Shown: positions 1-64,000 of the stretch, one piece after another
Numbering within the stretch: the first letter of the stretch is position 1
How the letters are laid out: each line of letters opens with the position of its first letter
Source of the DNA: an uncultured Gammaproteobacteria bacterium
Lineage (GTDB): Bacteria > Patescibacteriota > Microgenomatia > UBA8517
Assembly (NCBI GenBank): GCA_964583685.1
Contig: CAZOVJ010000001.1
Location: 196,033-260,032, forward strand
Direction of reading: 5' to 3'
Length of the DNA: 64,000 nt
Translations under genes and position numbers: made by a program
Notes under the pieces: generated by a model
Database searches by the model: none
What the model was told of the DNA's origin: nothing
What the model saw: only the letters and a program-made list of their open reading frames with translations

Positions 1-402
1 CAGTCGCGATCAGAAAAGGACATAGAAATACAGAGAGCCTGAAAAGGGGGCTTGGAAGCAGAGACGAGAGACCACCTTGGTCTTCTCACTTCTTCTTCCT
101 TGCCCCTCAGATTTCCCCCCTTGACTTCGGGTTATATTCGGGATAACTTTAGATTAGTATGCTTCAAAAAATCTCTCAACCAGTATCAGTCAATTTAGTT
201 TTTGACCAGCAAAAAAGAAAAGTTTTTCCAAAATCTCTTATCTGGAACAATCACCTTTATTCCATTAAAAAGATTGGACTTCATCATACCTATCGCCAAG
301 GTAGAACCCTTTATCATGTTTTTTCGGTTAGCAGTAAAAGCTTATTTTTTCGTCTGGTTTTAAATAGCGAAAATCTTCATTGGAAATTGGAGGAAATTTC
401 TG

Positions 403-1644
403 ATGGATTACCAGATTAGTCCCACAGTTGCAGGGCTACCCTTTAATTCTCAACCACCGAGAATAATGCATCTAGACTTAAATTCCTGTTTTGCCAGTAT
501 AGAGCAGCAGGCCAATCCCTTTTTACGCGGCAAGCCGATTGCTGTTGTTGCCTATGACTCGCCGGGAGGATGTATTTTGGCTCCTTCAATTGAAGCCAAG
601 GCCTCTGGCTTGAGAACGGGAATACGGGTTAGAGAAGGAAGGCTTCTCTGTCCTAATCTAATAGTTTTAACCCCGGATCCGGACAAATATAGAAATGTCC
701 ATTTTAAATTAAAAAAGATTTTGGCAAGCTATACAGCTGATTTTCAACCTAAATCTATAGATGAATTTGTCCTTAATCTTGCCCTACAAAGCAGGATTTG
801 CAAGCAAAAAAGCTTATGGGAAATAGCAGTAGAGATGAAAAGAAGAATTAAAAATGAAATTGGTGAATGGTTGACGGTTTCTGTAGGTATTGGCCCTAAT
901 CGCTTTTTGGCCAAAACAGCCTCTAATCTTCATAAGCCGGATGGATTGGATGAGATTAATAAAAACAATTTTTTAGATGTTTATTCTGGTCTTGAGCTAG
1001 TGGATTTGTCTGGTATTGATCGAGCAAACAAAGCAAGACTGAATTCTGTTGGCATAGACAATGTTTTGGACTTTTATCATGCGAGAATGGAAAGGCTTAG
1101 AACTGCTTTTCACTCAATCCTTGGCTATTATTGGTATTTACGGCTTCGGGGGAGGGAGATAGACCAGGTAGAGTTTAGCCGACGCAGCTTTGGCAATTCC
1201 TATGCTCTACCCCATTCAAGTGGCTCGATTAAAGAGCTTTTTCCTATTTTACAAAAATTGGTTGAAAAAATGGGAGCAAGAATGCGTCGGGCTGGCTATA
1301 GGACCCGAGGAATTCACCTTTCTTTGGCATACAGGGATGGTTCTCTTTGGCACAAAGGACAAACCTTAAGGCGGGCTCTTTTCGATTCAAGGGAAGTTTA
1401 TAAACAGGTCTTGGGCCTACTTAGTCTTTGTCCTCATCGTAAGCCTGTTCATACCCTGGCAGTTTCTTGTTTTAACTTGGAAAAAGCCAATCTTTTTCAA
1501 CTAGAGCTTTTTGAGGATGTGGAGAAGAAAGTAAGATTGAGTCAGGCCATTGATGAGATTAATAAACACTGGGGAGACTTTAGTATCATTCCCGCCAGGG
1601 TTGTTCAGGCCCCCACGGCAGTCCAGGATAGAATTGCCTATTGA
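403..1644 (+). CDS. dinB: Y-family DNA polymerase IV (DinB/UmuC family)
   Basis: 413 aa complete ORF; N-terminal 'HLDLNSCFASIEQ' Y-family palm signature and overall DinB-like layout. Confidence 0.85.
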   Translation: MDYQISPTVAGLPFNSQPPRIMHLDLNSCFASIEQQANPFLRGKPIAVVAYDSPGGCILAPSIEAKASGLRTGIRVREGRLLCPNLIVLTPDPDKYRNVHFKLKKILASYTADFQPKSIDEFVLNLALQSRICKQKSLWEIAVEMKRRIKNEIGEWLTVSVGIGPNRFLAKTASNLHKPDGLDEINKNNFLDVYSGLELVDLSGIDRANKARLNSVGIDNVLDFYHARMERLRTAFHSILGYYWYLRLRGREIDQVEFSRRSFGNSYALPHSSGSIKELFPILQKLVEKMGARMRRAGYRTRGIHLSLAYRDGSLWHKGQTLRRALFDSREVYKQVLGLLSLCPHRKPVHTLAVSCFNLEKANLFQLELFEDVEKKVRLSQAIDEINKHWGDFSIIPARVVQAPTAVQDRIAY

Positions 1645-1835
1645 TTATCTTCAGCCTCGGTTTGGCCGCTTAAGATTTTTGACTCTTGTTCTGAAAGAAT
1701 CTCTTTCTTGGAGAATTTGAATGTCAACAAACAAAGAATGAGAATAAAAATAATTGCCGGAATGAAAAGAAGAAAGATGTTGAGATTATCATTAAATCTA
1801 TTAGGGTAGAGGTGTATCTTTTTTGAATGTGTCAT
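1638..1835 (-). CDS. small hypothetical membrane protein
   Basis: 65 aa ORF with one strongly hydrophobic segment; no recognisable domain. Confidence 0.25.
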   Translation of the reverse strand: MTHSKKIHLYPNRFNDNLNIFLLFIPAIIFILILCLLTFKFSKKEILSEQESKILSGQTEAEDNQ

Positions 1836-1844
1836 TATTTAATT

Positions 1845-2621
1845 TTATAATTTAGTTTCAAGGCCGTCAAAGGCAATACCAAAGCGTTGGTCTCCCGCTT
1901 CTTTGACAAAGCTCTCCAGCCTGGTGTGGGTGTCTGTTTTGTGGCCGATATTAGTAAAGAGAATTCTTTTTGCCTTTAATTCCTTTGCCAGCCTTATTCC
2001 TTCTTCAATGGTTTCATGGCCTTTTGCCTGACCGAGCCTTGTTTTGCTTGAACCGTCAATTATCAACAAATCAAGATCGCCAAGCCCTTTTTTGCTTGAA
2101 GGAAGGATTTTTCTAAACTCCGGTGCATAGAAAATTGGTTTGGGAATTTTTATTTTTATGCCCGAGGTTTCCATCTTGCCGTGTTCAACTGGAATAAACC
2201 AATAGCTAAATTTTCCCTTCAAATCTGTCTTTTTAAAGGGTTTTGCCTCTGATATTTCAAAGGCGAGCATAGAAATTCCCAATTTTCTCCGCATCAGGGA
2301 AAGAACGCCGGCGGTGGTAGTTAGTTTTATTTTGTGAGACTTATTATAAATATGGCTCAAATCATAAAGGCCGGCAATGTGGTCATCATGAGCGTGGGTG
2401 ATAAGGATATTGGTGATTTGACTGGGATTAATCTTGTTCTTTTGGAGTTGATGATAAATATCCGGCGGTGCATCAATCAGGATTTGTTTATTTATTAGAA
2501 TCGACGGTCTTAAGCGTTTATCTCTTGGGTCTTTTGAGCAACAAATCTTGCAATTACAACCGAGCCGTGGCAAAGGCCAACCAGCTGATGTGCCCAGAAA
2601 AAGTAAATTATTTTCCCCCAT
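1845..2621 (-). CDS. MBL-fold metallo-hydrolase
   Basis: 'ILITHAHDDHIAGL' HxHxDH metallo-beta-lactamase motif; start moved to internal Met (MGENNLL...) because the upstream 11 codons are a read-through of the adjacent tRNA gene. Confidence 0.7.
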   Translation of the reverse strand: MGENNLLFLGTSAGWPLPRLGCNCKICCSKDPRDKRLRPSILINKQILIDAPPDIYHQLQKNKINPSQITNILITHAHDDHIAGLYDLSHIYNKSHKIKLTTTAGVLSLMRRKLGISMLAFEISEAKPFKKTDLKGKFSYWFIPVEHGKMETSGIKIKIPKPIFYAPEFRKILPSSKKGLGDLDLLIIDGSSKTRLGQAKGHETIEEGIRLAKELKAKRILFTNIGHKTDTHTRLESFVKEAGDQRFGIAFDGLETKL

Positions 2622-2624
2622 TAT

Positions 2625-2713
2625 TGGTGCCGAAGGTGGGAGTCGAACCCACACTCCCGTTAACGGGAACAGGATCCTAAATCCTGCGCGTCTACCAGTT
2701 CCGCCACCTCGGC
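2625..2713 (-). tRNA. tRNA-Leu(TAG), class II with long variable arm
   Basis: Manual cloverleaf on minus strand: acceptor GCCGAGG/CCTCGGC, anticodon loop TTTAGGA, T-arm GGGTTCGACTCCC, CCA encoded. Confidence 0.8.
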
Positions 2714-2740
2714 GTATCCTTATTATATTATAACAAAAAA

Positions 2741-2768
2741 AGACCCCCGTTGCCGGGGGTCAAAAAAG
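2741..2768 (-). terminator. rho-independent terminator hairpin (GACCCCCG-loop-CGGGGGTC) followed by T-run on minus strand
   Basis: Perfect 8-bp GC stem with 4-nt loop and poly-T on minus strand downstream of methyltransferase gene; A-run on plus side too, so possibly bidirectional. Confidence 0.6.
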
Positions 2769-2900
2769 TTCTAACGCTTCACCCGAAAAATCGGAAAGCC
2801 TCAGAACGTGGATATACTATAACAAAATTCTATAAGCTTGTCAAGTTTTCGGATATAATCTTACAGGTTTTATCTATAGGATACTTATGTATATCCTTTT

Positions 2901-3659
2901 CTACCCTTTTTTCTGAGCGAGAATAAAAATGGATGGACCAAAATTGGTACAAGCCAAACATTTCTGGAACTTTCTTTCAATAAACAAAAGAAGAGAGAGT
3001 GGTATATTTCTTTTCAAGAAAGAGTTTCTGATATTGGATACTGACCTGGTTTCAATAATTTGGAAGCCATGCCTTCTCATTTTTTCTTTAATGATTCCCG
3101 GGTGATAATTTAAGAATGGAAGGGAGTTCTTTTTTCGAGCGCTTTTACTTCGTCTATCGATGGGAAAAATATCAATAGGAAAAATAAAGTTCCCTTTTAA
3201 AAAATTACGAAGAAGCGCTTTCCAATGGGTCTTGTTGGGAAATTCCAGAATAAAATACCCCTTTGGTGAAAGGAGTTTTTGAATGATTGTAAAAGCTTTG
3301 TCAGGATTTTTAATATGGTGGATAACTCTGACCATCATGATAAAGTCAAAACTAGCCCGAGGCAATTTCTTGGTCAGATTTTCTAAACCAGATTGTAAAA
3401 ATTTAATTTTCCTATTGGATTTGAATCTTTTTTTGGCCTCTTTTAAAGCTCTGGCTGAGGGGTCACATAAAACAATACTTTTTGACTTGAAGATATAGTA
3501 AGGCGTGTGCCGTCCGAATCCGCAGCCAATATCTAGGATTTTTGAAATTTTGGGAATCTTTAGGAGGAAATTTTTAATGGCGATTACTTCGCTTTCGTGT
3601 TCGTATTTTCTCTCCTGCCAATAAGAAATGTAATCGTAAGTGTCATATGCTTCGGTCAT
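2901..3659 (-). CDS. class I SAM-dependent methyltransferase
   Basis: 252 aa; motif I 'LDIGCGFGRHT' and post-I acidic residue. Confidence 0.7.
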   Translation of the reverse strand: MTEAYDTYDYISYWQERKYEHESEVIAIKNFLLKIPKISKILDIGCGFGRHTPYYIFKSKSIVLCDPSARALKEAKKRFKSNRKIKFLQSGLENLTKKLPRASFDFIMMVRVIHHIKNPDKAFTIIQKLLSPKGYFILEFPNKTHWKALLRNFLKGNFIFPIDIFPIDRRSKSARKKNSLPFLNYHPGIIKEKMRRHGFQIIETRSVSNIRNSFLKRNIPLSLLLFIERKFQKCLACTNFGPSIFILAQKKG

Positions 3660-3681
3660 AATAAGCTATGATTGCCTAGGG

Positions 3682-4305
3682 TTATTGCATTCTGTCCATG
3701 AATTTCCTTACGCCCTCGGCCCAGGAGCCATTTGATAAAGGTGTGTATTTACTCATAATTTCTTCTAATCCAACATATCCTTCATCAACATAGTTTTCCC
3801 TTAAGCCTTTTGTTACTACCTCTATGCCTTCTTCAAAAGATTCAAATCCCAAAACGCCCTTACTATGTATTCCCCAACCCCAGCAATTGTAGCTATTAAA
3901 AGGGATTTTTTTACACAGGCCAGACTCCTTATGGGCAATGGCTGTTGTTAAGCGGAAGTCAATATTATAACGGTCGGAGGCGGTAACAATTTGACTTGCG
4001 AATGCTTCAAGTGGAGAGTTATACTCGGCCAGATATTGTCGGATTATCTCTGTTCTGGCATCTGAGACAGATATTTCCCCTGAAATTTTCGGAATTGTTC
4101 CTGGAAGAGAGGCATAAACCTTAACTCCTGATTTGGAAAATTTTATTGACTCCTCTTTAGCGAGAACCTGATTATTAATTGGTTGGGTTTTTGTCAGAAC
4201 AACGAGAGAAAAAAGGCTTGTTCCCAGAACAAGCGGCGTGATGGTGAAAAAAACAGAAGTCAAAAGGATGTTTTTCCACATTTGAACACTAAGCCAGCAT
4301 GCCAC
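3682..4305 (-). CDS. secreted/membrane-anchored hypothetical protein (possible glucosaminidase-like cell-wall hydrolase)
   Basis: 207 aa; N-terminal hydrophobic signal/anchor; C-terminal 'YNCWGWGIHSKG' region; no firm domain assignment. Confidence 0.35.
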   Translation of the reverse strand: MACWLSVQMWKNILLTSVFFTITPLVLGTSLFSLVVLTKTQPINNQVLAKEESIKFSKSGVKVYASLPGTIPKISGEISVSDARTEIIRQYLAEYNSPLEAFASQIVTASDRYNIDFRLTTAIAHKESGLCKKIPFNSYNCWGWGIHSKGVLGFESFEEGIEVVTKGLRENYVDEGYVGLEEIMSKYTPLSNGSWAEGVRKFMDRMQ

Positions 4306-4389
4306 AAAGAAAGGGGAAAAGTCAAGCTATTATAGACCTTAGATTTTATTTCAGAGGCCTTATTTGTTATAATTAGCAAGAATTTACAA

Positions 4390-4473
4390 GCCAGAGTGCT
4401 GGAATTGGTAGACAGGCACGGTTCAGAACCGTGTGCCCTTTTGGGCGTGGAGGTTCGAGTCCTCTCTCTGGCA
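4390..4473 (+). tRNA. tRNA-Leu(CAG)
   Basis: Acceptor GCCAGAG/CTCTGGC, anticodon loop TTCAGAA, long variable arm, T-arm GGTTCGAGTCC. Confidence 0.8.
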
Positions 4474-4482
4474 CAAGTACTA

Positions 4483-4567
4483 GCGGGAATGGCGGAAATG
4501 GTAGACGCGCAGTCTTGAGGAGGCTGTGCCGTAAGGCGTGGAGGTTCGAGTCCTCTTTCCCGCACCA
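4483..4567 (+). tRNA. tRNA-Leu(GAG)
   Basis: Acceptor GCGGGAA/TTCCCGC, anticodon loop TTGAGGA, long variable arm, encoded CCA. Confidence 0.75.
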
Positions 4568-4570
4568 GAT

Positions 4571-4644
4571 GAACCCGTAGCTCAGTTGGCTAGAGCGCCC
4601 CGTTTACATCGGGAAGGTCGCAGGTTCGAATCCTGCCGGGTTCA
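4571..4644 (+). tRNA. tRNA-Val(TAC)
   Basis: Acceptor GAACCCG/CGGGTTC, anticodon loop TTTACAT, T-arm GCAGGTTCGAATCCTGC. Confidence 0.75.
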
Positions 4645-4688
4645 CCCGAGTTTAACTCGGTGACAAGCAAGCCTAGCTTGCTCACCCA

Positions 4689-4761
4689 GCCGAGGTAGCC
4701 AAGTTGGTCATGGCGGGCGCCTGAAGAGCGTCAGATGGGGGTTCGATTCCCTCCCTCGGCA
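4689..4761 (+). tRNA. tRNA-Phe(GAA)
   Basis: Acceptor GCCGAGG/CCTCGGC, anticodon loop CTGAAGA, T-arm GGGGGTTCGATTCCCTC. Confidence 0.7.
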
Positions 4762-4785
4762 CACCTCACCCTGAAATGACGAGGT

Positions 4786-4858
4786 GCGGGAGTAGCTCAG
4801 TTGGTAGAGTGTCTCGTTGCCAACGAGAAGGTCGCGGGTTCAAATCCCGTCTCCCGCT
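4786..4858 (+). tRNA. tRNA-Gly(GCC)
   Basis: Acceptor GCGGGAG/CTCCCGC, anticodon loop TTGCCAA, T-arm GCGGGTTCAAATCCCGT. Confidence 0.8.
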
Positions 4859-4876
4859 CAAAGGCTTTAATGATAG

Positions 4877-4950
4877 GCCGGTATAGCTCAAGCGGAAAGA
4901 GCGACTCCCTTCTAAGGAGTAGGTTGCAGGTTCGAGTCCTGCTACCGGCA
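4877..4950 (+). tRNA. tRNA-Arg(TCT)
   Basis: Acceptor GCCGGTA/TACCGGC, anticodon stem ACTCC/GGAGT with loop CTTCTAA, T-arm GCAGGTTCGAGTCCTGC. Confidence 0.8.
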
Positions 4951-4989
4951 CAATAACCTAATAGTCCAGGGAGGACAGGTCCCATCCTT

Positions 4990-5061
4990 GGGCCGCTAGC
5001 TCAATGGCAGAGCAACCGGCTCTTAACCGGTAGGTTACAGGTTCAAGTCCTGTGCGGCTCA
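4990..5061 (+). tRNA. tRNA-Lys(CTT)
   Basis: Acceptor GGGCCGC/GCGGCTC (one G-U), anticodon stem ACCGG/CCGGT loop CTCTTAA, T-arm ACAGGTTCAAGTCCTGT. Confidence 0.75.
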
Positions 5062-5733
5062 CTTTAAAGTTACTTCTATAAATTTATGATATGGGGAGCC
5101 CGTTTGGTTACAAGAAATGATTAAATTTCTTACTGGATAAAGCAATTTATTTTTTAATAAGAATATCGACTTCCTTTTGTGACACAAAAATTGAGCTATC
5201 TTTTCGTGGGTTTTGATGTTTATTCCATTGAATATTTCTACTTTCTTTGTTCGGGGTATTTCTTTAAATTTTCTGACAAAACCCTCAACATTAAAAATTC
5301 CATATTTAATATGCTCTTTCAAATGTTTGGAGTAGTAGCCTTTTTTGTTTAAGAACCGATCTAACTTTTTGTCAGACTGGTAGGCAATTGAGCCATTTGG
5401 AACCGAAAGAATAATCTTTTTTTTGGCGATTTTATACATTTGTTCGACAGCAAACATTCTTTTCTTGGGAGTAATGTGTTCTATCACGTCAATGGCGACC
5501 ACAACATCAAAGTGAGGAAAATAATCTGGAAGAGGCTTGGTTATATTCAGATATTCCCATCCACCATTGATGTCTGTTGTCCTAACATTTTTAAACCCAA
5601 AATATTTTAAGCCGTACTCTCCCGCTCCAATTTCAAGGAGAGAAACATCTTTCCTCTTTAGGTTCTTGATGCAAGACTGATATCTTTCGAAAACATCAAA
5701 CCGCCATTTCAAGATATTTCGCAGAGTTTTCAT
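5059..5733 (-). CDS. class I SAM-dependent methyltransferase
   Basis: 224 aa; 'VSLLEIGAGEYG' motif I and 'VVVAIDVIEHI' motif II. Confidence 0.6.
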   Translation of the reverse strand: MKTLRNILKWRFDVFERYQSCIKNLKRKDVSLLEIGAGEYGLKYFGFKNVRTTDINGGWEYLNITKPLPDYFPHFDVVVAIDVIEHITPKKRMFAVEQMYKIAKKKIILSVPNGSIAYQSDKKLDRFLNKKGYYSKHLKEHIKYGIFNVEGFVRKFKEIPRTKKVEIFNGINIKTHEKIAQFLCHKRKSIFLLKNKLLYPVRNLIISCNQTGSPYHKFIEVTLK

Positions 5734-5780
5734 TTCGATAAACCGCTTCAGGATTAATTAGATTTTAACATGAAAAGAAA

Positions 5781-6875
5781 CTAGATAAATCTCACCTGCA
5801 TGCCTTCGCGCACTGGAGTTGTTAGAGAGACCTCTTGGCCCGGATATTTAGCTCCCCTTCCCCAGATTTTTGCACTTTTTTTATTTTCGGCAAATTCGCT
5901 GCCTATTTTTTCAGCAACATTTCTTAAAGTCTGCCTTTTTTTCATAATAATTGGCTTTTCAAGACTTAATTTTTCCTGAGCTTTTACTGGATAGATACGG
6001 ATTAACAATAATCTTTTCCATATTTCCTGCCTAAGTTTTTCTAGTCCGATATTTTGTCGGGCACTGATAAAAAGGGTGCCACGGCCATGAATTGGGGGGT
6101 AACGGTGCTCTTTCGGAGCTAAATCTGTTTTATTAACTACAAAAATAGCTGGAATATAAACCCGGTTTGGACTGAGAGCATCAATTAATCTGTCGATTGT
6201 TAGCTTTTCTTTTATAGTTATTTCAGCGTTTTTGATACCCAATTCAGCGGCCACTGCTTTTATTGTTTCCTTGTCTAATCTCTGCTTGATATTTGAATGG
6301 ATTACTATTCCCCCAAGAGCTTTTTTCTCAAGACTAACTCGGGGGGGCTGGCAATTGATTCTAATACCGCTTTTCCGAAAGGCTGATTTTATCCTTTTAA
6401 AAGCTTGCTTTTTATTGATTTCGCTTATTAAGATAATTAAATCAGCTGCCCTGACAACCGAAAGAACTTCCCTCCCCTTCCCTTTTCCTTCTTCTGCTCC
6501 CTCAATAAGACCGGGAACATCGAGAATTTGAATTTTTGCATCCTTGTATTCCATCATGCCTGGGACTACGGTTAAGGTGGTAAAGGCATAAGGAGCAATC
6601 TTACTTTTGGCATTGGTCAGCTTGTTTAAAAGGGTTGATTTGCCTACCGAGGGGAAACCAACTAGGACAACGGTTGCATCACCTTGTTTTTTGATTGCAT
6701 AACTCCGCCGACTGGCGGATCCACCACCCTTTTTAGATAATCTCTCTAACTGCTTTGCTCGAAGTTTTGAAAGCTTGGCGCGGAGTTTGCCGACATGGTG
6801 CTCGGTCGCCTTGTGATAGGGTGTCTTTCTGATTTCTTCTGTAATTGTCTGAATTTGTTCCTCTATTGAGCTCAT
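5781..6875 (-). CDS. DRG-family (developmentally regulated GTP-binding protein-like) OBG-class GTPase with C-terminal TGS domain
   Basis: 364 aa; N-terminal 'KTPYHKATEHHVGKLRAKLSKLR' DRG hallmark, G1 'GFPSVGKSTLL', 'PYAFTTL', 'DVPGLIEGAEEGKGKG'; distinct from the canonical Obg at 33343-34284. Confidence 0.75.
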   Translation of the reverse strand: MSSIEEQIQTITEEIRKTPYHKATEHHVGKLRAKLSKLRAKQLERLSKKGGGSASRRSYAIKKQGDATVVLVGFPSVGKSTLLNKLTNAKSKIAPYAFTTLTVVPGMMEYKDAKIQILDVPGLIEGAEEGKGKGREVLSVVRAADLIILISEINKKQAFKRIKSAFRKSGIRINCQPPRVSLEKKALGGIVIHSNIKQRLDKETIKAVAAELGIKNAEITIKEKLTIDRLIDALSPNRVYIPAIFVVNKTDLAPKEHRYPPIHGRGTLFISARQNIGLEKLRQEIWKRLLLIRIYPVKAQEKLSLEKPIIMKKRQTLRNVAEKIGSEFAENKKSAKIWGRGAKYPGQEVSLTTPVREGMQVRFI

Positions 6876-6917
6876 TTAGTGTATAATTGTACAGGAAATA
6901 AGGGTTAAGAGACTAGA

Positions 6918-6989
6918 GCACCCGTAGCTTAATGGATAGAGCAGGTGGCTTCGGACCATCTGATGGGGGTTCGACTCCCTCCGGGTGCA
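6918..6989 (+). tRNA. tRNA-Arg(TCG)
   Basis: Acceptor GCACCCG/CGGGTGC, anticodon loop CTTCGGA, T-arm GGGGGTTCGACTCCCTC. Confidence 0.75.
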
Positions 6990-7175
6990 CAGAAATTCAG
7001 AACGTAAAATTTTGCTGGGCGCAGGTGCGGGTTGCGCCAGTAAATAATGTGGTGGAATCGGCGAAAAATCCAGCCGTTTATTTTCTTAACAAAAAAAGAA
7101 TAACGCAAAAATTTTCGGCGCTTATTTAAATTTATATCGTGAAAAGTGAAAAGCAAGTAATAAATTGCTAAAATA

Positions 7176-7811
7176 GTGAAAATAGGAATAGAAAATCCAC
7201 TCTCATTATCTCCCGAAGATTTGGGCCAGCGAGTTCTGGATAGAGACTTTTTTGATAGGAGGACAAAGGAAGTGGCCAGAGGTTTGCTTGGAAAGATTTT
7301 GGTAAGAAAAATAGGAGACAAAATTATTGCCGGGAAAATAGTGGAAGTGGAAGCATATATAGGAGAACACGACCCCGCGGCCCACGTTTCTGCAGGGCGC
7401 ACTGGAAGAACAGAAGTCCTGTACGACGAACCAGGCAATGCATACATCTTTAAAATCCGTGGGCATCATTGTCTCAATGCAGTAGCTGAAGAAGAAAATA
7501 GTCCGGGCTGCGTTCTGATAAGGGCAATTGAGCCTATATTGGGAATCAATGAAATGAAAAAGCTCAGAGGTCTCCATGTCAAAAGAAATAGAGATTTAAC
7601 CAATGGGCCCGGGAAATTGTGTCAAGCTTTTGACATAGATATGGATTTATATGGAGCCGATCTTACTAGCGGAGATTCGTTATTATTTATTGCTGAAAAT
7701 GAGGAGGGTGAAGACTTCAAGATAGAAACTACCAAAAGAATCGGAATAACAAAAGCTTCTGATTGGGAATTACGCTATACTATAAAAGGCAATAAGTTCG
7801 TTTCAAAATGA
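7176..7811 (+). CDS. mpg: DNA-3-methyladenine glycosylase (Mpg/AAG family)
   Basis: 211 aa; 'FFDRRTKEVARGLLGKIL...GKIVEVEAYIGEHDPAAH...PGNAYI' matches methylpurine-DNA glycosylase fold. Confidence 0.8.
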   Translation: MKIGIENPLSLSPEDLGQRVLDRDFFDRRTKEVARGLLGKILVRKIGDKIIAGKIVEVEAYIGEHDPAAHVSAGRTGRTEVLYDEPGNAYIFKIRGHHCLNAVAEEENSPGCVLIRAIEPILGINEMKKLRGLHVKRNRDLTNGPGKLCQAFDIDMDLYGADLTSGDSLLFIAENEEGEDFKIETTKRIGITKASDWELRYTIKGNKFVSK

Positions 7812-8353
7812 AAAAGATTATCTTTGTCACCACAAACGAAAATAAAATAAGAGAAGCATCGGAAATACTTGGTATAAAAGTAGAACCTAAAGATCTTAAA
7901 GTAGATGAGGTTCAAACACTCGACCCCTTAGAATGTGTTAAGAAAAAAGCAGAAATTGCCTATAGACTTGCCAGAATTCCAATTCTAGTTGAGGATACTA
8001 GCTTATTTTTTAGCGCCTGGGGAAAACTTCCTGGTGTATTTATTGATTACTTTATGAAATCTCTTGGTAATCAGGGAATTCTGAAATTACTTTTCGACGA
8101 AAGCAATAGGTCAGCGACAGCTCAGACAAGTTTATGTTACTTCAACGGCAAGAAAAACGTCGTCACAACCGGCAAAGTAAGGGGCAAAATTGCCGAAAAA
8201 ATGCGAGGCGATAAAGGGTTTGGTTGGGATCCAATTTTCATTCCCCGGGGCAAAAATAAGACTTTTGCGGAGATGACCAATCTTGAGAAAAATAGCTTAT
8301 CTATGAGAAAAATAGCTTTAGAAGAGCTAAAAGCTAAACTTGCTGTTCGTTAG
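7808..8353 (+). CDS. rdgB: non-canonical purine NTP pyrophosphatase (RdgB/HAM1 family)
   Basis: 181 aa; 'IIFVTTNENKIREASEILG' N-terminus and 'GFGWDPIF' motif; 4-bp overlap with mpg. Confidence 0.85.
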   Translation: MKKIIFVTTNENKIREASEILGIKVEPKDLKVDEVQTLDPLECVKKKAEIAYRLARIPILVEDTSLFFSAWGKLPGVFIDYFMKSLGNQGILKLLFDESNRSATAQTSLCYFNGKKNVVTTGKVRGKIAEKMRGDKGFGWDPIFIPRGKNKTFAEMTNLEKNSLSMRKIALEELKAKLAVR

Positions 8354-8600
8354 CTTTCTCTATCTTTTTTAAAGCCAGTGCTTCTCTAAACGACATTGAC
8401 TTTCTCATGTGTGAAAACTTGTCATTCTCCCAGGTGACATATACATATTCTTCTTCATCAACAATTTCATCTATTACTCCACGGTCTCCCGGTTCGACTA
8501 TTAAAGGATAGTCGTCGAACTGTTCGACAGTCCAGGAAAGGAGTTTTGTAGCTTCCACTTCATCACCGGGTTCTAATGATGGTCTGCGTTCGCTAGTCAT
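8334..8600 (-). CDS. hypothetical acidic small protein
   Basis: 88 aa ORF translationally coupled (8-bp overlap) to the downstream tmk gene. Confidence 0.4.
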   Translation of the reverse strand: MTSERRPSLEPGDEVEATKLLSWTVEQFDDYPLIVEPGDRGVIDEIVDEEEYVYVTWENDKFSHMRKSMSFREALALKKIEKANEQQV

Positions 8601-9303
8601 AATATTTAACCACCTCCTCTAATACAATTTCTCTGGCCTCTTCATAAACTTCTGGTATTTCTTTCTCCCTTGCGTCAATGACCCTGATTCTGTCCGGGAA
8701 CAGCTGAATTAATCTGTGGTATTGTAGGGCTACTTTCACCTGAGTATCCATAACTTCGTATTTGGAAAGCACCTTAACATCTTTGGCTCTTTCCATCGCC
8801 AGTGCAGGGTCATTATCAATAAGCAAGGTCAAATTTGGAAAAGATAGTAATCCCCGATCAACCAGATTTTGGTTTAGCCCTGTCAAGAATTTCAAGGTAG
8901 GCTCCTCACCACCAAAGTATTTGGCCAATCTTACACTTTGATAAGCAAACCAACTGTCAAGAAAACGATCGGTAATAACAACTACTCCCTTTTGCAGTTT
9001 TGGCAAAATGAGCTTTTCATAATTATCTAATCGAGCTGTCAGGAGAAGGAAGGCCTCGGATATGTGAGTCAAATTCTCACCTCTTTCAAAATGTTCCTGA
9101 AATCTGTCCCAAGGGGAAAGTCCGTAAGGCGGGTCGCGAGTTAAAGCGACATCAAAACCTCTATCAAGAAGGTCCTTTCTTAACCAACGAGCAACAGGAG
9201 TTTTCCCTGTGAAGTCTATACCCTCTAGGCTTGTAAACATCCCAAATTTTCTCTCTGTGTCCGGCATTTCAGCTAATATATACTTAGGCACCCTATAAGT
9301 CAA
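8593..9303 (-). CDS. tmk: thymidylate kinase-like (dTMP kinase)
   Basis: 236 aa; P-loop 'FTSLEGIDFTGKT' and 'LTRDP' dTMP-kinase motifs. Confidence 0.6.
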   Translation of the reverse strand: MTYRVPKYILAEMPDTERKFGMFTSLEGIDFTGKTPVARWLRKDLLDRGFDVALTRDPPYGLSPWDRFQEHFERGENLTHISEAFLLLTARLDNYEKLILPKLQKGVVVITDRFLDSWFAYQSVRLAKYFGGEEPTLKFLTGLNQNLVDRGLLSFPNLTLLIDNDPALAMERAKDVKVLSKYEVMDTQVKVALQYHRLIQLFPDRIRVIDAREKEIPEVYEEAREIVLEEVVKYYD

Positions 9304-9590
9304 ATTAAGCCTGCAGTTTCTTTTTCTATTATATTTTAGTAAAATATACTTACCGTTAGGTAAAAAGTTTGCAAAGCAAACTTATCTGCTCGGCAAAGCC
9401 GAGTCAATTGCACGCGAAGATAATTAGCGGAGACTTCGCTCAGCGGGACCGGAGCTATACAATATGGTGGCTGCCGCTATTCAGCCGCCATACCTTTGAA
9501 GTAAGTTCGAATTTCGCAATATAACGTGCACTTTATTTTTTCTCTTGAATATTTTTTTCTTTATATGGTATTTTGTTATAAGGTCTTCTT
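9304..9590. ncRNA. candidate structured RNA / leader in GC-enriched tmk-pyrG divergent intergenic region (unclassified)
   Basis: 287 nt non-coding, much more GC-rich than flanks; perfect hairpin CTCGGC-AAA-GCCGAG and 10-bp stem ATGGTGGCTG...CAGCCGCCAT; no family identified. Confidence 0.25.
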
Positions 9591-11219
9591 GTGAAATTTA
9601 TTTTTATTAGTGGTGGCGTACTCTCGGGGTTGGGCAAGGGAATTGTCAGTGCTTCTATCGGTCTTCTTCTGAAATCTCAGGGTTTCAAAGTAACGGCAAT
9701 CAAAATTGATCCCTATGTTAGCGTTGATGCTGGAACAATGCGGCCGGCTGAGCACGGAGAGGTATTTGTTACCAAGGATGGAGGCGAACTTGATCAAGAC
9801 ATTGGCCATTATGAAAGATTTTTAAACATCGAGCTTAGCCGGGATAACAATATTACTACCGGCAAGGTCTTTCAAGATGTCATTGATAAAGAACGGCATT
9901 TTTTCTATCAAGGGAGAGATGCGGAGATGATTCCCGATGTTATCAATCAAATTAAAAAGATGATTTATAAACCGTCCAAGGGTTTTGATTTTAGTGTTGT
10001 GGAAATCGGTGGCACGACCGGAGATTTGGAAAACATGCCCTTTCTTCACGCGGCCCGAGAGATAGGTAGAGAATTCCCGGCTGTATATATTATGGTGACC
10101 TACCTCCCTTTTCTCAAGAATATTGGCGAACTGAAAACAAAACCCACCCAGCATGCAGTTGCCCGGCTTCGGGAGATAGGAATTGTGCCTGACTTTATTG
10201 TTACTAGGAATGAGATTCCCATTGATAAGCCCCGAATTGAAACAATTGCTAAAAGGTGTTTTATTTCAGAAGAGAACATTATTGATGATCCGGATATTGA
10301 GATTGTTTATAAAGTTCCCTTGATATTTGAGGAGAAAAAATTTGCCGATAAAATTTTGAGAAAATTTGCTATTAAAAAAACTGGAAAGAAGGATCTTCGG
10401 GATTGGAAACGCTTTGTCAGTCGTTTGGAAAAACCTAAAAAAGAAATCCATCTTGCTTTGGTTGGTAAGTATGTTACCCATGGCAGCAACAAACATAAAG
10501 ATGTTTATATTTCGGTTTTGGAAGCCATCAATCATGCGGCCGCTTTTCATGGTTTAAAAGTGAAGATTCTTGCCATTGATTCAGAAAAAATTGAAAAATT
10601 AAGCCAGAAAAAATTGTCTGAAAGACTTAAAGAGGTTGAAGGTATTGTTGTACCCCAGGGTTGGGGTAGCCGAGGGGTGGAAGGGAAAATTCGGGCCATT
10701 CGTTATGCCAGAGAAAATAAAATTCCCTATCTCGGACTCTGTTTTGGTATGCAGATGGCAACAATTGAATTTGCCAGGAATGTTCTCGGCTTAAAATCTG
10801 CTAATTCTACTGAAGTTAATCCAAGAACAAAACATCAGGTCATTCATGTTATGCCTAAACAGAAAGAATATCTGGCTAAAAAACAATACGGCGGGACGAT
10901 TAGAGTTGGCGCCTGGCCCTGCAAACTAAAAAAAGGGACGAAACTGGAAGCTGTTTATAAAAAATTTGGCCAACGGTCAAGCTTGATTTATGAACGACAT
11001 AGGCACCGCTATGAGTTCAATAATAAATACAAGAAGAATTTTGAGAAATTTGGCTTTGTCTTTTCCGGTACCTCGCCTGATGGAAAACTGGTTGAGGCAA
11101 TAGAGCTTAAAGATCACCCTTTCTTTATCGCTACCCAATTTCATCCAGAATATCTGAGCCGACCTTTAGTTCCCCACCCTATTTTTCTCTCTTTTCTGGA
11201 ATCCATGCTTAGCGGTTGA
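9591..11219 (+). CDS. pyrG: CTP synthase
   Basis: 542 aa; 'MKFIFISGGVLSGLGKGI' N-terminus, glutamine amidotransferase 'GLCFGMQ' active site. Confidence 0.95.
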   Translation: MKFIFISGGVLSGLGKGIVSASIGLLLKSQGFKVTAIKIDPYVSVDAGTMRPAEHGEVFVTKDGGELDQDIGHYERFLNIELSRDNNITTGKVFQDVIDKERHFFYQGRDAEMIPDVINQIKKMIYKPSKGFDFSVVEIGGTTGDLENMPFLHAAREIGREFPAVYIMVTYLPFLKNIGELKTKPTQHAVARLREIGIVPDFIVTRNEIPIDKPRIETIAKRCFISEENIIDDPDIEIVYKVPLIFEEKKFADKILRKFAIKKTGKKDLRDWKRFVSRLEKPKKEIHLALVGKYVTHGSNKHKDVYISVLEAINHAAAFHGLKVKILAIDSEKIEKLSQKKLSERLKEVEGIVVPQGWGSRGVEGKIRAIRYARENKIPYLGLCFGMQMATIEFARNVLGLKSANSTEVNPRTKHQVIHVMPKQKEYLAKKQYGGTIRVGAWPCKLKKGTKLEAVYKKFGQRSSLIYERHRHRYEFNNKYKKNFEKFGFVFSGTSPDGKLVEAIELKDHPFFIATQFHPEYLSRPLVPHPIFLSFLESMLSG

Positions 11220-11263
11220 TTTGGTTTGATACTGAACCCCAAAAAATAGTAAAATATACATAA

Positions 11264-11351
11264 GCCGAGGTGCTGGAATGGTAGACAGGACAGACTTAAA
11301 ATCTGTTGTCGCAATTGCGACGTGAGGGTTCGACTCCCTCCCTCGGCACCA
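11264..11351 (+). tRNA. tRNA-Leu(TAA)
   Basis: Acceptor GCCGAGG/CCTCGGC, anticodon stem ACAGA/TCTGT loop CTTAAAA, long variable arm, encoded CCA. Confidence 0.8.
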
Positions 11352-11427
11352 CGGGGTGTAGCTCAGTTGGCAGAGTGCGCGCTTTGGGAGCGTGAGGTCC
11401 CCGGTTCGAGTCCGGGCACCCCGACCA
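11352..11427 (+). tRNA. tRNA-Pro(TGG)
   Basis: Acceptor CGGGGTG/CACCCCG, anticodon loop TTTGGGA, T-arm CCCCGGTTCGAGTCCGGG, encoded CCA; abuts the paralogue operon (5 bp away). Confidence 0.8.
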
Positions 11428-11431
11428 AATT

Positions 11432-12322
11432 TCAAGAGCCAATTTCTACTGCAATACGAAATCCTACTTCTGGGTACGATTGGTTGGCATATTTCAAAAG
11501 GACGTGGGCAGCACCACCGTCGTATAAATTGCCAACCATGAAACGTAGAGAACTACGGACCTCATGGCGACATTCAGTATTTGTCCATTCGTAGGTGTTA
11601 GTTTTTCCCCAACCAAAACGATTGGCAAGTAGATTCCACGGCAAAATATCCAACAAGTGAACATCACCTTTTACCAATCCTACATCAGAAAGAAATTTCT
11701 GTTTGGCTTCATCAATTGCTGCCTTAATGTCGTTCCAAGAAACATTGAATCTGTCATCAATTCCCAGTCTTTTCCCAAAATTAGTTTCTTGGTATTTCTC
11801 TCCATGTGATGGCTTTTCTAATGTCTCAACCGCAAGCCACTGACCAGGCCGCCTAGGAAAGTCAGCCCAGTCCCCTTGTACCTTTTCCCAGTAGAACATT
11901 TCCAAGTTTCTGTAAATCTGGTATTTATTCTTTTCACTCTCTGACAAACTCTCAAACCGCTTCCAGTTAGGGTATTTTGCAGTAAGCCTTCTTAGATATT
12001 GCGTTAGGTTTTCTCTTCCTAATTGGTAAGGGTCAAGGTCTAAAGGAGGTAAGAAAACAAGAGTAAAGCCTTCCTCTTCTAGTTTCTGCTTTACTTCTTG
12101 GGTAATTTCAGTTGGAAGAGGAGGAATGGTAAAATTTACACCCAGTACCCGCTTCCAAGCTTCTTGTTCTACCATAATTAAGTCTGCCTCAAACTCTTTT
12201 AATTCTGGCTCTCTTGTCTCTCTTTCTGCTAAAAGCTCTTCTAACTTCCTTGAAGCAGGAATCTCTCTTTTCCCGAAAGGATCAAGTCTTGCTACTTCAT
12301 CTGGTGGTATTTTTTCAGCCAT
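11432..12322 (-). CDS. paralogue A1 of a 4-member unknown-function family (C-terminal GFR[IV]AVEIGS)
   Basis: 296 aa; shares N-terminal 'EK..PD.VA.LDPF...IPASR.LEELLA', central 'RLG..DRFNVSW' and 'WNLLANR.GWGKTN..EWTNTE' blocks with ORFs at 12335, 13031, 15664. Confidence 0.7.
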   Translation of the reverse strand: MAEKIPPDEVARLDPFGKREIPASRKLEELLAERETREPELKEFEADLIMVEQEAWKRVLGVNFTIPPLPTEITQEVKQKLEEEGFTLVFLPPLDLDPYQLGRENLTQYLRRLTAKYPNWKRFESLSESEKNKYQIYRNLEMFYWEKVQGDWADFPRRPGQWLAVETLEKPSHGEKYQETNFGKRLGIDDRFNVSWNDIKAAIDEAKQKFLSDVGLVKGDVHLLDILPWNLLANRFGWGKTNTYEWTNTECRHEVRSSLRFMVGNLYDGGAAHVLLKYANQSYPEVGFRIAVEIGS

Positions 12323-12334
12323 AAATCCAATATT

Positions 12335-13018
12335 TCAAGAACCAATTTCTACTGCAACACGAAATCCTATACTAGCAAAGGAATAATTAGATATTTTCCC
12401 AGAAACGTAGGCAGCACCACCACTCTCAAAATCACCAATAGTAAGATGCAAAAGACGTCGTGGATATCTGGTATTGGTCCATTCGGAAGAATTAGTCTTT
12501 CCCCACCCTTCGCGATTTGCCAACAAGTTCCATTCAAGTGCTTCCAGAAGTCTAATGTCTGCTTGGCCAGAAAGACCTATTTCAGAAAGAATACTTTGCT
12601 TCCTATCCTCTATTGCCCTGTTTACATCGTCCCCGGAAACATTAAATCTATCAGAAAACCCTAGTCTGTTTGTCAATGGTGAATGGGGGTATTTCCCCCC
12701 CCCAGCTCCTTTTTCCCGAAGTGCTAAAGCATCTAATTCAAGGGCTGGTATGAATCGTAACTCAAGACCCAAGTTTTTCAGATTAGCTATCACTTCAGGT
12801 GTTATGCCCTCTGGTAGACGTTTAACTTCAATCTCACTTCCCAAAACCTTTAGCCATTCATTTCTCTCGAAGGTAATGATTTCTGACATCTGGGCTTCTG
12901 GTTCTCCTGTTCCTCTTCCTGCTGCCAAAAGCTCTTCTAGCTCCCTTGAAGCAGGGATTCCTCTCACCTTGAAAGGATCAAGGCTTGCTACTTTATCTGG
13001 TGATAGTTTTTCAGTCAT
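12335..13018 (-). CDS. paralogue A2 (short form lacking the central 'AKYPNWK...QWLAVETLEKP' segment)
   Basis: 227 aa; N-terminal half almost identical to A4 and first ~30 codons identical in nucleotide sequence to A3. Confidence 0.65.
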   Translation of the reverse strand: MTEKLSPDKVASLDPFKVRGIPASRELEELLAAGRGTGEPEAQMSEIITFERNEWLKVLGSEIEVKRLPEGITPEVIANLKNLGLELRFIPALELDALALREKGAGGGKYPHSPLTNRLGFSDRFNVSGDDVNRAIEDRKQSILSEIGLSGQADIRLLEALEWNLLANREGWGKTNSSEWTNTRYPRRLLHLTIGDFESGGAAYVSGKISNYSFASIGFRVAVEIGS

Positions 13019-13030
13019 AAATCCAATATT

Positions 13031-13861
13031 TCAAGAACTAATTTCTACTGTAATGCGAAACCCAACGCGGCCTCGACAAAGCCAATGGAGAAAGGTAGTA
13101 TCTCCGATGGCAGAGCAGCCAGCGACGAGACGAGAAGGGATAGCAGATGATACACGGTGTTCTGTATTGGTCCACTCATAAGTATCGGTTCCGCTCCACC
13201 CTTCACGATTCGCCAGCAAATTCCATTCTAAAACATTCAAAAATCTAACATTACTTAGCCCCAGTCCCATATCAAGAAGGAACTTAGATTTAGCTTTCTC
13301 TATAGCCGTTTCAACGTCATACCAAGAAACATTGAACCTGTTATCAAATCCCAATCTTCGGTCAAATGCAGTTTTTTGGTATTTTTCGTCTTTATTTGGT
13401 GGTGGAAGAGTCTCAACTGCAGCCCAAGAATGGGGCAAGGTTGGAAAATTAATATAACCGTTCTTTACCTTTCTCCAAAACCATTTTCTTAAGTTTCTAC
13501 TCCAGTTAGGGTATTTTGCAGTAAGCCTTCTTAGATATTGCGTTATGCTTTCTTTTTCTAATTGGTGAGGTTCAAGGTCTAAAGATGGTAAGAAGACAAG
13601 AGTAAAGCCTTCCTCTTCTAGTCTCTGCTTTACCTCTTGGGTAATTTCAGTTGGAGGAGAAGGAATGTTCAAATCTACTCCCAGGACCCGCTTCCAAACT
13701 TCTTGCTCTACCTTAATTAAGTCTGCCTCAAACTCTCTTAATTCTAGCTCACTAGGTTTATTTTCAGCTAAAAGCTCTTCTAACTCCCTTGAAGCAGGGA
13801 TTCCTCTCACCTTGAAAGGATCAAGGCTTGCTACTTTATCTGGTGATAGTTTTTCAGTCAT
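13031..13861 (-). CDS. paralogue A3
   Basis: 276 aa; N-terminus like A2, middle like A1 ('ELREFEADLIKVEQEVWKRVLGV...TEITQEVKQ'), divergent C-terminus ending GFRITVEISS. Confidence 0.65.
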   Translation of the reverse strand: MTEKLSPDKVASLDPFKVRGIPASRELEELLAENKPSELELREFEADLIKVEQEVWKRVLGVDLNIPSPPTEITQEVKQRLEEEGFTLVFLPSLDLEPHQLEKESITQYLRRLTAKYPNWSRNLRKWFWRKVKNGYINFPTLPHSWAAVETLPPPNKDEKYQKTAFDRRLGFDNRFNVSWYDVETAIEKAKSKFLLDMGLGLSNVRFLNVLEWNLLANREGWSGTDTYEWTNTEHRVSSAIPSRLVAGCSAIGDTTFLHWLCRGRVGFRITVEISS

Positions 13862-13871
13862 ATCAATGTGA

Positions 13872-15674
13872 TTATAATTCTTTAGTAAATTCCCTCAAGA
13901 GCTCAGCTAAGATTTCTGGTAATTGATTTACTTTGTCACAAACTTTGCTCTCGGGTGAATAGGTGTTTTCAATTGCTCGAGCGTGACGAGTGATTCCAAC
14001 ACCAACAACAGTAACACCCATCTGCCGCAACTTTACTAACTCTTCTTGAACCCGATCGGGATTGCTGCTTATGCCATCAGAAAAAACAATGACTGCCTTT
14101 TTAAGTTCACCAGCAGCCAATCTCCTTTGTTTCTCTTGATCGGTATCTTCGCGGATTGCTTCTAAAGATTCATAGTCCCATGTTGCTAAACCTGGAGCGC
14201 TAGCTAGATTCTTAAAGACTTCAATTCGTGTTATTTCCTTAAGTTCAGAAGATAAAGGTTTTAACTCAATCTCAAAATTTCCAAATCCTCTGACTTCACT
14301 TTTAACCCCAAGTTCTACCATCTCTTCCCGATGTGTCTCAGCAAGTTGATGGAAATCTTTAAGTGCTTCAAGGAAAAGAATCACACAGTGACGCTCTTCG
14401 ACAAGTTTTTCTCTTGGCATTTCCATTGAACAGGAAAGATCACAAACTAGAGTAACCTCAAATCCACCTGGAGCAACTACTTCAACCGGCCTTTTTTGGT
14501 AATCCAGCCAAACAGGAGAATCGGAAATTCCCACATCGGCATCTAATTTCGCTTGAGATAAAAGTCCGGGGTCGATAACCGCTCCTTCTCTCCGGCGCGC
14601 CCTGAGCCGTCTTTTATACTCAATCCTCCGACTAATAACCTTTTCAAAAACTTTCCTTAAATATTCTATATAAGGCTTAATGGTTATATACTCTCCATAA
14701 TATCCTTGAATGTCTTCCCAGGACACTCCGTGTTCAAGCTCGTAGGCACGGCGGTCAAGCTCTTCTGGTCCGGCCCCGCGAGCAACTTGATCTTCAAATT
14801 CTCTAATTAACTCTTCTTGGAGCTCACCCGCCATAGGATGGGGCAAGCGATTTTCTTCCTTTTCATACTCTTGACGAAAGCCTTCTTCATTAGGAGCTAA
14901 TTTAAGCTTTCCTTTACTTTTCTCTACCTCTCCTTCGCCTTCTCCTCTAACTTCGACTTCCTCCCCTTCCTTTTCTTGTTTTTTCTCTCCTTGTTTTTTC
15001 CTTTCTTTAAGGTCCTCTTGGAACAGCTCTTCAAAAATTGGTTCAATGAAAAGCCTAATTGCTTTAAGCCGAATGGCAGGCTCAACCCCGGGCTGAGCAA
15101 TCAATTCAAGCAGGTTCTTTCCTTTGATATCCTTCAACCCTTCTATCTCTTGCCTTACTTGCGTATCAATTCTAACTTTTTCTTCTGGCAACATTGCCTC
15201 GCGAAGAATAGCGTGAGCGAACTGAAGATGACGGGGGTGTTGGGTGTAATCGGTTTCTGGGAAAAGACGCTGGCGATATAAATTCCTGATGGTCTCACGG
15301 TGAACGGGCGCTCTATTACCTAGAGTTCTATTAATTAAAGTGTCCTGAAGGCAATTGTGTAAGATTTGATAGCGGAATCCTAAGATCTCTCTTCGATCAA
15401 ATTCCTTTCGGTAAAGTGAGGGAGAGCGGCGGAATTCTCGTAATTCCTCAAGTTCATGAAGGGTGGCGGACATTGCTTGAGAACGACTAAATCCTTTATC
15501 AATAAAAAACTGAGGATCATAAAAAATTGTTCCGGTTTCGAGATCGAATCCCCACTGATTACCTGGCACAATTTGTAAACCAGTAACTTGAGCATAACCG
15601 GCCAGTAACGATTGTTCTTGTGCAAAAAAGTCTTCAGCTTCCTCTCTTTTTCGTCCTTTTTGTTCAGTTGACAT
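13872..15674 (-). CDS. VWA (von Willebrand factor A, MIDAS) domain protein with unknown N-terminal domain and acidic/basic low-complexity linker
   Basis: 600 aa; C-terminal 'FEVTLVCDLSCSME' (DxSxS MIDAS) and 'VIVFSDGISSNPD' VWA motifs; 11-bp overlap with upstream paralogue A4. Confidence 0.75.
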   Translation of the reverse strand: MSTEQKGRKREEAEDFFAQEQSLLAGYAQVTGLQIVPGNQWGFDLETGTIFYDPQFFIDKGFSRSQAMSATLHELEELREFRRSPSLYRKEFDRREILGFRYQILHNCLQDTLINRTLGNRAPVHRETIRNLYRQRLFPETDYTQHPRHLQFAHAILREAMLPEEKVRIDTQVRQEIEGLKDIKGKNLLELIAQPGVEPAIRLKAIRLFIEPIFEELFQEDLKERKKQGEKKQEKEGEEVEVRGEGEGEVEKSKGKLKLAPNEEGFRQEYEKEENRLPHPMAGELQEELIREFEDQVARGAGPEELDRRAYELEHGVSWEDIQGYYGEYITIKPYIEYLRKVFEKVISRRIEYKRRLRARRREGAVIDPGLLSQAKLDADVGISDSPVWLDYQKRPVEVVAPGGFEVTLVCDLSCSMEMPREKLVEERHCVILFLEALKDFHQLAETHREEMVELGVKSEVRGFGNFEIELKPLSSELKEITRIEVFKNLASAPGLATWDYESLEAIREDTDQEKQRRLAAGELKKAVIVFSDGISSNPDRVQEELVKLRQMGVTVVGVGITRHARAIENTYSPESKVCDKVNQLPEILAELLREFTKEL

Positions 15675-16554
15675 GTTTAAAAACTACTGCAACACGAAAT
15701 CCGATATTGAAATTGAAAGAGGAGTAATCAGATCTTTCCCAAATAACGTGGGCCGCACCACCGTACTTAAAATTACCAACAAAGAGATGGCAGTTGACGT
15801 CGAGCGGTCGATATTCGGTATTGGTCCATTCGGAAGAATTAGTCTTCCCCCACCCTTCACGATTTGCCAACAAATTCCATTCAAGTGCTTCCAGAAGTCT
15901 AATATCTCCATGGCCGGAAAGACCTATTTCAGAAAGAATACTTTGCTTCGTATTCCATATTGCCCTGGTTACTTCATCCCAGGAAAGGTTGAATCTGTCA
16001 GAAAATCCTAGTCTGTCTGTCAATGGTGAACGGGGAAATTCCCTTCCCCATGCTGGTTTTTCCAGTGTCTCAACAGCCAGCCATTGACCGGGAAGCTCGG
16101 GGAAATCTATATTCCCTACTTGCTTCCAAAACCAATGATGTAAATTTCTAACAACAGTGTGGTTTGATTTTTCTCTCTCATTTAGAGATTCATATGGTTT
16201 CCAGTTAGGGTACTTTTCAGCAAGTTCTTTCAAGAAAACCACAACTCCTTTTTCCCGAAGTGCTAAAGCATCTAAGTCAAGTGCTGGTATGAACCTCAAT
16301 TCAAAACCAAATCTTTCCAAATTTCTCATCACCTCTTGAATTACAAATGATGGTAAAGGTAGAACTTCAACTTCACTTCCCAAAACCTTTAGCCATTCAT
16401 TTCTCTCGAAGGTAATGATTTCTGACATCTGGGCTTCTGGTTCTCCTGTTCCTCTTCCTGCTGCTAAAAGCTCTTCTAATTCTCTTGAAGCAGGAATCCC
16501 TTTCCCAAAAGGATCAAGAAGTGCTACTTTATTTGGTGGTATTTTTTCAGTCAC
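15664..16554 (-). CDS. paralogue A4 (divergent C-terminus ...GFRVAVVFKHVN)
   Basis: 296 aa; start overlaps stop of AAA+ gene by 4 bp (ATGA), end overlaps VWA gene start. Confidence 0.65.
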   Translation of the reverse strand: MTEKIPPNKVALLDPFGKGIPASRELEELLAAGRGTGEPEAQMSEIITFERNEWLKVLGSEVEVLPLPSFVIQEVMRNLERFGFELRFIPALDLDALALREKGVVVFLKELAEKYPNWKPYESLNEREKSNHTVVRNLHHWFWKQVGNIDFPELPGQWLAVETLEKPAWGREFPRSPLTDRLGFSDRFNLSWDEVTRAIWNTKQSILSEIGLSGHGDIRLLEALEWNLLANREGWGKTNSSEWTNTEYRPLDVNCHLFVGNFKYGGAAHVIWERSDYSSFNFNIGFRVAVVFKHVN

Positions 16555-16556
16555 AG

Positions 16557-18305
16557 TTAGACTGTTTCCCCTCGATAGGCTAATAGTTTTTCTTCAGTTA
16601 GGCCAGGAATTCCAAGATCCTTGGCTTTTTTTTTCTTGAAAAACCCATGGAGACAGAAGATTTTAACTAAATTAGACTGGTCTTGGCGTACAGTTTGAGA
16701 TTGAATAAACTCAGAAAGAATAAAATCTTCAAGCGGACGAGTAAAGTCTTCTGCTTTCCAGGCTTTAATAATATCTAATAGATCACCAATTGAAAGAGTG
16801 GCTTTCTCCAAACTGGCCCCAATCCCTCGACTGGCATCGGCCCCTTCTCCCATAAAGTCAGTTTTCTCGCCAGTAAAGACATCTTGGACAAGTTTAGCCG
16901 CTTGACAGAAATTTTTTAAATCTTCTAAGTCCGTTTGACGATTACCTATTCTTAAAGCTCCCTGGCGATCAATTAGTCCCGCCAGTAAAATATCATGAGT
17001 CTCATTGAGAGGTAAATATGTGACTTCTGTTTGCCAATAACGGCGTAAAAAGGCAGGGTCAAGTTTTTCACGGAAATATTTGCGGGAGCGGATATTACCA
17101 GTTGCCATGACAATAAAGCCTTTAGGGATTAGAATTTCCTCATCGCCATTTTCTTGAATGGTAATCGTGTCTCCGGGACGACGAGTCAGAAGATCTTGAA
17201 TTCTACCAATAATCGAATGAGGAACAAGATCTATCTCATCAATCAGAAGAGGTATTCCTTCTCGTAAGGCTTTGGTAGCTGGTCCGTCTTCAAAATGACT
17301 CCCATTAGGTCCCAGTTGAGTTTTGCCAAGAAGATCATAATGGGTTGCATCCTCAGAACCTGAGAAGAGCTTAGGATCTGCACCAAAAAGCTTACGGGAA
17401 ACATAGCGCGCAGTTTCGGTCTTGCCTGTTCCTGTGTGTCCCCAAAGTAGGATTGGCTTACCTTGACGGACTCGGGCAGCAAGTTTGTTTACCAGCTCTT
17501 CGATTTGAGGTGTTTCCACAAATCCCTTTTTAAGTTGCCTTCTAAATTTAGTTAGCTCTCGTCGTTTTTCTTCGACTAGGAGTTCAGGGTTTTTTTCGAG
17601 AGTAATTATTCGTGCTTTTGCGGCAGCGATGCGTTTATTGTTTCGAGATAAAAACTCCTCATCAGGCTGAGAAAATCCTTTCTCCTGCCGCCTTAAAATT
17701 AATTCAGCATTTGCCTGACTTAGGCTTTCTACCCTTTTTCGCAAATACTCAATTTCTCTCGCTTTTTGAATAATCCTCACTTTCTTGGCAAATTTTTCCC
17801 GATAACGTTCAACTACCTGAGGGTAGGCAACAAGAGTCTTAATCTGAGTTTGTACTATGGTTAGTCGATCGCTTAATTCATGGACTAGCTCTTCTGGCTT
17901 CTCTCTTATCGCCTGGACAGCTCCTCCCTCAGCAATGGCTGCCAATTCTTCTTCTAAAGAACGTTTCTCCCCTTTTCTTTGTAATCGTTCCTCCTCTCTT
18001 CGTTCTGCCTCTAGATTTGCAATGGCTGCCAATTCTTCTTGTTCAATGGCTGCCAATTCTTTTTCTAAAGTAGGTTTCTCATTTTTTTCTTGTAACCCTT
18101 CCTGCTCTCTTCGTTCTACCACTAAATCTGCTTCTTGATTAAGGAGGGAGTGTAGATGAACCTGTTCCAAGGCTAAATTTGCCAGTTGGTCACAAAACTC
18201 GGCCACCTGTTCATTAGATAGCTTTTCTCTGCTAGGCACAATCTCGGAATGCTCACGGAGAGTTATATCGGCTATATTTAGAGACACAAGCTTTTTTTCA
18301 ATCAT
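16557..18305 (-). CDS. MoxR-like (AAA_5) AAA+ ATPase with ~290-aa N-terminal coiled-coil/repeat extension
   Basis: 582 aa; Walker A 'LLWGHTGTGKTE', Walker B 'LLIDEIDL', sensor 'VMATGN', Arg-finger region 'LDPAFLRR'; N-terminal heptad-rich region with internal 29-aa repeats. Confidence 0.8.
   Translation of the reverse strand: MIEKKLVSLNIADITLREHSEIVPSREKLSNEQVAEFCDQLANLALEQVHLHSLLNQEADLVVERREQEGLQEKNEKPTLEKELAAIEQEELAAIANLEAERREEERLQRKGEKRSLEEELAAIAEGGAVQAIREKPEELVHELSDRLTIVQTQIKTLVAYPQVVERYREKFAKKVRIIQKAREIEYLRKRVESLSQANAELILRRQEKGFSQPDEEFLSRNNKRIAAAKARIITLEKNPELLVEEKRRELTKFRRQLKKGFVETPQIEELVNKLAARVRQGKPILLWGHTGTGKTETARYVSRKLFGADPKLFSGSEDATHYDLLGKTQLGPNGSHFEDGPATKALREGIPLLIDEIDLVPHSIIGRIQDLLTRRPGDTITIQENGDEEILIPKGFIVMATGNIRSRKYFREKLDPAFLRRYWQTEVTYLPLNETHDILLAGLIDRQGALRIGNRQTDLEDLKNFCQAAKLVQDVFTGEKTDFMGEGADASRGIGASLEKATLSIGDLLDIIKAWKAEDFTRPLEDFILSEFIQSQTVRQDQSNLVKIFCLHGFFKKKKAKDLGIPGLTEEKLLAYRGETV
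17931..18131. repeat. intragenic ~87-bp tandem repeat (about 2.3 copies) within the AAA+ ATPase coiled-coil region
   Basis: 'GCAATGGCTGCCAATTCTTCTT...' recurs at 17931, 18019 and 18046; encodes repeated 'LE[KE]ELAAI...ERREEERLQRKGEKRS' units. Confidence 0.7.
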
Positions 18306-18447
18306 GATGGCTATTTTAGCTGAAAAAGAAACAAAAACGCAATTTTTTCCCGATGAGTTGTCACAATTGTTGTTAAAATTAACAATTTTTGATAAAATTG
18401 GTTTGAACTATTTTATGGATGGCCGATCAACCCAAGATTTGTTTTTA

Positions 18448-18627
18448 GTGGGTGTAGTACAATGGTAGTACACCTTCCTTCCCCGCCTGCAAGTGCTATG
18501 CGGGATTAGTTGAGTGGTATAACAGCTCCCTTCCAAGGAGCAAACACGGGTTCGATTCCCGTATCCCGCTCAGCTAGCATTGCGGGCAGGCAAGGAGGAT
18601 ATGGCAGTTCGATTCTGCTCACCCGCT
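18448..18627 (+). other. split/interrupted tRNA-Gly(TCC)-like gene: 5' half (18448-18482) and 3' half (18592-18627) separated by a 109-bp insert that contains an intact tRNA-Gly
   Basis: Outer halves pair as a full cloverleaf: acceptor GTGGGTG/CACCCGC, D-arm GTAC-AATGGTA-GTAC, anticodon stem CCTTC/GGAGG with loop CTTCC|AA, T-arm GGCAG-TTCGATT-CTGCT; break is between positions 36 and 37. Confidence 0.5.
18500..18573 (+). tRNA. tRNA-Gly(TCC) (inner, intact)
   Basis: Acceptor GCGGGAT/ATCCCGC, anticodon stem GCTCC/GGAGC loop CTTCCAA, T-arm CGGGTTCGATTCCCG. Confidence 0.8.
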
Positions 18628-18631
18628 CACC

Positions 18632-18895
18632 ATGACCAGCGCCGACGACATTCAAAAACAACATGACGTTTTAATTCCGGAGAAAGATGAAAGAACTCAG
18701 GAAGAGATAGGTGAAGAATCAGCTCTTGGTTCATCACCGGTTCCAACCTCAGATGATGATACTGGAGAAGTACTTGAAGGTGTAATTGGCAATGAACCGG
18801 AACCTGGAAAGCCGTTTACTATTGCAAAGGAAGTTGAAAAGGACGAAAAGGCACGGAGAGATGTGCCGAAAGGCTTGGACGAAGAGGGCAAGTAG
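18632..18895 (+). CDS. hypothetical acidic protein
   Basis: 87 aa ORF rich in D/E; no domain recognised. Confidence 0.35.
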   Translation: MTSADDIQKQHDVLIPEKDERTQEEIGEESALGSSPVPTSDDDTGEVLEGVIGNEPEPGKPFTIAKEVEKDEKARRDVPKGLDEEGK

Positions 18896-18912
18896 GATAT
18901 AATTAGAGACTT

Positions 18913-18985
18913 GGTGGTTGTAGCTCAATGGCAGAGCGTCCCCCTGTGGAGGGGAAGGCTGCGGGTTCGAATCCCGTCAACCACC
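18913..18985 (+). tRNA. tRNA-His(GTG) with G(-1)
   Basis: Extra 5' G, acceptor GTGGTTG/CAACCAC, anticodon stem TCCCC/GGGGA loop CTGTGGA, T-arm GCGGGTTCGAATCCCGT, discriminator C. Confidence 0.8.
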
Positions 18986-19020
18986 CATCGTGTTATAATA
19001 TGAATAAATAACTTATTAAT

Positions 19021-19491
19021 ATGGAAGGTGAAAGATTAAGCGACACAGAAAGGAAAAGGAGAGATGGGATAAGACAAGTAACCGGGTTAATTAATGATGC
19101 TGAAGTTGTTTCAAGATTAGTGCGTAGTAGGTCTGATAAATTAGATTTTATTGGACGAACTGGTACAGGATCTGGTTCATACGCACGTCGAGGAATATTA
19201 CTTGCTAAAGTTCCTGAACGAAGCGGACGTAGAGATGGGATAAATTTGGTGGTCACAGAGAACGGTGTTAGGCAGATTATAATCGGTTCTGATTGGGCTA
19301 GCGGCTCTACTGTTGTACATTTCCCAGATGATATAGTTCCTGATAGACTATTCGAGCAAGGAGAGTGTCTCGGAGATGTTAGCGCTGAAGATTTTCGGAA
19401 TAATGTAGTAAATAAATTGAGTAAATTTTCTGAAGAGGGTGGGGATGAGTTACAAAATGTTATGGAACAATTAAGAGATTTGAAAATATAG
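19021..19491 (+). CDS. hypothetical protein
   Basis: 156 aa ORF, no recognisable motif. Confidence 0.4.
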   Translation: MEGERLSDTERKRRDGIRQVTGLINDAEVVSRLVRSRSDKLDFIGRTGTGSGSYARRGILLAKVPERSGRRDGINLVVTENGVRQIIIGSDWASGSTVVHFPDDIVPDRLFEQGECLGDVSAEDFRNNVVNKLSKFSEEGGDELQNVMEQLRDLKI

Positions 19492-19781
19492 GTGAACTTT
19501 GTAAATTTGATTTTCTGCGGGTAAGGAGGAATACGATAGGTTTAGGTGAATCGTTGGCAATACCAATTATATTAGTATTGATCGGAGGGGCAATTTACTT
19601 AACCATAAAGGCTGGGAGACCGAATAAAACAGGTTAAGTAGAAAAGAACATAACCCCTATTAGAAAACACGTCTTGACTGAGCAAGTAAAAATCATAATT
19701 CAAGCAAGCCAAGGCGCTTTTTTATTGGAGAAAATAATTAGCTAAAAACAATTTTTCCTTATCTCCAGAAGTTATGAAATA

Positions 19782-19810
19782 AGTTCTAACGTCGTTCGGT
19801 AAGTCACCCA
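19782..19810. repeat. S-type intergenic repeat copy 1 (AGTTCTAACGTCGTTCGGTAAGTCACCC)
   Basis: Near-identical copies at 20417-20445 and 22408-22436; degenerate variants at 21781-21809 and 2767-2785; inverted partial copy at 22861-22892. Confidence 0.7.
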
Positions 19811-19844
19811 CAGAATATCCGTATTATTGGGTTTTCTTAGATAT

Positions 19845-19882
19845 AGTTCCCGACAAAGTTTACTAATCCCTGCAATTCAGCC
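19845..19882. repeat. R-type intergenic repeat copy 1 (AGTTCC[TC]GACAAAGTTTACTA[GA]CCCCTGCAATT[TC]AGC)
   Basis: Further copies at 20302-20340, 23811-23856, 24894-24932, 26919-26978, 27643-27692, 28485-28518; each lies between convergent or tandem small genes. Confidence 0.75.
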
Positions 19883-20224
19883 AAATAACTTTCTTAATAT
19901 CTTTTTAGTCCTAGTTCCTGCTCTCCAACCACGTCCAATATCAGAACCCAAATTTCCCAATTGTTCATCATCCATACGACGAATATCTCCAATTGTCACC
20001 TCTTCATGACTGCCAGGTAGCCAGTTGCAACCTCCTAAAATTCTTATAATAGCTGCTCTTTGTCCCTTTGTTAAATTTGCTTTCTCGAGTGTATTTGTAA
20101 ACTCTTCGTTATTACTTACAGATATAAGTGAAGTTTCTTCAGGAAGATTAACTCGAGGAATTCTACTCACATAATCTCTTGTACCACCAAGTGTTTCTAT
20201 AAGTCTTTCCCTTATTGTTGGCAT
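19877..20224 (-). CDS. hypothetical protein
   Basis: 115 aa ORF; no motif. Confidence 0.35.
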   Translation of the reverse strand: MPTIRERLIETLGGTRDYVSRIPRVNLPEETSLISVSNNEEFTNTLEKANLTKGQRAAIIRILGGCNWLPGSHEEVTIGDIRRMDDEQLGNLGSDIGRGWRAGTRTKKILRKLFG

Positions 20225-20301
20225 TTAATCACCCCATAAGAGCAGGTATAATCAAGCACATTATAATTGAGCGTAAGTAAATTTACAAATTCCATGGCAA
20301 T

Positions 20302-20340
20302 AGTTTTTCTGACAAAGTTTACTAGACCTTGTTTGCAACA
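20302..20340. repeat. R-type intergenic repeat copy 2
   Basis: AGTTTTTCTGACAAAGTTTACTAGACCTTG... Confidence 0.65.
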
Positions 20341-20416
20341 CGCATTGAATTACTTCTGAAATTTTCAAGAAGGAGTAGTTTCTTTAATATCTCGTAGCCT
20401 CCAGACGCCTTGTAAT

Positions 20417-20445
20417 GAGTTCTAACGTCGTTCGGTAAGTCACCC
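20417..20445. repeat. S-type intergenic repeat copy 2
   Basis: GAGTTCTAACGTCGTTCGGTAAGTCACCCC, identical core to copy 1. Confidence 0.7.
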
Positions 20446-20514
20446 CAACCGGACATAATTGAAGATACTTCATTATGCCCCATATTGTTGCGGTGTTTTG
20501 GGTTCGAGCCGATA

Positions 20515-20931
20515 TTAATCCCAAAAATAAAACTTTCTAGTGAATATTATTCTGTCTACAAAAGCAGCAAGTAATACTCCCAGTCCATACATTACATAAT
20601 CTATAGGGTCAAACACTCTTGCTAATGCATAAATACCAAAGTATTGTAAGGTTTCAGAAGTAGCAGTTAGAGCAAATATTGCTGCGGATTTCTTCCACAA
20701 AGTATTCAAATATCTACTCTTATTGCCCTTAATTGATAGCAAGAAATAAAACCCAAAAGGGAGGAATATATCGGCAAAGTAACTATGGAAAAGGATGTAA
20801 ACAGAACGACTTGCCCACCCTGCTCCAATAATAAAAAATGAAGCGATAATTAATTCTAAAACCACAACAAGAACAACTCTTTTATTTTGCTTATTCACGA
20901 GATAATTATAGCAAGATGCTATTTTTGACAT
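20515..20931 (-). CDS. hypothetical integral membrane protein
   Basis: 138 aa with ~4 hydrophobic helices. Confidence 0.45.
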   Translation of the reverse strand: MSKIASCYNYLVNKQNKRVVLVVVLELIIASFFIIGAGWASRSVYILFHSYFADIFLPFGFYFLLSIKGNKSRYLNTLWKKSAAIFALTATSETLQYFGIYALARVFDPIDYVMYGLGVLLAAFVDRIIFTRKFYFWD

Positions 20932-20955
20932 GTGATATGCGTAGATAATACGAAG

Positions 20956-21720
20956 CTACTCCTCAATCAATCCAGTACATCGCCAGTTGATTTCTGCGCT
21001 TTCATCTTCAGAAACTACACACGCTGGATTACATCCCGGTTTATCAATATCAAGATCTATCCACCAAGTTTTTGTGCTTTCGTTATAGATAGCAATATCT
21101 TTCAAGATGCCATTGCTGACACATTCGCTCGTTTCTGCGATTGACCTCGCTTTCTTTTCAGACATTGGGGTAGACTCAGAAACAACTAGTTCTTCAGATA
21201 ATGTGGAACAAATAAATCCAAGATCTCTACTTTCTTTTCTTGAATCATCACGAAGATATAATTCACACCCAATGTTGCCGAGCCTTAAAATACTTCTTTG
21301 TGTCCCCACCGGCCCACTTCCGACATTATACATATCATGCTCAAAACCTAACTCTCTTAAATAGATTTGGATTTCGCCGTGTTTATTTTTGAGTTCCATT
21401 TCATTGGTACCCAATCTTTCACCTATTATGTAGCCTTTAGCATCTAGTTTCAGCGTATCATTTTCTGTATTCCAAAGAATTGTGGCTCTAGAGTATTGAC
21501 TTCCCTGCCAATCAACAATTTTGTCTACACCATATAAAACAGTATCAATAGTGATTTCACCCTTATTTACTGGGGTTTCAGCATCTTTTTCCAAGCCCAC
21601 TTCCTGAGGAGTAGGAGTAGGTAAAGCTGTTTTATTCTCTTCAGAAGAACTTCTAATTGCTAGAAATGCTCCTCCTGCAATGATAACCAAGGCTATTCCT
21701 ATCAGCAAAGGCTTTTTCAT
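20956..21720 (-). CDS. hypothetical secreted protein (signal peptide)
   Basis: 254 aa; 'MKKPLLIGIALVIIAGGAFLAI' signal/anchor, Cys-containing C-terminal region. Confidence 0.5.
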   Translation of the reverse strand: MKKPLLIGIALVIIAGGAFLAIRSSSEENKTALPTPTPQEVGLEKDAETPVNKGEITIDTVLYGVDKIVDWQGSQYSRATILWNTENDTLKLDAKGYIIGERLGTNEMELKNKHGEIQIYLRELGFEHDMYNVGSGPVGTQRSILRLGNIGCELYLRDDSRKESRDLGFICSTLSEELVVSESTPMSEKKARSIAETSECVSNGILKDIAIYNESTKTWWIDLDIDKPGCNPACVVSEDESAEINWRCTGLIEE

Positions 21721-21824
21721 AATTGTCCAGATGCATTATAACACTTAAAAATTCTTTTTCTTTACTTTCTTGAAGGTAATAGGTTCGAACATCGTCTACT
21801 AGTCCACCCTCAAGCGTACATAAA

Positions 21825-21920
21825 CTGTTCTTTATACCCCGGATAAGCTTCTTGAAGTTTTATGAACAAGGCTAAATGTGGTTCAAAAGAAAAGTCGTTA
21901 TCCACCTATGGTATTTGATA
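21825..21920. repeat. ~95-bp direct repeat, copy 1 (second copy 22990-23085)
   Basis: '...TTATGAACAAGGCTAAATGTGGTTCAAAAGAAAAGT[CT]GTTATCCACC[TC]AT...' ~85% identical between copies. Confidence 0.7.
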
Positions 21921-21996
21921 GGCTTAATTATGTTCACCAAAGCTGTTTATGCAGGTTTATAATTATCTGCATTTATTCTGATATAATATTTTCACA

Positions 21997-22320
21997 ATGT
22001 CGCCAGAGAACGATGAAATTGAAGGAATAATTCCAGAAGCAGAAGAGTTTGTTAATGAGGTAAATCAAAGAAAAGATTTAGAAAATGATCCTATTTTTTC
22101 AGAACAGGAAGGTGGGGAGTATGGTCATGCTGTTCGTGGTCTTGCCCATTCAGCCATGCTATGTGCACTTAACCGGCATTCACCAGAATATCAGAGAAAT
22201 ATGTTAAAACAAAGAGTACAGGAAATTGTAACAAAGTTTGGCCCAAATATTATTCCCCTACTTCGTGATGAATTGAAGCTTGCACTATCTGAAGATGATC
22301 TGACACCAAAGGATACCTAG
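21997..22320 (+). CDS. hypothetical protein
   Basis: 107 aa ORF. Confidence 0.4.
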   Translation: MSPENDEIEGIIPEAEEFVNEVNQRKDLENDPIFSEQEGGEYGHAVRGLAHSAMLCALNRHSPEYQRNMLKQRVQEIVTKFGPNIIPLLRDELKLALSEDDLTPKDT

Positions 22321-22407
22321 ATCATTACATCACAAAGTTTAGTAGTTAATAATTGAAAAGATATTTTGATAACAAGATATGTTCCTTCTCCCCTGAAGTA
22401 ATGTAAT

Positions 22408-22436
22408 GAGTTCTAACGTCGTTCGGTAGACCACCC
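22408..22436. repeat. S-type intergenic repeat copy 3
   Basis: GAGTTCTAACGTCGTTCGGTAGACCACCCC. Confidence 0.65.
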
Positions 22437-22603
22437 CAGATTTTTAGCCTCGGAAATTATATAAAAGTATAGCAACCCTCTACCGGATTATAAACTTGTG
22501 TCGCCTGTTTGGTAAATGCTCTGTTACACTACTCACCTGAAAGGGTATAATACTAAGACGGAAAGGAGGTGCATACAGATTTAAGCTATAAATCTATAAT
22601 AAT

Positions 22604-22804
22604 ATGAACGGAAAAGTAAAAACAAAAACAGACAAAGGATTTGGATTCATTTCTCGAGAAGGAGAAGAAAAGGATCTTTTTTTCCACTCTAATGATTTGG
22701 AGGGTGTTTCTTTTGATGAACTTCAAGAAGGAGCAGAAGTTACGTTTGATGTAGAACAGGGCGAAAAAGGCCCAAGTGCAAAAAAGGTAAAACTTGCGAA
22801 ATAA
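22604..22804 (+). CDS. cold-shock protein (CspA family, OB-fold)
   Basis: 66 aa; 'MNGKVKTKTDKGFGFISREGEEKDLFFH' RNP1/RNP2 cold-shock motifs. Confidence 0.85.
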   Translation: MNGKVKTKTDKGFGFISREGEEKDLFFHSNDLEGVSFDELQEGAEVTFDVEQGEKGPSAKKVKLAK

Positions 22805-22989
22805 CATTCTTACAAAATAAAGGGTTCCAACAAGGTACAAATAAATTCACGCTGGAGAGAGGTGGGTTATTGTTTTAGTTAGAACGATCCCAAAACATAC
22901 GCTCTCCTTCAGGAATATTGTAAATACTGAATGAAATCGAAGAACTCAGAATTTACAATTAACTAGCCCTTACTCAAACACAAGCAAAC

Positions 22990-23085
22990 TGCTCTTTATA
23001 CTCAGGATATGCCTCTTGGAGTTTCATGAACAAGGCTAAATGTGGTTCAAAAGAAAAGTTGTTATCCACCCATAGTATTTTGATG
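22990..23085. repeat. ~95-bp direct repeat, copy 2
   Basis: see copy 1 at 21825-21920. Confidence 0.7.
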
Positions 23086-23113
23086 TTAAAGAAACAATTA
23101 ACCTCGTTTCTTT

Positions 23114-23155
23114 AGAGGTTCGATTCCCTCCGCCCCTGCAATTTAGCCTCAAGAA
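23114..23155 (+). other. tRNA 3'-end-like remnant (T-arm GAGGTTCGATTCCCTCC + acceptor-like GCCCCTGCA) fused to the 3' half of an R repeat
   Basis: Canonical GGTTCGATTCC T-loop with no matching 5' tRNA half upstream; continues into '...CCCCTGCAATTTAGCCTCAAGAAG' shared with R repeats. Confidence 0.5.
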
Positions 23156-23775
23156 GCCCCAAGAGTATATTCTTTATATGGTTTATGGTTTTTCCACAAC
23201 CATATTGAAGCGACTGGTAATTTTTTGTTAGTCAATTTATCTTTTTCTATCACCTTCCAGGCTTTTTCAATATTTGCTGGACTAACATCATTATAAACAA
23301 GAGTGAAGTGTAATACATCCCTTTTTTCTTTATGTATTGGCGAAAACTCCCCCAGCCTCTCTTTAATTCTCAAAACAAGATTGTCGGCTTCATTGTTTTG
23401 GGCAAATGCAACAAAAATAGTAAAATCCTCTCCATAATCCCCCAACCTGGTTGAATTTAACACAAACGGCTTTGTAGCAGATGCAATTTCTTCCATTCGC
23501 TGTAGCACTTTCATTTCATCTCTCTCTTCTATCATTATTTTTTGTCCAAGTGCTATGTGTGGAAAGATCTCTGTTTCAACAGTCTCTCCGTCTCCTGGTA
23601 TAAAAAGTTTTCGTGGGTTCATTTGCTCTCTCACTCTCAAAACACGGTACACCACTTTATCTGTTTCTTTTCCATAAACCTCCTTAGCAAGCAGAGAGAG
23701 TTGCTCTTTTAGAGAATCTTCCATTTCACCAGAAAGGTGAATCTCTACACGATATTCAATTTCTTTTCCAGACAT
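23149..23775 (-). CDS. 2H phosphoesterase superfamily protein (LigT/2'-5' RNA ligase-like)
   Basis: 208 aa; two H-x-[TS]-x motifs ('HIAL', 'HFTL') spaced as in LigT. Confidence 0.55.
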   Translation of the reverse strand: MSGKEIEYRVEIHLSGEMEDSLKEQLSLLAKEVYGKETDKVVYRVLRVREQMNPRKLFIPGDGETVETEIFPHIALGQKIMIEERDEMKVLQRMEEIASATKPFVLNSTRLGDYGEDFTIFVAFAQNNEADNLVLRIKERLGEFSPIHKEKRDVLHFTLVYNDVSPANIEKAWKVIEKDKLTNKKLPVASIWLWKNHKPYKEYTLGAS

Positions 23776-23810
23776 AGTTATATTTTACATTAACCTGTGG
23801 ATATTCGTAT

Positions 23811-23856
23811 CTGAAGTAGTTCCTGACAAAGTTCACCAGCCCTTACTACACAGCTT
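23811..23856. repeat. R-type intergenic repeat copy 3
   Basis: CTGAAGTAGTTCCTGACAAAGTTCACCAGCCCTTACTAC... Confidence 0.65.
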
Positions 23857-23863
23857 TGAAGTG

Positions 23864-24226
23864 TTAATTTTTTATCTGAATCGTTTTTAATTTTTCAGTC
23901 TTCTCATTCTTTCTTTTAAATATCAAAAAATCTGGCTTGACTACTAAATTGGGTTTTTCAAAGGGTTTTCCGCTAATAGTTTTTACTTTCCCTTGTATCT
24001 GTAATGTTCCCTCTTTTGTTTGGCTATCAATAACTAAGCAAACGATTGAATTTTTCAACACATTTTTATACTTAAGCGACATTGGGTGCGTAGAAATGTA
24101 GATGTTCATTTCATCATCTGATGTATAGTTAACAGTAGCAGCCCAAGGTTTTTCGTCCTTACAAGTAGCAATTACACAATATTTATGAGTTTTTATCCAA
24201 TCTTTAATAAACGCTCTATCTTGCAT
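23864..24226 (-). CDS. pyridoxamine 5'-phosphate oxidase-like FMN-binding split-barrel protein
   Basis: 120 aa; 'HKYCVIATCKDEKPWAATVNY' PNPOx-like signature. Confidence 0.55.
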   Translation of the reverse strand: MQDRAFIKDWIKTHKYCVIATCKDEKPWAATVNYTSDDEMNIYISTHPMSLKYKNVLKNSIVCLVIDSQTKEGTLQIQGKVKTISGKPFEKPNLVVKPDFLIFKRKNEKTEKLKTIQIKN

Positions 24227-24379
24227 ATCTAAATTCTACATCAGAAGTACAATTGTAGTAAAAGAAGTTTCATAAAGCCCACTTAGCCCTTGGTTAAAAC
24301 ATAGGCCAGTTGAGGATTTAGGAATTCTTGGATTCTAATAACCTCCGAAGAGCCTATTTCGTGCCAGAAAGTTCGTAGT

Positions 24380-24892
24380 GTGACCACTAAGGCCTGCAAA
24401 TCAGCTTCAGATGATATAATTGACACTATGTACTCTGTTGGAGTTTTTGCGATTATTCTGAACGAGAAACAACAAATCCTGCTCTCTCACAGAAAAGATA
24501 TGGATGTTTGGAATCTGCCTGGAGGAGGAATGGAACCTGGCGAAGCACCACAAGGTGCACTAAAAAGAGAAATAAAAGAAGAAACAGGATTGGAGGTTAT
24601 TATTAAACATCTAGTAGCCTTAAACCCAAAACCACAAAAAAGTGAGTTAGTTTTAACGTTCGAATGTAAAGTTACACGAGGAAAAATCAAAGAAACAGAC
24701 GAGGCTGATAAACACGAATGGTTCAATTTAGACAACTTGCCACTAAATACCGTCCCCAAACAGGTGGAGAGAATATATCACTTTTTCAAAATGCCCGGAG
24801 AAGTATTTCTAGATGTTCAAAATCAGCCGAGCACTAAGGTGTTACTAGCAGAAGGGAAATTAGAAAAATTTAATAAGAAATTACTTAAATAA
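24380..24892 (+). CDS. NUDIX hydrolase
   Basis: 170 aa; Nudix box 'GGGMEPGEAPQGALKREIKEETGL'. Confidence 0.8.
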   Translation: MTTKACKSASDDIIDTMYSVGVFAIILNEKQQILLSHRKDMDVWNLPGGGMEPGEAPQGALKREIKEETGLEVIIKHLVALNPKPQKSELVLTFECKVTRGKIKETDEADKHEWFNLDNLPLNTVPKQVERIYHFFKMPGEVFLDVQNQPSTKVLLAEGKLEKFNKKLLK

Positions 24893-24893
24893 A

Positions 24894-24932
24894 AGTTCCT
24901 GACAAAGTTTACTAGCCCCTGCTTACAACATC
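24894..24932. repeat. R-type intergenic repeat copy 4
   Basis: AGTTCCTGACAAAGTTTACTAGCCCCTGCTTACAAC. Confidence 0.7.
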
Positions 24933-25571
24933 TACCCCGTAAATTCCACTTAATACTCCAAGAAACTCTTGAAGCAACTCATCTTCTGAGTTTATGGTTA
25001 CAAAAGAACTGTGACCTTCGTATATTTCGATTAACATTCCCTCTACATCATTTTCTATCCGTACTGATTCAAAATGTTTATAAGAAGGCCTTGGTCTCCT
25101 TTTGTCTACTTCCAACCACCATTTCTCTTCTCTGTCTTTCTCTGCTCCAGAATTGAGAAGTGGAACATTAGCTATACTCACAAAATGCAGGAGTATATCG
25201 GCATCGTAAGGATGAGAAGAGCCTAGATTTTGCCTACCCAAAGTGAGAATATAGGCTCTGTTTTCACTTTGCAGTAAAAACTCACCCCCATATTCTCTCC
25301 ACTTTACTGGAATCTTGGGGAATTCGTCATATTCCTCAAGGTATGATGGTCCAATCGTTGTGCGAGTAGTGATATGAATTGTACCGTTTTCGTCCTGAGT
25401 TCTTTCCTCTAAAGACTCCCTATCTCTTTGCAATCCTGGCTTGTATATCGAATATCCTTTTTCCCTAGCAAATGCCATAAGCTCCATTGGGATTCTTACT
25501 GATTCAGAGACAGGGTTAAGTTTGAATTCTCTGCTCTTTAAAGACGGTGTAGTCTTGCGTTCCTTAGACAT
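24912..25571 (-). CDS. hypothetical protein
   Basis: 219 aa ORF. Confidence 0.4.
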   Translation of the reverse strand: MSKERKTTPSLKSREFKLNPVSESVRIPMELMAFAREKGYSIYKPGLQRDRESLEERTQDENGTIHITTRTTIGPSYLEEYDEFPKIPVKWREYGGEFLLQSENRAYILTLGRQNLGSSHPYDADILLHFVSIANVPLLNSGAEKDREEKWWLEVDKRRPRPSYKHFESVRIENDVEGMLIEIYEGHSSFVTINSEDELLQEFLGVLSGIYGVDVVSRG

Positions 25572-25684
25572 TGTTTCCTCTTTAAGTTACGCTGTGAAAA
25601 TTATCGTTAACAAAAACATTTTATACGTTTCAAAACACAGTGCTTGATAAAAAAATGATATAATAATGACAAGATCAAACAGAA

Positions 25685-26818
25685 ATGAACTACCAATTTC
25701 AAGAATCTAGGCTTTCCACCATATTTCGCCAAGAGGATACACTGGCAACAAGAAAGTTAATTAATGAGTCTGTGTCGTTCACAGTTATTGGAATGCCTGG
25801 AATGGGAATCTCCTCTTTTCTTAAATTTCTGGTAACGCAAAATTTCGCTTATTTTATCCATATCGATTTATACGAACTCCCAGAAATGAATCGTCTAAAC
25901 CTTTACAGGCTTATAGCAAACAATCTGGGAGTGGAAGCGTTAGGTAATTTGTATAAACTTCAACAAAATATAAAAGCAAAACTAAGAATCCTTACTCAAA
26001 AACACAAAAGGGTTGTCTTAGTGTTCAACAGATTTGACCAAATTAAGGATGAGTTTAGCACCAGTTTTTTTTCTAATTTGAGAGGTTTGAATGAAGTGGA
26101 TAAAGAAAAGATAGTACTGATTTTTTCAAGCAATAAGCCTTTGTACCAATGGAGTTCTGAGGCCTTCGAAAGATCCAATCTTGACACTTTTGCAAAAGAA
26201 TATTACTTGAAGCCATACTCAAACAAAGAAATGATTCAATTGTTAAAACTGTACATGCCCAACTTGGCTCTCAACAAGAAGGCTGTTAACAAGTGTTTAG
26301 GGTTGTCTGGTGGCCACTTCCAGCTATTTCAGCTTCTCATCAAATCTCAACGCTCAAATCTCTTTCTTTCTGATAAATACATTTTATTGCAAATAAGACG
26401 TATCTACGAAGAATGCTTAACTTTTAGACAAAAACAACAACTTCAAAAAATCGCTCACCATAAAAAAGTTAATGACATAGATCCTTATCTTTTGAAGTTA
26501 GGAATTATCACAGAAATGCCTGACAGATATACCCTATTTTCCCCACTACTTAAAGAATATATCAGAAATTTATGTGTCGTGAACTTGTCTCCCTTGGAAA
26601 TAAAATTACTAAGATTGCTTAAGAAAAATATCGGAAAAATAACAAGTAAAGATGATATTTTCAACGCACTTTGGCCAGATGATCTTGAGAAACAAAGTGA
26701 TTGGGCCCTTAATGCTTTAATCTATAGAATTAGAAAAAACCCTGCATTTTTAGAAGAAGGTTATTCATTAAAGAATCATAAAAAGCTCGGTTATGCTTTA
26801 TCAAATAGGTTTGATTGA
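25685..26818 (+). CDS. putative ATPase fused to C-terminal OmpR/PhoB-type winged-helix DNA-binding domain
   Basis: 377 aa; degenerate P-loop 'VIGMPGMGISSFL'; C-terminal 'LSPLEIKLLRLLKKNIGKITSKDDIFNALW...SDWALNALIYRIRKN' matches trans_reg_C wHTH pattern. Confidence 0.5.
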   Translation: MNYQFQESRLSTIFRQEDTLATRKLINESVSFTVIGMPGMGISSFLKFLVTQNFAYFIHIDLYELPEMNRLNLYRLIANNLGVEALGNLYKLQQNIKAKLRILTQKHKRVVLVFNRFDQIKDEFSTSFFSNLRGLNEVDKEKIVLIFSSNKPLYQWSSEAFERSNLDTFAKEYYLKPYSNKEMIQLLKLYMPNLALNKKAVNKCLGLSGGHFQLFQLLIKSQRSNLFLSDKYILLQIRRIYEECLTFRQKQQLQKIAHHKKVNDIDPYLLKLGIITEMPDRYTLFSPLLKEYIRNLCVVNLSPLEIKLLRLLKKNIGKITSKDDIFNALWPDDLEKQSDWALNALIYRIRKNPAFLEEGYSLKNHKKLGYALSNRFD

Positions 26819-26918
26819 AAAATCAATCATTGTCTGCTTCACAAATACCCCAAACTTTCCTAAGACATCTTTCATTATCAAAAGGCATAACTATGTCCCG
26901 AGAATTCTGTCGGCAATA

Positions 26919-26978
26919 GGTTCCAACAAAGTTTACCAGCCCCTGCAATTTAGCTTCAAGAAGTCTCTGTCAGGAATC
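26919..26978. repeat. R-type intergenic repeat copy 5 (extended, with inverted terminal half CTGTCAGGAATC)
   Basis: GGTTCCAACAAAGTTTACCAGCCCCTGCAATTTAGCTTCAAGAAGTCTCTGTCAGGAATC; ends are imperfect inverted repeats. Confidence 0.7.
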
Positions 26979-27660
26979 TTTCAATATGCTTTATAACTAT
27001 ATTGCATTCTTTTTGAGAGTGTCTAAAGTCATGTCCCATATTGGGCTGCCTGATAACATATGGATTATTTGCATTGGTAACTATTTTTTCAGTTTCTTTG
27101 GGCGGAACACTTTTGTCTTCAAGCGCAATAAATATCATAATTGATTTGTGAATTTTTTTAACTTCTTCCATTGCTGAAAATTGCATTCCATCTTCCGCAA
27201 AGGTATAAGGTATATCAAATACTCTAAACTTTTTTGGATTATTAGGTAAATCTCTTTCTGAATGCCGAAATTCCTTTCCTTCCCAATTTAAAGATGAGCC
27301 AATTCTGTCTGCCACCGAACAAAGCGAAACAATTTTTGTAACTCCCTTAATTCTATTACCAGCGATAATTGCTACAAAAGCACCTAAACTATGCCCAATT
27401 AAAACTACTTCTTCTAAATCCTTATTTTTGTAAACATTAACTCTATCTGCAATTTGATGAATATAATTTGTGATTGTGTAGTTCTTCACATTACCTGTTT
27501 TCCATAAATTACAGGGGTCAAGTCTTTCAACCGTATACCCTAATTCTTTAAGTCTTTTCTCAAAAGTCCTTATATGAAGATAGTCGGGTGAATCCAAATA
27601 TCCTGGGAGTAATATCGCCAATTTCATAATAAGAATTATAACAGAAGTAGTTCCTAACAA
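26956..27660 (-). CDS. alpha/beta-fold hydrolase
   Basis: 234 aa; nucleophile elbow 'GHSLGA'. Confidence 0.6.
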   Translation of the reverse strand: MLGTTSVIILIMKLAILLPGYLDSPDYLHIRTFEKRLKELGYTVERLDPCNLWKTGNVKNYTITNYIHQIADRVNVYKNKDLEEVVLIGHSLGAFVAIIAGNRIKGVTKIVSLCSVADRIGSSLNWEGKEFRHSERDLPNNPKKFRVFDIPYTFAEDGMQFSAMEEVKKIHKSIMIFIALEDKSVPPKETEKIVTNANNPYVIRQPNMGHDFRHSQKECNIVIKHIERFLTETS

Positions 27661-27692
27661 AGTTTACCAGTCCCTGCAATTTAGCTTCAGAA
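27643..27692. repeat. R-type intergenic repeat copy 6
   Basis: CAGAAGTAGTTCCTAACAAAGTTTACCAGTCCCTGCAATTTAGCTTCAG. Confidence 0.7.
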
Positions 27693-27727
27693 TTGAAATA
27701 ATATTGCCTATTAACAATTAAAAGCAG

Positions 27728-28429
27728 TTATTCTTCTAACAATTTGAATTTATTATCCTGTGGTATATTCTCCTCTGTCTCCTTCCCGTCTATTAAGGAC
27801 AACTTAAAAGCCCTTGCATCTTTAGAAGAGATTAATATCCTGTATTTATTATCAATTATTACTATAGCAGAACAATCTTCAAGAGCAATCGTTGGAAGTT
27901 TCACTTTCCGTAAATTTCTCCAGATGAGTTTCTTCTTTTGATTTTCCTTTGGATAATGACAGACATTACTAAAATTGTTGACTAAACCTAGCCCCATATA
28001 AACTTTCTCTTTGCTTGAACTCAGACTTTTCCCAAACCAACAATAAGATCCTGAACTTATTCCCGAAAGAACAATGTTTCTTTTAGCGACGGTTTTCAAT
28101 AATTTATCTACACCAAACTTTTTCCAAATTTTCAACATTCTCTCTGTATCCCCACCGCCAACATAGATTAAATCAGATTTCAGGATTTTATTATTAATCT
28201 CTTGCCTTGTGGGAGTTTCTTTAACTAAGTAAAGGACATCCGTTCTGCATTTTAATTTTTCGCCATAAACTTTGCCAAAATTCTCAAAATAACTTTCTGA
28301 ATCATTACTTGCAGTTGGGATTAAAAGAGATTTCGGCCTTCTCTTACCAGTAAGTTTTACAATTTCCTTATCTATACTTAAGGTTTCAAAACTCTTTAAT
28401 TCTCCACCTCCAATAGCTACTATTCTCAT
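27728..28429 (-). CDS. peptidase E-like (S51 family) dipeptidase
   Basis: 233 aa; 'MRIVAIGGGE...LLIPTAS' N-terminus and 'GISSGSY' serine region. Confidence 0.55.
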   Translation of the reverse strand: MRIVAIGGGELKSFETLSIDKEIVKLTGKRRPKSLLIPTASNDSESYFENFGKVYGEKLKCRTDVLYLVKETPTRQEINNKILKSDLIYVGGGDTERMLKIWKKFGVDKLLKTVAKRNIVLSGISSGSYCWFGKSLSSSKEKVYMGLGLVNNFSNVCHYPKENQKKKLIWRNLRKVKLPTIALEDCSAIVIIDNKYRILISSKDARAFKLSLIDGKETEENIPQDNKFKLLEE

Positions 28430-28484
28430 ATACGCACATTATAGCAAGGGAATAAAGTTTTTGTGACTTCAAGCTCTTGAAACC

Positions 28485-28518
28485 AGTTCCTGACAAAGTT
28501 TACTAGCTACTGCAAATA
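28485..28518. repeat. R-type intergenic repeat copy 7
   Basis: AGTTCCTGACAAAGTTTACTAGCTACTGCAAATAC. Confidence 0.7.
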
Positions 28519-28522
28519 CAGA

Positions 28523-29470
28523 TCATATTATAGTACCCCTTGAGAAAACTGAAGAACGATTTGTAGGCTTTCCTTCTCCTGGCGTGTAGCTACAATAAGA
28601 TGCGACGGCCATAAATTGATGCATGAGATTTCTTCGCGCTTCTGGAAGTTCACCTATCATTTTTTTAAAACGATGTATGTACTCTGCAAGTGTTTCTGGA
28701 CTAAAGGAGTCAGCAATTTGATATGGTTTCATTGAATGAATAACATCGTTAGAAGATATGGCCCCTGAAAATTGTTGCATTTCATTAGGTTCTTCTATAA
28801 GAAGTGCATTGAAAAGGTTAGGTAATTGTCCAAAGTCGGAAACGCTATCAACCATATCATCAGCCATTTGCAGGCCAAGTATCTCATTCCTTGCCACCCC
28901 AATTATTTTTTCAATATCTTCATCCTTTGCGCCTGCAGATATTCCGATAACACGAATTATCATTTCTACCATGTCACCACTAGTTTGTTGCCTGTAGTTT
29001 AATACAGAATCATATGAGGTTTTAGAAGGCTTAAAATCATGAATAAAATTAGAGTGTGCATGAATTGCTTCTTTTTTATATCCAACAACTAATTTCCCCA
29101 GATCCTCTTTCGTCTCTTGAGAAAGGCCACTGCCATTAATTGTATTTTCAACCTTTTGAAAACGATGTTTGTCAGATACTCCTTTATGATGGATTTCCTC
29201 TAATTTAAAGCTGGATCCTGGCGGTTGAGAATCAAGATATGAATCAGCCCAAAACCAATAATCTATTACTTCTAAGACTATTCTGTTCACTCCGATTCTC
29301 TCACTTTCTTTTGGACCCAATTCTAAAAAACGAGAATAAGCTTTAATAAAAAATGTATTTGTTATGCTCGGTGGCTCTTTTCCTTCTAATCCAATTTTCC
29401 CCTTAATTGCCAGCGCCGCTAGTCTTAAAAATGCGCGAGATGTGCCCAGTATTCTTTCATGCTTTAACAT
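28523..29470 (-). CDS. hypothetical protein (possible isoprenoid-synthase-like, single 'DDMVD' Asp-rich motif)
   Basis: 315 aa; 'LGLQMADDMVD' resembles second Asp-rich motif of trans-prenyltransferases but first motif not found. Confidence 0.3.
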   Translation of the reverse strand: MLKHERILGTSRAFLRLAALAIKGKIGLEGKEPPSITNTFFIKAYSRFLELGPKESERIGVNRIVLEVIDYWFWADSYLDSQPPGSSFKLEEIHHKGVSDKHRFQKVENTINGSGLSQETKEDLGKLVVGYKKEAIHAHSNFIHDFKPSKTSYDSVLNYRQQTSGDMVEMIIRVIGISAGAKDEDIEKIIGVARNEILGLQMADDMVDSVSDFGQLPNLFNALLIEEPNEMQQFSGAISSNDVIHSMKPYQIADSFSPETLAEYIHRFKKMIGELPEARRNLMHQFMAVASYCSYTPGEGKPTNRSSVFSRGTII

Positions 29471-29581
29471 TTGGGGAATTTTAACAGAGTATGCATTAAA
29501 AGTCCCGTCTATTAGGTATAGAGAAGTTCCTGGCTAAGTTAAATCCCTATTTAAGAAGATATTGAGAGAATATCACCTTTT

Positions 29582-30016
29582 CTATTCCGTAGCTTCTCTG
29601 AACATCTTTGATCCTATTTGGATATTTTGAGCAGTAACGCTTCCGTCCGAATTTGTTTGCCCGATTACCATTATTTCTATCCCTTCACTTAAGTCTTCAG
29701 TCGAACCTTCTTCGGATTTATTTATTCCGGTAGAATTTGTGAGGATAACAATTTTGCTACTATCATCAGCTAGCCTTACCGTTACACTCGAATCATCCAT
29801 ACTTACAATTTCACCCCTTACGGTATTTGTTCCGCCGGAAACATTAGCTCTTTGGCCGAATTGACCCATTCTTTCTTGAAAATCCGATGGTAAATTCCTT
29901 ATAAATTCGGGGGTTTTGCTTTCTTGGTGTTTCATTCCCCCAAAGAAACCTGCTCCACCTGCAACTATGGCTACCACTAATGCAACTGCTATAACGTTAT
30001 TTTTCATATAAATCAC
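29582..30016 (-). CDS. hypothetical membrane-anchored/secreted protein
   Basis: 144 aa; N-terminal TM 'VIAVALVVAIVAGGAGFF'; first gene upstream of the ABC efflux genes. Confidence 0.4.
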   Translation of the reverse strand: MIYMKNNVIAVALVVAIVAGGAGFFGGMKHQESKTPEFIRNLPSDFQERMGQFGQRANVSGGTNTVRGEIVSMDDSSVTVRLADDSSKIVILTNSTGINKSEEGSTEDLSEGIEIMVIGQTNSDGSVTAQNIQIGSKMFREATE

Positions 30017-30025
30017 CCCCCTTTT

Positions 30026-31261
30026 TTACTCATACCTAAGTGCATCAATAGGTTCTAACTTCGCAGCTTTGCTTGCTGGGTACCAGCCAAATAGAATTCC
30101 GACTCCTGCTGATACTGCGAAAGCAAGTAAGACAGAACTAAACGACAAAACAAAAGGTAAGTTCATTGAGTTTGATATTATTGCCGAAATTGCAATTCCA
30201 ACCAAAGTTCCTATTGCCCCACCAATAAATGTGATCATTATGGCTTCTACTAAAAATTGGGTAGTTATTGTGTTTCTTTTTGCACCCAAAGCTTTGCGTA
30301 GTCCAATTTCGCGTGTTCTCTCAGTGACTGTCACAAGCATGATGTTCATTATTCCAATTCCTCCAACTAGCAAAGAAATTGCGGCAATACCAGAAAGAAG
30401 AGTTGTAAAGGTGCCAGTTATTTGGGTCATGGTACTCAAAATATCTTCTTGAGACATTATTCTAAAATCAGCTTGTTCCGGATTTTTTATTTTGTGTCTA
30501 GATAAAAGCAGGTTGCCTATTTCCTCTTGAGCTCGTACCATAACATCCTCGCTTATTGCGGAAACTGAAATAGAGCTGACATAATCAACACCAAAGAGCA
30601 GTTTTTGGGCTGTTGTTAGAGGAATATAAATAATATCATCCTGGTTCATAAAGCCACTTCCACCCTTTTCTTCAGTCACACCTATTACATTAAAAACTTG
30701 ACCGTTGATTCGGATAGTTTGGCCAACCGGATTTTGTCCTGAACCTGTCGAAGGATCTCCAAATAAATCTGCAGCTGTAACGGGTCCCAGAATGGCTACC
30801 TTGCTCATACTATCCACATTTCTCTGAGTGACAAAAGTACCAAGAGAAATGATGGTGTTTCGAATTCCTGCATACTCGGGAAGAACACCGGTAACGCTTG
30901 TATTGGTATTGTTTTTCCCGGCTACAACTTGAGTTCTTGAGGAATATTCTGCAGAAACTTTATCTACAGTTGTTATTCCAGGTGATGTCATTATTGCTTT
31001 TGCATCATTATAGGTTAACGTTGTTACATTTCCACCACCCCTAATACCACCTGATATTTGGGATCCCGGTGTTATCGTAAGAAGATTTGATCCGAGAGAT
31101 TGAATTTGACTGGTAATAAAAAGCTGGCTTGCTTGCCCCAAAGATACAAGTGCTATAACGCTCCCAATGCCAATTATTACTCCTAGCATAGCAAGTCCGG
31201 TTCTCACCTTGTTAAGGGTCAGAGTTGACAAGCTTTCGGTAACTAATTCAGATAATTCCAT
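30026..31261 (-). CDS. ABC transporter permease, MacB/FtsX-like
   Basis: 411 aa; N-terminal TM, large periplasmic domain, C-terminal FtsX-type 3-TM bundle. Confidence 0.7.
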   Translation of the reverse strand: MELSELVTESLSTLTLNKVRTGLAMLGVIIGIGSVIALVSLGQASQLFITSQIQSLGSNLLTITPGSQISGGIRGGGNVTTLTYNDAKAIMTSPGITTVDKVSAEYSSRTQVVAGKNNTNTSVTGVLPEYAGIRNTIISLGTFVTQRNVDSMSKVAILGPVTAADLFGDPSTGSGQNPVGQTIRINGQVFNVIGVTEEKGGSGFMNQDDIIYIPLTTAQKLLFGVDYVSSISVSAISEDVMVRAQEEIGNLLLSRHKIKNPEQADFRIMSQEDILSTMTQITGTFTTLLSGIAAISLLVGGIGIMNIMLVTVTERTREIGLRKALGAKRNTITTQFLVEAIMITFIGGAIGTLVGIAISAIISNSMNLPFVLSFSSVLLAFAVSAGVGILFGWYPASKAAKLEPIDALRYE

Positions 31262-31263
31262 TT

Positions 31264-31968
31264 TTACTTTCTCTTTCTAATTATTTTTTGTTTTCCGTTA
31301 TGATTATCGTTTGCGATTTTTCCATCACGAATTTTTATTATTCTTTTTGCAAACTGGGCAATTTCTTTTTCGTGAGTAATTATTAGAAATGTATGTCCTT
31401 GTTCGTTTAAATCTTGAAATATTTCCATAATTTCTATAGCTTGTTTTGTGGTAATGTTTCCAGTGGGCTCATCGGCTAATATAATACTTGGATTCATGCT
31501 CAATGCTCTTGCGATTGCTACACGCTGCTGTTGACCTCCAGAAAGTTGATTTGGGGTGTGTTCAATTCTGTCCTCTAAACCTACCATTTCTAGGTAATTT
31601 TTGGCCTTTTTCTCGCGCTTTTCTTTTTGGATGCCGCCATACATCATAGGAATCATCACGTTCTTTAAGGCAGTTACCCTTGGAAGTAGGTTATAAAACT
31701 GAAAAACAAAGCCAATTTTTTTATTTCTAATCTCAGCAAGTTCGTCTTCATCCAGATTCACAACGTCATGTCCGTCCAGTAGATACTTGCCAGTTGTAGG
31801 TTTATCAAGCGCACCAATTATATGCATCAACGTAGATTTACCACTTCCTGATGGACCCATGATTGCAACAAATTCACCCCTTTTTACCTCAAGAGAAACT
31901 CCATTCAATGCTTTTACCGTTACTTCACCGGTTTTGTAGACTTTGGAGACATTTTTTACCTGTATCAT
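31264..31968 (-). CDS. ABC transporter ATP-binding protein (MacB/LolD-type)
   Basis: 234 aa; Walker A 'GPSGSGKST', signature 'LSGGQQQRVAIARAL', Walker B 'ILADEPTG'. Confidence 0.9.
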   Translation of the reverse strand: MIQVKNVSKVYKTGEVTVKALNGVSLEVKRGEFVAIMGPSGSGKSTLMHIIGALDKPTTGKYLLDGHDVVNLDEDELAEIRNKKIGFVFQFYNLLPRVTALKNVMIPMMYGGIQKEKREKKAKNYLEMVGLEDRIEHTPNQLSGGQQQRVAIARALSMNPSIILADEPTGNITTKQAIEIMEIFQDLNEQGHTFLIITHEKEIAQFAKRIIKIRDGKIANDNHNGKQKIIRKRK

Positions 31969-31983
31969 ATTTCATGATAATTA

Positions 31984-33222
31984 CTAATGAATTATCCTTC
32001 CAGCTCCCCCACCACCAAAAATGAAACCACCGCTTCGTCCTTGAGTTTCCTGACTTGTTGAAGTAGTTATTCCGGTAGTTACCATGTCGCCCTCATTTAA
32101 TCCGGATGTAATCTCCGTTTGGGTATCGTTGAAAATACCAGTCTCGACAGGAATATTTAGTTCTCGACCGTTTTTTATTAAGGTTACCGATGCCTGGCCA
32201 TCTTGATATTCAACAGCTTGTGATGGGACAATCAAAACGTCACTTTTGGAATCAATAATTATGTTGGCAGTCGCTGTCATATTGGGTAATATTTGATCAC
32301 TGCTTGTGTCAAATTGAATAATGGTAGTGTAGGTTGTTACGTTATTGGTTATCATACCAACCCTATCGACACTTACCACTTTTCCTGTAAAAGTTTTGTT
32401 CGCGATTGAATCTAATGTAATCGTTGCTTTTTGTCCTGGCTTAATAAGGGATACGTCAATTTCTGAAATATTAAAGGTTACAATGGGCAATCCTTCTGTA
32501 GCGATAGTTGCAACTCTTTGATTCGCGCGAGCACCACTTGCAGTTTCTTGTGTACCAATATTCATGCCTTCGGCAACTGTTACACTTTTTACAACTCCTG
32601 AGGAAGGCGCAGTAATAATTGCGGAGCTGGTTTTATAAGCTAATGATGTCGAAGACAATCTGGCTCCTGCGGTCTTTACTGCATCGTAAGCCTTGTCGTT
32701 TGCAATTTCTGCCCTTGTACGGTCCTCTTTCATCTCTAGGCTCTCATCATCATCGTGTCCCTGTATTTCGTCATAGACAACGGCTAGTGATGCTTGGGTT
32801 AAGCGATAGTTATTGTTGGCAGCATTTAGAGAGTTCACAGCACTGATATAGGTTAAGTACGCAGAAGCTTGGTTTTGTAGTCCTTGAACGTCAAGATCAA
32901 TTTCGGCCAACTTTTGCCCAGCATAAACTTTATCTCCATCGCTTAGGTAAACTTTACTAACTGTTCCGCTTGCTTGGGTTGTAACATTTTCAATATTAGA
33001 CGAAATAATATTGCCTGAAGCTGCGACTGAAGATATAATTGTACCTCTTTCTATTTGTGCAGTTTGAATTATTGGCTTTTCTTCTTTTTTTCCATATTTA
33101 TTAAACAAAAAATATCCACCAAGCACTAGAACAATGATTACAGCAATCAATTTCTTGTGGTCACTTTTTAGCATATCTAGATAAGACAATATTCTCTTTT
33201 TTATATCTTTATACATAGTCAA
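31984..33222 (-). CDS. HlyD/MacA-family periplasmic adaptor (efflux membrane fusion protein)
   Basis: 412 aa; N-terminal TM, long coiled-coil hairpin region, beta-barrel C-terminus. Confidence 0.6.
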   Translation of the reverse strand: MTMYKDIKKRILSYLDMLKSDHKKLIAVIIVLVLGGYFLFNKYGKKEEKPIIQTAQIERGTIISSVAASGNIISSNIENVTTQASGTVSKVYLSDGDKVYAGQKLAEIDLDVQGLQNQASAYLTYISAVNSLNAANNNYRLTQASLAVVYDEIQGHDDDESLEMKEDRTRAEIANDKAYDAVKTAGARLSSTSLAYKTSSAIITAPSSGVVKSVTVAEGMNIGTQETASGARANQRVATIATEGLPIVTFNISEIDVSLIKPGQKATITLDSIANKTFTGKVVSVDRVGMITNNVTTYTTIIQFDTSSDQILPNMTATANIIIDSKSDVLIVPSQAVEYQDGQASVTLIKNGRELNIPVETGIFNDTQTEITSGLNEGDMVTTGITTSTSQETQGRSGGFIFGGGGAGRIIH

Positions 33223-33342
33223 TTTTAGGCACTTGAGAGCAAGTTTAGATATTATACTGAAAAGACATCCTTAAAGCCAAAGAAGTAGTTTATTTAATAA
33301 GATTTTTCCCTACCCCACCCAATATATTTTTTGAGTGCTGGA

Positions 33343-34284
33343 TTAGAGTATTTTAACAAGTTTATCTAAACTTTTTTCATCGTGAGTTGAAGTGGTTACG
33401 ATATTTTTCTTTAGTATTTTCAATTCATTCTCAGTCTTTTTTAAATCTCTCTTGCCAACTAAATCGGATTTTGTAAGAAGAATGACCTCGTTCTTCTTAA
33501 GTAATTTACTACTGAATTTCTCAAGTTCTTTTCTGACTATTTTATAATCCTTCAGCGGGTCAGATGAGTCGGAAGAAATGCAATGAAGTAGTAAGCTCAC
33601 TTTTTGAATATGCTTTAAAAATCTTATTCCCAACCCACGTCCCTCTGACGCTCCTTCAATGAGACCTGGAATGTCAGCTATTATTTTTTTATTTGTCAGT
33701 ACACCTAAATTGGGAGAAAGTGTAGTGAAATGGTATTCGGCGGTTTTAACATTTGCGTTGGTTAATTCATTTAACAAACTGCTTTTCCCCGAACTTGGAA
33801 GGCCAATTAGACCATAATCCGCAATAAATCTAAGAACAATTTTTAAATGACGTTTTTGCCCAGGTTTTGGAGGGATTGTATTCATTGGTGTGGTGTTTTT
33901 CGAGGACCGAAGATCGTAGTTGCCGATTCCACCTATTCCACCCGAACAAAAAAGAACTTTCTCACCAATTTTTTCATAATCAAATACTTCTTTAGTTGTG
34001 AGGTCACTTAACTGTGATCCGACTGGAAGCTGGATTTTTAAATCGCGCCCTCTTTTTCCTGTTCTCTTTTCTTTGCTGCCTCTGCCTCCATTCTCAGCAG
34101 ACAAAACTCCTTTTGGGCGAAACTGGTTAAGAAGGGTAAGATCGGAGCTGATTACCAAGTAAACATTGCCTCCGTCACCGCCATTGCCTCCGTCTGGCCC
34201 GGATTTTGGTCGTTTACCAAAGGAAACAACACCCTCTCCACCATCCCCGGCATTGATTGTAATTTCAATTTCATCTACTAGCAT
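33343..34284 (-). CDS. obg: GTPase Obg
   Basis: 313 aa; Gly-rich Obg fold 'GDGGEGVVSF...GGNGGDGGNVY', G domain 'GLPSSGKSSLL'. Confidence 0.85.
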   Translation of the reverse strand: MLVDEIEITINAGDGGEGVVSFGKRPKSGPDGGNGGDGGNVYLVISSDLTLLNQFRPKGVLSAENGGRGSKEKRTGKRGRDLKIQLPVGSQLSDLTTKEVFDYEKIGEKVLFCSGGIGGIGNYDLRSSKNTTPMNTIPPKPGQKRHLKIVLRFIADYGLIGLPSSGKSSLLNELTNANVKTAEYHFTTLSPNLGVLTNKKIIADIPGLIEGASEGRGLGIRFLKHIQKVSLLLHCISSDSSDPLKDYKIVRKELEKFSSKLLKKNEVILLTKSDLVGKRDLKKTENELKILKKNIVTTSTHDEKSLDKLVKIL

Positions 34285-34342
34285 TAGTGTATGTTATCAT
34301 TTTTTGGTATTTTAGGCTCATAGTGTATAATAATAACTGATT

Positions 34343-35233
34343 ATGGAAATTCCCGAGACATATATAAAGATACCCAACCTTAGAAATTTGGGAAAGATGC
34401 TCCTTCCAGTACTATTTGTTGTTTTTTTATTTCTTTCCTCGTTTCGTGTGATTGGCGCTGGAGAGGTTGGTGTGGTCACAAGATTTGGAAGAGTTACAGG
34501 AAGGGTTTTAGAACCAGGAGCACATCTTATAATTCCTGTTGTTGAAAGAACTTCGAATTACAATACAAAAAAGATAATCTACGAGACTACAGCGTCTGAC
34601 AAACAACAATATTCTGAAGCTGATTACAAAGATTTTCCGGTGGATACAAACACAGAAGATGGTCAACAAGTCGATATCTTCTATACTGTCAGGTTTAATA
34701 TCGACCCAACTAAAGCTGCTTGGGTAGCACAAAATATCGGACCAGAAATAGCTCTGGTTGAAAAAGTGGTAAAAACTGAAAGCAGGATTTGGGCGAGGAA
34801 TGTTCCAAGAAGGTTTTCTGCAGAGACTTTGTATACAGGGGATGGATCAATTCAAGTGCAAAACCAGATATTTGATGCCCTCAAAAACACTTTTGAAGAA
34901 AATGGATTAATTTTGGATTCTGTTGGTATAAGAGAAATCAAATTTACAGAACAATATATAGGTGCAATCGAAGCAAAGCAAATCGAAGCGGTGAAAGTTG
35001 AAACTGAAAAAAACAAAGCAGAACAAGCGAAATTCCAGAAGGAGGCTAGAATTACACAAGCTGAAGGACAAGCTCAAGAACAAAGATTACAAAGAGAAAC
35101 TCTAAATGCGCAAGTTTTAGAAAAGATTAAACTGGATAATCAAAAGGCGTTTATAGATAAATGGAATGGTGTAATGCCGAGAATTGTCGGAGCCGAAGGA
35201 ACACTTTTTGACGTAAGTAGTTTCTTTGAATAA
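34343..35233 (+). CDS. SPFH/band-7 (prohibitin/HflK-like) domain membrane protein
   Basis: 296 aa; N-terminal TM, 'PGAHLIIPVVERT' SPFH start, C-terminal coiled coil. Confidence 0.75.
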   Translation: MEIPETYIKIPNLRNLGKMLLPVLFVVFLFLSSFRVIGAGEVGVVTRFGRVTGRVLEPGAHLIIPVVERTSNYNTKKIIYETTASDKQQYSEADYKDFPVDTNTEDGQQVDIFYTVRFNIDPTKAAWVAQNIGPEIALVEKVVKTESRIWARNVPRRFSAETLYTGDGSIQVQNQIFDALKNTFEENGLILDSVGIREIKFTEQYIGAIEAKQIEAVKVETEKNKAEQAKFQKEARITQAEGQAQEQRLQRETLNAQVLEKIKLDNQKAFIDKWNGVMPRIVGAEGTLFDVSSFFE

Positions 35234-35271
35234 ATAGCTTCATGGAGTATAATTCGTAAGCTAAGGAAATT

Positions 35272-35700
35272 ATGAGGAGTTACAATCAAAACAATAAGTC
35301 GGGTGGTGGAAGATATGGAGGAGATTTTCGTAGGCGTGACACTGGGCGTAGGAGAATGTACAAAGCGGTGTGTGACGAATGCGGAAAAGACTGTGAAGTT
35401 CCTTTTAAGCCAAGTGGAGATAAGCCAATATATTGTAGTGACTGTTTTGAAAAGAAGGGTGGCGGAAGTTTAAAAAGATCAAGTCGAAGAAGCACTGGAA
35501 GATCTGGTTTTGGAAAAAGAGATGATACAAATAAACAGTTATTAGAGCAAGTCAGTTCCCTAAATACGAAACTTGATAGAATTCTTAGAGTGCTTGAGTC
35601 GAGCGTTGAAAAGAAACCAGTTTCAAAAAAAACTGGGGTTAAGAAAGTAGTAAAAAAGGCTACCTCCAAAAAAGTTAAGAAATCCACGCCGAAAGATTAA
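35272..35700 (+). CDS. zinc-ribbon protein with Arg/Lys-rich tails
   Basis: 142 aa; 'CDECGKDCEVPF...IYCSDCF' CxxC-x15-CxxC; basic N- and C-termini. Confidence 0.5.
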   Translation: MRSYNQNNKSGGGRYGGDFRRRDTGRRRMYKAVCDECGKDCEVPFKPSGDKPIYCSDCFEKKGGGSLKRSSRRSTGRSGFGKRDDTNKQLLEQVSSLNTKLDRILRVLESSVEKKPVSKKTGVKKVVKKATSKKVKKSTPKD

Positions 35701-35730
35701 AAAGATTACACCAGGAGTGTATAAATAGCC

Positions 35731-36390
35731 TTGTCGTCTTGCCCCAATATGGCTTATAATAAACACAGTCTTCGTTATCCCATAATTGTGTGGATTAGCG
35801 GGTTTATGAGTAGGAAAAAAACCTTTGATTGGACAGAGTTCTGGCGAGAACGCCCGTTCATTTGGGTAAAACTGTTCTCTTGGTATGAATCTAAAGTTTG
35901 TCTTCGGCTTTTCAAAGTCTTAGATGTTAAAACTTGTTTGGAGCTTGGCGGTGGGCCGGGTTATTTGGCAAAATTAGTTGCCCAGAGGCTGAGGTATAAG
36001 TTGACTCTTGTTGAAAACGACCCAGAAGCTTACAAACTTTTTAAAAAGCATTCTAATTTTGGCCACTATGTTTTCCAAGATTTTTTCAAATACAAGCCCC
36101 AGGAAAAATTTGATCTTGTTTTCAGCTTCGGGGTTATCGAACACTATCCTGATAAGAAAAGAAGATTGGAGGCGATTCGAGTTCATCAAAGACTCTCTAA
36201 TAAATATGTGGCTATTTTTGTTCCCAAGAACTCCTTTTTTGTCAGACACTTTTTCCACTACCCAGAAGAAAAAGGATTTGAAAAATTATATATGCCAGAA
36301 GAACTTAAAGACGAATTAGAGAAGGTTGGACTTAAAACTATTAAGTTTGCCCAGAACTACCACGCAATCGGCTATTTGTGTCAAATTTAA
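35731..36390 (+). CDS. class I SAM-dependent methyltransferase
   Basis: 219 aa; motif I 'LELGGGPGYLA'. Confidence 0.6.
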   Translation: MSSCPNMAYNKHSLRYPIIVWISGFMSRKKTFDWTEFWRERPFIWVKLFSWYESKVCLRLFKVLDVKTCLELGGGPGYLAKLVAQRLRYKLTLVENDPEAYKLFKKHSNFGHYVFQDFFKYKPQEKFDLVFSFGVIEHYPDKKRRLEAIRVHQRLSNKYVAIFVPKNSFFVRHFFHYPEEKGFEKLYMPEELKDELEKVGLKTIKFAQNYHAIGYLCQI

Positions 36391-36421
36391 AAAGAAGCTT
36401 TGAAAAGATATGGGTTTTCTC

Positions 36422-37744
36422 TTATTTCCTAATAACTGTGTAGGAAATGGGGTGGAAAAGAAAGACGGCCGGCGAATCCTCTACTAAAAATCTTTGAAAA
36501 TCAAGATAGATTTTTTTCCGTTCTTCTTGGTCTAATTCCAAACGTCCGTCTTCTAATAATTTATCAATTCGGGGATTTGAGTAGTTTGAAATATTTGTTT
36601 CACTTTGGCTGGAATGCCAGGTAGGATATTGGTCCGGGTCCCTGGGAATATCATATATGGCTAAAAAAGCCTGATATTCTTCGGGTAAGATAGAGGTGAC
36701 TTGGACAGTTGTTTTAATTCCCACCCGTTCCCAGTTATCGGCAATTTTTTCCGCGATATCTAGAAGAACCGGTGTTGTTGCCAACTTAATATTTAGATTT
36801 TCTCTTAATTCTTGGGGCTGATCCGTTATCAACTCTTGGGCTCGTCCCTGGTTGAAATTGTAGGGTTTGGTTTGAGAATTATAAGCCCAAGAATTTGATG
36901 ATAATGGTCCAAGAGCTCTTTTTTCTTTAAATTGTTTTTTGTCGATCGCATAGGCCAGCGTCTGTCTTAAAGACTTATCAGACAAATATTTATCTTGGAT
37001 ATTGAAAAAGATGGCCACATACTGGTTTTCGTTTATGTTTTGCTTAATTTTAACTGTTTTCCAAATATCAAAAGGGTCGGGATTAATCAAACCCTGAATC
37101 CAGTCTATCTCTCCTAGTTTAAAAGCTAATTTTGTTCTTTCTTCACTGGGATAAAATTTAAATATTCGCTTTTCGCCTTCATTATTTATTAAGACCAGCT
37201 TTTGGACGAAGTTACCGGTCAAGGAAAGCTTGCTCACTTTCCATTCTCCTGAGGCCAAAAGGCCCTTTTTAAAAATAGGTCTAGATACAACAGCAGGGAA
37301 AGGAGCCAGTGGGCTATCTAAAACAAAAACAAGAGTATTTTCATTTGGCCTTTGAATCTCTACATCCTGAAAGTTATATTTAATGTTTTCTGAGCTTATT
37401 CTTTCACCGTCCTGCCAATATTTGTTCTCGCAAAGATGGAAAATCCAGGTTTTACCAGAGTCTGGTGTTTCCCAATTTTCAGCTAAGCCCGGAATGACCT
37501 GCCCAGTGGCATCGATGTTTGTTAATCCCTCTCCGATTTGACTTGAGATTATTAGAGGTAGTTCTTCTGGGTGAAACCTACCGCTTACTCCAATCTTTGT
37601 TGTTTTTTTAAGAAATATTGGAGAAAGAAATTTCAAAAAAACAAAAGAGATAAAGCCCAACAATATTCCCAGTAAGATGATTCCCTTAAACCTGGGAATA
37701 AAGGTGGAGAACAGTTTAACTAGATAGCGTATGCTAAACATCAA
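36422..37744 (-). CDS. ABC transporter substrate-binding protein, family 5 (peptide/nickel type)
   Basis: 440 aa; N-terminal TM anchor; 'NPRIDKLLEDGRLELDQEERKKIYLDFQRFLVEDSPAVFLFH' SBP_bac_5 C-terminal signature. Confidence 0.7.
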   Translation of the reverse strand: MMFSIRYLVKLFSTFIPRFKGIILLGILLGFISFVFLKFLSPIFLKKTTKIGVSGRFHPEELPLIISSQIGEGLTNIDATGQVIPGLAENWETPDSGKTWIFHLCENKYWQDGERISSENIKYNFQDVEIQRPNENTLVFVLDSPLAPFPAVVSRPIFKKGLLASGEWKVSKLSLTGNFVQKLVLINNEGEKRIFKFYPSEERTKLAFKLGEIDWIQGLINPDPFDIWKTVKIKQNINENQYVAIFFNIQDKYLSDKSLRQTLAYAIDKKQFKEKRALGPLSSNSWAYNSQTKPYNFNQGRAQELITDQPQELRENLNIKLATTPVLLDIAEKIADNWERVGIKTTVQVTSILPEEYQAFLAIYDIPRDPDQYPTWHSSQSETNISNYSNPRIDKLLEDGRLELDQEERKKIYLDFQRFLVEDSPAVFLFHPISYTVIRK

Positions 37745-37959
37745 AAGGCAATCATCTGGAGCACTGAAGCAAGAATAAAGAGAAAAGCAAGGACAAAGGT
37801 CAATTTAAAAATTAGACCTTCTAACCCTCGTCTGGAAAATGAAGTTAGTTCCTTACCCCAAACCCGACCTAGACCAGTTCCCCGGACTTGTACGAGTATA
37901 AAAACAGAAAGAATTAAGGCGGTGATAATTTGAAAAAACAAAAGCAGATTAGCCATCAC
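37741..37959 (-). CDS. secG: preprotein translocase subunit SecG
   Basis: 72 aa; two TM helices flanking 'LVQVRGTGLGRVWG' Gly-rich loop. Confidence 0.65.
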   Translation of the reverse strand: MMANLLLFFQIITALILSVFILVQVRGTGLGRVWGKELTSFSRRGLEGLIFKLTFVLAFLFILASVLQMIAF

Positions 37960-37980
37960 TTTAATTATTATACCTGATTT

Positions 37981-38385
37981 TTAGTCAATCAGCCAATAAA
38001 TGAAGCTAGTAATAAAGGAAATTGGTAAGGAAAAGGCTATATATGAAAATACTCCGGCTGGAAAGGAAAGCGAAGGAAAATTAAAAAATGCAGAAGAAAA
38101 ACCGCCAAAGTAAAAGCTGTTAATTGTTATTTGGGTTAAAACCATGTCCACCAAGAAAAGGGTTACGGCATTACTCACCCATCTAAAAAAGCCAAAGGTA
38201 ACCAAATTCAGAGGAAGTAAGAGAAGGTTGATTATTGGTCGAGCCAAAAGACTGGCTAAGGCTAAGGCCGCACCGACCAAAAAGATGTCTTGGTTTCCTC
38301 TCTCAAAAATAATTCCCCTGGTCATTTCTGAAACCAGATACAGAGCAAAGATTTCTACGCTAAAAATTCTTAAGATTCTCTTCAC
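37981..38385 (-). CDS. hypothetical integral membrane protein
   Basis: 134 aa, 4 predicted TM helices. Confidence 0.4.
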   Translation of the reverse strand: MKRILRIFSVEIFALYLVSEMTRGIIFERGNQDIFLVGAALALASLLARPIINLLLLPLNLVTFGFFRWVSNAVTLFLVDMVLTQITINSFYFGGFSSAFFNFPSLSFPAGVFSYIAFSLPISFITSFIYWLID

Positions 38386-40199
38386 TTCTTTTTAAAAACC
38401 AATCTATTTAAAATATACACTACAAGAAGAGTGAAAAACAAAATTAAAAATACAAAAATCAAGCTCGTAATTAGCATCATGTGTTTGTTTGTTGGTACAA
38501 CTACTTGTTGTTCGGCAATAACTATTGATAGATTATTGGGAGTTTTTTCTCCGAACAAGCTAAAAGGAACGTTAATCGGTATTCTTTCTACCCCATAAGG
38601 TGGCAGTAGCTCAATATTTTGCGTGAATGATTCTTGGTTGTCAAAAAGGATTTTTACAGTTTGATTGTAAAAAGCAACTGGACCCGTATTTTTAATTTCA
38701 GCAATAAGCTGGACATCGTGGAATGGTATGCTCCTTTTGCTTGTTGCTATAATCTGAGGAAGACTAGTTCTTTTTTCCGGTAGTTGTCCGAAGGTGATAA
38801 AAACATCTTTTTGGGGATTGGGCCCTAATTTATAGGAGCCAGCAGGATAAGGGTAGTGGGGATTTTTGCCGTGAACTACAAAGCTAAAGTGTCTAAGGTC
38901 AAGCTTTGAAAAAAAATCTACGCCGGCAGTGGTATTTCCCCAGGTAGGATCAACTGGAGTCCAAACTCCCAATTCTTTGTTCCAGTACTCAGGCCAGGAA
39001 TGAAGAACATCGGCAACCAAAGATAAGGGTTCTATTGATGGATTTTCAGTATAGGCAAAACCGTTAATTTCTCGGGCTGGAATGCCAGCCGCCCGAGCAA
39101 GGGCGATAAAAAGGTCGGTAAATTCAGTACAAATTGCCTCTTTAGGATTATCAAGGGCCGCTTTGGCCCCCAACCTTTCACTATTCGGCTTAACTCGCTC
39201 ATAACTATAACTAAGAGTTGAGGTTACAAAGTTATATATTGCTTTTGGTGTCTGAAGATTTTCCGCCAACTTTTTAATTTGCGGGTCATTAACTTGCCAA
39301 ACCTCGGTCTCTTTTTTGTTTTCTTCTAGAATATTGAGTGGAGATTTGGGAAATTCCCTTGCCATAGCAAAAATTTGGACTAGTCCGTTTACTTGCACGT
39401 CAACCCGTTCACGGGGCTTTAATTTATAGATAGCCAACCAATTACCCTCTTCATCGTTATAGACTCTCTCAGGTTCCGGACTGATTTTTTGATAATTGAG
39501 TTTTTGGAATGCCGTATCCGGAGGTATGGCAATTTCCACAAAAGCTTGTTTGTTTAAAGGATTTTCAAGATGGTAGGTTAGGTCAAAAGAAAATACCTGG
39601 AACTTACCAAAAGCAGCACTTACACCTTTGTCCTTGATTCTTTCTTTGTCAAAGTAAAAAACCCTTTTTTGGGCAGTCTGACTAGTACGCGAGGCTTGGG
39701 GAGAGATGTATGCTAACTGGTCAAAAGATAGAGGCACAGTCAACATTACGAAGTAAGATTTATAAGAACCGGTATCTGTATGTTTGGGAATAGAAATCTC
39801 CCAGATTTCTCCGGTCCTGGTTGCAATAGAACTGTTTTCAAAAACAAGCTGAAACTGACGCTTTTCCCCTTTGCCAACTAGGGCATCGCTAAAATCAATT
39901 TTAAGAATAACACTACCGTCTGTATTTTCACTTACTTTTAAATCAAGAGCTTGGGAACCTTGAAAGGCCCTGGGGTTTTTGGGTTTCAGGCCTTCTAGAT
40001 AAAGACTATAACTTGTGGCATAAAGATTTGAGAATAGATTGGTTAAGCTTATTTTGTGGGTTATGGTTGTTACTCCCCGTTCGTCAATGTCATAATTTAC
40101 CTCAATATCGGTTGAGAATTCTGATTGGGCCTTGAGTGAAGTAGGCAGAAGAAAAAAACAGGCAAAAAAAAGGCAAAAAAATTTTAGTCTTCTGAGCAT
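38382..40199 (-). CDS. transglutaminase-like superfamily protein, secreted with C-terminal TM anchor
   Basis: 605 aa; signal peptide; Cys-His-Asp core 'CTEFTDLFIALARAAGIPAR...HSWPEYW...PVDPT'; C-terminal hydrophobic helix. Confidence 0.65.
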   Translation of the reverse strand: MLRRLKFFCLFFACFFLLPTSLKAQSEFSTDIEVNYDIDERGVTTITHKISLTNLFSNLYATSYSLYLEGLKPKNPRAFQGSQALDLKVSENTDGSVILKIDFSDALVGKGEKRQFQLVFENSSIATRTGEIWEISIPKHTDTGSYKSYFVMLTVPLSFDQLAYISPQASRTSQTAQKRVFYFDKERIKDKGVSAAFGKFQVFSFDLTYHLENPLNKQAFVEIAIPPDTAFQKLNYQKISPEPERVYNDEEGNWLAIYKLKPRERVDVQVNGLVQIFAMAREFPKSPLNILEENKKETEVWQVNDPQIKKLAENLQTPKAIYNFVTSTLSYSYERVKPNSERLGAKAALDNPKEAICTEFTDLFIALARAAGIPAREINGFAYTENPSIEPLSLVADVLHSWPEYWNKELGVWTPVDPTWGNTTAGVDFFSKLDLRHFSFVVHGKNPHYPYPAGSYKLGPNPQKDVFITFGQLPEKRTSLPQIIATSKRSIPFHDVQLIAEIKNTGPVAFYNQTVKILFDNQESFTQNIELLPPYGVERIPINVPFSLFGEKTPNNLSIVIAEQQVVVPTNKHMMLITSLIFVFLILFFTLLVVYILNRLVFKKK

Positions 40200-40271
40200 T
40201 AAAATTAGTATAAGCTAAATCTTCTTTCTAGTGAAACTGGCACTTGACAACATTCGGGTTTTATTTGTAAA

Positions 40272-40904
40272 TTGGAAAGGATGGCTTTAGTAATTTATAA
40301 AAGACAAAAGCAGATTTTAAATTTTCTTAAACAGTATATCCAAACTCACGGTGTGGCTCCAACATTGAAGCAGATTGCCGATGCCCTAGAAGTATCTTCT
40401 CTGGCAACTGTTCACGAACATCTAAGTGCTCTTGAGGCAAAGGGTTTTATCAAGAGAAAAGCAGGAAAAGTAAGGTCAATTGTTTTAGTAAATCAGAATT
40501 TTAATTTTTCCGGAACTGAAGTGATAGAAACACCTATATTAGGATTCATTGCCGCCGGGAAGCCAATAGAGCCATACACCGACCCAAATGCAACTTTAAG
40601 AATTTCTCCTTCATTTGTTTCAGATAAGAAGAATACTTATGTTTTACAAGTCCGTGGTGATTCGATGATTGAGGAACAAATCAGAGACGGTGACTTTGTC
40701 GTTATAGAGCAAACAGAACAGGCGAAAAATGGAGATATAGTTGTTGCCCTTTTAGATAATGGAATGGCTACCTTAAAAAGATTCTTTAGGGAAGCGACAA
40801 GAGTTAGATTAGAACCGGCTAATTCACAAATGAGTCCGATGTTTGTCAAAAAGGTCCACATTCAAGGAAAAGTTGTTGGATTGATTAGAAAGTATGCTAA
40901 TTAA
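40272..40904 (+). CDS. lexA: LexA repressor (SOS regulator, S24 peptidase)
   Basis: 210 aa; N-terminal wHTH, 'AAG' cleavage site, 'VRGDSMIE' Ser nucleophile, 'LKRF' Lys. Confidence 0.85.
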   Translation: MERMALVIYKRQKQILNFLKQYIQTHGVAPTLKQIADALEVSSLATVHEHLSALEAKGFIKRKAGKVRSIVLVNQNFNFSGTEVIETPILGFIAAGKPIEPYTDPNATLRISPSFVSDKKNTYVLQVRGDSMIEEQIRDGDFVVIEQTEQAKNGDIVVALLDNGMATLKRFFREATRVRLEPANSQMSPMFVKKVHIQGKVVGLIRKYAN

Positions 40905-41527
40905 GTCTTTTTGTGTTTGAGGTGGGTACGAATATAGAAGATAACGGCCAAAATTCCCAGGCCGATAATGACAAATTGGAACTTCCTAAAGTAGGGCTCG
41001 ACAACCAGCCAGTTCTGACCAAATTTCACTCCTAACCAGGCCAAAAATGCGGACCAAATAAGAGAACCGCTAAAAGTGAGCAAACAAAATAAAGGTAAAT
41101 TCATTTTGGTTATTCCGGCTGGTAATGAGATGAAGGTACGAACGACCGGTAACAGTCGTGAGCCGAAAGCAACCATCTGTCCGTATTTCTGGAACCATGA
41201 TTTTGCCTTATCATAATCTTTTTCTCTGATAAGTAGCCATTTTCCCCACTTATCAATGGCCATCCGTACCCAACTTTCTCCCTTGACTGCCCCTAGCCAG
41301 TAAGCAAGTAATGAACCAATAAGATTGCCTAGTGCGCCGACAAAAACTATTGAAAAGAAATTTAGGACTCCCCTTCCGGCCAAGAAACCGGCAAAGCACA
41401 TAGTAACTTCAGAGGGTATGGGAATTAAAGCTGACTCAGCCGTCATCAATATCAAGACAGCCCAAAGCCCGTAAAGGTCGATTAGATGAGTCAAATTGTC
41501 AATAATGATTTTGCTTATGTCTGCCAT
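40901..41527 (-). CDS. DedA/SNARE-associated family membrane protein
   Basis: 208 aa; DedA-like TM topology with 'G..R..P..R' pattern. Confidence 0.55.
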   Translation of the reverse strand: MADISKIIIDNLTHLIDLYGLWAVLILMTAESALIPIPSEVTMCFAGFLAGRGVLNFFSIVFVGALGNLIGSLLAYWLGAVKGESWVRMAIDKWGKWLLIREKDYDKAKSWFQKYGQMVAFGSRLLPVVRTFISLPAGITKMNLPLFCLLTFSGSLIWSAFLAWLGVKFGQNWLVVEPYFRKFQFVIIGLGILAVIFYIRTHLKHKKT

Positions 41528-43182
41528 ATGCCTTGAAGTAAATTTCTTCCTGTCATACTCAAAGGAGCTTTTAAAGATAAAAGCTTGAGAACTGTTGGGG
41601 CTATATCGGCAAGAATACCTGTAGCTAAGGTTTGAGGCCGGCCCAAGAATTGTTGAGAAACAGCAATGAAGGGAACCGGGTTGTCACTATGCTCAGTATC
41701 AATTTCTCCAGTTTGACTATTGATCATCTCTTCCACATTTCCGTGGTCAGCGGTGATGAGGAGAACTCCTTGGTAGCCAAGAACAAAGTGGGCAATTTTG
41801 CCAAGGCATTCATCAGTTATTTCACAGGCTTTTACGGCCGGTCCAATACTACCTGTATGCCCTACCATGTCCGGATTGGGGTAATTGACCAAGATAAACG
41901 AGTACTCCAGGGATTTTAGGCGTTCCAATAGTTTATTTGTCAATTCAACAGCTGACATCTCTGGTTGAAGGTCATAGGTGGCCACTTTGGGAGAAGGAAC
42001 GATTAACCTGTCTTCTCCAGGAAAAGGGTTTTCTCTTTGACCGTTAAAATAGTAAGTTACAAAACGTTCTTTTTCCGACTCAGTAGCCCTCAATTGTCTA
42101 AGGTTTGCATCAGCCACCACCCGACCCAAAGGCAAATCTATTCTTTCCGGCTGGATGGCCACTTTTGCACCGGCTTTTATCAAGGAACGGCTGTATTCGG
42201 TCATGGTAGCGAAATAAAGGTTTTCAAGAAGTTTACCCCTTTTAAAAATAGGCAGAGCTTTTCCTTTGCTGGGAATGCTCGTTTTTTTATATTTTTCCAA
42301 AAAAGGGTCAAAATCCAATTCCAGGCTACCGATGGAGAAATCCTTAACGATAAAGGCAGCAGTTAGCTGCCTTGGTCTGTCAATTCGAAAATTTAAGAAA
42401 ACAACCGCGTCATTATCCTTTATTAAGGCTAAAGGATTGCCTTGAGAGTCGCACATTAAGGATGGTTCTATAAATTCGTCTGTTTGGCCCTCAGCATAGG
42501 AAAAATCGATTGCTTCTTCGGGGGTTTTTACTAAACGACCTTGGCCCTGGGTTAGGGCAAAGTAAGCCTTGGCAGTTCTTTCCCAGCGCCTATCTCTATC
42601 CATGGCCCAATATCTCCCTATGATGGAGGCGATTTCACCAATACCTTCTTTTTTGATTACCTCTCGAAGTCTAGCAATGTAAGTCTTTGCCGCCGTTGGC
42701 GGCGAATCTCTTCCATCAGTAAAAAGATGTAAAAATACTCTTTTGCATCCTCGTTCTTTAGCTAGGTTAATCAGAGCGAAAAGATGTTCTATGTTGGAAT
42801 GGACGCCGCCGGCTCCTATCAAACCCAGGTAGTGTAAGTGAGAGTTATTCTTCTTGGCATGCTCGATTGCTTCTATAAGAATTGGATTTTTGAAAAAACT
42901 GCCATCAGCTATTGACATGTTAATCCGTTCTAAGTCTTGGTAAACAATTCTGCCGGCACCGAGGTTTAGATGGCCTGTTTCACTGTTTCCTGCCTCTTTT
43001 CTGGGTAATCCAACCGCCCTTCCGGAAGCCAGGAGTTGAGCATGAGGAAAAGAAGCCCAAAAGCGATCCATGTTGACAGTTCTAGCTAGGGTTACCGCAT
43101 TACCCGGACCTTGAGGAGCAATACCCCATCCATCAAGAACAAGCAAACAAACAAATTTATGCGGCCTGTTTGGGGTTTTCAT
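41515..43182 (-). CDS. gpmI: 2,3-bisphosphoglycerate-independent phosphoglycerate mutase
   Basis: 555 aa; 'LLVLDGWGIAPQGPGNAV' N-terminus, metal-binding 'DGRD' and 'TADHGN'. Confidence 0.9.
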   Translation of the reverse strand: MKTPNRPHKFVCLLVLDGWGIAPQGPGNAVTLARTVNMDRFWASFPHAQLLASGRAVGLPRKEAGNSETGHLNLGAGRIVYQDLERINMSIADGSFFKNPILIEAIEHAKKNNSHLHYLGLIGAGGVHSNIEHLFALINLAKERGCKRVFLHLFTDGRDSPPTAAKTYIARLREVIKKEGIGEIASIIGRYWAMDRDRRWERTAKAYFALTQGQGRLVKTPEEAIDFSYAEGQTDEFIEPSLMCDSQGNPLALIKDNDAVVFLNFRIDRPRQLTAAFIVKDFSIGSLELDFDPFLEKYKKTSIPSKGKALPIFKRGKLLENLYFATMTEYSRSLIKAGAKVAIQPERIDLPLGRVVADANLRQLRATESEKERFVTYYFNGQRENPFPGEDRLIVPSPKVATYDLQPEMSAVELTNKLLERLKSLEYSFILVNYPNPDMVGHTGSIGPAVKACEITDECLGKIAHFVLGYQGVLLITADHGNVEEMINSQTGEIDTEHSDNPVPFIAVSQQFLGRPQTLATGILADIAPTVLKLLSLKAPLSMTGRNLLQGIWQT

Positions 43183-44447
43183 TTTATACTTTGTAATTCC
43201 AATTCAATGGAACTCAAGCGGTTGTATTTTGCTACCCTTTCACCCCTGGCCGGTGCACCGAATTTGACATAATCAGCTCCGGCTCCTACGGCAAAATCGG
43301 CTATAAACCAGTCATTGGTTTCACCGGACCGGTGAGAGACGATTACTTTCCAACCAACCTCCTTTGCCCTTTTGATAACTTCCAGCGTTTCGCTAATTGT
43401 CCCTACCTGATTTGGTTTAATTAAAATTGCATTACAAGCTTTCTCTTTAATCGCCTTTTCAACTCTTTTGAGGTTGGTAGCCAAAAGGTCATCGCCGACA
43501 ATGATTATTTGATTACCCAAAAGTTGAGAAAGCTTTTTCCAGCCTTCCCAAGAGTTTTCATGAAGAGGGTCCTCTAATATAGCCAGGTGATAAGTATCAT
43601 TGAGCTCTTTGTAATAATCAATCATGGCGTTTTCATCCATGGGAGCTGACTTGTCGCGGATGGAATAAGTGTTGTCTTTAAAGAATATTGAGGCGGCAAC
43701 ATCAAGGCCTAAAAAAACATCTCTGCCAATTTCATAGATTGTTTGTTTGATAGTTTCCACTAGCATCTCTAGGGCATCAGCATTGGTAAAAAGATTGGGA
43801 GCATAGCCCCCTTCATCACCGACTGAATGAATCGCTCCCCTTTGGGCCAGGTTTTCTCCTAAGTTTAAATATATCTCAGCCGCCAGACGCAAACCTAGAC
43901 TAAAGGATTTCGAGGAAGCAGGTATAATCCAGAATTCTTGAAAATCCAAGTTTCCCGCTCCATGTAAGCCTCCGTTTATCATGTTAAAAATAGGTATTGG
44001 TATACCAGTTTTAGGTGTCAAGCCCTTTTTTTGGGCTAATGTGTGAATCCAGTGATAGAGAGTTGTTTGATTGGCCATGGCGCCTACTTTGGCAATTACC
44101 CCGGAAACGGCCAGAATACTATTTGCTCCCAGTTTTGCCTTGTTTTCGCTACCATCAAGTTTTTTCAGGAGAGTGTCAACTTTCTCCTGTTCTGAGGGGT
44201 TGTATCCAACTAAGGCCGGTCCAAGTATTTTATTGACATTATTGACAGCCTTAAGTACACCTTTACCTTTATATTTTTTTTCATCACCATCTCTAAGTTC
44301 TAAAGCCTCATAAGTTCCGATTGAGGCCCCAGAGGGAACAGAGAATACAGCTATCTGGTCACTATCAAGCTGACATGCGGCTTCAATTGTCGGTATACCT
44401 CTTGAGTCAAGAATTTCTCTGGCCCAAATTTCTTTAATTTTGCTCAT
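43179..44447 (-). CDS. eno: enolase
   Basis: 422 aa; 'IKEIWAREILDSRGIPTIEA', 'SHRSGETNDWFIADFAVG'. Confidence 0.95.
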   Translation of the reverse strand: MSKIKEIWAREILDSRGIPTIEAACQLDSDQIAVFSVPSGASIGTYEALELRDGDEKKYKGKGVLKAVNNVNKILGPALVGYNPSEQEKVDTLLKKLDGSENKAKLGANSILAVSGVIAKVGAMANQTTLYHWIHTLAQKKGLTPKTGIPIPIFNMINGGLHGAGNLDFQEFWIIPASSKSFSLGLRLAAEIYLNLGENLAQRGAIHSVGDEGGYAPNLFTNADALEMLVETIKQTIYEIGRDVFLGLDVAASIFFKDNTYSIRDKSAPMDENAMIDYYKELNDTYHLAILEDPLHENSWEGWKKLSQLLGNQIIIVGDDLLATNLKRVEKAIKEKACNAILIKPNQVGTISETLEVIKRAKEVGWKVIVSHRSGETNDWFIADFAVGAGADYVKFGAPARGERVAKYNRLSSIELELQSIK

Positions 44448-46735
44448 TTTATCAATTTTTTCTCTGTCTCGGCTATAACTCCGCGCACCCTATTTATGGC
44501 ATCCAGATTAACCGAAATACTGGAAATTCCTATTTTAACCAAATGTTCAACTAAATCATCATATTCTGATGGAGCTTGTCCGCAAATAGATGAACTTACC
44601 TTATGTTTATTACATAATTTTATCACTCTTTCAAGTGCCCAATAAACAGCGGCTGAGCGTTCATTAAAAGCTTTGGCGACCTCGGCGTTATCTCTATCTG
44701 TTCCTAAAATAAGCATCGAAAGGTCATTTGAACCAATTGAAACACCATCTAATCCCACTTTAATGAAATCTTTTAAAAGAATGACATTGACTGGAAGTTC
44801 AACCATCATCCAAAACTTAAACGAAGGAGATTGGAAAAGCCCTTCTGCAGCCACGAGTTTTCTTACATCAGCTAGTTCCTGAGGAGAGCGAACAAAAGGA
44901 ATCATTAAATAAAGATTTTTGTATTTTTGACGCACTTTTTTAATGGCCGAAAGTTCGAGGTTAAAGACATCTGGCTGGGCTAGGTAACGAAAGGCCCCCC
45001 TAAATCCAAGTAAAGGATTGGGTTCCAGTGGTTCCCACGCTTTCCCCCCTTTTAGCTGTCGGTATTCATTGGTTTTAAAATCTGTTGCCCGATAAACAAT
45101 CGGTCTGGGACTAAATGCTTGGCAAAATCTTGTCAGCCTATCAGTAAGCTTTTTAATGAATTCCTTATGTTTTTTAAGCTTAATCGCTTCTTTGGGATGA
45201 ATTCCAATGTCAGCAATCATAAACTCAGCTCTGAGTAAACCAATCCCATCTACATTGAGTTTGGCTATTTCTTGAGCCCGATCCGGCTCGGCCAGGTTAA
45301 CATAGAGCTTGGTGGCTGTTTTAGTACGAACAATTTTCTCTTTAGCTTTATGGCTGACTTTCAGTTTTATTTTACCGCCGAGAAAAACCTGTCCACTTGA
45401 GCCGTCTACAGTAACGACAAATCCATTTTTAAGTTTTTTAGTTGCCTCTTTTGTTCCGACTACACAGGCTAGGCCCATTTCCCTTGAGACAATGGCTGCG
45501 TGCGAGGTCTGGCCTCCTTGGTCAGTAATGATTGCTACTGCTTTCTTCATGGCTGGGACAAAATCAGGTGAGGTCATGGTGGCCACTAGAACATCACCTT
45601 TTTTGACTTGGTTAATTTCTCTGGTACTCTTAACAATTTTGACATACCCGGTGGCTATTCCCGGACTAGCTGGGCTGCCGCTTAAAATAGGGGTTAAAGC
45701 TAGCTTGGATGCCTTTTCCTTGACCGTCTTGCCAATTGTCGTCACCGGTCTGGTCTGGACTAAAAAAATATTCTTATTGTCTTTGGCCCATTCAGCATCT
45801 TGGGGGAAATAATAATGTTTCTGAAGCTGCTGTCCTAATTTGGCTAATTTGACAATTTCCTGATCGCTTAACTTTTGCCCATTTCTTTTCCTTTGGGGAA
45901 CTTTAACCTTTTTCGTTTTACCTTTTCTTCTGACCAACTGTATTGACTGTTCCGAGACTTCTTTGGAAAGAATATAAAAAGTATCTTTTTGGATAATATA
46001 CTTATCTGGTATTACCAACCCCTGAACTATTAATTCACCCAGGCCCCAAATAGCTTCGATGACAATTCTATCTTTTTCATTAGTAACCGGGTCTATGGTG
46101 AAAAGTACTCCAGAGACTTGCGATTGAATCATTTTTTGGACAATTACCGAAATTTTTACCTTTAGATGGGAAATTTTATTTTCTTCTCGATAAAAAATAG
46201 CTCTGGCAGTAAAAAGGGAGGCAAGGCACTTTCGAACGCTTTCAAGAAGATTGGCTTCTCCCTGAATATTAAGAAAAGTTTCTTGTTGACCAGCAAAAGA
46301 AGCGCTTGGTAAGTCTTCAGCCGTAGCTGATGAGCGAACAGCCAAAAGATTGGTCTTAAAAGGTTTTCTAAGTTGACGGTATCCTTTGATTATTTCTCGA
46401 CTAACCTCGTCAGGAATTTTGCCAGAGAGAATTTTCTTATTAATATTTCTAGAAGCTTGAGTCAACTGGTTGGGATCGTTGGGGTCAACAGTTTTTAAAA
46501 TTTCTCTGATATATTTTTCTAAATTGTTTTCTTTTAAAAATAAATCGTAGGCATGGACAGTAATAGCAAAACCATTGGGAACAGGAAAACCGGCTTTGAC
46601 CATTTCACCCAAGTTAGCAGTTTTTCCACCAACAAGGTTAATATCGTCTTTATCTATTTCCTTAAAGAAGACTATAAGTGGGTGGGCAGACATAATTTCA
46701 TAATAATCTATTAAAGGAAGGGTAACAAGCTTCAA
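44444..46735 (-). CDS. ppsA: phosphoenolpyruvate synthase (pyruvate, water dikinase)
   Basis: 763 aa; 'VGGKTANLGEM' ATP-grasp start, phospho-His domain 'GGQTSHAAIVSREMG', PEP-utilising C-terminal TIM barrel. Confidence 0.85.
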   Translation of the reverse strand: MKLVTLPLIDYYEIMSAHPLIVFFKEIDKDDINLVGGKTANLGEMVKAGFPVPNGFAITVHAYDLFLKENNLEKYIREILKTVDPNDPNQLTQASRNINKKILSGKIPDEVSREIIKGYRQLRKPFKTNLLAVRSSATAEDLPSASFAGQQETFLNIQGEANLLESVRKCLASLFTARAIFYREENKISHLKVKISVIVQKMIQSQVSGVLFTIDPVTNEKDRIVIEAIWGLGELIVQGLVIPDKYIIQKDTFYILSKEVSEQSIQLVRRKGKTKKVKVPQRKRNGQKLSDQEIVKLAKLGQQLQKHYYFPQDAEWAKDNKNIFLVQTRPVTTIGKTVKEKASKLALTPILSGSPASPGIATGYVKIVKSTREINQVKKGDVLVATMTSPDFVPAMKKAVAIITDQGGQTSHAAIVSREMGLACVVGTKEATKKLKNGFVVTVDGSSGQVFLGGKIKLKVSHKAKEKIVRTKTATKLYVNLAEPDRAQEIAKLNVDGIGLLRAEFMIADIGIHPKEAIKLKKHKEFIKKLTDRLTRFCQAFSPRPIVYRATDFKTNEYRQLKGGKAWEPLEPNPLLGFRGAFRYLAQPDVFNLELSAIKKVRQKYKNLYLMIPFVRSPQELADVRKLVAAEGLFQSPSFKFWMMVELPVNVILLKDFIKVGLDGVSIGSNDLSMLILGTDRDNAEVAKAFNERSAAVYWALERVIKLCNKHKVSSSICGQAPSEYDDLVEHLVKIGISSISVNLDAINRVRGVIAETEKKLIK

Positions 46736-47806
46736 CTACTGGTCCAGTTTTTGTTTGAAATAATCAACCCAGGGAATTGGTAAGGGGTCAATGTTATAAA
46801 GCATGGCCAAATAAAAACTGACGAACGAACCAAAAACCAGGATTTCAAAGATTTGTTCAAGTTTTTTATCTGACCTTGATAAATAGGTTCTAAATGGTAT
46901 TTCATTTTTTTCAACTACATCCTTGGTCACAGCATATCTTTTTCTTATCTGAGGAGAATAAAGCTTTGATTCCAAGAAAAGAAAATTGAGAAACTTTTTC
47001 GCTGGGGCCGGATTTCTCAATCCTTCCATGAGATGGTGATTAAGCTCAGGAATATCAAAAAGGACGGAAAAGGTTTTCGAGCTTTCATTTAACTGATTTT
47101 TAAAGGTATGAGCACTTCCCACCAGGTGTTCGCTAGCAATCAAGACCGGGATTCCCCCATATAGATTTTTGGCCATTCTCTTAGGCAAATTTTTTTCTTC
47201 GGATTCCTGAACACCAAATTCCTTTATAAATTTTTGGCATGTTTCAATGGCCTCTTGGATATCCTGGTCATAAATAGACAAAAATTCGCATCTCGCCAAA
47301 ATAGATAGACAGGCGGCGATAGAATAACCAAGGCCCATTCTAGGCTGTTTTGAAGGATTTGCTCGTGGCTTAAGAATATAGCCGGCCAGGTTCTCTTTTC
47401 TCAAAAACTCGGCTAATTTACCGCCAGTTGTAATAACAAAAATTTTGGCATTTTTCTTTAGAGCCTCGCGGGCCATGGAAAGCGCCTCTTCAGTATTCCC
47501 TGAGTAGGAAGAGACAATTACCAATGTTTGGGAGCTAACATAATTGGGAAGGTGATATTCGGTGAAAACCTCAACAGGCACCCTCACTCGGTCAGTGATG
47601 AGAGAATCAATAATCCTTCCGCCTAAGCTAGACCCTCCCATTCCCGAGATAACAATGTTTTTGGCTAAATAACATGCTTGGGGAAGATTCAATTTCTTAA
47701 CTTCCTGCCAGGATTGTTCTATTTGTTCAGGCAGTCTTTTAATAGACTGAAGAACTTTGCCTTTGTCTAACTTTTTGATCTTTTTTTCCCAATCAAGATT
47801 AATCAT
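46736..47806 (-). CDS. bifunctional phosphoglucose/phosphomannose isomerase (archaeal-type SIS-domain PGI/PMI)
   Basis: SIS motif 'GMGGSSLGG'; start moved to internal Met (MINLDWEKK) so it no longer overlaps the upstream PMM gene by 149 bp. Confidence 0.65.
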   Translation of the reverse strand: MINLDWEKKIKKLDKGKVLQSIKRLPEQIEQSWQEVKKLNLPQACYLAKNIVISGMGGSSLGGRIIDSLITDRVRVPVEVFTEYHLPNYVSSQTLVIVSSYSGNTEEALSMAREALKKNAKIFVITTGGKLAEFLRKENLAGYILKPRANPSKQPRMGLGYSIAACLSILARCEFLSIYDQDIQEAIETCQKFIKEFGVQESEEKNLPKRMAKNLYGGIPVLIASEHLVGSAHTFKNQLNESSKTFSVLFDIPELNHHLMEGLRNPAPAKKFLNFLFLESKLYSPQIRKRYAVTKDVVEKNEIPFRTYLSRSDKKLEQIFEILVFGSFVSFYLAMLYNIDPLPIPWVDYFKQKLDQ

Positions 47807-49148
47807 TTGATGAAACAACACTTTTGACAAGCTCAAGACCCTTTTTAAGCAATTCCTTAGATTTCTTTTCTGATTCACTTTCGCTAAAAACCCTAAATTC
47901 AGGAGCATTTTTCGATGAGCGAAATAGTATCCAAGTGTTATTGTCAAGCCATATTTTCAATCCATCTATTTCCTCAATTCTTTCTCCTTTAAATTGCTTT
48001 TTGGCTTCTTGAATAATTTTATCTTTAAGTTCCCATTGATAATCAACCTTAGTTCTGAACACATAGAACTTAGGTAATTGATTAACCATTTCTGAAAAAG
48101 TACCCTTAAATTCTGAAAAGAGATTGAGAATTTTCATGGTCATGGAGCCTCCGTCCCTGGTGTACATAATATCTGCCCAAATTGCACCGCCATTTGGTTC
48201 AAAGCCAAAAGAGGTACTCACCTCTTTCATTTTAGCTATTACATAGGGTGAACCAACTTTTGTTCTTATCACTTTTTTTCCAAGGTTATCAACAACCTGC
48301 GAAGCACTGATTGTTGTCACCAATACATTTCCTGATGAATTCTTGGCAATTAAACTACAAGAATATTCACCCTGTACAAAACTTCCCTTTTCATCTACAA
48401 AGACCACCCTGTCTCCATCTCCGTCAAAAGCGATCCCAAAATCACAAGCCTCCTTTTTTACTATTTTTTTAAGCTCTTCTAATTTGGCTTTATCATCAGT
48501 ATCCGTGTCTCTGGCAATAAAATTCTTTTGGGGATTACAGTTGACCTCAATAACCTGTAAGCCTAAGTTTCTTAATAGTTCGGGCATGATGAGTGACTGG
48601 CAACCATTGGCACAATCCAGGCAGACCTTCCATCTGGGCAATGGTTTAACAATTAACTTGAAAAGCATCTCAAAATAAAGTTGGCGGGCTCGCGATTCCA
48701 GATGAACGGTGGGAAAAAGTTTAGGAGGCTTTTCTTTATTTTTTATCTTTAGATAAATATTTTCAATTTCCTTTTGGTCTTTTAAGGAGATCTCTTCGTT
48801 ATGAGCATAAAATTTGAGACCATTAAGTTCAGGAGCAATATGACTGCCGGTTACCATGATGCTAGCCGCTATTGGAGTTGCTTTTATCAACCAGTTCAAA
48901 GAGGGAACAGGGGTAACTCCTTCATCAAAAAGCTTAACCTTTCCTGTTGCCAGGCCTTTAAATACTTGCTTTTTAATTCTTGGGCTTGATTTTCTCGGGT
49001 CCATACCGACAGCAATTGGCCCAAGAAGTCTGTTTTGTTTAAGAAACTCAATAAAAGTTTTAGCAATATCAAAGCAAAATTGTTCAGTAAGGAAAGTATC
49101 AACAGGCCCGCGTATACCACTGGTGCCAAAAAGAGATTTTTTTTGCAT
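47799..49148 (-). CDS. phosphomannomutase/phosphoglucomutase family protein
   Basis: 449 aa; 'FGTSGIRG' N-terminal motif, active-site Ser loop 'TGSHIAPE', 'GDGDR' metal site. Confidence 0.8.
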   Translation of the reverse strand: MQKKSLFGTSGIRGPVDTFLTEQFCFDIAKTFIEFLKQNRLLGPIAVGMDPRKSSPRIKKQVFKGLATGKVKLFDEGVTPVPSLNWLIKATPIAASIMVTGSHIAPELNGLKFYAHNEEISLKDQKEIENIYLKIKNKEKPPKLFPTVHLESRARQLYFEMLFKLIVKPLPRWKVCLDCANGCQSLIMPELLRNLGLQVIEVNCNPQKNFIARDTDTDDKAKLEELKKIVKKEACDFGIAFDGDGDRVVFVDEKGSFVQGEYSCSLIAKNSSGNVLVTTISASQVVDNLGKKVIRTKVGSPYVIAKMKEVSTSFGFEPNGGAIWADIMYTRDGGSMTMKILNLFSEFKGTFSEMVNQLPKFYVFRTKVDYQWELKDKIIQEAKKQFKGERIEEIDGLKIWLDNNTWILFRSSKNAPEFRVFSESESEKKSKELLKKGLELVKSVVSSND

Positions 49149-49152
49149 ACCT

Positions 49153-49830
49153 TTATTCTAATTTCGAACTAATTAAAAGGTCAAGAGAAATAGCCAAGGA
49201 AACTTTAGATGTTTTTGCCTTTATGTCTATATCTGAAAGTTGGTTAATGATTTCTTTTAGATGTTTTCTTGAAAACTTAGATGCCTGTTTTTTTAACCTT
49301 TGCAAACGCCAGGCCGGGTAATTTAAGGTTTCAGGTTCAATTTTTGTCCAATATAGGTCTCGGAAATATCTTCCAGACAAAGCAAAAATAAATTCAATTG
49401 GTTCAAATTCAAGTAATTGGTGAAGTAAAATAAGAGCTTTTTGAGAGTTTCCTGGATAAAGCGAAGCAAAAAAGGTAAAAATTATCTTGGGTAGATCAAA
49501 ATTTTCCACCTTTGTATCCTTAGGTAGTGCTTTTTTTAATTTTTGAGAAGCCCGGCCCTTTTGCCAAAGAAGTAAATGGGCAGGCAGATAAGAATCATTA
49601 TTGGAAAGCTGGGAAAGGTCGGAAGAAGAAAGCTTATTTGCTTCTTCCACAACATAGAGCATTTGATTTTGGAATAGTGAAGCTAGTCTTAGCTTTTCAA
49701 CTAAACTAAATTTATCTTTTGTTGAGATTCTGATAATTTCCCAATTTTTTTTCTTAGCCGAAGTGATAATTTCAAGAAACCGTTTTCTAGAAGGTACCGT
49801 ATGTTCTCCCTGAATTAAGATAACTTTCAT
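49153..49830 (-). CDS. DNA polymerase III delta-subunit-like (HolA-like) clamp-loader protein
   Basis: 225 aa; N-terminal RFC-box-less AAA+-like fold 'MKVILIQGEH...' typical of short HolA; weak. Confidence 0.4.
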   Translation of the reverse strand: MKVILIQGEHTVPSRKRFLEIITSAKKKNWEIIRISTKDKFSLVEKLRLASLFQNQMLYVVEEANKLSSSDLSQLSNNDSYLPAHLLLWQKGRASQKLKKALPKDTKVENFDLPKIIFTFFASLYPGNSQKALILLHQLLEFEPIEFIFALSGRYFRDLYWTKIEPETLNYPAWRLQRLKKQASKFSRKHLKEIINQLSDIDIKAKTSKVSLAISLDLLISSKLE

Positions 49831-50249
49831 TTATTTATCTTTCGATAATTTTCCATCATCTTTCTTAATTTATCTTGAAAATTGCCTGTTCCTTTCCTTC
49901 TATGCGGAAATAAAGCACCGGAAAAAGTTTTTGGTATATGGCAAAGTTCATGTAAAAGCACCTTTTCCTTTTCGGACTCCTTTATTTTATCAAACTTTTC
50001 AGAAATTACCTCGATGATATAGCCAGGATTTTGTTTTAGAGCTTTTTGCCAGATTCTAGGTAATCCCCAAATTCGTGCGCAGGCACGCGTTTTACTATTT
50101 GTTGACCTGAAGCCGTAAACTTGCGACTTTTTAACCCAAGAAAGCCCAAGAGAAGTTACTAAACGATTTATTCTTTGCTGTATATCAGGAGCAGAAACCC
50201 AATCAATTTTCTTAATTCGGCTCTTTTTAAACCTTGTATACCTCGGCAC
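49827..50249 (-). CDS. putative HExxH zinc metallopeptidase-like protein (SprT/DUF45-like)
   Basis: 140 aa; 'LLHELCHI' HExxH motif near C-terminus. Confidence 0.45.
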   Translation of the reverse strand: MPRYTRFKKSRIKKIDWVSAPDIQQRINRLVTSLGLSWVKKSQVYGFRSTNSKTRACARIWGLPRIWQKALKQNPGYIIEVISEKFDKIKESEKEKVLLHELCHIPKTFSGALFPHRRKGTGNFQDKLRKMMENYRKINK

Positions 50250-50478
50250 CCTCTTTTACCTCCTTATCTACCTTTAAACCGATAAAATCGCCTTTTTTAG
50301 CTGATTTAACTTGTTTATGTTCAATTTGTATAGATGTTACTTCCTGCTCAAAAAGGTCTTCTCCTCCTCTTTTAAAAATAATCTTATCCCCTATAGACAA
50401 GCTTGCACCTAACTCAATAATAGCAACACCTATCTTATCGTAAAAATGGGTAATTTTACCTATTTTAAGATCAGCCAT
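50227..50478 (-). CDS. hypothetical small beta-barrel protein
   Basis: 83 aa ORF tightly packed between neighbours. Confidence 0.4.
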   Translation of the reverse strand: MADLKIGKITHFYDKIGVAIIELGASLSIGDKIIFKRGGEDLFEQEVTSIQIEHKQVKSAKKGDFIGLKVDKEVKEGAEVYKV

Positions 50479-50484
50479 TAATCT

Positions 50485-50988
50485 TCACCTCCTTTCTTTC
50501 TCTTGGAGCTGAAAAACATGACATAGAGCTACAGCCAAAGCATCAGCTGCATTATCAAAGTGGGTTTTTTGATGCACCCTGCTTCTCACTTTCGGTCCAA
50601 GAACGTTTCTTAAGGATTTTTGGATATCTTTTTTATTAGCTTTCCCGTTTCCGGCCACAATTTTTTTTATGGTTTTAGGTGCATATTCAGCCACTTTAGT
50701 TTTATTTTTAGCCGCACTAAAAAGAATCACTCCCAGTGCTTGACCCACCCGCATGGCTGTTTTTGCATTAGCAGCAAAAAAGAGCTTCTCAACAGCCATT
50801 ATGTCAGGCTTGAACTTTTTAATAATTGTCCCCATTTGTTTGTAGATATCGGCAAGCCTTATTTCAGGGGCTCCGTTTTTATCGGTTTCAATCAATCCGA
50901 ATTCAACAACTTGATAATTGTCTTTATTAACATCAATCACGCCGTATCCAGTGGTTGCCGTTCCCGGGTCAATTCCCAAAACAATCAT
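50485..50988 (-). CDS. ruvC: Holliday junction resolvase RuvC
   Basis: 167 aa; 'IVLGIDPGTATTGYGVI' catalytic Asp start. Confidence 0.85.
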   Translation of the reverse strand: MIVLGIDPGTATTGYGVIDVNKDNYQVVEFGLIETDKNGAPEIRLADIYKQMGTIIKKFKPDIMAVEKLFFAANAKTAMRVGQALGVILFSAAKNKTKVAEYAPKTIKKIVAGNGKANKKDIQKSLRNVLGPKVRSRVHQKTHFDNAADALAVALCHVFQLQEKERR

Positions 50989-51380
50989 TTCTTTTTTGCC
51001 TCTTCTCTGTGTTTCGAACGAGTGTAGATTTTTTCCACTTCACGTTTGCTTATTTTCCGAGTATAGTAAAGCTTCGCTCTTCTTACGCCCCGAGTTCCTC
51101 TTCTAACTACTTCAAGTTTCTCAATGATAGTAGCTGCCAAAGGAAAAATTCTTTCAATTCCTATTTTCTGGGAACCTATTCTTCTCAGAGTAAAAGATTT
51201 GCCTGGGCCTCTTCCTTTAATCCCAATTACCATTCCCTCAAAGACTTGCTTTCGCGTTTTGTCTCCTTCTTTAGTCTTGAGGTAAAGACGAATAGTATCT
51301 CCTACACCGAATTCTGTTTCCCCGTGTTTTCCTTTTAAGCTCATAGAAGAATTATAGCTTAGAAATTGGTACTTCTTCAA
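50985..51380 (-). CDS. rplS: 50S ribosomal protein L19
   Basis: 131 aa; 'FGVGDTIRLYLKTKEGDKTRKQVFEGMVIGIKGRG' L19 core. Confidence 0.9.
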   Translation of the reverse strand: MKKYQFLSYNSSMSLKGKHGETEFGVGDTIRLYLKTKEGDKTRKQVFEGMVIGIKGRGPGKSFTLRRIGSQKIGIERIFPLAATIIEKLEVVRRGTRGVRRAKLYYTRKISKREVEKIYTRSKHREEAKKK

Positions 51381-54300
51381 GAACCTTCTCTTTGTTTTTT
51401 GATGCTTTCGAGGGTTTCAACAGATTCAAGAATCAAGTTTGTTGACTCTTCCCTATTGTCAGTTCTTCCTTGAACTAAAACACATTTATAATCTACCCAG
51501 ATTTCTTTGGTTGTTGCAAAAATTTTGGGAAAAACAATTACATCAAGACTACCGGTTTCATCTTCAACTTTAACAAAAGCCATTTCCTGTCTAGAGCGCT
51601 TGGTAATGACTGTTTTCACCCCGGTTATCACCCCAGCTATTTTAATTATCTCACCCTGTGTCTGATCTGGAAAAATCTCATTAATCCGATGAGTGGAATA
51701 GCTTAAAAGAGGACTGATAATTTCAGATAAGGGCTTACTAGAAAGAGATAATCCCAAGAGCTGTCGCTCCAATTTTTGTATCTCTTCTTCTGAAAACTCA
51801 CGAATTTCTGGGGCTACCTGTCCCTGGGGATTAGTTCCTGGTTTCTCTATTTCTCCCTGAGAAAAGAAATCCTGTTGACCCCGAGCAACTTTGCTTTTAG
51901 TTTTTGCTCTAATTTTATCCATTGAGGAAAGCAGGCCTGCTCTTGAACCAAAGTCAGATAAGGCACCAACTTTTATTAAGCTTTCTAAGACTTTTTTATT
52001 TACTCTCCGAGCATCGACCCTGGTGCAGAAATCGGCCGCAGAAATAAATTTACCCAATTTTCGTCCTTCCAAAATAGCCTCAATGGCTGCTTTACCTACG
52101 TGTTTGATGGCATTCAGACCAAAGCGTATTGCTTTATTGTCTAATGACTTCTTGTCGGCGACAACTTTAAAATCAACCCAGCTTTCATTTATATCAGGTG
52201 GCAATACATTAATTCCTATCCGGCGGCATTCATTAACTGCCGCGGAAATCTTTTCCAAATCACGAGACTCTGCCGTTAATAAGGCACACATAAATTCAAT
52301 TGGGTAATTAGCTTTCATATAGGCACTCCGATAGGCAAGCATTCCATAAGAGGCTGCATGAGCTTTGTTAAAACCGTAACCAGAAAATGGCTCAATAAGG
52401 CTAAAAAGCTCCTCTGCTTTCTTTTTTTCTAACCCTCCTTTAATAGCTCCTTGAATAAACTTTTTTTTCTGTCTCTCCATTTCTTCGGGAATTTTCTTAC
52501 CGACTGCTTTTCTAAACTTATCAGCTTCCTCCCATGTATAACCAGCTATCTTGATGGCCGTTGTAAAAACATCATCCTGGTAAACCAAAAGGCCATATGA
52601 TTTTTGTAAGTACTCTTTCATTCGAGGGTCAAAATATTTAATTTTACTGGGGTTATTTTTTCTTTCGATATATTCGGGGATATGGGCAATAGGCCCTGGT
52701 CTATATAATGCAACCATGGCCATAATATCCTCAATTCTATTTGGCTTAAGCTCTTTTAAATATCTGGTCATTCCTGACCCTGAGAGCTGGAAAACACCCA
52801 TAGTTTCCCCATGAGCAAGCTTATCAAAGGTTTTTTTATCCTTTAAGGAAATCTTATGAATATCAATTTTTTTGCCATAGGTTTTTTCTACAATTTTTAT
52901 GGTTGACCCTAGGATTGATAGATTTCTTAATCCCAAAAGATCAAATTTGAGCAAGCCGACAGCTGCGCCGGGAGAAACGTTTGGGTCTAGGGCATCCATG
53001 TCGTATTGAGTAATGACTCGTTTACCTTCTGGGTCTAATTGGATTGGTGTGAAATTTGTTATTTTTTTGGGAGCGATAACCAAACCGGCTGCATGAACAG
53101 AGATATGTCTGGCATTACCCTCTAATTGTCGGGCTAAATCAATAACGCTCCTTGAATCAGAGTCAGATTGATAAAGCATTTTCAGTCCAAGAGAGAGCTT
53201 TATAGCCCTGTTAATATTCATCGGATGTCCCTGTGAGCCAAGGGGAATAAGCTTGGCAATCTGATCTCCGGTGCTGTATGGATAACCTAAAACTCGAGCA
53301 ACATCTCTAACCGAAGCCCTAGCAAGCATTCGGCCAAAAGTACATATTTGAGCTACATGATCAATGCCATACTTTCCAGTTATATAGTTAATTACTTCCT
53401 CTCTTCGATTATCGGCAATATCAAAATCTACATCAGGAGGAGAAGGTCTCCAGGGAGTCAAAAATCTCTCAAAAGGCAAATCATAATCTAGAGGATTGAT
53501 ATTGATAATACCCAGGGCATATGAAACCAATGATCCGGCAGCCGAACCTCGAGTATTGGTGGCAATTTCCTTTTTCTTGGTCCACCGGGCTATATCGGCC
53601 ACTATCAAAAAATAGGTTGAATATCCTTTTTGGGTAATGATATCCAGTTCATACTTGATTCTCTTCTTAATCCTTGGCGTCATTTTTTTCACTCGCCGAC
53701 GGATTCCAGACCAAGTTTGATCCCTTAATTCTTTATCCGCACTTTTACCTTTTTGCAGTTTATATTCTGGGAAAAACCATTTGTTCAAAGTAATTGAAAC
53801 ATGGCATTTTTCGGCTATCTTAAGCGTGTTTTCCAGGGCTTCAGGAAGATCGGAAAAAAGTTTGGCCATCTCTTGAGGTGTTTTTATATAAAATGTAGGT
53901 GTATCAATATAGCGCAAGCGTTTGATATCATTGACATTTTTTGCCGTGGCAATACAAACCAGGGCATCTTGGGCATGTGCATCTTCTTGTCTGACATAAT
54001 GGGCATCATTGGTAGCTATAATAGGCACTCCTAATTCTCGACTGAGTTTAATTATTCCCTCTGAGATGATTTTTTCATCCTCTGCTTGTTTAAGGACATT
54101 TTGGCGAATTTCCAGGTTTTCGATTCCATCAACATACTGGCTAAATTGATGTCTTTGTATTTCTAGGTAGTAATCTTTACCAAAAACATCTAAATACCAA
54201 TTAATGATTTTTTTTGCCTCCAAATAATTTCCCACAATAAGAGCCTGAGGTACTTCTCCTCTAGAGCAGCCGGAAGTACAGATTAGACCTTTCGAGTACT

Positions 54301-54682
54301 TGGCAAGGGTTTTTTTGTCTATTCTTGGCCGATAGTAAAAACCTTCAATATGAGCAATTGAAGTTAATTTCATTAAATTTGCATAACCCCTTTTGTCCTT
54401 AGCTAGAAGAACTTGGTGATAATTTGGAGTTCTTTTTTTGCTATCTTTGATTTTATGGTCAATGTTGGTTATATACCCCTCGATCCCGATTATTGGTTTT
54501 ATGTGTCGTTTTAAGGCCTTTTGATAAAATTCAATTACTCCATACATTACCCCGTGGTCAGTGATAGCTAGGGCATCCATCCCGTTCTTTTTAACATAAC
54601 TTAGAAGATCATCTATTTTTGATAAACCATCCAGAAGAGAATATTCAGTATGAACATGGAGATGGACAAACTTAGCAGACAT
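51377..54682 (-). CDS. dnaE: DNA polymerase III alpha subunit
   Basis: 1101 aa; PHP domain 'FVHLHVHTEYSLLDG', palm/fingers and OB-fold C-terminus. Confidence 0.95.
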   Translation of the reverse strand: MSAKFVHLHVHTEYSLLDGLSKIDDLLSYVKKNGMDALAITDHGVMYGVIEFYQKALKRHIKPIIGIEGYITNIDHKIKDSKKRTPNYHQVLLAKDKRGYANLMKLTSIAHIEGFYYRPRIDKKTLAKYSKGLICTSGCSRGEVPQALIVGNYLEAKKIINWYLDVFGKDYYLEIQRHQFSQYVDGIENLEIRQNVLKQAEDEKIISEGIIKLSRELGVPIIATNDAHYVRQEDAHAQDALVCIATAKNVNDIKRLRYIDTPTFYIKTPQEMAKLFSDLPEALENTLKIAEKCHVSITLNKWFFPEYKLQKGKSADKELRDQTWSGIRRRVKKMTPRIKKRIKYELDIITQKGYSTYFLIVADIARWTKKKEIATNTRGSAAGSLVSYALGIININPLDYDLPFERFLTPWRPSPPDVDFDIADNRREEVINYITGKYGIDHVAQICTFGRMLARASVRDVARVLGYPYSTGDQIAKLIPLGSQGHPMNINRAIKLSLGLKMLYQSDSDSRSVIDLARQLEGNARHISVHAAGLVIAPKKITNFTPIQLDPEGKRVITQYDMDALDPNVSPGAAVGLLKFDLLGLRNLSILGSTIKIVEKTYGKKIDIHKISLKDKKTFDKLAHGETMGVFQLSGSGMTRYLKELKPNRIEDIMAMVALYRPGPIAHIPEYIERKNNPSKIKYFDPRMKEYLQKSYGLLVYQDDVFTTAIKIAGYTWEEADKFRKAVGKKIPEEMERQKKKFIQGAIKGGLEKKKAEELFSLIEPFSGYGFNKAHAASYGMLAYRSAYMKANYPIEFMCALLTAESRDLEKISAAVNECRRIGINVLPPDINESWVDFKVVADKKSLDNKAIRFGLNAIKHVGKAAIEAILEGRKLGKFISAADFCTRVDARRVNKKVLESLIKVGALSDFGSRAGLLSSMDKIRAKTKSKVARGQQDFFSQGEIEKPGTNPQGQVAPEIREFSEEEIQKLERQLLGLSLSSKPLSEIISPLLSYSTHRINEIFPDQTQGEIIKIAGVITGVKTVITKRSRQEMAFVKVEDETGSLDVIVFPKIFATTKEIWVDYKCVLVQGRTDNREESTNLILESVETLESIKKQREGS

Positions 54683-54705
54683 AATCTAATAATATTACAA
54701 TAATT

Positions 54706-56034
54706 TTATTGCTCTAGTTTTTCAAGGAGTAACTGACGGATTTGACTAGGATCTCCTTGTCCCTTAAGGATTTTTTGAACCTGACCAATTAAAAAGCCAA
54801 TCACTTCAGCTTTACCTTCTTGAAAATCTCTGATTGCCTTTTTTTGCTCAATAAACACCCGGTCAATTGCCATTATAACCTCTTTAGATTTGGCAAAACC
54901 TTTTTTTGTTAATTCAAATATTTTTTTAATCAACAAAGCTGGTTCAAGAAAATCTTTATCCAGATTTTGGTTAACCATCAAATCAGCAATCGTCTTCGGG
55001 GAAATATGATAAGTTTCTGCTAACTCAACTGCCTTTTCAAAGTAATCAGCTCGACTAGTAGTTTCACTTAATATCTGGGCGTAACCTAAAGGTAACAAAA
55101 AATCTTTCATAAACCTTTTCTTCTTGGCTGTTGGTAATTCGGGTAATCCTTTCCTAAGTCTTTCTATTTCATGCTTGAAAATTTTTAGAGGTGGGATGTC
55201 CGGTTCGGGAAAATATCGGTAATCTTCAGTTTTTTCTTTTATTCTTTGGCTAACCGTCCTATCTTTCGACTCATCATAGCCTCTTGTTTCTTGAATAACT
55301 TTTTGTCCTGAACTCAATATTTTCCTTTGTCTTTTAATCTCTGCCAGTATTGCCTTTCCCAAAAACCTGAATGAATTGATATTCTTTAACTCAACCTTAT
55401 AATTTGGTAAAGTTCTAAGATTAGATTTTTGCAAGGAGATATTGGCTTCAATTCTCATTGAGCCTTTTTCCATATTCGCTCTCGAGATAGCCAGATAACG
55501 AACTACTTGTTGGATCTCCTGAGCAAACCCCCTTGCACCTTGATCATTCCTGAAGTCCGGCTCAGTAACCAATTCCATGAGAGGTACCCCACTTCTATTA
55601 AAATCGACCAGGGTTACTTTCTTTCCTTTTAATTTCAAGTGAACTAGTTTGCCAGTATCTTCCTCAAGGTGAATTCGGGTTATTCTAATTTTTTGCCCAT
55701 TTTCTAAAGTCCATTGACCGCGACGGCAAAGAGGTAAGTCATACTGACTAATTTGAAAACCCTTGGGTAGGTCGGGATAAAAATAATGCTTGCGGTCAAA
55801 TTTTGAGAATTGAGCAACCTTACATCCAAACACTAGTCCAAGCTTAATTACTGATTCAATGGCGGTTTTATTCGGGTAAGGCAATGCTCCGGGTAACCCC
55901 AGACATATTGGGCAAACCTGACTATTGGCTTCTTTGGCAAAATGGTTGACTGAGCAGCCACAAAACATCTTGGATTTAGTGGCCAGCTCGATATGGATTT
56001 CAAGACCAATTATTGGTCTAAAACTTTTAAGCAT
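54706..56034 (-). CDS. gatB: Asp-tRNA(Asn)/Glu-tRNA(Gln) amidotransferase subunit B
   Basis: 442 aa; '[20 protein letters not shown]'. Confidence 0.9.
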
Positions 56035-57274
56035 TTTGAATTAAAAATTTATCATATACTTTAGAAAAAATTAGGCCGCCAAGGCTTACACAACCCAAGA
56101 GAAATAGTAAAGTTCCTACACCCAGAATATCGGTTATTGTTGCTGAGCAAAGAACGGGAAAGACCATTGCTACTGTCGTTAAAAACCAAAAATTACCAAA
56201 GACTCTAGCCATCATCTGTTTGGGGGTTACTTCTTGAACATAGGTTTGGGTTAAAATAACAATGCTTAAGAATGAATAACCCATAACCAGGAAGGCTGAA
56301 ACGGCTGTCAATATTTTTATAACCAAAGGAAGTAAGGGGAAAATAAAAACCATTAACCAGATACCCAGGGTGAGCAAGGCCAAAGAAGTTTGTATTAACC
56401 TTTTCTTTCTTATTCCGGTAGATAAAAGTTTTGGTACAAGCAAAGCAGCAAACATAGCCCCTACCCCTGCAGGAACAACCATGAAAATACTCGAATAACT
56501 GGGTTTCACTTCTATTATCTCCTTTGCTATAACAGGCATGTTAGTTGTTACGACGGACAATGATACCTGTAAAACAAGAAGGAGTGAAAAACCCATTAAA
56601 ACATTAGTTTCCCTTTTGATAAATTTATAGCCTTCGAGTATTTGACTAAAAAAATCTGTGACCCCTTTTTCAAAACCTTCTACTAGCTTTTTCCCTGTAC
56701 GCATGACCGGTAAAAAACTGGAACTAAAGAAAGCTAGCAAAAGAAATAAGGAGGGGATGAATAAAGTTAAACCAAAACCAAGGAGCTCACTAATCAAGCC
56801 GGCCAAACCAAAACCAACAACTATGGCTGCTTGTTGGGTGATGAAAAATAAACCATTGGCATATGGTAGCTTCTTTTTGGATACCAAGAACGGCAGACTG
56901 GCAGATTCTGCTGGGTCGTTAAATTGATTAAAAAACGAAAATACAATAGCCAGAGCATAGGCAAGATATACAGTCCTCTTGTAAAAAAGAGCGAAAATAC
57001 AGACTGCCAGTGATTGGGCAAGACTGGTTAATACTAAAACTTTTCTTCGGTCAATAAAATCAACATAGGTGGCGGCAAAGGGACCGACAATCATTGCTGG
57101 TAATGCGTATGACACCCAAATTAAGGATGCGGCCAGGGTCGAATTAGTGCTTTCATATAATCTTATGAGCAGGAGAAATAAAAGTAGGTTTGAGGCTAAT
57201 TGAGAAAACAATTGGGATATCCAGAGATAAACAAATTTTTTATTTTTAATCAGTACTAGATATTGTTTAATCAT
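56027..57274 (-). CDS. MFS transporter
   Basis: 415 aa, ~12 TM helices; sits between gatA and gatB. Confidence 0.65.
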
Positions 57275-58677
57275 AGTTCTGGTTCTTTCCAGTGCCAGTC
57301 CGTCTGTTTTTGATAAAGTTTTCCCAAATTAAAAAGAATTTTTTCTGAAAACTTTGGCCCAAGGAGCTGAAAACCCAGAGGTAAACCTTTACTGGTTATA
57401 CCAGCCGGAAGGGCCAACCCAGGTATACCCGCTAAATTGGCGGCAACGGTAAATATATCCATCAGATACAATTGAAGAGGTTTCTCCACCTTCTCGCCCA
57501 ATTTAAAGGCTGGTGTGGGGGAAACTGGAGTGATAAGGACATCAACTTCCTTAAAGGCTTGCTCAAAATCCTCAATTATCTTGGAACGAACTTTCATTGC
57601 CTGGAGGTAGTAAGCATCATAATAACCAGCAGAAAGAACATAACTTCCAAGCATAATTCTTCTTTTAGCTTCTTTACCAAAATAATCTCTATCATAGCCA
57701 AACCTGACTCCATCATAACGAGCAAGATTTGAAGATACTTCGGCAGGTTGAACTATGTAATAAACAGAAATGGCATATTTTGTTTGGGGCAAACTAACTT
57801 CTTTAAATTCTATTTTTTCCTTTTTAAAAACCTTGACAGCATCTAAAACTGCTTTCTCCACCTCCTTATTAATTCCCTTGGTGAAATATTCTTTAGGTAT
57901 GCCAATTTTTAATTTGGCATTTTTATTTTTTAATTTTGCATTTTTCAATGTACTATCTTTTCCATCTTCTCCTTTAATTATTTTAAAAATCCGGCTAGAG
58001 TCTTCAACGGTTCTGCTCATATGTCCAATTGAATCCAATGAAGAGGCCATGGCTATTACTCCGTATCGTGATACAAGGCCATAGGTGGGCTTAAAACCAA
58101 CAATTCCACAAAAACTGGCTGGTTGACGTATTGAGCCACCGGTGTCCGTACCAGTAGCCACTAAAGAAAAATTGGCCGAAACAGACACGGCCGAGCCACT
58201 TGAAGAACCGCCGGGAGCATATTTTTTATTCCAAGGATTTTTGGTTGGTCCAAAATCTGAATTTTCTCCTGAAGTTCCATGAGCCCATGCATCACAATTC
58301 GTTTTACCCAATAAAATCGCGCCGGCTTTCTCCATTTTTTCAACAACGGTGGCTGAATGGCTCGGAACATAATTTTGGAGAACTTTTGCACCCGCCGTAG
58401 TTCTCACTCCTTTGGTTAAAAACAAATCTTTATGGCTGACCGCGACTCCTAGAAGTGGCTTTTCGCTTAAGGCCTTTTTTGCCAATTCCTGAATTATCTT
58501 ATCTACATTTTTTGCCTGCTGGTATGCTAACTCATCAGTAACTGTGATAAACGCATTTAAATCTTGGTTGTGTTTTCTGATTCGTTCAAGATAAGTGTCT
58601 AGAAGTTCAACAGCGGAAAACTTTTTTTTCAGTAACCCGTCTTGAGTTTCTTGAATGGTTCTTGGCAACTTCATCAA
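57271..58677 (-). CDS. gatA: Asp-tRNA(Asn)/Glu-tRNA(Gln) amidotransferase subunit A
   Basis: 468 aa; amidase signature 'GGSSSGSAVSVSANFSLVATGTDTGGSIRQPASFCG'. Confidence 0.9.
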   Translation of the reverse strand: MMKLPRTIQETQDGLLKKKFSAVELLDTYLERIRKHNQDLNAFITVTDELAYQQAKNVDKIIQELAKKALSEKPLLGVAVSHKDLFLTKGVRTTAGAKVLQNYVPSHSATVVEKMEKAGAILLGKTNCDAWAHGTSGENSDFGPTKNPWNKKYAPGGSSSGSAVSVSANFSLVATGTDTGGSIRQPASFCGIVGFKPTYGLVSRYGVIAMASSLDSIGHMSRTVEDSSRIFKIIKGEDGKDSTLKNAKLKNKNAKLKIGIPKEYFTKGINKEVEKAVLDAVKVFKKEKIEFKEVSLPQTKYAISVYYIVQPAEVSSNLARYDGVRFGYDRDYFGKEAKRRIMLGSYVLSAGYYDAYYLQAMKVRSKIIEDFEQAFKEVDVLITPVSPTPAFKLGEKVEKPLQLYLMDIFTVAANLAGIPGLALPAGITSKGLPLGFQLLGPKFSEKILFNLGKLYQKQTDWHWKEPEL

Positions 58678-58679
58678 AA

Positions 58680-59018
58680 TTACTCCTCGGTTTTGCTTCT
58701 CGTTTCTTGCTTCTCGCTTCTTGCTTCAAAAACATAGGGTACGACAAAATAATTATTCCTGCTTTTATCTGTTCCGGAAAGGGTTTTCTCAATTGTTAAA
58801 GTTTGGGAAATATCCAGTTCATCTTCTCTGAAGACATTAATTAAACCAGTTGTCTGGCTGGTTGGTTGAATATTTGAAGTATCAACTTCACTCAGCTTCT
58901 CAACATAGCTAATAATTTCCGATAATTGCTTTTGAAATTTTCTTATCTCTACCTGGGAAAGTTTCAATTTGGCTAGCTTGGCTAAATGGAGAACCTCCTT
59001 TTTCTTCAGTTTGCCCAT
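58680..59018 (-). CDS. gatC: Asp-tRNA(Asn)/Glu-tRNA(Gln) amidotransferase subunit C
   Basis: 'LSQVEIRKFQKQLSEIISYVEKLSEVDTSNIQPT' GatC pattern; start chosen at internal Met (MGKLKKK) rather than the ORF-track start. Confidence 0.6.
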   Translation of the reverse strand: MGKLKKKEVLHLAKLAKLKLSQVEIRKFQKQLSEIISYVEKLSEVDTSNIQPTSQTTGLINVFREDELDISQTLTIEKTLSGTDKSRNNYFVVPYVFEARSEKQETRSKTEE

Positions 59019-59140
59019 CACTCTATAATAGCCCCTGACTCCCGTTAATGGCAATAATAAAAAGTGAATGGAGAGGGTGTTGGCTCATATATATTAAGGA
59101 GGATCAGCTGGGAGGTAGCTAGTTATTCTTACTATGTAAC

Positions 59141-59905
59141 CTAAGTAATAAGACTATCAGTATGCTCCCGAAAATAATCTCCGTGAAGATCAACAGCATT
59201 AGCTATGGCGCGAGATCGCAAAAGTTTTCTTATCTCCTCTGGCTCTTGCACAAGGCTTATTATATTTTTATCTCCGATGTAACGCATACTTTTGTATCTC
59301 ATCATCTCCAAAGCTGCAGCGGGATGCTGGGGAAATTGCTCTCGTAGGACCTCTATATCAATGTACTCATAGGAAATTGCGTTATCTTCGCCAAGTTTAA
59401 AAATTCCTTCATCAGAACGCCTAACATAAACCGTATTCGTGTTTATGGGCCGATAAATTGATATTCTTCTTTTAAACCCGGGGACCACAAGATGGGTTTC
59501 TAAAACTTCTACTTCGACATCCAAATATTCAGTGACTTTTACTATTTCTCCTTCACTCCGTGATTCTTCCCACGAAAAACTATCCGTGTATTCATAAGTT
59601 TTTGGTTTCCACTTAACTACTCTTCCCCTTCCATCAAAAAGTTCTGTATTAATTTGCCTTAGTAGAGCTAGGGCAAATTCTTTTACTTCCTCAAAATTCT
59701 GCTCTGCGAGTAATCGTACTCTTTCTGCTTCTTCTTGTTTTCTTTTTCTAATCTCTTCCTCCAACAACAATATTTGTTGTTCTTTAGCTCTCCTAGCTTT
59801 TACCTCTAAAGCCCACTTAACCTCCAGTTCCCTTTTTTCTTCTATTTCTCTTCTTGCTCTGTCAAACTCGCTCATTTGAGGCAAGTGTAGTAGAACAACA
59901 GCCAA
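59141..59905 (-). CDS. hypothetical protein with N-terminal coiled coil
   Basis: 254 aa. Confidence 0.4.
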   Translation of the reverse strand: MAVVLLHLPQMSEFDRARREIEEKRELEVKWALEVKARRAKEQQILLLEEEIRKRKQEEAERVRLLAEQNFEEVKEFALALLRQINTELFDGRGRVVKWKPKTYEYTDSFSWEESRSEGEIVKVTEYLDVEVEVLETHLVVPGFKRRISIYRPINTNTVYVRRSDEGIFKLGEDNAISYEYIDIEVLREQFPQHPAAALEMMRYKSMRYIGDKNIISLVQEPEEIRKLLRSRAIANAVDLHGDYFREHTDSLIT

Positions 59906-59951
59906 AAGTCAAACTATAGGTATTCATTTCTCTTCGTGTATGAGATTTGAA

Positions 59952-60575
59952 CTAGTTTAAGTGTGGGTTACTACTCCCTGGTGGTGGGTTGCCTAAAAAT
60001 GGGTCGTCTAAAGATGCTGATTCTTTCTTAGGGGATTCCTTAAGGTTTTGTAAAATTGATTCGGCTTCCTCAAGCTTTCTTGCATTAAATAAGGCGGTAA
60101 TTAACATTCCAGTTAGTTGAGGCACCCGTGCATTCGCAGAAATCTGTGCAATAAGTAATAGTCTAGCTGCATTCTCATTGATCCTTCTGACATCAAACAG
60201 TTCGGCGCTACTTATATCATAAAAACCGGCCGGGTCGGGCTCATTTTTTCTGATGATATTTTCAGCTTTAGCCCTGTGGGCCCTAGCTTGCTCATAGAGG
60301 CCGAGGAGTTCAAATAGTTTAGTATTGTTAGGGTATTCTTCAGTGAGGTTGGCGTAAACATTTGAAATTCGTTCTTCAGCCACACCTAAATCCAGACCTT
60401 CATCTTTTACTGCTTTAACTATTTCTTGACATGTCTCTGAGGTAGATTGAAAATCCTCATAGGCCGATGAGGTAAGATCTAGCCGGGAAATCCTCTTGTT
60501 TTTGGGGATTGCTAGATAATTACTCACTAGCTCCTCCGTGGTAGAATCCTTTCCTGCTAAAGATTCAATACTCAT
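59952..60575 (-). CDS. hypothetical protein
   Basis: 207 aa. Confidence 0.4.
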   Translation of the reverse strand: MSIESLAGKDSTTEELVSNYLAIPKNKRISRLDLTSSAYEDFQSTSETCQEIVKAVKDEGLDLGVAEERISNVYANLTEEYPNNTKLFELLGLYEQARAHRAKAENIIRKNEPDPAGFYDISSAELFDVRRINENAARLLLIAQISANARVPQLTGMLITALFNARKLEEAESILQNLKESPKKESASLDDPFLGNPPPGSSNPHLN

Positions 60576-60610
60576 TTTATTAGCAATATTCTATCTTATA
60601 GTGGAAGAAA

Positions 60611-61537
60611 TTACAACATGTTTTCTAGTGCCTTGATACGTTTGGGGATTGGCGGATGGGTGTTGAACAAATTGGCAAACCAGCCAACAGCCGAATGTCC
60701 CTTTTTTCCTTTAAAGGGGTTAATAATATAAAGATGGGCTGTTGCCTTATTGGCAACCTCAAGGGCTTCTCTATCTTGAGATAGCTTTCCTAAGGCTTGA
60801 ATCAAACCCCGAGGTTGTCTGGTGATAGCCACTGAGCTGGCATCAGCTAAAAATTCGCGCCGTCTAGAAATAGCCAAGCGAATCAACTGAGCAAAAATCG
60901 GTGAGAGAATTGCGAAAATTAAACCAAGAATTAAAAATATTGCTCCAGCATTACTTCGCCCCCGCCGACCTCTTCCTCGGAAACTTACTCTCAAAAACAA
61001 ATCAGCCAAAAGAGCAACTATACCCAGTAAAACTGAGACAACTGACATCAAACGAATATCATAATTCTTAATATGACTCAGCTCGTGACCTATAACACCT
61101 TCTAATTCTGTCCGTGAGAGTTTATCTAGAAGCCCGGTAGTTACACAAATCACAGCGTGTTCTGGATCCCTACCCGTAGCAAAGGCATTGGGTGCAGAAT
61201 CTTCAATAACAAAGAGTTTAGGTGTGGGTAGACCCGAAGCTATACTTAAATTCTCGACAACCGTGTAAAAATTAAAATCCCGCTTTCTATCAACTGGCCT
61301 GGCACCGGAAATACTTAAAATTATCTTGTCACTGTAATAATAACCAACAAAAGCCATTAGACCGGAAATAATTAAAGCAATTCCCACTACTCCCAATCCA
61401 CCGGGTTCATATCCCAAGTAAACAGTAAATGCTTGAGAAATTATATAAACGGTTATTGTTACAAAAAGAACAAAACCAACAACTACAAAGTTGCTTTTTC
61501 TTTTATTATTAGCAACTGATTCGTAGATATTTAACAC
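60611..61537 (-). CDS. htpX: zinc metalloprotease HtpX (M48 family)
   Basis: 308 aa; 4 TM helices and 'HELSHIKNYD' HExxH. Confidence 0.8.
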   Translation of the reverse strand: MLNIYESVANNKRKSNFVVVGFVLFVTITVYIISQAFTVYLGYEPGGLGVVGIALIISGLMAFVGYYYSDKIILSISGARPVDRKRDFNFYTVVENLSIASGLPTPKLFVIEDSAPNAFATGRDPEHAVICVTTGLLDKLSRTELEGVIGHELSHIKNYDIRLMSVVSVLLGIVALLADLFLRVSFRGRGRRGRSNAGAIFLILGLIFAILSPIFAQLIRLAISRRREFLADASSVAITRQPRGLIQALGKLSQDREALEVANKATAHLYIINPFKGKKGHSAVGWFANLFNTHPPIPKRIKALENML

Positions 61538-61543
61538 TATTCC

Positions 61544-62128
61544 TTATTCAAGCTTAATCTTAGGTGTTTTTAAGTCTCCTCCAGAAACTTCTACATGTTC
61601 TCCAGCTTCAGGGGTAAGAATTCCCGGTAACTCCTTGAAACTAAATACGTTGGCTACAAGCTTTGATGGAAAACTTACTCTTTTAACATTAAAGTCTGCC
61701 GTTAAGTCAATAACCAACCTTCTTGAATACATAATTTTGTCAGCCGTATCTCTTAACTCATCCATAAGCTTTGTCACAACTTCCGAACCTTTAATTTCAG
61801 GGTTACTTTCTACCAAAACCTGAATATTAGGTAAAACCGAAGCAAGCTTGCTTCCTGCATCTACCATTTTTTGCAGGTCACCGGATTTTACAGCTGAGTC
61901 AACAGCTTTCCTAGCATCCGTTAAGGCTTTGAATATGCCTTTCTCGTGCTTTAGATAACCCTTAGCAGAGGCTTCAAGGTTTGGTATTAGGCCGGCCTGT
62001 CTTTTAAGTTGATTTCCAATTTCCTGAACAGCGGCTTTAATCCTTGCTTTGCTTGAAACGAAAAAGTTATAAGTAACTACTCCCCATACCAATAAAAGGA
62101 CAAAAATAGCAGCTAAAACATAAATCAT
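61544..62128 (-). CDS. lemA: LemA family protein
   Basis: 194 aa; N-terminal TM then LemA helical domain. Confidence 0.7.
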   Translation of the reverse strand: MIYVLAAIFVLLLVWGVVTYNFFVSSKARIKAAVQEIGNQLKRQAGLIPNLEASAKGYLKHEKGIFKALTDARKAVDSAVKSGDLQKMVDAGSKLASVLPNIQVLVESNPEIKGSEVVTKLMDELRDTADKIMYSRRLVIDLTADFNVKRVSFPSKLVANVFSFKELPGILTPEAGEHVEVSGGDLKTPKIKLE

Positions 62129-62149
62129 AAATTACTCACCTCCAATCAA

Positions 62150-63946
62150 TTATATTAACATTTTTTGAAAGTCATTCAAGTTTTTAGTATTGATGATATC
62201 CTCTTTTCTTGCCCAACCGCGCTGACCAACAAAAACACCATAAGGCATGTTATCAAGGCCATCTTTATGATGAGCATCAGTACTGATCGTTAATTTCACG
62301 CTGCTTTTCACGGCTTCATGGGCAATAACATCTGGTATGTCAAGTCTTAGTGGATTAGCATTTATCTCTAGCCAGATATTTTTTTCCTTGCAGACTGCAA
62401 ATAGTTTTGGCCAATTAAACTCCACTCCTTCTCTACGATTTAAAATTCTGGTAGTAGGATGGGAAAATATTTTAACTTTGGGGTATTCAAAACTAGAAAG
62501 AACTCTTTTGGTCATTTTCTCTTTACCTTGCCTTAGGCTGGAATGTAGGGCAACAAGAACAAAATCAAGAATCTCTAAGGCTTTCTCTGAAAGAGGAAGT
62601 TTCCCACTTGGCAAAATGTCTAGTTCAAGGCTATTGAACACTTTTTTTACTCCTACCTTTCTACCTTTCACGAGTGAGGAATTTAATTTATCAATTCTTT
62701 CTCTTTTCCTCTTTAACAGGTCAATTATTTGTTTATCGGTATGTCCCCTTTGGCTGGGATTATGTTCGGTGAAAGCAATATACTCATATTGCAAACCCGA
62801 AGCTTTTCTGACAATCTCTTCCATTGAAGACTCACCTAAATCATGACTAGTTTCAATATCAAAATCCGAATGAATATGTAAATCTCCCCTTATTTCTTCC
62901 AGCTTTACTAACCTGGGAAGTTTGTGAGAAAGGGCGGCTTCAATTTCTCCACTATCTTCCCGAAGTTCAGGAGGTATCCAATCCATGCCCAATTTTTTAT
63001 AAAGTTTTTCCTCAGTGCTAAATTTTTGCAATTTCTTCCTTCCTCCGGCAAGATTCCGCTTGATCCCGTACTCGGATAGGCTCATCCCCTGCTTCTGCGC
63101 ATATTCGCGAAGGGCAATATTGTGGTGTTTTGAGCCTGTAAAATGTTGAAGCATGGCTCCATATGAGTCTAAATCTGAGACCATTAAATCGACTTGCCTG
63201 TTTCCGGAGATAATAATCGAAGCACTTTTAGGGCCTTTTTCCACTATTCTCTTGGTCTTCGGATATAAAGTAAAATGATTGACTACCGCCTGAGGGTTAT
63301 CTGTAGCTACGGCAATATCAACATCCCCCACTGTTGCTGTCTTTCTTCTTAAGCTTCCCAAAACATCTATTTCTTTGGCAAACTTACACCTTTTCAACCA
63401 AGATGTCAGTTCTCCAGAAATGTTCAGCGCTTGAGGAAGTAAAAGCCTAATATTCCTATCCTTAGTTTCACTGATAGATTTTTTAATACTGACTTCTGAT
63501 TGCTGACCAAAGCCAGGTATATCGGAAACTTGACCTTTCTCAACCGCTCTTTCAAGTTTTTTAAACGCCCCCTTTTGTTCTTTAATTCCCAATTTTTTGG
63601 CTAATTTCAAGGCTGTTTTTGCTCCTATGCCTGAGATTTTCATCAACTCAAACATCGCCGGTGGCAAACCTTTCATAACGAACTTAAAATGTTTTGACTT
63701 TCCTGTTCTGAAAATTTCATCTAAATGTTTGGAGATATTTTCCCCAATACTGGGGATTCCTTGTAGCTTTCCATCATCCCACAAATCTTTTACTTCTGAA
63801 GTCAAGTGTTCAACTGCATCAGCCGCCCTGCGATAGGCAATTATTTTAAAGCGATTCTTGGCCTCATTCTTAACTTCATAAGCAGCGGCTACAGATCTGA
63901 GAAGCTGGGTAACCTCTATATTGGTCATATTTTTGTAAATCTTCAT
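62150..63946 (-). CDS. family X DNA polymerase with C-terminal PHP phosphoesterase domain (PolX)
   Basis: 598 aa; N-terminal HhH/8-kDa domain, 'GSLRRKTATVGDVDI' Pol-beta palm, PHP 'LHIHSDFD'. Confidence 0.8.
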   Translation of the reverse strand: MKIYKNMTNIEVTQLLRSVAAAYEVKNEAKNRFKIIAYRRAADAVEHLTSEVKDLWDDGKLQGIPSIGENISKHLDEIFRTGKSKHFKFVMKGLPPAMFELMKISGIGAKTALKLAKKLGIKEQKGAFKKLERAVEKGQVSDIPGFGQQSEVSIKKSISETKDRNIRLLLPQALNISGELTSWLKRCKFAKEIDVLGSLRRKTATVGDVDIAVATDNPQAVVNHFTLYPKTKRIVEKGPKSASIIISGNRQVDLMVSDLDSYGAMLQHFTGSKHHNIALREYAQKQGMSLSEYGIKRNLAGGRKKLQKFSTEEKLYKKLGMDWIPPELREDSGEIEAALSHKLPRLVKLEEIRGDLHIHSDFDIETSHDLGESSMEEIVRKASGLQYEYIAFTEHNPSQRGHTDKQIIDLLKRKRERIDKLNSSLVKGRKVGVKKVFNSLELDILPSGKLPLSEKALEILDFVLVALHSSLRQGKEKMTKRVLSSFEYPKVKIFSHPTTRILNRREGVEFNWPKLFAVCKEKNIWLEINANPLRLDIPDVIAHEAVKSSVKLTISTDAHHKDGLDNMPYGVFVGQRGWARKEDIINTKNLNDFQKMLI

Positions 63947-64000
63947 TAAAATTATCTTAGCACGGAGCTTGTTTTAATCTCAATTTTGACGTATAATTTT

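Follow-up and report, generated by a model that had tools for sequence, protein, structure and literature searches.

What are the four unannotated genes that follow an ATPase gene in the stretch of DNA analysed here (64,000 nucleotides in full; the window), and how did segments of them come to be identical at the nucleotide level? The four paralogues (A1, A2, A3 and A4) are complete ORFs spaced 10-12 nt apart in a single minus-strand operon with the order AAA_5 ATPase, A4, vWA protein, A3, A2, A1; all coordinates below refer to the minus strand. The first gene of the cluster (16557..18305) encodes a 582-aa AAA_5 (MoxR-like) ATPase whose N-terminus is a coiled coil and which has a Pfam AAA_5 match (E = 2e-16), a Walker A motif (GHTGTGKT) and a Walker B motif (LLIDE). 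Immediately 3' of it lies A4 (15664..16554; 296 aa), which starts with GTG and overlaps the start of the vWA gene by 11 nt. The vWA protein (13872..15674; 600 aa), located between A4 and A3, matches Pfam VWA with E = 3e-4 at 21.5 bits, short of the gathering score of 23.8 bits; it carries a MIDAS-type motif (DxSxS, aa 412-416), and its N-terminal domain includes the sequence HELEE. The gene order is the same in L007 and L010-12. Downstream follow A3 (13031..13861; 276 aa), which has lost 16 codons and whose C-terminal head is degenerate, without the GGAA motif, A2 (12335..13018; 227 aa), which has an in-frame internal deletion of 72 codons, and A1 (11432..12322; 296 aa). The 12-nt spacers between A3 and A2 (13019..13030) and between A2 and A1 (12323..12334) have the same sequence, the latter forming a head-to-tail repeat junction.

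Members of the family are built from an N-terminal tail of ~33 aa, a conserved core and a variable C-terminal head. The tail is predicted with low confidence and is conserved among stand-alone members. Near-invariant family residues are almost all kept in A1 (38/41) and A4 (40/41), while 13/41 are missing from A2, every one owing to the deletion. A2 looks like a copy in decay. In core-segment trees, A1 and A3 cluster with P0015, and A2 and A4 with P0002. These groupings suggest two old subtypes, type I (A1 and A3) and type II (A4 and the body of A2).

A1-A4 have no Pfam match. We found only 44 homologues, all from Patescibacteria or unnamed organisms, and A1-A4 belong to a family restricted to Patescibacteria (candidate phyla radiation) with lectin-like, cytoplasmic-looking products. 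The AlphaFold model of A4 (pLDDT 91.4, pTM 0.87) gave weak Foldseek matches in the PDB, the top ones being ToxD, PorK and EgtB (E = 6.7e-4 to 0.2, TM 0.2-0.27), all of them proteins with an FGE-sulfatase-like domain. A further match in BFVD was to a sulfatase-modifying-factor-like phage protein (E = 0.026). Pfam PF03781 had no match among 45 members, and a PDB sequence search gave no match. The predicted C-terminal domain may have a C-type-lectin/FGE-like fold, which the structure search supports weakly.

The relatives place this family among the targets of diversity-generating retroelements (DGRs). In most loci an AAA_5 ATPase gene lies upstream of the family gene or is fused to it, a vWA protein is often present, and genes for Avd and a reverse transcriptase (RT) lie directly downstream in 7/16 genome loci and ~27/52 metagenome loci. 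In many relatives the gene's last ~40 codons are a DGR variable region (VR). We found template/variable repeat pairs in eight loci (L005, L016, L018, L019, L020, L021, L025 and L027), with 10-21 mismatches each, of which 81-100% fall at template adenines (17/17, 19/20, 10/10, 17/21, 13/13, 18/18, 21/21 and 16/17 in the eight pairs). In L007, which has two paralogues, the 3' segments are unlike at scattered positions alone, the pattern to be expected if one template served both targets, and L036 carries a decayed DGR. By homology A1-A4 thus belong to a DGR target family, the equivalent segment being a verified VR in relatives, and the initial annotation, which had likened them to variable or diversifying gene families, was right in this respect.

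The identical segments themselves are confined to the 5' part of each gene, which is conserved, and stay outside the variable C-terminal head. The first tract joins A2 and A3: 78/78 nt are identical between A2 12941..13018 and A3 13784..13861, and 93/95 nt match when the alignment is extended to 95 nt, with the onset of identity ~1 nt 5' of the ATG. The initial annotation had reported that the two genes start alike, and the alignment bears this out. The second tract joins A2 12834..12925 to A4 16373..16464 with exact identity over 91-92 nt. Here the likeness had been described as near-identity over the first ~180 nt of A2, which holds for the exact run (columns 94-190, 100%) but not for columns 1-93, which are just 81.1% identical; columns 1-186 taken together reach 90.4% identity (160/177, with one gap of 3 nt). 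A divergent A2/A4 patch that had previously gone unmentioned follows at about columns 181-240 (53-67% identity in sliding windows). The two tracts meet in A2 at 12926..12940, where substitutions private to A2 at columns 79 and 93 flank 13 nt common to all four genes. A1 and A3 are 87% identical between 11954..12322 (A1) and 13499..13861 (A3), which corresponds to columns 1-372, against 59% in columns 420-912, where the pair is saturated. The A1/A3 likeness is thus itself a block, a point missed in the initial annotation.

Divergence along the array is therefore not uniform, and the pairwise alignment proposed earlier as a check does reveal mosaic blocks. Synonymous divergence (pS) is zero in both tracts (18.3 synonymous sites in the A2/A3 tract and 20 in the A2/A4 tract). 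For A2/A3, pS is 0 in codons 1-26 and 0.64-0.74 in other segments; for A2/A4, it is 0 in codons 32-63 and 0.26-0.54 in other segments; and for A1/A3, it stays at 0-0.31 in codons 1-125 but reaches 0.62-0.74 in codons 170-296. The longest identical runs exceed chance for A2/A3, A2/A4 and A1/A3 in a Sawyer-type permutation test (p <= 2e-4). The swap in pairing along the genes was also found as described: of 123 informative sites, the first six (columns 13-63) favour (A1,A4 | A2,A3), and 108 later sites favour (A1,A3 | A2,A4). The probability that the first six sites would all belong to the minority class is ~1e-7, and the supported tree switches once, near column 63-94. Zero synonymous divergence within the tracts, sharp borders and conflicting segment trees are all signs of recombination between paralogues, and on this evidence the claim that tandem copies have recombined stands.

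With the family assignment included, we consider it likely that intragenomic homologous recombination within the array, by conversion and/or unequal crossing-over, best accounts for the mosaic. Short-tract gene conversion and/or unequal crossing-over among array copies would have produced the 78-nt A2/A3 tract, the ~92-nt A2/A4 tract and the 87% A1/A3 block, and the exchange would have crossed the two old subtypes. Its effect would be to homogenise the 5' part of the genes (concerted evolution), with the variable heads left unshuffled. The tracts may be called recent in a relative sense only.

A different and rather improbable history is that A2 was chimeric from birth, an A3-type 5' end having been joined to an A4-type body during array expansion in one event of unequal crossing-over or illegitimate duplication, in which case the tracts would be remnants of the duplication junction and not the product of later conversion. 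The head-to-tail repeat junctions, at which the 12-nt spacers are identical and the 3' ends alike, fit such an event, as do the type order II-vWA-I-II-I, which resembles a doubled II..I unit, and the position of the two A2-private substitutions exactly at the tract junction. A simple unequal crossover between A3 and A4, however, would leave a vWA copy behind the chimera, and none is present. Moreover, adjacent segments of A2 have two different partners at zero divergence, while outside its tract A2 differs from A4 by 18-21%, and therefore at least one tract must be much younger than the A2/A4 split. In this comparison of four sequences, conversion after duplication is hard to tell from chimeric birth of A2, and it is the mechanism that we infer.

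We regard it as very unlikely that the tracts, or the entire mosaic, are an assembly artefact, produced by collapse or chimeric joining when short metagenomic reads of a repeated array were assembled. Two contigs of ~1 kb from other datasets (L008 and L009) do fuse the 5' part of A1 to the 3' part of A3 within a 27-nt common stretch and continue into an A2-like or A3-like start, as graph cycles through repeats do. On the other hand, three contigs from other datasets, possibly from related samples or one strain bloom, are 100% identical across the array (L013, 9,283 bp, JGI; L014, 2,998 bp, SPAdes; L015, 4,959 bp, JGI), and A2 is unique 3' of the tracts and carries private substitutions at its tract junction. 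Because of these matches and these substitutions, the array is not a one-off misassembly; collapse, furthermore, would lose copies and would not make a distinct in-frame gene. The initial description of conversion as ongoing is not borne out by these contigs: the three assemblies show no difference across the array, and the sole variant contigs, L008 and L009, could stem from cycles in the de Bruijn graph. The A1/A3 hybrid in these two contigs is thus either a variant that exists or the product of an assembly cycle. Selection acting on the nucleotides themselves, for example on a regulatory or translation-initiation RNA element, is hardly credible as the cause of the 5' identity, even though the tracts start at the start codon and the N-terminal peptide is strongly conserved across the family, because A1 and A4 have the same peptide type and yet differ by 11-24% from A2/A3 in the same tract, because the L007 paralogues retain the same 33-aa N-termini despite 23 synonymous differences in 99 nt, and further in that the A2/A4 tract falls in a poorly conserved protein segment and the Rfam matches in the window are tRNAs alone.

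We also looked for the DGR of the relatives at this locus. The VR-homologous segment of A4 (15684..15807), identified by mapping to the VRs of L005 and L016, includes TTCAAT twice in tandem (a 6-nt duplication, 15706-15717), and equivalent segments were located in A2 (12349..12466), A1 (11446..11563) and, in degenerate form, A3 (13045..13156). A blastn search with word size 7 found no additional copy of the A1-A4 3' segments in the 64-kb window that could be a template repeat, and an adenine-degenerate pattern search returned the three genes themselves and nothing else. When the L005 RT and Avd proteins were compared with the window by tblastn, nothing better than E = 1.5 was obtained, and none of the best 120 RT homologues listed came from the 484,806-bp source contig. 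Within the window, A1-A4 therefore have neither a cognate template repeat nor RT/Avd, as active DGR targets would, and the local genes may be former DGR targets.

Two groups of described systems are close to this locus. AAA-ATPase-associated C-type-lectin (CLec/FGE-like) DGR targets occur in the candidate phyla radiation, going by the summary of Paul et al., 2017 given in PMC10907252, and CPR DGRs of clade 2 are described in PMC8144416. A1-A4 resemble these targets in being homologous proteins (41-59% identity) with an AAA_5 ATPase neighbour and in their C-terminal module, R..G..S.R..VG.S..GGAA...W..P..S....GFR.AVV, which is a verified VR in eight relatives. They differ in that the lectin-like domain is encoded on its own, behind a ~33-aa N-terminal tail, instead of being fused to the ATPase, that there are four copies where nearly all other loci have one, that RT, Avd and template repeat are missing from the 64-kb window, and that the heads of A1-A4 differ by indels and scaffold-position changes. 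The second group comprises the MoxR-vWA 'ternary' conflict systems, whose lectin-like FGS/CLec domains are diversified by DGRs (Kaur, Burroughs, Iyer, Aravind, 2020, PMC7159879; Dore et al., 2024, PMC10907252). As in these systems, an AAA_5/MoxR-like ATPase, a putative vWA protein and lectin-like putative sensors share an operon, and in the relatives L019, L020 and L049 the genes run vWA, AAA, CLec, Avd, RT; the ATPase agrees at the AAA_5 level, by Pfam and Walker motifs. Unlike in these systems, the lectin-like domain is not joined to the vWA protein, the host is a tiny-genome Patescibacterium and not a multicellular cyanobacterium or proteobacterium, and, as regards the third component of the ternary systems, we found no VMAP, inactive STAND/iSTAND, FtsH, beta-propeller or effector domains in the cluster genes with Pfam, PADLOC and NCBIfam.

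The mosaic can also be compared with two general processes. Concerted evolution by gene conversion is familiar among tandem or dispersed paralogues of bacteria, for example in tuf genes, rRNA operons and surface-protein families. A1-A4 share with it the short exact tracts with abrupt edges, the lack of synonymous divergence and the phylogenies that change from segment to segment; this, however, is a process and not a family, and only the gene family sets A1-A4 apart. Cassette-based antigenic variation, as in pilE/pilS, vlsE and msp2, likewise involves an array of partly similar mosaic copies. In contrast, A1-A4 are all complete ORFs in one operon without an expression site and silent cassettes, and the exchange affects their conserved and not their variable part, which does not fit a cassette system.

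Tandem paralogues commonly undergo gene conversion, and therefore the initial finding as stated alters little. The useful result is that unannotated genes are identified as stand-alone, multi-copy relatives of the ATPase-linked, DGR-hypermutated lectin-like proteins of Patescibacteria. The N-terminal tail may, purely by inference, dock the A1-A4 proteins onto the ATPase/vWA pair. We further speculate, with considerable doubt, that the retroelement was lost or is kept elsewhere, and that the array provides a repertoire of lectin-like heads that all dock through a shared N-terminal peptide onto one AAA_5/vWA machine, while recombination within the array would keep generating new combinations of tail, core and head across the population. 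If such re-assortment takes place, P0036, the A1/A3 hybrid gene of two other metagenomes, would exist as a genuine variant, and the locus would exemplify retroelement-independent diversification of a paralogue array in a family otherwise diversified by DGRs. The present locus retains the AAA_5 ATPase and the vWA protein without a retroelement in the window, so that three DGR states are available for comparison, namely active, decayed (L036) and absent (this locus), to which the two-target locus L007 can be added. Such a comparison could help to ask what role ATPase-linked sensors or adhesins play in episymbiotic bacteria, and could help to test the conserved N-terminal tail as the link to the ATPase/vWA pair.

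We compared the four paralogous, minus-strand lectin-like genes A1-A4 in a protein-guided codon alignment and found a real mosaic, far beyond what chance would produce. The genes belong to a six-gene minus-strand cluster that comprises, in order of transcription, an AAA_5 ATPase gene (16557-18305; 582 aa), A4 (15664-16554; a 296-aa ORF with a GTG start), the gene for a vWA-like protein (13872-15674; 600 aa) that shares 11 nt with the A4 end, A3 (13031-13861; 276 aa), A2 (12335-13018; 227 aa), and A1 (11432-12322; 296 aa), the A ORFs being separated by 10-12 nt or by one intervening gene. From the ATG, A2 and A3 match at 78 of 78 nucleotides (A2 12941-13018, A3 13784-13861) and at 93 of 95 over 95 nt, in agreement with the identical gene starts reported in the initial annotation; past this shared 5' tract, their identity drops to 46%. 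A2 and A4, described there as almost base-for-base identical over their 5' ~180 nt, are in fact 90.4% identical overall: columns 1-93 of the alignment reach 81%, and it is the distal half (columns 94-190) that is 100% identical, with an exact run of 91-92 nt (A2 12834-12925, A4 16373-16464). A patch at approximately columns 181-240 is only 53-67% identical between these two genes, and the remainder is 82-97% identical. In addition, A1 and A3 form a third block that had escaped the first reading, with 87% identity in columns 1-372 and 59% beyond. The proposed downstream swap of partners was recovered among the parsimony-informative sites (n=123), since the first six (columns 13-63) all group A1 with A4 and A2 with A3, after which 108 sites group A1 with A3 and A2 with A4 (probability of the initial six-site run, ~1e-7). 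The proportion of synonymous differences (pS), computed by codon segment, is 0 for A2/A3 in codons 1-26 and 0.64-0.74 elsewhere, 0 for A2/A4 in codons 32-63 and 0.26-0.54 elsewhere, and 0-0.31 for A1/A3 in codons 1-125, compared to 0.62-0.74 in codons 170-296. Longest-run permutation tests gave p <= 2e-4 for all three pairs. The alignment thus resolves into mosaic blocks and not into the uniform divergence that the initial annotation had set against them.

Homologous recombination inside the array is the best explanation for these tracts. It would comprise one or more short conversion tracts that copied the initial ~80-95 nt between A2 and A3, one or more others that copied ~92 nt between A2 and A4, and an older exchange or duplication spanning the 5' ~370 nt of A1 and A3. 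Growth of the array by unequal recombination is shown by its head-to-tail junctions, where the 12-nt spacers are identical and the 3' ends similar. In two core-segment trees, A1 and A3 group with the homologous protein P0015 (type I) and A2 and A4 with P0002 (type II), which implies that the subtypes are older than this genome and that the A2/A3 tract is a between-subtype exchange. The same tracts might be expected if A2 had been chimeric from birth instead of being converted later, but we consider this improbable because the gene order does not fit and because the tracts differ greatly in age from the rest of A2. A misassembly of the A1-A4 arrangement is likewise unlikely: three contigs from other datasets, located by exact-protein look-up, are 100% identical to the window (L013, JGI 3300008517, 9,283 bp, window 6471-15753; L014, ENA ERZ25073496, assembled with SPAdes, 2,998 bp, window 10552-13549; L015, JGI 3300028837, 4,959 bp, window 14683-19641), although those datasets may not be independent, and a chimeric join would not yield the two substitutions private to A2 (columns 79 and 93) that lie between its A3-identical and A4-identical tracts.

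A relative's 4.3-kb contig, L007, bears on whether constraint could produce such identity. Its two paralogues (291-1196 and 3081-3977) flank a vWA gene exactly like A4 and A3 in the window, and their 33-aa N-terminal tails are identical in protein yet carry 23 synonymous differences in 99 nt, which indicates strong purifying selection on the tail. The tails of A2 and A3, unlike those of L007, are identical in nucleotides, which points to recent exchange and not to constraint; the synonymous divergence in L007, the 11-24% nucleotide differences of A1 and A4 from A2/A3 in the tract, and an Rfam scan of the window that matched only tRNAs led us to reject nucleotide-level selection or an RNA element behind the tract identity. 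Two other ~1-kb contigs, L008 (JGI 3300011118, 1-1109) and L009 (ENA ERZ27251135, 1-990), encode a hybrid protein (P0036). In both, the 3' end of A2 and the 5' part of A1 are 100% identical to the window, and the sequence then switches to A3 within a 27-nt stretch common to A1 and A3, so that the hybrid gene consists of an A1 5' part and an A3 3' part, every segment of which equals the window at 100%. Downstream of it, L008 has an A2-like start and L009 an A3-like one. Either these contigs are genuine recombinant forms of the array or they reflect cycles in the repeat graph. We found no changes in the variable C-terminal heads of L008, L009, and L013-L015 relative to the window, and the sole extra A4 'variant' (P0165), found by look-up of protein ids in exact-sequence clusters, differs merely in the translation of the GTG start. 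Recombination between the copies, as first proposed, is upheld, but its description as ongoing was not borne out.

The A genes match no known family in Pfam (also when 45 aligned members were used), PADLOC, NCBIfam, or a PDB profile search; within the cluster, these searches matched only the ATPase and, weakly, a VWA domain. Homologues of the A genes number just 44 among 5.8 billion proteins, and the named ones come from Patescibacteria. In one related locus (L005), the 3' end of the homologue P0005 (49% identity with A4) recurs downstream of the gene as a 122-nt repeat, after which come an Avd gene and a reverse transcriptase (RT) gene. All 17 positions that differ between the repeat copies fall at adenines of the downstream copy, and these adenine-only differences identify the locus as a diversity-generating retroelement (DGR). 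The corresponding counts are 19 of 20 in a Candidatus Shapirobacteria genome (L016) and 10/10, 17/21, 13/13, 18/18, 21/21, and 16/17 in six species-representative genomes. Among 16 genome loci, 7 have Avd and RT genes directly 3' of the homologue, as do ~27 among 52 metagenome loci; in most loci, an AAA_5 gene is upstream of the homologue or fused to it, and in several a vWA gene precedes the ATPase gene. C-type-lectin DGR targets associated with AAA-ATPases in candidate phyla radiation (CPR) bacteria are described in a passage of PMC10907252 that cites Paul et al., MoxR-vWA systems with DGR-diversified FGS (lectin-fold) domains in PMC7159879, and CPR targets without recognisable domains, for which intragenic recombination among targets was suggested, in PMC8144416. 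The family is therefore a diversifying one, as the initial annotation had supposed, but by another mechanism (a DGR, in relatives) and at the opposite gene end from the tracts. The outcome of the exchange is that the conserved 5' part is homogenised, and the tracts seen leave the variable heads unshuffled. Another architecture of the same theme was observed in the locus L003, where a 327-aa protein (7983-8966) directly after an AAA_5 gene has a similar end (...GYSGYGALSYG...VGFRPIVEF); next come a Fic-domain gene and a second member of the family. Five records (L020, L021, L022, L027, and L030) are titled 'uncultured Gammaproteobacteria' or 'Pseudomonadales' despite a Patescibacteria-type locus; their RT, where present, is 64-69% identical to that of L005, and the taxonomic labels of these bins seem doubtful.

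A DGR acting locally was rejected, since the 64-kb window holds no template-like copy (blastn) and no RT or Avd (tblastn). No RT homologue from the 484,806-bp source contig was present among the best 120 of 7,881 matches. Decay of the retroelement does occur in the family: in L036, a fused AAA-lectin target lies beside a decayed retroelement (6761-7309) whose Avd is cut down to 62 aa and whose RT is cut down to 124 aa; L037 and L046 are further cases. The C-terminus of the L036 target continues beyond GFRLAVV into unrelated residues. The two L007 paralogues have 3' heads of nearly the same nucleotide sequence, save for scattered positions, as if they were two targets of one template located off the contig. 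In contrast to the four copies in the window and the two in L007, every GTDB-representative locus has one.

Judged by their sequences, A1 and A4 look intact. A2 is without 72 codons, including 13 of 41 near-invariant family residues, and in A3, 16 codons are missing and the head is degenerate. Between A2 and A4, the head segment has a pN of 0.23 vs a pS of 0.27, and the adjacent core a pN of 0.09 vs a pS of 0.26, a pattern that would fit past head diversification by a DGR or selection. We rejected one template common to A1, A2, and A4 because indels separate their heads, which also differ in third-codon and scaffold positions, and no single current template could explain them. A 6-nt tandem duplication in the A4 head (15706-15717; TTCAAT TTCAAT on the coding strand) explains why this head is two residues longer than those of A1 and A2 and than the variable regions of relatives. 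A2 carries a minus-strand G9 (12695-12703), the only G/C homopolymer of at least 8 in the 64-kb window; it lies exactly at the junction of the 72-codon in-frame deletion (GCTGGGGGGGGGAAATACCCCC), is identical in L013 and L014, and may be either prone to slippage or a scar left by the deletion.

The AlphaFold model of A4 has a pLDDT of 91.4 and a pTM of 0.87, with residues 1-40 low. Its best Foldseek matches in the PDB are ToxD, PorK, and EgtB, all weak (E = 6.7e-4 and worse, TM 0.2-0.27), and all proteins with the FGE-sulfatase type of C-type lectin fold; in BFVD, it matches a phage sulfatase-modifying-factor-like protein. This fold is no more than likely for the A proteins, and their homology to DGR targets stands whether or not the assignment holds. 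The ~33-aa tail (M-x-E-K-...-V-A-x-L-D-P-F-G-x-R-...-L-L) is common to A1-A4 and the homologues P0002, P0004, P0006, P0007, and P0015. All members that bear it are stand-alone, with ATPase and vWA genes as neighbours; it is missing from fused members and from the solitary P0034. The tail may be a handle for stand-alone lectin-like proteins on the AAA_5/vWA pair, replacing the covalent fusion of relatives, and the A proteins may act inside the cell as ligand sensors or adaptors, a role that has been proposed for MoxR-linked DGR targets (PMC10907252, PMC7159879). Gene conversion between tandem gene copies is commonplace, and the setting of the family was already known in outline; what is new is the four-copy, tail-bearing arrangement without a retroelement in the window.

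The cluster is flanked by tRNA genes (11264-11427 and 18500-18986; Leu/Pro on one side, Gly/His on the other), and this tRNA-bracketed unit may be an island. The G+C content of the six genes is 0.41-0.43, slightly above the 0.33-0.40 found from ~20 kb onward. Within the AAA_5 ATPase gene, a tandem duplication with a 111-nt period (17933-18131; two 88-nt copies, 83% identical) lies in the coiled-coil N-terminal region. Lastly, the vWA protein reads HELEE at aa 73-77, within its N-terminal domain, as in L010-12, whereas the equivalent in L036 (2230-4335) has a canonical HEGGH zinc-peptidase motif, which suggests that the local protein may contain an inactivated peptidase domain.

Follow-up and report, generated by a model that had tools for sequence, protein, structure and literature searches.

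At positions 18448 to 18627 of the window, by which we mean the whole 64,000-nucleotide stretch of DNA analysed, two tRNA-Gly(UCC) genes lie one within the other on the + strand. The outer gene is in two parts. Its 5' part (nucleotides 1-35; 18448..18481, with C36 at 18482 in the register of the sequence-only reading that preceded this work) comprises the acceptor strand GTGGGTG, a D-arm GTAC/AATGGTA/GTAC, the anticodon-stem strand CCTTC and the loop sequence CTTC. Its 3' part (nucleotides 36-73; 18591..18627, + strand) continues with CAA, the anticodon-stem strand GGAGG, the variable loop ATAT, a T-arm GGCAG/TTCGATT/CTGCT, the acceptor strand CACCCGC and the discriminator T. The ends of the outer halves facing the insert are ...GTACACCTTCCTTCC on the 5' side and AAGGAGGATATGG... 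on the 3' side. When 18448-18482 is joined to 18592-18627, the product is a canonical tRNA-Gly(UCC) of 72 nt, which ARAGORN calls as tRNA-Gly(tcc) and in which 21 of 21 stem pairs are formed; the earlier claim of an outer tRNA-Gly split in its anticodon loop by 109 bp is thus confirmed. The joined tRNA carries U8, A14, G18G19, U33, A37, the T-loop TTCGATT and U73, and has the cloverleaf features looked for, namely 7/4/5/5 stems, U33 in an anticodon loop of 7 nt, T54-Psi55-C56 and A58. Only U2.G71 is odd, the usual pair in bacterial tRNA-Gly being C2-G71.

The insert between the outer halves (109 bp; 18482-18590) contains an intact and different tRNA-Gly(UCC) (18500..18570, + strand) with the bacterial Gly identity G1-C72, C2-G71, G3-C70 and U73. 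ARAGORN calls this inner gene as tRNA-Gly(tcc) at 18500-18571, and Rfam RF00005 matches it over 18500-18570 with 71 bits (E = 1e-15; gathering threshold 29), so that its presence, also claimed earlier, stands. The inner and outer tRNAs are 69% identical and differ in all four stems; the inner one is the cargo and presumably the working decoder. With introns allowed, ARAGORN reported the inner gene alone in the native sequence and, after the inner gene had been scrambled, called the outer gene at 18448-18628 with a 108-nt intron. The break point is ambiguous by one base because the first and last bases of the insert are both C: the sequence-only reading placed it at 36/37, which gives the same joined product as 35/36; the latter is favoured by homologous short inserts. 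An excision test on 131 tRNAs found a same-anticodon spanning tRNA only in the nested family and in one new Pro-in-Pro case. The 180-nt nested unit folds at -77.3 kcal/mol (z = -4.9). Contigs of two different JGI metagenomes agree over the 701-bp locus with 100% identity, so it is not an assembly artefact.

Two overlapping sigma-70-like promoter matches lie at 18358..18398 on the + strand, some 50 nt ahead of the outer tRNA (TTGTCA-17-AACAAT, and TTGTTA-17-TAAAAT with an extended -10 TG; both are consensus matches only). They are the sole promoter-like signal upstream of the nested unit, and the stretch leading from the outer 5' end to the inner gene has no promoter-like site. Because such sites occur only upstream of the outer gene, we infer that outer and inner are co-transcribed.

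The insert is bounded by the two halves of a GC-rich 20-nt palindrome ("PAL"). The left arm, CCCGCCTGCA (18482..18491, + strand), pairs at 9/10 positions with the right arm, TGCGGGCAGG (18581..18590, + strand). Within the arms lie a 5' spacer, AGTGCTAT (18492..18499, + strand), which forms the leader of the inner tRNA, and a 3' spacer, CAGCTAGCAT (18571..18580, + strand), which forms its trailer; GTGCTA of the former can pair with TAGCAT of the latter. The complementary GC-rich ends of the insert, like the one-base ambiguity of the junction, had been overlooked by the sequence-only reading. The general form is CCCGCCTGCC-spacer-tRNA-spacer-GGCGGGCAGG, placed in the anticodon loop of a host tRNA whose anticodon is that of the cargo. 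The window matches the family pattern, CCCGCCTGC[C/A] ... [G/T]GCGGGCAGG round a complete tRNA in the same orientation and in a host with the same anticodon, and the left arm CCCGCCTGC[C/A] bounds 43 of 43 unique cassette loci, the arm itself having been required by the search pattern. Arm position 10/11' covaries, being A-T at the window locus and C-G in most loci, and the window aligns with the spacer subfamily CCGCCTGCAAGNGCTAT...GCATTGCGGGCAGGC, whose other members are L052, L054, L072, L083 and L105. Extension of the helix past the 10-bp arms was not above that of shuffled partners (0.47 vs 0.57 extra pairs), and at the junctions a 4x3-nt internal loop abuts the 10-bp helix. The 10-nt arms, 9/10 paired and conserved in 43 loci, constitute terminal inverted repeats such as those of a MITE or TIR transposon. 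The dispersed copies expected of such elements were not seen here: the motif is present once in the 64-kb window and otherwise at chance level, and across 440 kb of related loci the 7-mers of the arms are, at a distance from tRNAs, about as frequent as background. The perfect palindrome is nevertheless multi-copy in some IMG/VR contigs. There is no target-site duplication at the junctions (...CTTC / CCCGCC...GCAGG / CAA...).

Several known ways of removing an insert from RNA could be ruled out. In an Rfam search over 18350-18750 at E <= 10 the inner tRNA was the sole match, with no ribozyme or intron and no Intron_gpI. A group I intron is ruled out by this lack of an Intron_gpI match, the length of 109 nt, where such introns have about 180 nt or more, and a 5' junction base that is C and not U. 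A group II intron, a ribozyme with six domains, several hundred nt and usually an ORF for a reverse transcriptase, is ruled out by the same length, the lack of an ORF and the lack of an Rfam match. In hand-threaded models, junctions at 35/36 and 36/37 give C.A and U.C mismatches in the 4-bp helix of a bulge-helix-bulge intron, which is thereby also ruled out, and neither RNase III (2-nt 3' overhang) nor Cas6-like cuts fit both junctions. No EndA-type splicing endonuclease or tRNA ligase was found among the 20 window ORFs scanned.

Two collection scans gave about 50 independent tRNA-in-tRNA loci, nearly all in Patescibacteria, with same-anticodon pairs for Trp, Gly-UCC/GCC/CCC, Ala and Met-like tRNAs. 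The genome scan, which searched 185,579 species representatives for a tRNA-Gly(UCC) T-loop with another T-loop too close behind it, returned 39 matches, 7 of them nested (L022, L030, L032, L034, L038, L039 and L051), and the metagenome scan with the arm motif returned 61 loci with about 43 unique nested genes; both scans could by their patterns return only co-oriented pairs in which the inner T-loop is canonical. After one excision 25 outers were called by ARAGORN, all with the anticodon of the inner except L071 and L072, and a second excision gave six more that match the inner as well as L112, which differs. Altogether one or two clean excisions suffice to make a recognisable tRNA of 32 of the 43 unique outers. 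The insert always lies at ..C^CAA.. of the anticodon loop, the CAA being a requirement carried by the pattern. Up to four inserts are present per outer gene (L052), and outer tRNAs contain at least three further loop-specific insert families besides the 20-nt palindrome.

The nearest relative of an outer is the inner of another locus in 17 of 21 cases; the L078 outer, for instance, matches the L071 inner at 94%, with damage in its acceptor stem. Outers and inners are drawn from one pool. Nesting can also be reciprocal. Among Gly genes type A lies within B in the window and B within A in L032, and among Trp genes P lies within Q in L088 and Q within P in L107. Nested genes occupy native tRNA positions, such as the rRNA-spacer Ala position in L084 and a Leu-Leu-Val-Phe-Gly cluster in L081 and L083. 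The standalone tRNAs of these genomes mostly end N73-CA, so a CCA ending does not mark the native gene.

In a comparison of the locus with its relatives, which the sequence-only reading had proposed, the nested design recurs at the ~50 loci. In the closest syntenic relative, L012, tRNA-Gly(UCC) is un-nested and 63% identical to both window genes, and so points to neither of them as the native one. The exact 29-mer of the outer 5' half has 0 matches in the 185,579 species genomes, and in a PyrG-based synteny comparison tRNA-Gly was not near PyrG in L008, L010 and L011. An AAA_5 (MoxR-like) gene adjoins the window locus and has homologues that are 59-68% identical and lie on short contigs without any tRNA; a downstream 156-aa ORF is an ORFan. 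All-against-all clustering of 578 ORFs of nested loci gave no family present in most loci, no transposase or recombinase and no consistently linked protein family. A four-helix-bundle protein is encoded upstream of three Trp loci, and RNase Y and a YmdB-like protein near some nested loci; these recurrences look like ordinary synteny. In the full-text literature, searched with the palindrome string included, no description of a same-anticodon tRNA-in-tRNA arrangement was found.

Copies of PAL that hold no cargo exist too, in both orientations; they lie in dead tRNA fragments, in phage-like contigs and outside tRNAs. In L012 the PAL frame lies reversed inside truncated, plainly dead 5' fragments of tRNA-Val and tRNA-Gly(GCC), and PAL is nested within PAL in L022 and L084. 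The perfect 20-mer is present in 35 IMG/VR contigs, with several copies per contig and mostly outside tRNAs; as for a 20-nt deletion in the IMG/VR coding regions, long ORFs are open in all phases anyway in this high-GC DNA. Counted by eye, cargo-less PAL has about 8 copies in the loops of ~43 outers and 0 in or beside ~108 inner and standalone tRNAs, its detection in the standalone ones being indirect, and cargo-less PAL is not tolerated in working tRNAs. Since it is found without cargo, in either orientation, in dead fragments and phage-like contigs, PAL is therefore a DNA-level insertion element.

The outer halves change about 5-fold slower than the spacers. Between L058 and L070 the outers differ at 2/73 positions, the spacers and arms at about 16% and the four-fold sites of the neighbouring gyrA at 36%; between L038 and L059 the outers differ at 7/72 positions, none disruptive and two forming one compensatory pair, while the spacers are about 35-40% different with additional indels and four-fold sites are saturated. 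In 23 outers 96.5% of stem cells are paired and 21 of 21 pairs covary. By these comparisons the outer halves are not drifting neutrally. In a streamlined genome a dead gene would be expected to decay or vanish, and one must suppose either that the outer fold has some function or that it is renewed very often. Of the parsed outers about half carry one or more defects in stems or T-loop. The T-loop is broken in three (L054, L079 and L097), the 5' half is lost in L105 and L109, the anticodon stem retains 2/5 pairs in L102 and 3/5 in L058, and the Pro outer of L064 is without any anticodon loop; such defects suggest that outers are under relaxed constraint.

Four other explanations of the nested arrangement were weighed. 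Tandem duplication with deletion, offered by the sequence-only reading, or an assembly chimera would account for two tRNA-Gly(UCC) sequences in 180 bp, and one related contig, L066, has the look of a chimera joining the 3' ends of inner and outer. Yet the inner and outer genes are too unlike in sequence and stems for duplication to be upheld, the ends of the insert are a palindrome common to ~50 unrelated loci, the outer halves complement each other across the insert, two independent metagenome assemblies agree, and the homologous loci come from many projects; such an origin is scarcely credible. We also consider it very improbable that the locus is, as the sequence-only reading offered too, the scar of integration and excision by an integrase, whether tyrosine or serine. 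The anticodon loop is a classical attB location, and DNA was clearly inserted at this attB-type site, which is the part of the integrase proposal that survives. Integrase events, however, produce an intact tRNA together with a second, directly repeated copy of its 3' part (L014, L020, L048 and L050), whereas the window has two complementary halves of one tRNA round a foreign complete tRNA, and its insert is just 109 bp with terminal repeats that are inverted and not direct. No integrase gene or domain was found within ~10 kb of the locus, and no repeat of the inner tRNA with k>=10 in the +/-300 nt flanks. In a further scenario each tRNA type would once, long ago, have duplicated itself in situ into its own anticodon loop and been inherited vertically, with no mobility; inner and outer would then have diverged as redundant paralogues, and the GC palindrome would be a processing stem that arose in place. 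The same-anticodon rule follows from this automatically. It also suits L022, where the outer is identical to the inner and AT-rich inverted-repeat spacers occur without PAL arms, and L072 and L098, where inner and outer differ mainly by compensatory pairs. But identical 10-nt arms flank differing cargo (Trp, Gly-UCC, Gly-GCC, Gly-CCC and Met) in distant lineages, spacer subfamilies (AAGNGCTAT...GCATTGCGGGCAGG; CCTTGCC...CAAGTTCGGCGGGCAGG) are likewise identical round differing cargo tRNAs, nesting is sporadic (7 Gly(UCC) loci in 185,579 species representatives) and is missing from the closest syntenic relative, reciprocal nestings exist, and PAL is dispersed elsewhere, so that self-duplication is improbable.

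The main rival, which we hold to be doubtful, is that the palindrome-bounded insert is a new protein-dependent bacterial tRNA intron, neither group I nor group II. The base of the 10-bp GC helix would mark both splice sites for an endonuclease cutting there; alternatively, the cargo tRNA would be cut out by RNase P and RNase Z, with trimming of the remaining tails. The exons would next be sealed by an RNA ligase, for instance RtcB, so that a single transcript would supply two isodecoders of tRNA-Gly(UCC). Taking the insert out exactly does give a canonical 7-nt anticodon loop, both junctions are at the base of one helix, the outer anticodon equals the inner one in nearly all loci, and the outer exons show purifying selection with compensatory changes. 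Moreover, excising the extra short inserts restores the T-loop TTCGATT, the D-arm and the anticodon stem in L053, L057, L058, L067, L070, L075 and L101. A weak LigT-like 2H phosphoesterase is encoded 4.5 kb off (23149-23775), and introns are unusually common in Patescibacteria (PMC13011429). A spliceable insert, on the other hand, would not need a replacement tRNA as cargo, the PAL frame is found in both orientations, and PAL lacking cargo is restricted to outers, dead fragments and variable loops, with none seen in the ~108 working tRNAs. Many outers have defects that would be fatal to a decoder (the three T-loops, anticodon stems and the loop-less L064 Pro outer), and the locus offers no bulge-helix-bulge geometry, a stagger unsuited to RNase III, no Rfam ribozyme or intron match and no splicing enzyme. 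The anatomy and the conserved family bear out the earlier suggestion of an anticodon-loop intervening sequence that carries a tRNA, but on balance it is probably not removed from the RNA.

The window locus (18482-18590, 109 bp) belongs to a family of small tRNA cassettes bounded by a palindrome, of which it is a single copy. The reading we prefer, with a probability of roughly 0.55, is that a mobile PAL cassette disrupted the resident gene and that its cargo complements the loss, the two being co-transcribed, the inner tRNA released by RNase P and RNase Z, and the outer halves left unjoined with their fold conserved. The cassette would have entered as DNA, without target duplication, between nucleotides 35 and 36 of a resident tRNA-Gly(UCC), mobilised by an enzyme acting in trans. 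Insertion would destroy the resident gene as a decoder and be survivable only through cargo with the same anticodon ("disrupt and complement"); the same-anticodon rule would hold because an insertion is viable only if the cargo replaces the lost decoder. The whole unit would be transcribed from one promoter upstream of the outer 5' half. In the RNA, the palindrome helix may stack with the outer halves and with the inner acceptor stem, giving a single long rod that ends in the inner tRNA. The inner tRNA would be freed by RNase P and, at its 3' side, by RNase Z or exonucleases, and the outer halves would never be ligated into a decoding tRNA. Candidate reasons for keeping the outer fold are processing or stability of the co-transcript, or spread of the element by recombination with intact alleles. 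Against this reading weigh the non-neutral change of the outer halves, the lack of a transposase, a recombinase or a consistently linked protein family, the step by which a native tRNA would become cargo between the arms, and the reciprocal nestings.

The cassette resembles several known systems in part. Group I introns of Patescibacteria tRNA-Asn and tRNA-Asp sit at 35/36 of the anticodon loop, and tRNA group I introns in the same survey range from 184 to 894 bp (PMC13011429). Like these, the window insert is a sporadic anticodon-loop insert at nominal position 35/36, in the same phylum, in a host gene missed by tRNA finders; unlike them, it has 109 bp, lacks the group I core and the 5'-splice-site U, and is essentially a tRNA between palindrome arms. 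A likeness to archaeal bulge-helix-bulge introns, which are protein-dependent, lies in short loop inserts, sometimes several per gene, that can house RNA and have a helix holding the exon halves together. Such archaeal introns may carry a functional RNA, as with the C/D box sRNA in tRNA-Trp, and Thermoproteales have multi-intron tRNAs and Nanoarchaeum split tRNAs. The present host, however, is bacterial (DnaE and bacterial rRNA occur in related loci), neither junction has the 3-nt bulge/4-bp helix/3-nt bulge, and the cargo is a full cognate tRNA. Small palindromic elements include REP/BIME, MITEs, Rickettsia palindromic elements and yeast mitochondrial GC clusters, and GC-rich PstI palindromes flank Neurospora mitochondrial tRNA genes. 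PAL is similarly short, GC-rich in an AT-rich genome, dispersed in both orientations, mutually nested and found inside RNA genes, and with no coding capacity it must be mobilised in trans; it differs in targeting the loop of a tRNA or other hairpin, in making no target duplication, in its single window copy and in having its centre occupied by a complete tRNA, whose anticodon equals that of the gene disrupted. Among integrative elements, those aimed at tRNA genes carry the displaced gene part and restore the gene, and like them the cassette hits a conserved essential tRNA gene and brings what keeps its function. They are kilobases long, encode an integrase, restore the same gene by fusion and have direct repeats, whereas the cassette adds an entire second gene, leaving the first one in two pieces.

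If the cassette reading is true, the family represents a new selfish strategy, in which a tiny element settles where an essential single-copy gene is most conserved and repays the damage with a working copy; imprecise loss would be lethal, and the element would gain a universal target. It would also provide a route to horizontal tRNA-gene replacement in organisms with minimal tRNA sets. If instead the insert is spliced, the rule that bacteria have only self-splicing introns would be overturned, bacterial RNA ligases such as RtcB, whose bacterial substrates are still unclear, would gain a natural substrate, and the multi-insert outers would be a bacterial counterpart of the multi-intron tRNAs of Thermoproteales. 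With either reading the junction sequence makes the splicing question directly testable, the joined outer tRNA being marked by GTAGTACACCTTCCTTCCAAGGAGGATATGGCAG and the unjoined one by CCTTCCTTCCCCGCCTGC and GCGGGCAGGCAAGGAGG. Either way, the 20-nt palindrome and the three or more other insert families are uncharted mobile or structural elements, and standard tRNA finders see only the inner gene, so that tRNA inventories of Patescibacteria miss a layer of genes.

The bases of the nested tRNA-Gly locus stand in the window as the sequence-only reading gave them. ARAGORN, which found 13 tRNAs in the window, placed an intact inner tRNA-Gly(TCC) at 18500-18571 (Rfam, 18500-18570, 71 bits), and the two outer segments, 18448-18482 and 18592-18627, were called when joined as the full tRNA-Gly(tcc), 72 nt long, that had been claimed for them. 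On the native sequence the outer gene was hidden from ARAGORN with introns allowed because the inner gene scores higher; once the inner gene was scrambled, the program reported a gene spanning 18448-18628 and containing an intron of 108 nt. The break between nucleotides 36 and 37 is a possible register but not the only one, since the first and last bases of the insert are both C and the break can equally be written as 35/36. The joined outer tRNA forms 21/21 stem pairs and has all of the universally conserved tertiary nucleotides, its sole oddity being U2.G71 versus the C2-G71 usual in bacterial tRNA-Gly, and the canonical Gly identity set is complete in the inner gene. The insert has complementary flanks, and folding of the 180-nt unit yields -77.3 kcal/mol (z = -4.9). 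The nested locus is 100% identical between contigs of two different JGI metagenomes. In an excision test on 131 tRNAs, a spanning tRNA of the same anticodon appeared only in members of the nested family and in a tRNA-Pro nest on contig L064.

The window is bacterial chromosome (GC about 0.40) encoding DnaE, CTP synthase, GatA, iPGM and PPDK, and the best named relatives of its PyrG are Patescibacteria ("Candidatus Chisholmbacteria" and "Patescibacteria group"). Directly upstream of the nested tRNA, on the minus strand at 13872-18305, is a four-gene operon encoding an AAA_5 (MoxR-like) ATPase, two proteins without a Pfam match and a VWA-domain protein; its homologues (59-68% identity) are found in other contexts without tRNAs, and so the block may be a variable insertion. 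On the downstream side are an 87-aa acidic ORF, a tRNA-His that has a promoter-like site to itself, and an ORFan. Before the nested unit, sequences resembling a promoter occur only at 18358-18398, and the stretch from the outer 5' end to the inner gene has none. Neither an integrase nor a transposase was seen. A 208-aa ORF 4.5 kb away (23149-23775, minus strand) weakly matches the 2'-5' RNA ligase / LigT 2H phosphoesterase superfamily (27.5 bits, cut-off 27) and does not recur beside other nested loci. Elsewhere in the window, at 11264-11427, tRNA-Leu(UAA) and tRNA-Pro(UGG) adjoin without a spacer according to ARAGORN (11351/11352) or with a 3-nt gap according to Rfam. In the window and loci L032-L112, N73-CA, rather than N73-CCA or unrelated sequence, follows 48 of 108 tRNA genes (about 45%), standalone and inner genes alike, in these Patescibacteria loci.

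An exact search of 185,579 species genomes with the outer 5' half gave no match. A structural pattern, in which another T-loop comes after that of a tRNA-Gly(UCC) at a distance too short for a tandem gene, matched once in the window (0 expected) and at 39 loci in the genome collection, most of which are chance matches or a tRNA trailed by a 3' fragment. The architecture and insert ends of the window recur in L032, L038 and L039, with L030, L051, L034 and L022 as variants. When metagenomes were scanned for the end motif, 61 loci came back, of which 53 are unique: roughly 43 are genuinely nested genes, and the other 10 or so are chance matches. Inner and outer tRNAs share an anticodon at 16 Trp(CCA), 13 Gly(UCC), 5 Gly(CCC), 3 Gly(GCC), 3 Ala(UGC) loci and one Met-like locus, the exceptions being three outers that are one anticodon base off the inner tRNA: UCA, which would read UGA and UGG, versus CCA (L071), CAC in a Met-like body versus CAU (L072), and UCC versus CCC (L112). 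After one excision 25 of 43 outers were called as tRNAs, and 7 more after one further clean excision. Nested genes hold native tRNA positions, namely the 16S-23S spacer (L084) and a Leu-Leu-Val-Phe-Gly cluster (L081, L083); the same cluster in the window has a normal tRNA-Gly(GCC). Palindrome-bounded tRNA cassettes in the anticodon loops of cognate tRNAs form a conserved, sporadically distributed family.

The rRNA operon of L084 (1-7983), with a nested tRNA-Ala(UGC) in its spacer, has a 23S match to model positions 1-1971 spread over 2507 nt, so that insertions add up to about 500 nt. A match to a group I intron at 6844-7003 (54 bits) overlaps the 16S 3' end (match 6951-7983, minus strand), and a hairpin of one palindrome within another lies at 2890-2925.

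With the last exon C counted in the element, the cassette arms are CCCGCCTGCC and GGCGGGCAGG, which pair as a helix of 10 bp, in which a C.A mismatch is conserved and one pair is U.G, and are the two halves of a 20-nt palindrome, CCTGCCTGCCGGCAGGCAGG (PAL), on which we found no literature. The base of this helix is the exact place of both exon junctions; counted likewise, Trp genes are interrupted at 34^35 and Gly and Ala genes at 35^36, in every case at ..C^CAA... Spacers of the window type (AAGNGCTAT...GCATTGCGGGCAGG) enclose Gly-UCC, Trp, Gly-GCC, Met and Gly-CCC tRNAs, and spacer subfamilies are common to cassettes with different cargo. Within the window the PAL motif occurs at the nested tRNA only. 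Unsplit, cargo-less PALs lie in outer T-loops at TTC^GATT (L058, L070, L111), in D-loops (L052, L145), in an anticodon-stem 3' strand (L053), in the variable loop of a phage-contig tRNA-Met as an extra variable arm (L138, 2284), and in loops of non-tRNA hairpins (L077, L102); in L022 and L084 one PAL is inside another. Thirty-five IMG/VR contigs (L114-L148; GC 0.38 to 0.68, many high-GC) contain the perfect palindrome, with up to 6 copies each (for example L134 at 2648, 9001, 10422 and 10690, and L145 at 515); short repeats, direct or inverted, often border it. Because cargo-less, dispersed and reverse-orientation copies (the last in L012) exist, PAL is a DNA-level insertion element favouring hairpin loops.

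L012 is the closest syntenic relative of the window, and its tRNA-Gly(UCC) is un-nested; a frame of window type lies there in opposite orientation within truncated 5' fragments of tRNA-Val and tRNA-Gly(GCC). Many tRNA genes of this contig (6717-7510, 9295-9425, 11776-11930, 18499-18713) have their own first 11-26 nt copied 30-60 nt upstream (Val, Gly-GCC with two copies, Leu-CAG, Leu-UAA, Arg-UCG), some copies being split by the palindrome frame in reverse orientation. Its tRNA-His has self-copies on both sides, 5' (nt 1-11) and 3' (nt 57-75), and both Leu genes have the same 56-nt insert behind the duplicated 11 nt.

For 17 of 21 outers, the nearest relative is an inner tRNA from a different locus. 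The L078 outer, which has acceptor damage, matches the L071 inner at 94%, and different lineages nest the types reciprocally: the L038 inner is similar to the window outer (83%), and L022 and the L032 outer are similar to the window inner. L066 equals L038 except that the T-stem and acceptor 3' strands of the inner tRNA (CCGCTCACCCGC) stand in place of the outer ones, through either chimeric assembly or gene conversion of inner and outer 3' ends. In L064 (about 2950-3290, reverse strand) a tRNA-Pro(UGG) lies inside a tRNA-Pro-like outer next to a nested tRNA-Gly(UCC) of the same contig; its arms, CCCCCACACC and GGTGTGGGGG, are unlike those of PAL, and a continuous 10-bp helix replaces the outer anticodon loop.

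Of the three origins that the sequence-only reading had offered for the insert, an integrase scar and a tandem duplication with deletion were rejected on anatomy, as was an assembly artefact. Judged by the criteria that define them, the element is no group I, group II or BHB intron, and no integrase scar or ordinary MITE. The main rival, a novel type of intron that is truly spliced, predicts a functional outer tRNA, and we consider it unlikely. It can draw on the state of the outer stems: across 23 outers, 96.5% of stem cells pair (62% in shuffles), with changes on both sides in 21/21 stem pairs, and where loci alike in outer type, inner type and frame are compared, the outers show compensatory pair changes and none that disrupts a pair (6 versus 0 for L032 and L038, 5 versus 0 for L079 and L083). 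Outer exons differ at 2/73 positions between L058 and L070, where spacers and arms differ by about 16% and four-fold sites of neighbouring genes by 36%, and at 7/72 between L038 and L059, where the values are about 35-40% plus indels and saturation; the rate of change of outers is thus about one-fifth that of spacers and about seven times that of the inner tRNA. These comparisons point clearly to purifying selection on the outer fold. Against the outer as a decoder, however, about half of outers have at least one defect, with broken T-loops (L054 TGCGAAT, L097 TCCGATT, L079 GCTCAGC), broken anticodon stems (L058, L102) or a lost 5' half (L105, L109), and the L064 outer has no anticodon loop. 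By eye, about 8 cargo-less PALs lie in loops of the roughly 43 outers and none in about 108 inner or standalone tRNAs, which also counts against decoding. Three other families of structured inserts are gathered in outer T-loops: CTGCGTCC...AGGA (36-70 nt, TTCGA^; L052, L087), TCCGGTCATTCGACCGGACGCCCCGTCGGATGACGGGGCG (40 nt, two hairpins, TTCG^ATT; L102, L105) and an AT-rich TAC...ATGT (31-34 nt; L057, L101). The L052 outer, with four inserts, still has 20/21 stem pairs.

We favour, with a probability of roughly 0.55, a cassette inserted as DNA that would break the resident tRNA gene and complement the loss with its cargo. The nested unit would be co-transcribed, RNase P and RNase Z would free the inner tRNA, and the outer halves would stay unjoined. 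Disruption with complementation would account for the same-anticodon rule, and would also explain why cargo-less palindromes were seen only in sequence that need not decode any more. It leaves unexplained the purifying selection that acts on the outer fold. Full-text searches found no similar arrangement in the literature, and we rate the architecture of a cassette in a cognate tRNA as categorically new, offering the mechanism as a proposal only. The selection on the outer fold we take as evidence that the outer tRNA-like frame has some role, or is steadily renewed from intact alleles.

Follow-up and report, generated by a model that had tools for sequence, protein, structure and literature searches.

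In integrons, including sedentary chromosomal integrons and attC clusters without an integrase (CALINs), mostly single-gene cassettes are separated by co-oriented attC sites, which are imperfect palindromes of 57–141 nt recognised as folded single strands. Tycheposons of Prochlorococcus are tRNA-targeting integrative elements with tandem accretion (bioRxiv 10.1101/2020.12.28.424599); like tRNA-linked islands, they are kilobases long, bring genes for an integrase and for replication with them, and leave true partial tRNAs of approximately 40 nt. The XerCD-dependent modules (pdif of Acinetobacter plasmids) and IMEX at dif, a site of 28 bp with palindromic inner arms (PMC3025954), are mobilised by a recombinase encoded elsewhere, and in cis-mobilisable elements (CIMEs), att sites flank cargo that lacks an integrase and is moved in trans by a related ICE. 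The locus described here lies in a 64-kb stretch of DNA of an ultra-small bacterium (CPR/Patescibacteria), referred to below as the window, in which approximately 10 kb of modules begins just past a tRNA-His gene. The region is probably an array in which small mobile gene cassettes, anchored at a tRNA gene, recombine at tRNA 3′ ends by means of an unlinked recombinase. Since its conserved sites, the last bases of which copy a tRNA 3′ end, bound shuffled modules in more than 100 related genomes, it looks like an undescribed integron-like gene-capture system; no description of such a system was found in the literature searched.

Sites and cassettes of the window

HMMs trained solely on copies from other genomes were run on the window and confirmed the repeats reported in the earlier note. 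In total, 14 sites were recovered, namely, seven R, one R2, three S plus one S/R hybrid, and two S2 (E-values from 7e-14 to 8.5e-4; Table 1), all on the + strand and within 19776–28517; the earlier note had listed R (approximately 40 nt) in seven copies and S in three full copies plus variants. The next best match elsewhere in the 64 kb had an E-value of about 0.5, with no further significant site, and suspected copies at about 22825, 22940 and 24255 and at 29520–29550 were below significance. An R 18-mer with three mismatches allowed was found six times against 0.15 expected by chance per window, and S three times against a chance expectation of 0. The division into two repeat families proved too simple: at least four families of one common architecture are present, together with adapter mini-cassettes and a partial tRNA-Trp. 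The R2 and S2 families had not been separated before; both S2 sites terminate conserved modules of approximately 100 nt.

The sites span approximately 35 nt, and all four families keep the architecture RGTTC-N16-core (in fuller form, AAAG[A/T]A-GTTC-N16-core). The common 5′ context described earlier is real; in 252 unique R copies, the block begins sharply at AAAG[A/T]A. The core consists of the last 5–9 bases of a tRNA gene: ..CCTGCA of the tRNA-Trp 3′ end in R and R2, and ..CACCC of the tRNA-His 3′ end (...CAACCACCC in the window) in S and S2. Past the tRNA-Trp 3′ end, ..CCCCTGC is followed by AAAATAGCCTCA.. or by AAAATGCCGAAGAATTGGGA, and R cores are followed by the identical sequence, which places the junction within the shared core. 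R and S were less structured than shuffled sequence, and single-strand folding of the sites on either strand was no better than that of shuffles (z from +0.4 to +1.4). Consequently, the sites are not attC, and the attC or foldback analogy was not supported, the elements being conserved in sequence rather than in structure; the inverted halves at 26919–26978 are present in that copy but are no feature of the family, and their folding did not exceed that of shuffles (z = +1.35). The sites had no match in Rfam and showed none of the dyad symmetry that typically marks the simple core sites of tyrosine recombinases. In 16% of sites, an extended −10 box is found 13–14 nt past the core. Among unascertained, diverged copies of R, preservation of the left arm exceeds that of the core, which is not the prediction of a pure crossover-site model, and R shows a faint 3-nt periodicity (small in unascertained copies: 1.04, 1.14 and 1.22 bits by phase). 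In the D4 module and, weakly, in R, the opposite strand varies in a codon-like manner, so part of the conservation may have a non-recombinational cause.

Table 1. Features of the array and its surroundings in the window.
Feature	Position	Strand	Details
tRNA-His(gtg)	18914..18986	+	ARAGORN; Rfam tRNA 70.9 bits
Cassette 1	18987..19812	+	ORF 19021-19491 (+), 156 aa, no Pfam match; starts with TGTTATAAT; ends in S 19776-19812, E = 1.9e-12
Gene-less adapter mini-cassette	19813..19879	+	Spacer of ~35 nt (..CCGTATTATTGGG..), then R 19840-19879, E = 5.9e-10
Cassette	19874..20332	+	ORF 19877-20224 (-), 115 aa; ends in degenerate R 20298-20332, E = 7.8e-6
S site	20412..20449	+	End of gene-less segment of ~115 nt; HMM E = 7.1e-14
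Two-gene cassette	20450..21807	+	ORFs 20515-20931 (-), 20956-21720 (-); ends in hybrid 21776-21807
D4 module, copy 1	21806..21910	+	Conserved mini-cassette of ~100 nt; ends in S2 21874-21910, E = 4.9e-13
Cassette	21911..22440	+	ORF 21997-22320 (+), 107 aa; ends in S 22403-22440, E = 1.1e-12
Csp cassette	22441..22969	+	ORF 22604-22804 (+); Pfam CSD 7e-21
D4 module, copy 2	22970..23076	+	83% identical to copy 1; ends in S2 23038-23076, E = 7.8e-13
True partial tRNA-Trp	23115..23141	+	T arm and 3′ acceptor strand, GAGGTTCGATTCCCTCCGCCCCTGCA; family D9
2H phosphoesterase cassette	23142..23848	+	ORF 23149-23775 (-); Pfam 2_5_RNA_ligase2; ends in R 23813-23848, E = 8.8e-10
PNPOx-like cassette	23849..24403	+	ORF 23864-24226 (-); Pfam PNPOx_N; then R2 24366-24403, E = 1.2e-11
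NUDIX hydrolase cassette	24404..24924	+	Pfam NUDIX 3e-21; ends in R 24889-24924, E = 7.2e-13
Two-gene cassette	24925..26953	+	ORF 24912-25571 (-), 219 aa; AAA+/winged-helix 25685-26818 (+); ends in R 26913-26953, E = 3.5e-9
Alpha/beta hydrolase cassette	26954..27683	+	ORF 26956-27660 (-); ends in R 27644-27683, E = 7.8e-12
Peptidase S51 cassette	27684..28517	+	ORF 27728-28429 (-); Pfam Peptidase_S51 1e-35; ends in R 28480-28517, E = 1.6e-10
Last clear unit	28518..29555	+	ORF 28523-29470 (-), 315 aa, no Pfam match
DUF5666/MacB/ABC ATPase/MFP efflux operon	29582..33322	-	Pfam
R sites	19840-19879, 20298-20332 (degenerate), 23813-23848, 24889-24924, 26913-26953, 27644-27683, 28480-28517	+	
S sites	19776-19812, 20412-20449, 22403-22440	+	
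S/R hybrid site	21776-21807	+	Counted with S; AGGTTCGAACATCGTCTACTAGTCCACCC; S HMM E = 8.5e-4
R2 site	24366-24403	+	AGTTCGTAGTGTGACCACTAAGGCCTGCA
S2 sites	21874-21910, 23038-23076	+	

The tRNA-His gene is the anchor of the array, equivalent to attB or attI, and likewise heads the arrays at loci L029, L035, L086 and L097. Between 19021 and 29470, 14 ORFs of at least 66 aa were found, five on the + strand and nine on the − strand, and the gene descriptions proposed earlier (Csp, 2H phosphoesterase, PNPOx-like, NUDIX, peptidase S51, alpha/beta hydrolase and AAA+wHTH) hold by Pfam. A typical cassette of approximately 0.4–1 kb contains mostly one gene, in either orientation, with the site at its right end, and many cassettes carry their own extended −10 promoter. 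The adapter after cassette 1 sets a Trp-type core within the tRNA-His array, and this S-spacer-R tandem recurs in L021, L029, L086, L093, L102, L104 and L114. The S site at 20412–20449 matches the S consensus of the earlier note exactly, and a hybrid similar to that of the window terminates the single cassette of the relative L136. Copy 1 of D4 contains a 31-codon ORF on the − strand (VDNDFSFEPHLALFIKLQEAYPGYKEQFMYA). The composite of D4, approximately 60 nt and a tRNA-Trp fragment was also found in L086 and L074; in the window, this fragment is followed by ATTTAGCCTCAAGAAG, identical to the sequence after R copies, agrees with the 3′ ends of tRNA-Trp in L004, L065 and L084, and acts as an internal Trp-type anchor. 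A second true partial tRNA of the window, a tRNA-Gly 3′ fragment, lies at about 18600–18626.

At its right boundary, the Csp cassette has only a weak R-like remnant near 22940; in L139 and L140, an S site likewise directly precedes a CSD gene, although there the pair lies beyond the opposite end of the ABC operon. Proteins homologous to that of the 2H phosphoesterase cassette occur in five other arrays, and a near-identical R2 stands ahead of an unrelated NUDIX gene in L009. The longest NUDIX ORF call of the window (24380–24892, +) starts within the preceding R2, whose core is followed by a promoter-like box, TGATATAAT; the stop of ORF 24912–25571 falls within the preceding R. The core of the last R is decayed to GCTACTGCA, and the R-like remnant at 29520–29550, after the last unit, gave a partial, non-significant match (R HMM E = 1.1). 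The efflux operon, with a degenerate S-like remnant (...CCCCACCCA) at about 33283–33322, may tentatively be regarded as a large cassette; in L139 and L140, it is bracketed by S sites (E = 1e-7 to 2e-3).

Distribution of the arrays and exchange of cassettes

This type of array is widespread in Patescibacteria (Microgenomates/Woesebacteria-like lineages): the site family was found at nine loci of species-representative genomes and at least 120 metagenome loci. In the 120 metagenome loci listed, all 369 sites of the four families were co-oriented within their loci, and the 249 inter-site units had a median length of 567 nt, with exactly one ORF of at least 80 aa in 68%. An upstream tRNA was visible in 34 of the listed loci, in each case on the same strand and followed by the first site after a median of 625 nt, i.e., about one module; it was tRNA-Trp in 26, tRNA-His in five, tRNA-Leu(tag) in two and tRNA-Arg in one, both Leu(tag) anchors being followed by a tRNA-Trp 3′ fragment. 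The cargo of the listed loci was extremely diverse (866 ORFs in 630 clusters, e.g., NUDIX, HD, MazG, deaminase, GNAT and hydrolases), and NUDIX was the most common (25 ORFs in 24 loci). The earlier note had proposed a cassette array built by site-specific insertion, either integron-like or tRNA-targeting. The array at a tRNA gene stood: the sites have the same orientation as tRNA-His and end in copies of tRNA 3′ ends, and in other genomes arrays with these site families start directly downstream of tRNA-Trp, tRNA-His or tRNA-Leu. Membership of the integrons was not supported, since gene orientation is random relative to the sites (94:101) and no IntI was found.

Cassettes are swapped, gained or lost precisely at the sites. 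Cassettes 80–95% identical were found in different arrays beside unrelated neighbours, and the sites mark the exact points at which identity between arrays falls from about 0.9 to about 0.3. In the strain pair L090 and L094, L090 has three additional cassettes (1.64 kb); this indel has R at its boundaries, and its flanks share 96–100% identity. In the syntenic relatives L136 and L139 (MacB identity 85% and 82%; 13 tRNA genes in the same order), tRNA-His and the DUF5666/MacB operon are separated by approximately 0.87 kb, which contains one ORF and one S-like site, compared with 10.6 kb in the window, i.e., one cassette against approximately 14 genes. The region is thus variable and not a fully conserved core, nor are the sites genome-wide REP elements.

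As stated previously, the window contains no integrase: Pfam revealed no recombinase in any window ORF of at least 140 aa or in the largest in-array ORFs, and the XerC, XerD, IntA and PinE probes were blank. When 735 kb of array DNA was probed as 3045 six-frame segments, the best match had an E-value of 0.04; it should be noted that XerD against IntA itself gave only E = 0.007, so distant tyrosine recombinases are poorly covered by these probes. No recombinase adjoining any of the approximately 126 arrays and no circular cassette contig was found.

Proposed mechanism and alternative explanations

The structure of the array, its anchoring at a tRNA gene, the modular cassettes, the differences among relatives, the hairpin-free sites and the missing linkage to a recombinase are shown by the data above, whereas circular intermediates, the point of crossover and the class of the enzyme are inferred. 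In the proposed mechanism, a circular cassette would recombine conservatively, inside the shared core, with a matching tRNA 3′ end or an existing array site. The tRNA would be kept intact, with the new cassette next to it and the cassette's own site distal, and repeated insertion would produce a co-oriented array, in which site-by-site recombination could excise, delete or reshuffle cassettes. Gene-less adapters (S-spacer-R, and D4 with the partial tRNA-Trp) would bring Trp-type cores into a tRNA-His array, which would explain the mixture of site families in the window. The gene for the recombinase would lie in another part of the genome or on a helper element, and the enzyme is most likely a tyrosine recombinase, given that the shared core length fits the typical overlap region of 6–8 bp.

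An unlikely, though not negligible, alternative is that the sites function without a dedicated recombinase as portable homology: RecA-type or slippage recombination between repeats of 35–45 bp would swap in DNA taken up by naturally competent, genome-reduced hosts and would likewise delete cassettes. The sites of a locus form direct repeats whose identity often reaches 90% or more, no recombinase was found next to any of the approximately 126 arrays, and junction mapping is no finer than the whole site; the L090/L094 indel is the expected outcome of repeat-mediated deletion, and both indel and shuffling could be explained by homologous recombination between 35-nt repeats. However, this leaves unaccounted for the coincidence of site ends with tRNA 3′ ends, exactly where the array starts, the common architecture of four families, and the acquisition of a site by a new gene. 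Moreover, the median pairwise conservation of R across hosts (0.77, about the same as the 0.71 of the anchoring tRNA-Trp genes) favours sequence-specific recognition.

It is improbable that the region is an eroded residue of successive ordinary tRNA-targeting elements (islands, satellites or tycheposon-like elements) that lost their integrases, with R and S as decayed partial-tRNA attachment repeats. The position of the arrays at tRNA 3′ ends, the two true partial tRNAs of the window and the tandem accretion with partial tRNAs in tycheposons are in line with such an origin, but R and S are not decayed copies of the local tRNA, with which they share only 5–9 nt; their likeness between distant genomes exceeds neutral decay, they bound single genes (approximately 0.5 kb), identical cassettes travel as units between arrays, and no integrase remnant was found in 735 kb of array DNA.

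A view of the repeats as regulatory or structural elements of ordinary intergenic DNA (REP-like elements, terminators, promoters or short conserved peptide ORFs), with an incidental cassette appearance, is very doubtful. The −10 boxes, the D4 module, readable as a conserved ORF of 31–45 aa on the opposite strand, and the periodicity of R speak for this; against it, the sites form no hairpin, match no Rfam family, are oriented to the tRNA and not to genes, mark the exact ends of between-array homology and, contrary to the genome-wide REP elements considered in the earlier note, are restricted to one stretch of approximately 9 kb of the window. An integron fragment, i.e., a CALIN served by an IntI elsewhere, is scarcely credible: the single ORFs between co-oriented sites, the varied accessory cargo resembling that of chromosomal integrons and the lack of a nearby integrase suit it, but the short, sequence-conserved sites do not fold and contain no inverted core sites, the genes are randomly oriented and often have their own promoter, and the anchor is a tRNA gene rather than an attI beside intI.

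Comparison with known systems

The array resembles integrons in its co-oriented sites between mostly single-gene cassettes, its highly diverse accessory cargo (acetyltransferases, glyoxalases, NUDIX and similar), the shuffling of cassettes between arrays and its one fixed chromosomal insertion site. It differs in that this site is a tRNA 3′ end and not attI, with no adjacent IntI, genes lie in either orientation, many with their own promoter, and the recombination sites are unstructured elements of approximately 35 nt. With tycheposons and tRNA-linked islands, it shares integration at tRNA 3′ ends with the tRNA left intact, the outward displacement of older units by newcomers, tRNA-derived direct repeats between units, and flexible islands in streamlined genomes, whereas its units are single genes without an integrase, and its repeats combine 5–9 nt of tRNA with their own conserved non-tRNA arm. 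The pdif modules and IMEX are similar in their small modules, short sites and recombinase encoded elsewhere; however, R, S and the other families have no dif structure, successive sites keep a direct orientation instead of being inverted in alternation, and the chromosomal partner is a tRNA end and not dif. Finally, CIMEs likewise consist of att-bounded DNA without its own recombinase and accumulate in tandem at a tRNA-type site, but they are decayed large elements, few per site, whereas the arrays described here comprise a family of hundreds of units of one gene each, which have dedicated, conserved sites and occur in many genera.

Sites of the window array and their tRNA-like ends

Profile HMMs of four site families (R, R2, S and S2), trained solely on copies from other genomes and run against the window with every filter off, recovered 14 sites, namely, seven R, one R2, three S together with one S/R hybrid, and two S2 (E = 7e-14 to 8.5e-4). 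All of these sites lie on the + strand and span 19776-28517; the best match beyond them in the entire 64 kb had E ~0.5. The repeat positions reported in the earlier note were reproduced: the R 18-mer core (up to 3 mismatches) was found 6 times against 0.15 expected per window, and the S repeat 3 times against 0 expected, with all copies of both on the + strand. The two families described there are real, but the description was incomplete, as R2 and S2 are also present (see the table). Its gene list agrees with the Pfam assignments. The window array contains 14 ORFs of at least 66 aa (5 on the + and 9 on the - strand) in a window that is AT-rich (39% G+C) and contains many tRNA genes.

The fragment at 23115-23141, which reads GAGGTTCGATTCCCTCCGCCCCTGCA and is followed by ATTTAGCCTCAAGAAG, corresponds to the T arm and 3' acceptor strand of tRNA-Trp (reference: the intact tRNA-Trp genes of related loci). 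Since the R copies end in the identical tail and trailer, R terminates in the last bases of tRNA-Trp. R2 terminates in the variant GGCCTGCA, which matches tRNA-Trp genes ending in ..GGGCCTGC, and S and S2 end as tRNA-His does, in CACCC. R and R2 have just ..CCTGCA in common with the tRNA, and S and S2 just ..CACCC; in all four families, a conserved non-tRNA arm takes the place of the T-arm region of the tRNA, and the common form of the sites is RGTTC-N16-core, whereas that of the tRNA itself is GTTC-N10-core. The conserved block of R, drawn from 252 unique copies, reads AAAG[A/T]AGTTCCTGACAAAGTTTACTAGCCCCTGCA, with a sharp left edge and a weakly conserved right flank (AAWWTAGCCTCA). The block is 35 nt long, with per-position conservation of up to 1.9 bits, and in diverged copies the left arm is better preserved than the core. 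The only true partial tRNAs in the region are those at 23115-23141 and ~18600-18626, and an Rfam search of 18000-30500 detected two tRNAs and nothing else. R may possibly be a coding segment, its translation being LQGLVNFVRN[FYW][FY], but 3-nt periodicity is weak in unascertained copies. A role of R as a promoter for minus-strand genes was rejected: the reverse complement carries TTGTCA ~14 nt from a weak -10 box, and the distance to the start codon varies.

In the part of the window array proximal to the anchor tRNA-His, S-type sites predominate, and Trp-type cores enter through two gene-less composites, both recurring in other genomes. In the stretch 18460-18900, tRNA-Gly(tcc) (18500-18571) is flanked by the inverted repeats CCTTCCTTCCCCGCCTGCAAGTGCTA / TAGCATTGCGGGCAGGCAAGGAGG, and the partial tRNA-Gly-like 3' fragment GGCAGTTCGATTCTGCTCACCCGCTCA (~18600-18626) is followed by an 87-aa ORF (18632-18895); the distance from tRNA-Gly to tRNA-His in relatives is 5-22 nt. 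The stretch thus resembles a minor insertion event that involved a third tRNA.

Coordinates of array features in the window and in compared loci (L numbers) from other genomes and metagenomes
Feature	Location	Coordinates	Strand	Basis or remark
Anchor tRNA-His	window	18914-18986	+	tRNA search and Rfam
Composite: S, 35-nt spacer, R	window	19776-19879	+	seen in 7 or more further loci
Composite: D4 module, ~60 nt, partial tRNA-Trp	window	22970-23141	+	also in L086 and L074
D4 modules	window	21806-21910; 22970-23076
S2 sites	window	21874-21910; 23038-23076	+	each the end of a ~100-nt conserved module (119-nt repeat D4)
R2 site	window	24366-24403	+	region reading and cross-genome comparison
S sites bracketing the efflux operon	L139	7786-7821; 11784-11815
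S sites bracketing the efflux operon	L140	7787-7817; 11784-11819
Third module family	L071	66-143; 1108-1179; 2069-2137		R-oriented coordinates
Third module family	L132
Third module family	L060
Third module family	L086	~10346-10405		R-oriented coordinates

Arrays in other genomes and exchange of cassettes

The exact 21-nt degenerate R pattern matched nine loci of species-representative genomes, from Microgenomates, Woesebacteria and 'Patescibacteria group' MAGs, and a related R pattern matched at least 120 loci in a metagenome collection. Locus L009 contains seven near-perfect R copies in 4 kb, with one small gene between each. Among the matches listed, 282 R sites were distributed over 133 loci with a median spacing of 614 nt, and in each locus they were confined to one strand; for all four families, 369 of 369 sites in the loci listed were co-oriented. 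The inter-site units of these loci (n = 249, median 567 nt) contained exactly one ORF of at least 80 aa in 68% of cases, 34 of them being gene-less and shorter than 150 nt, and the in-array ORFs were found on the site strand and on the opposite strand in similar numbers (94 vs. 101). A phage origin of the sites was rejected, as scans of IMG/VR viral contigs for R and S gave one chance match inside a coding region and nothing more. Three GTDB contigs labelled Bathyarchaeia or Gammaproteobacteria (L006, L008 and L012) carry R sites that differ from the 29-nt R core at 2-6 positions, and in L006 and L008 tRNA-Trp lies upstream of the R sites on the same strand. These contigs are probably mis-binned Patescibacteria DNA, cross-lineage transfer being a possible alternative.

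A tRNA gene was visible upstream of the first site in 34 of the 120 loci listed, on the same strand in all 34, at a median distance of 625 nt, that is, one cassette. These anchors were tRNA-Trp(cca) in 26 loci, tRNA-His(gtg) in five, tRNA-Leu(tag) in two and tRNA-Arg in one, and both Leu(tag) anchors were followed within ~30 nt by a 3' fragment of tRNA-Trp. The anchor genes (Trp, His or Leu) are intact and stand directly upstream of the arrays. Right behind the 3' end of tRNA-Trp stands the same sequence as behind R cores in other places; AAAATGCCGAAGAATTGGGA, for instance, is found behind tRNA-Trp in L004 and behind an R copy in L009. Thus, the tRNA/first-cassette and cassette/cassette junctions both lie in the shared core.

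An all-against-all comparison of 171 R-bounded units revealed cassettes 70-95% identical in different arrays. According to whole-locus alignments, homology between arrays spans exactly one unit and ends at the flanking sites, the adjacent units being unrelated; identity was 0.8-1.0 inside a shared cassette vs. 0.2-0.4 in the 40 nt outside. Loci L090 and L094 are 96-100% identical on either side of the single R of L094, where L090 carries three additional cassettes (1.64 kb) with R at both borders. The cargo is diverse (866 ORFs in 630 clusters, with 510 singletons), and its recurrent Pfam families include NUDIX, HD, dCMP deaminase, MazG, GNAT and methyltransferases, as well as alpha/beta hydrolases, glyoxalase, 2H phosphoesterase and YfbR-like nucleotidase. 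A NUDIX cassette common to the window and L009 was considered and rejected: the R2 and R sites align, and the genes do not. It should be noted that the genes lying among the tRNA genes at 7176-11219 of the window encode methylpurine glycosylase, Ham1 ITPase, thymidylate kinase and CTP synthase, nucleotide-metabolism and sanitising functions similar in flavour to much of the cassette cargo.

The MacB protein encoded beside the window array has homologues at 82-91% identity, and in the syntenic relatives L136 and L139 the order of 13 tRNA genes is the same as in the window. In both relatives, the interval from tRNA-His to the DUF5666/MacB operon is ~0.87 kb, with one 185-aa ORF and one S-like site, vs. 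10.6 kb in the window; the region is variable rather than fully conserved core. One 300-kb contig contains both L139 and L065, the latter with seven R sites arrayed at tRNA-Trp, so array size varies both among genomes and among tRNAs. S sites stand on either side of the efflux operon (MFP/ABC/MacB/DUF5666) in L139 and L140, with an S-plus-cold-shock-gene unit after it, whereas in the window the Csp unit is on the opposite side of the operon, which is followed only by a decayed S-like remnant (~33283-33322). These traces of S sites around the operon suggest that the array may, tentatively, extend beyond 19500-29500, the limits first proposed for it, and the 4-kb operon may itself be a cassette. 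The ~7 kb between tRNA-Pro and tRNA-Gly (11428-18499) contain five Pfam-less ORFs of 235-600 aa and a 582-aa AAA_5 (dynein/MoxR/McrB-type) ATPase, and the same interval in L136 and L139 contains adenylosuccinate synthase and one small ORF; it is possibly another tRNA-linked island and perhaps a defence system. Within the ATPase gene, on the opposite strand, the coding sequence contains an internal 88-nt direct repeat (17933-18131) whose copies are 83% identical and 111 nt apart and include a 22-nt sub-repeat.

Expression signals and small modules

An extended -10 box (TGnTATAAT-like) was found 13-14 nt past the core in 16% of sites vs. 1% of random windows, with ATG 6-8 nt beyond it, which suggests that leaderless transcripts are common in the arrays. 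In many cassette genes, TATAAT or TGnTATAAT stands 6-8 nt before ATG without a Shine-Dalgarno sequence (window 27628-27650 and 28429-28450; many loci). The left ends of cassettes are linked to gene strand: the TAGCCTCA type pairs with + strand genes (45:19) and the CCGnAnnATTGGG type with - strand genes (10:0). Owing to the -10 boxes and strand-linked left ends, the cassettes appear to carry their own expression signals.

The D4 module, a conserved gene-less stretch of ~100 nt ending in S2, was present in 22 unique copies, with up to 4 per locus, and its identity between genomes was 80-92% (both window copies; L074, L093, L086, L044 and others). It contains an internal hairpin-like AGCCTCTTG..CAAGGCT and, on the opposite strand, a small ORF, ..WVDNDF[S/Y]FEPHLALFxKLQEAYPEYKxQFxYV* (also written ..WVDNDFSFEPHLALF.KLQEAYPEYK.QF.YV*), whose first conserved codons overlap S2 and whose variable positions are mainly third codon positions. 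The possibility that this tail is the C-terminus of a longer protein, such as a partitioned integrase, was rejected, as all its homologues among 5.8 billion proteins were 33-79 aa in size. In a third module family, the terminal GGTTC-N16-CAGCCCCGCA implies another tRNA-type core, possibly a tRNA-Met-like one. This end is also given as GGTTC-N16-CAGCCCCGC(A), and the module encodes ..GADG[FT][YW][LI]EP.LL..L..AYPNYKEQF.Y.

Proposed recombination model and comparison with known systems

The absence of an integrase from the window, stated in the earlier note, was borne out by Pfam, which detected no integrase, resolvase or transposase family in ORFs of at least 140 aa. No recombinase was found beside tRNA-Trp in other loci, at array ends or among the largest in-array ORFs; the genes adjoining tRNA-Trp encode PGA_cap, QueA, a LAGLIDADG protein, M50 peptidase and Fmt. 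A LAGLIDADG homing-endonuclease-like ORF was observed in L007 (4054-4848) directly beside tRNA-Tyr in a tRNA-Thr/Tyr/Thr/Trp cluster. Unfiltered phmmer searches with E. coli XerC, XerD, IntA (P4-type) and PinE against 3045 six-frame segments (735 kb around ~126 arrays) gave a best E-value of 0.04; the control comparison of XerD with IntA gave just E = 0.007, so single-sequence probes have little power to detect distant tyrosine recombinases. Neither a gene family recurring at array borders nor circular cassette contigs were found. The recombinase, if one exists, is unlinked to the arrays.

The anatomy of the arrays and the comparative pattern were observed directly, and the best-supported model for them is conservative site-specific recombination with a putative circular intermediate, crossover point and enzyme class. 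A cassette site would recombine with a matching tRNA 3' end or with a site already in the array, and the crossover would fall in the 5-9 nt common to both partners. This model explains why the tRNA heading each array is intact, why all sites share one orientation, why each site is a composite of the right arm of one cassette, the core and the left end of the next, and why adapter units carry two core types, as well as the clean cassette-level indels and shuffling. Its main rival, homologous recombination between repeats after DNA uptake, would likewise produce the cassette indels but leaves unexplained the tRNA-end cores, the tRNA anchoring and the common architecture of the four families. Erosion of ordinary tRNA-targeting islands would account for the two true partial tRNAs, but it would explain neither why the non-tRNA arms are conserved, nor why the units are the size of single genes, nor why cassettes are exchanged.

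R is partly similar to B. subtilis dif, whose two arms have comparable outer parts (AGTTCCT / AGTTTAC). The dif site has 28 bp, with two 11-bp arms, palindromic inner halves and a 6-bp centre, and requires ..ATAA-N6-TTAT.. (Kono et al., PMC3025954). On inspection of the consensus, R was rejected as a dif/pdif (Xer) site, as its halves are direct, not inverted, and the palindrome ..ATAA-N6-TTAT.. is absent. REP/BIME elements consist of palindromic units dispersed genome-wide in both orientations, whereas R and S lack a palindrome, have a single orientation and occur entirely inside 9 kb of the 64-kb window. CRISPR arrays have 28-37 nt repeats, 30-40 nt spacers and cas genes close by, whereas the spacing here is 300-2000 nt with ORFs, and cas families are absent among the Pfam matches of the window ORFs.

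Genomes of CPR/Patescibacteria are ~1 Mb in size; to our knowledge, few mobile elements have been recognised in them, and their acquisition and exchange of accessory genes are poorly understood. We put at about even the chances that Patescibacteria have a gene-capture platform of their own, integron-like but independently evolved, which would use tRNA 3' ends (Trp, His, perhaps Met/Leu/Gly) as insertion sites, double-stranded sites mimicking the tRNA end (RGTTC-N16-acceptor tail), core-switching adapter mini-cassettes and an unlinked, possibly novel recombinase, and would have moved hundreds of single-gene cassettes across genera of genome-reduced symbionts. If so, the cassettes moved would largely encode nucleotide-sanitising and small-molecule enzymes, and a tRNA-anchored platform in more than 100 assemblies would rank among the main routes by which genes flow in a large part of the bacterial tree. 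Full-text literature searches with the site sequences and with cassettes, tRNA and Patescibacteria, covering fewer than all journals, retrieved no description of such arrays. Cassette metagenomes could readily be mined with the sites as a marker, and the sites also point to one reason why assemblies break, and contigs may be mis-binned, beside tRNA-Trp/tRNA-His in CPR MAGs. Being short and having a tRNA target, they would be of interest as a recombination tool, given the enzyme.

Functionally, the nearest known systems are integrons and tRNA-linked tandem islands such as tycheposons, and the array departs from the defining features of both. Elements that target tRNA genes have direct repeats that are true partial copies of the tRNA 3' end (tens of nt) and encode their own integrase. 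Insertion at the tRNA 3' end with the tRNA left intact is found here as well, whereas the repeats are not true partial tRNA copies, and an integrase is absent within or beside the arrays. In integrons, the gene of an IntI-type tyrosine recombinase adjoins attI, and a common Pc promoter drives the mostly promoterless, co-oriented cassettes; attC sites, ~57-141 nt in length, are imperfect inverted repeats that form a single-stranded hairpin, with structure conserved rather than sequence. An array of co-oriented sites with mostly single-ORF cassettes between them is common to both systems. However, the arrays described here have no IntI or other recombinase gene beside the insertion site, their ORFs lie in either orientation, the cassettes appear to have expression signals of their own, and the sites are 35 nt long, sequence-conserved and devoid of an attC fold. 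The likeness to attC or foldback sites suggested in the earlier note, including for the copy at 26900-26990, did not hold: single-stranded folding was no better than that of shuffles (R and S consensus and window copies folded as DNA, both strands; MFE -0.5 to -4.5 kcal/mol, z = +0.4 to +1.4 on either strand). If the proposed platform exists, it would be a second, independent answer to the integron problem of stockpiling and shuffling single genes, with a site simpler than that of the integron, 35 bp in size and requiring no folding.
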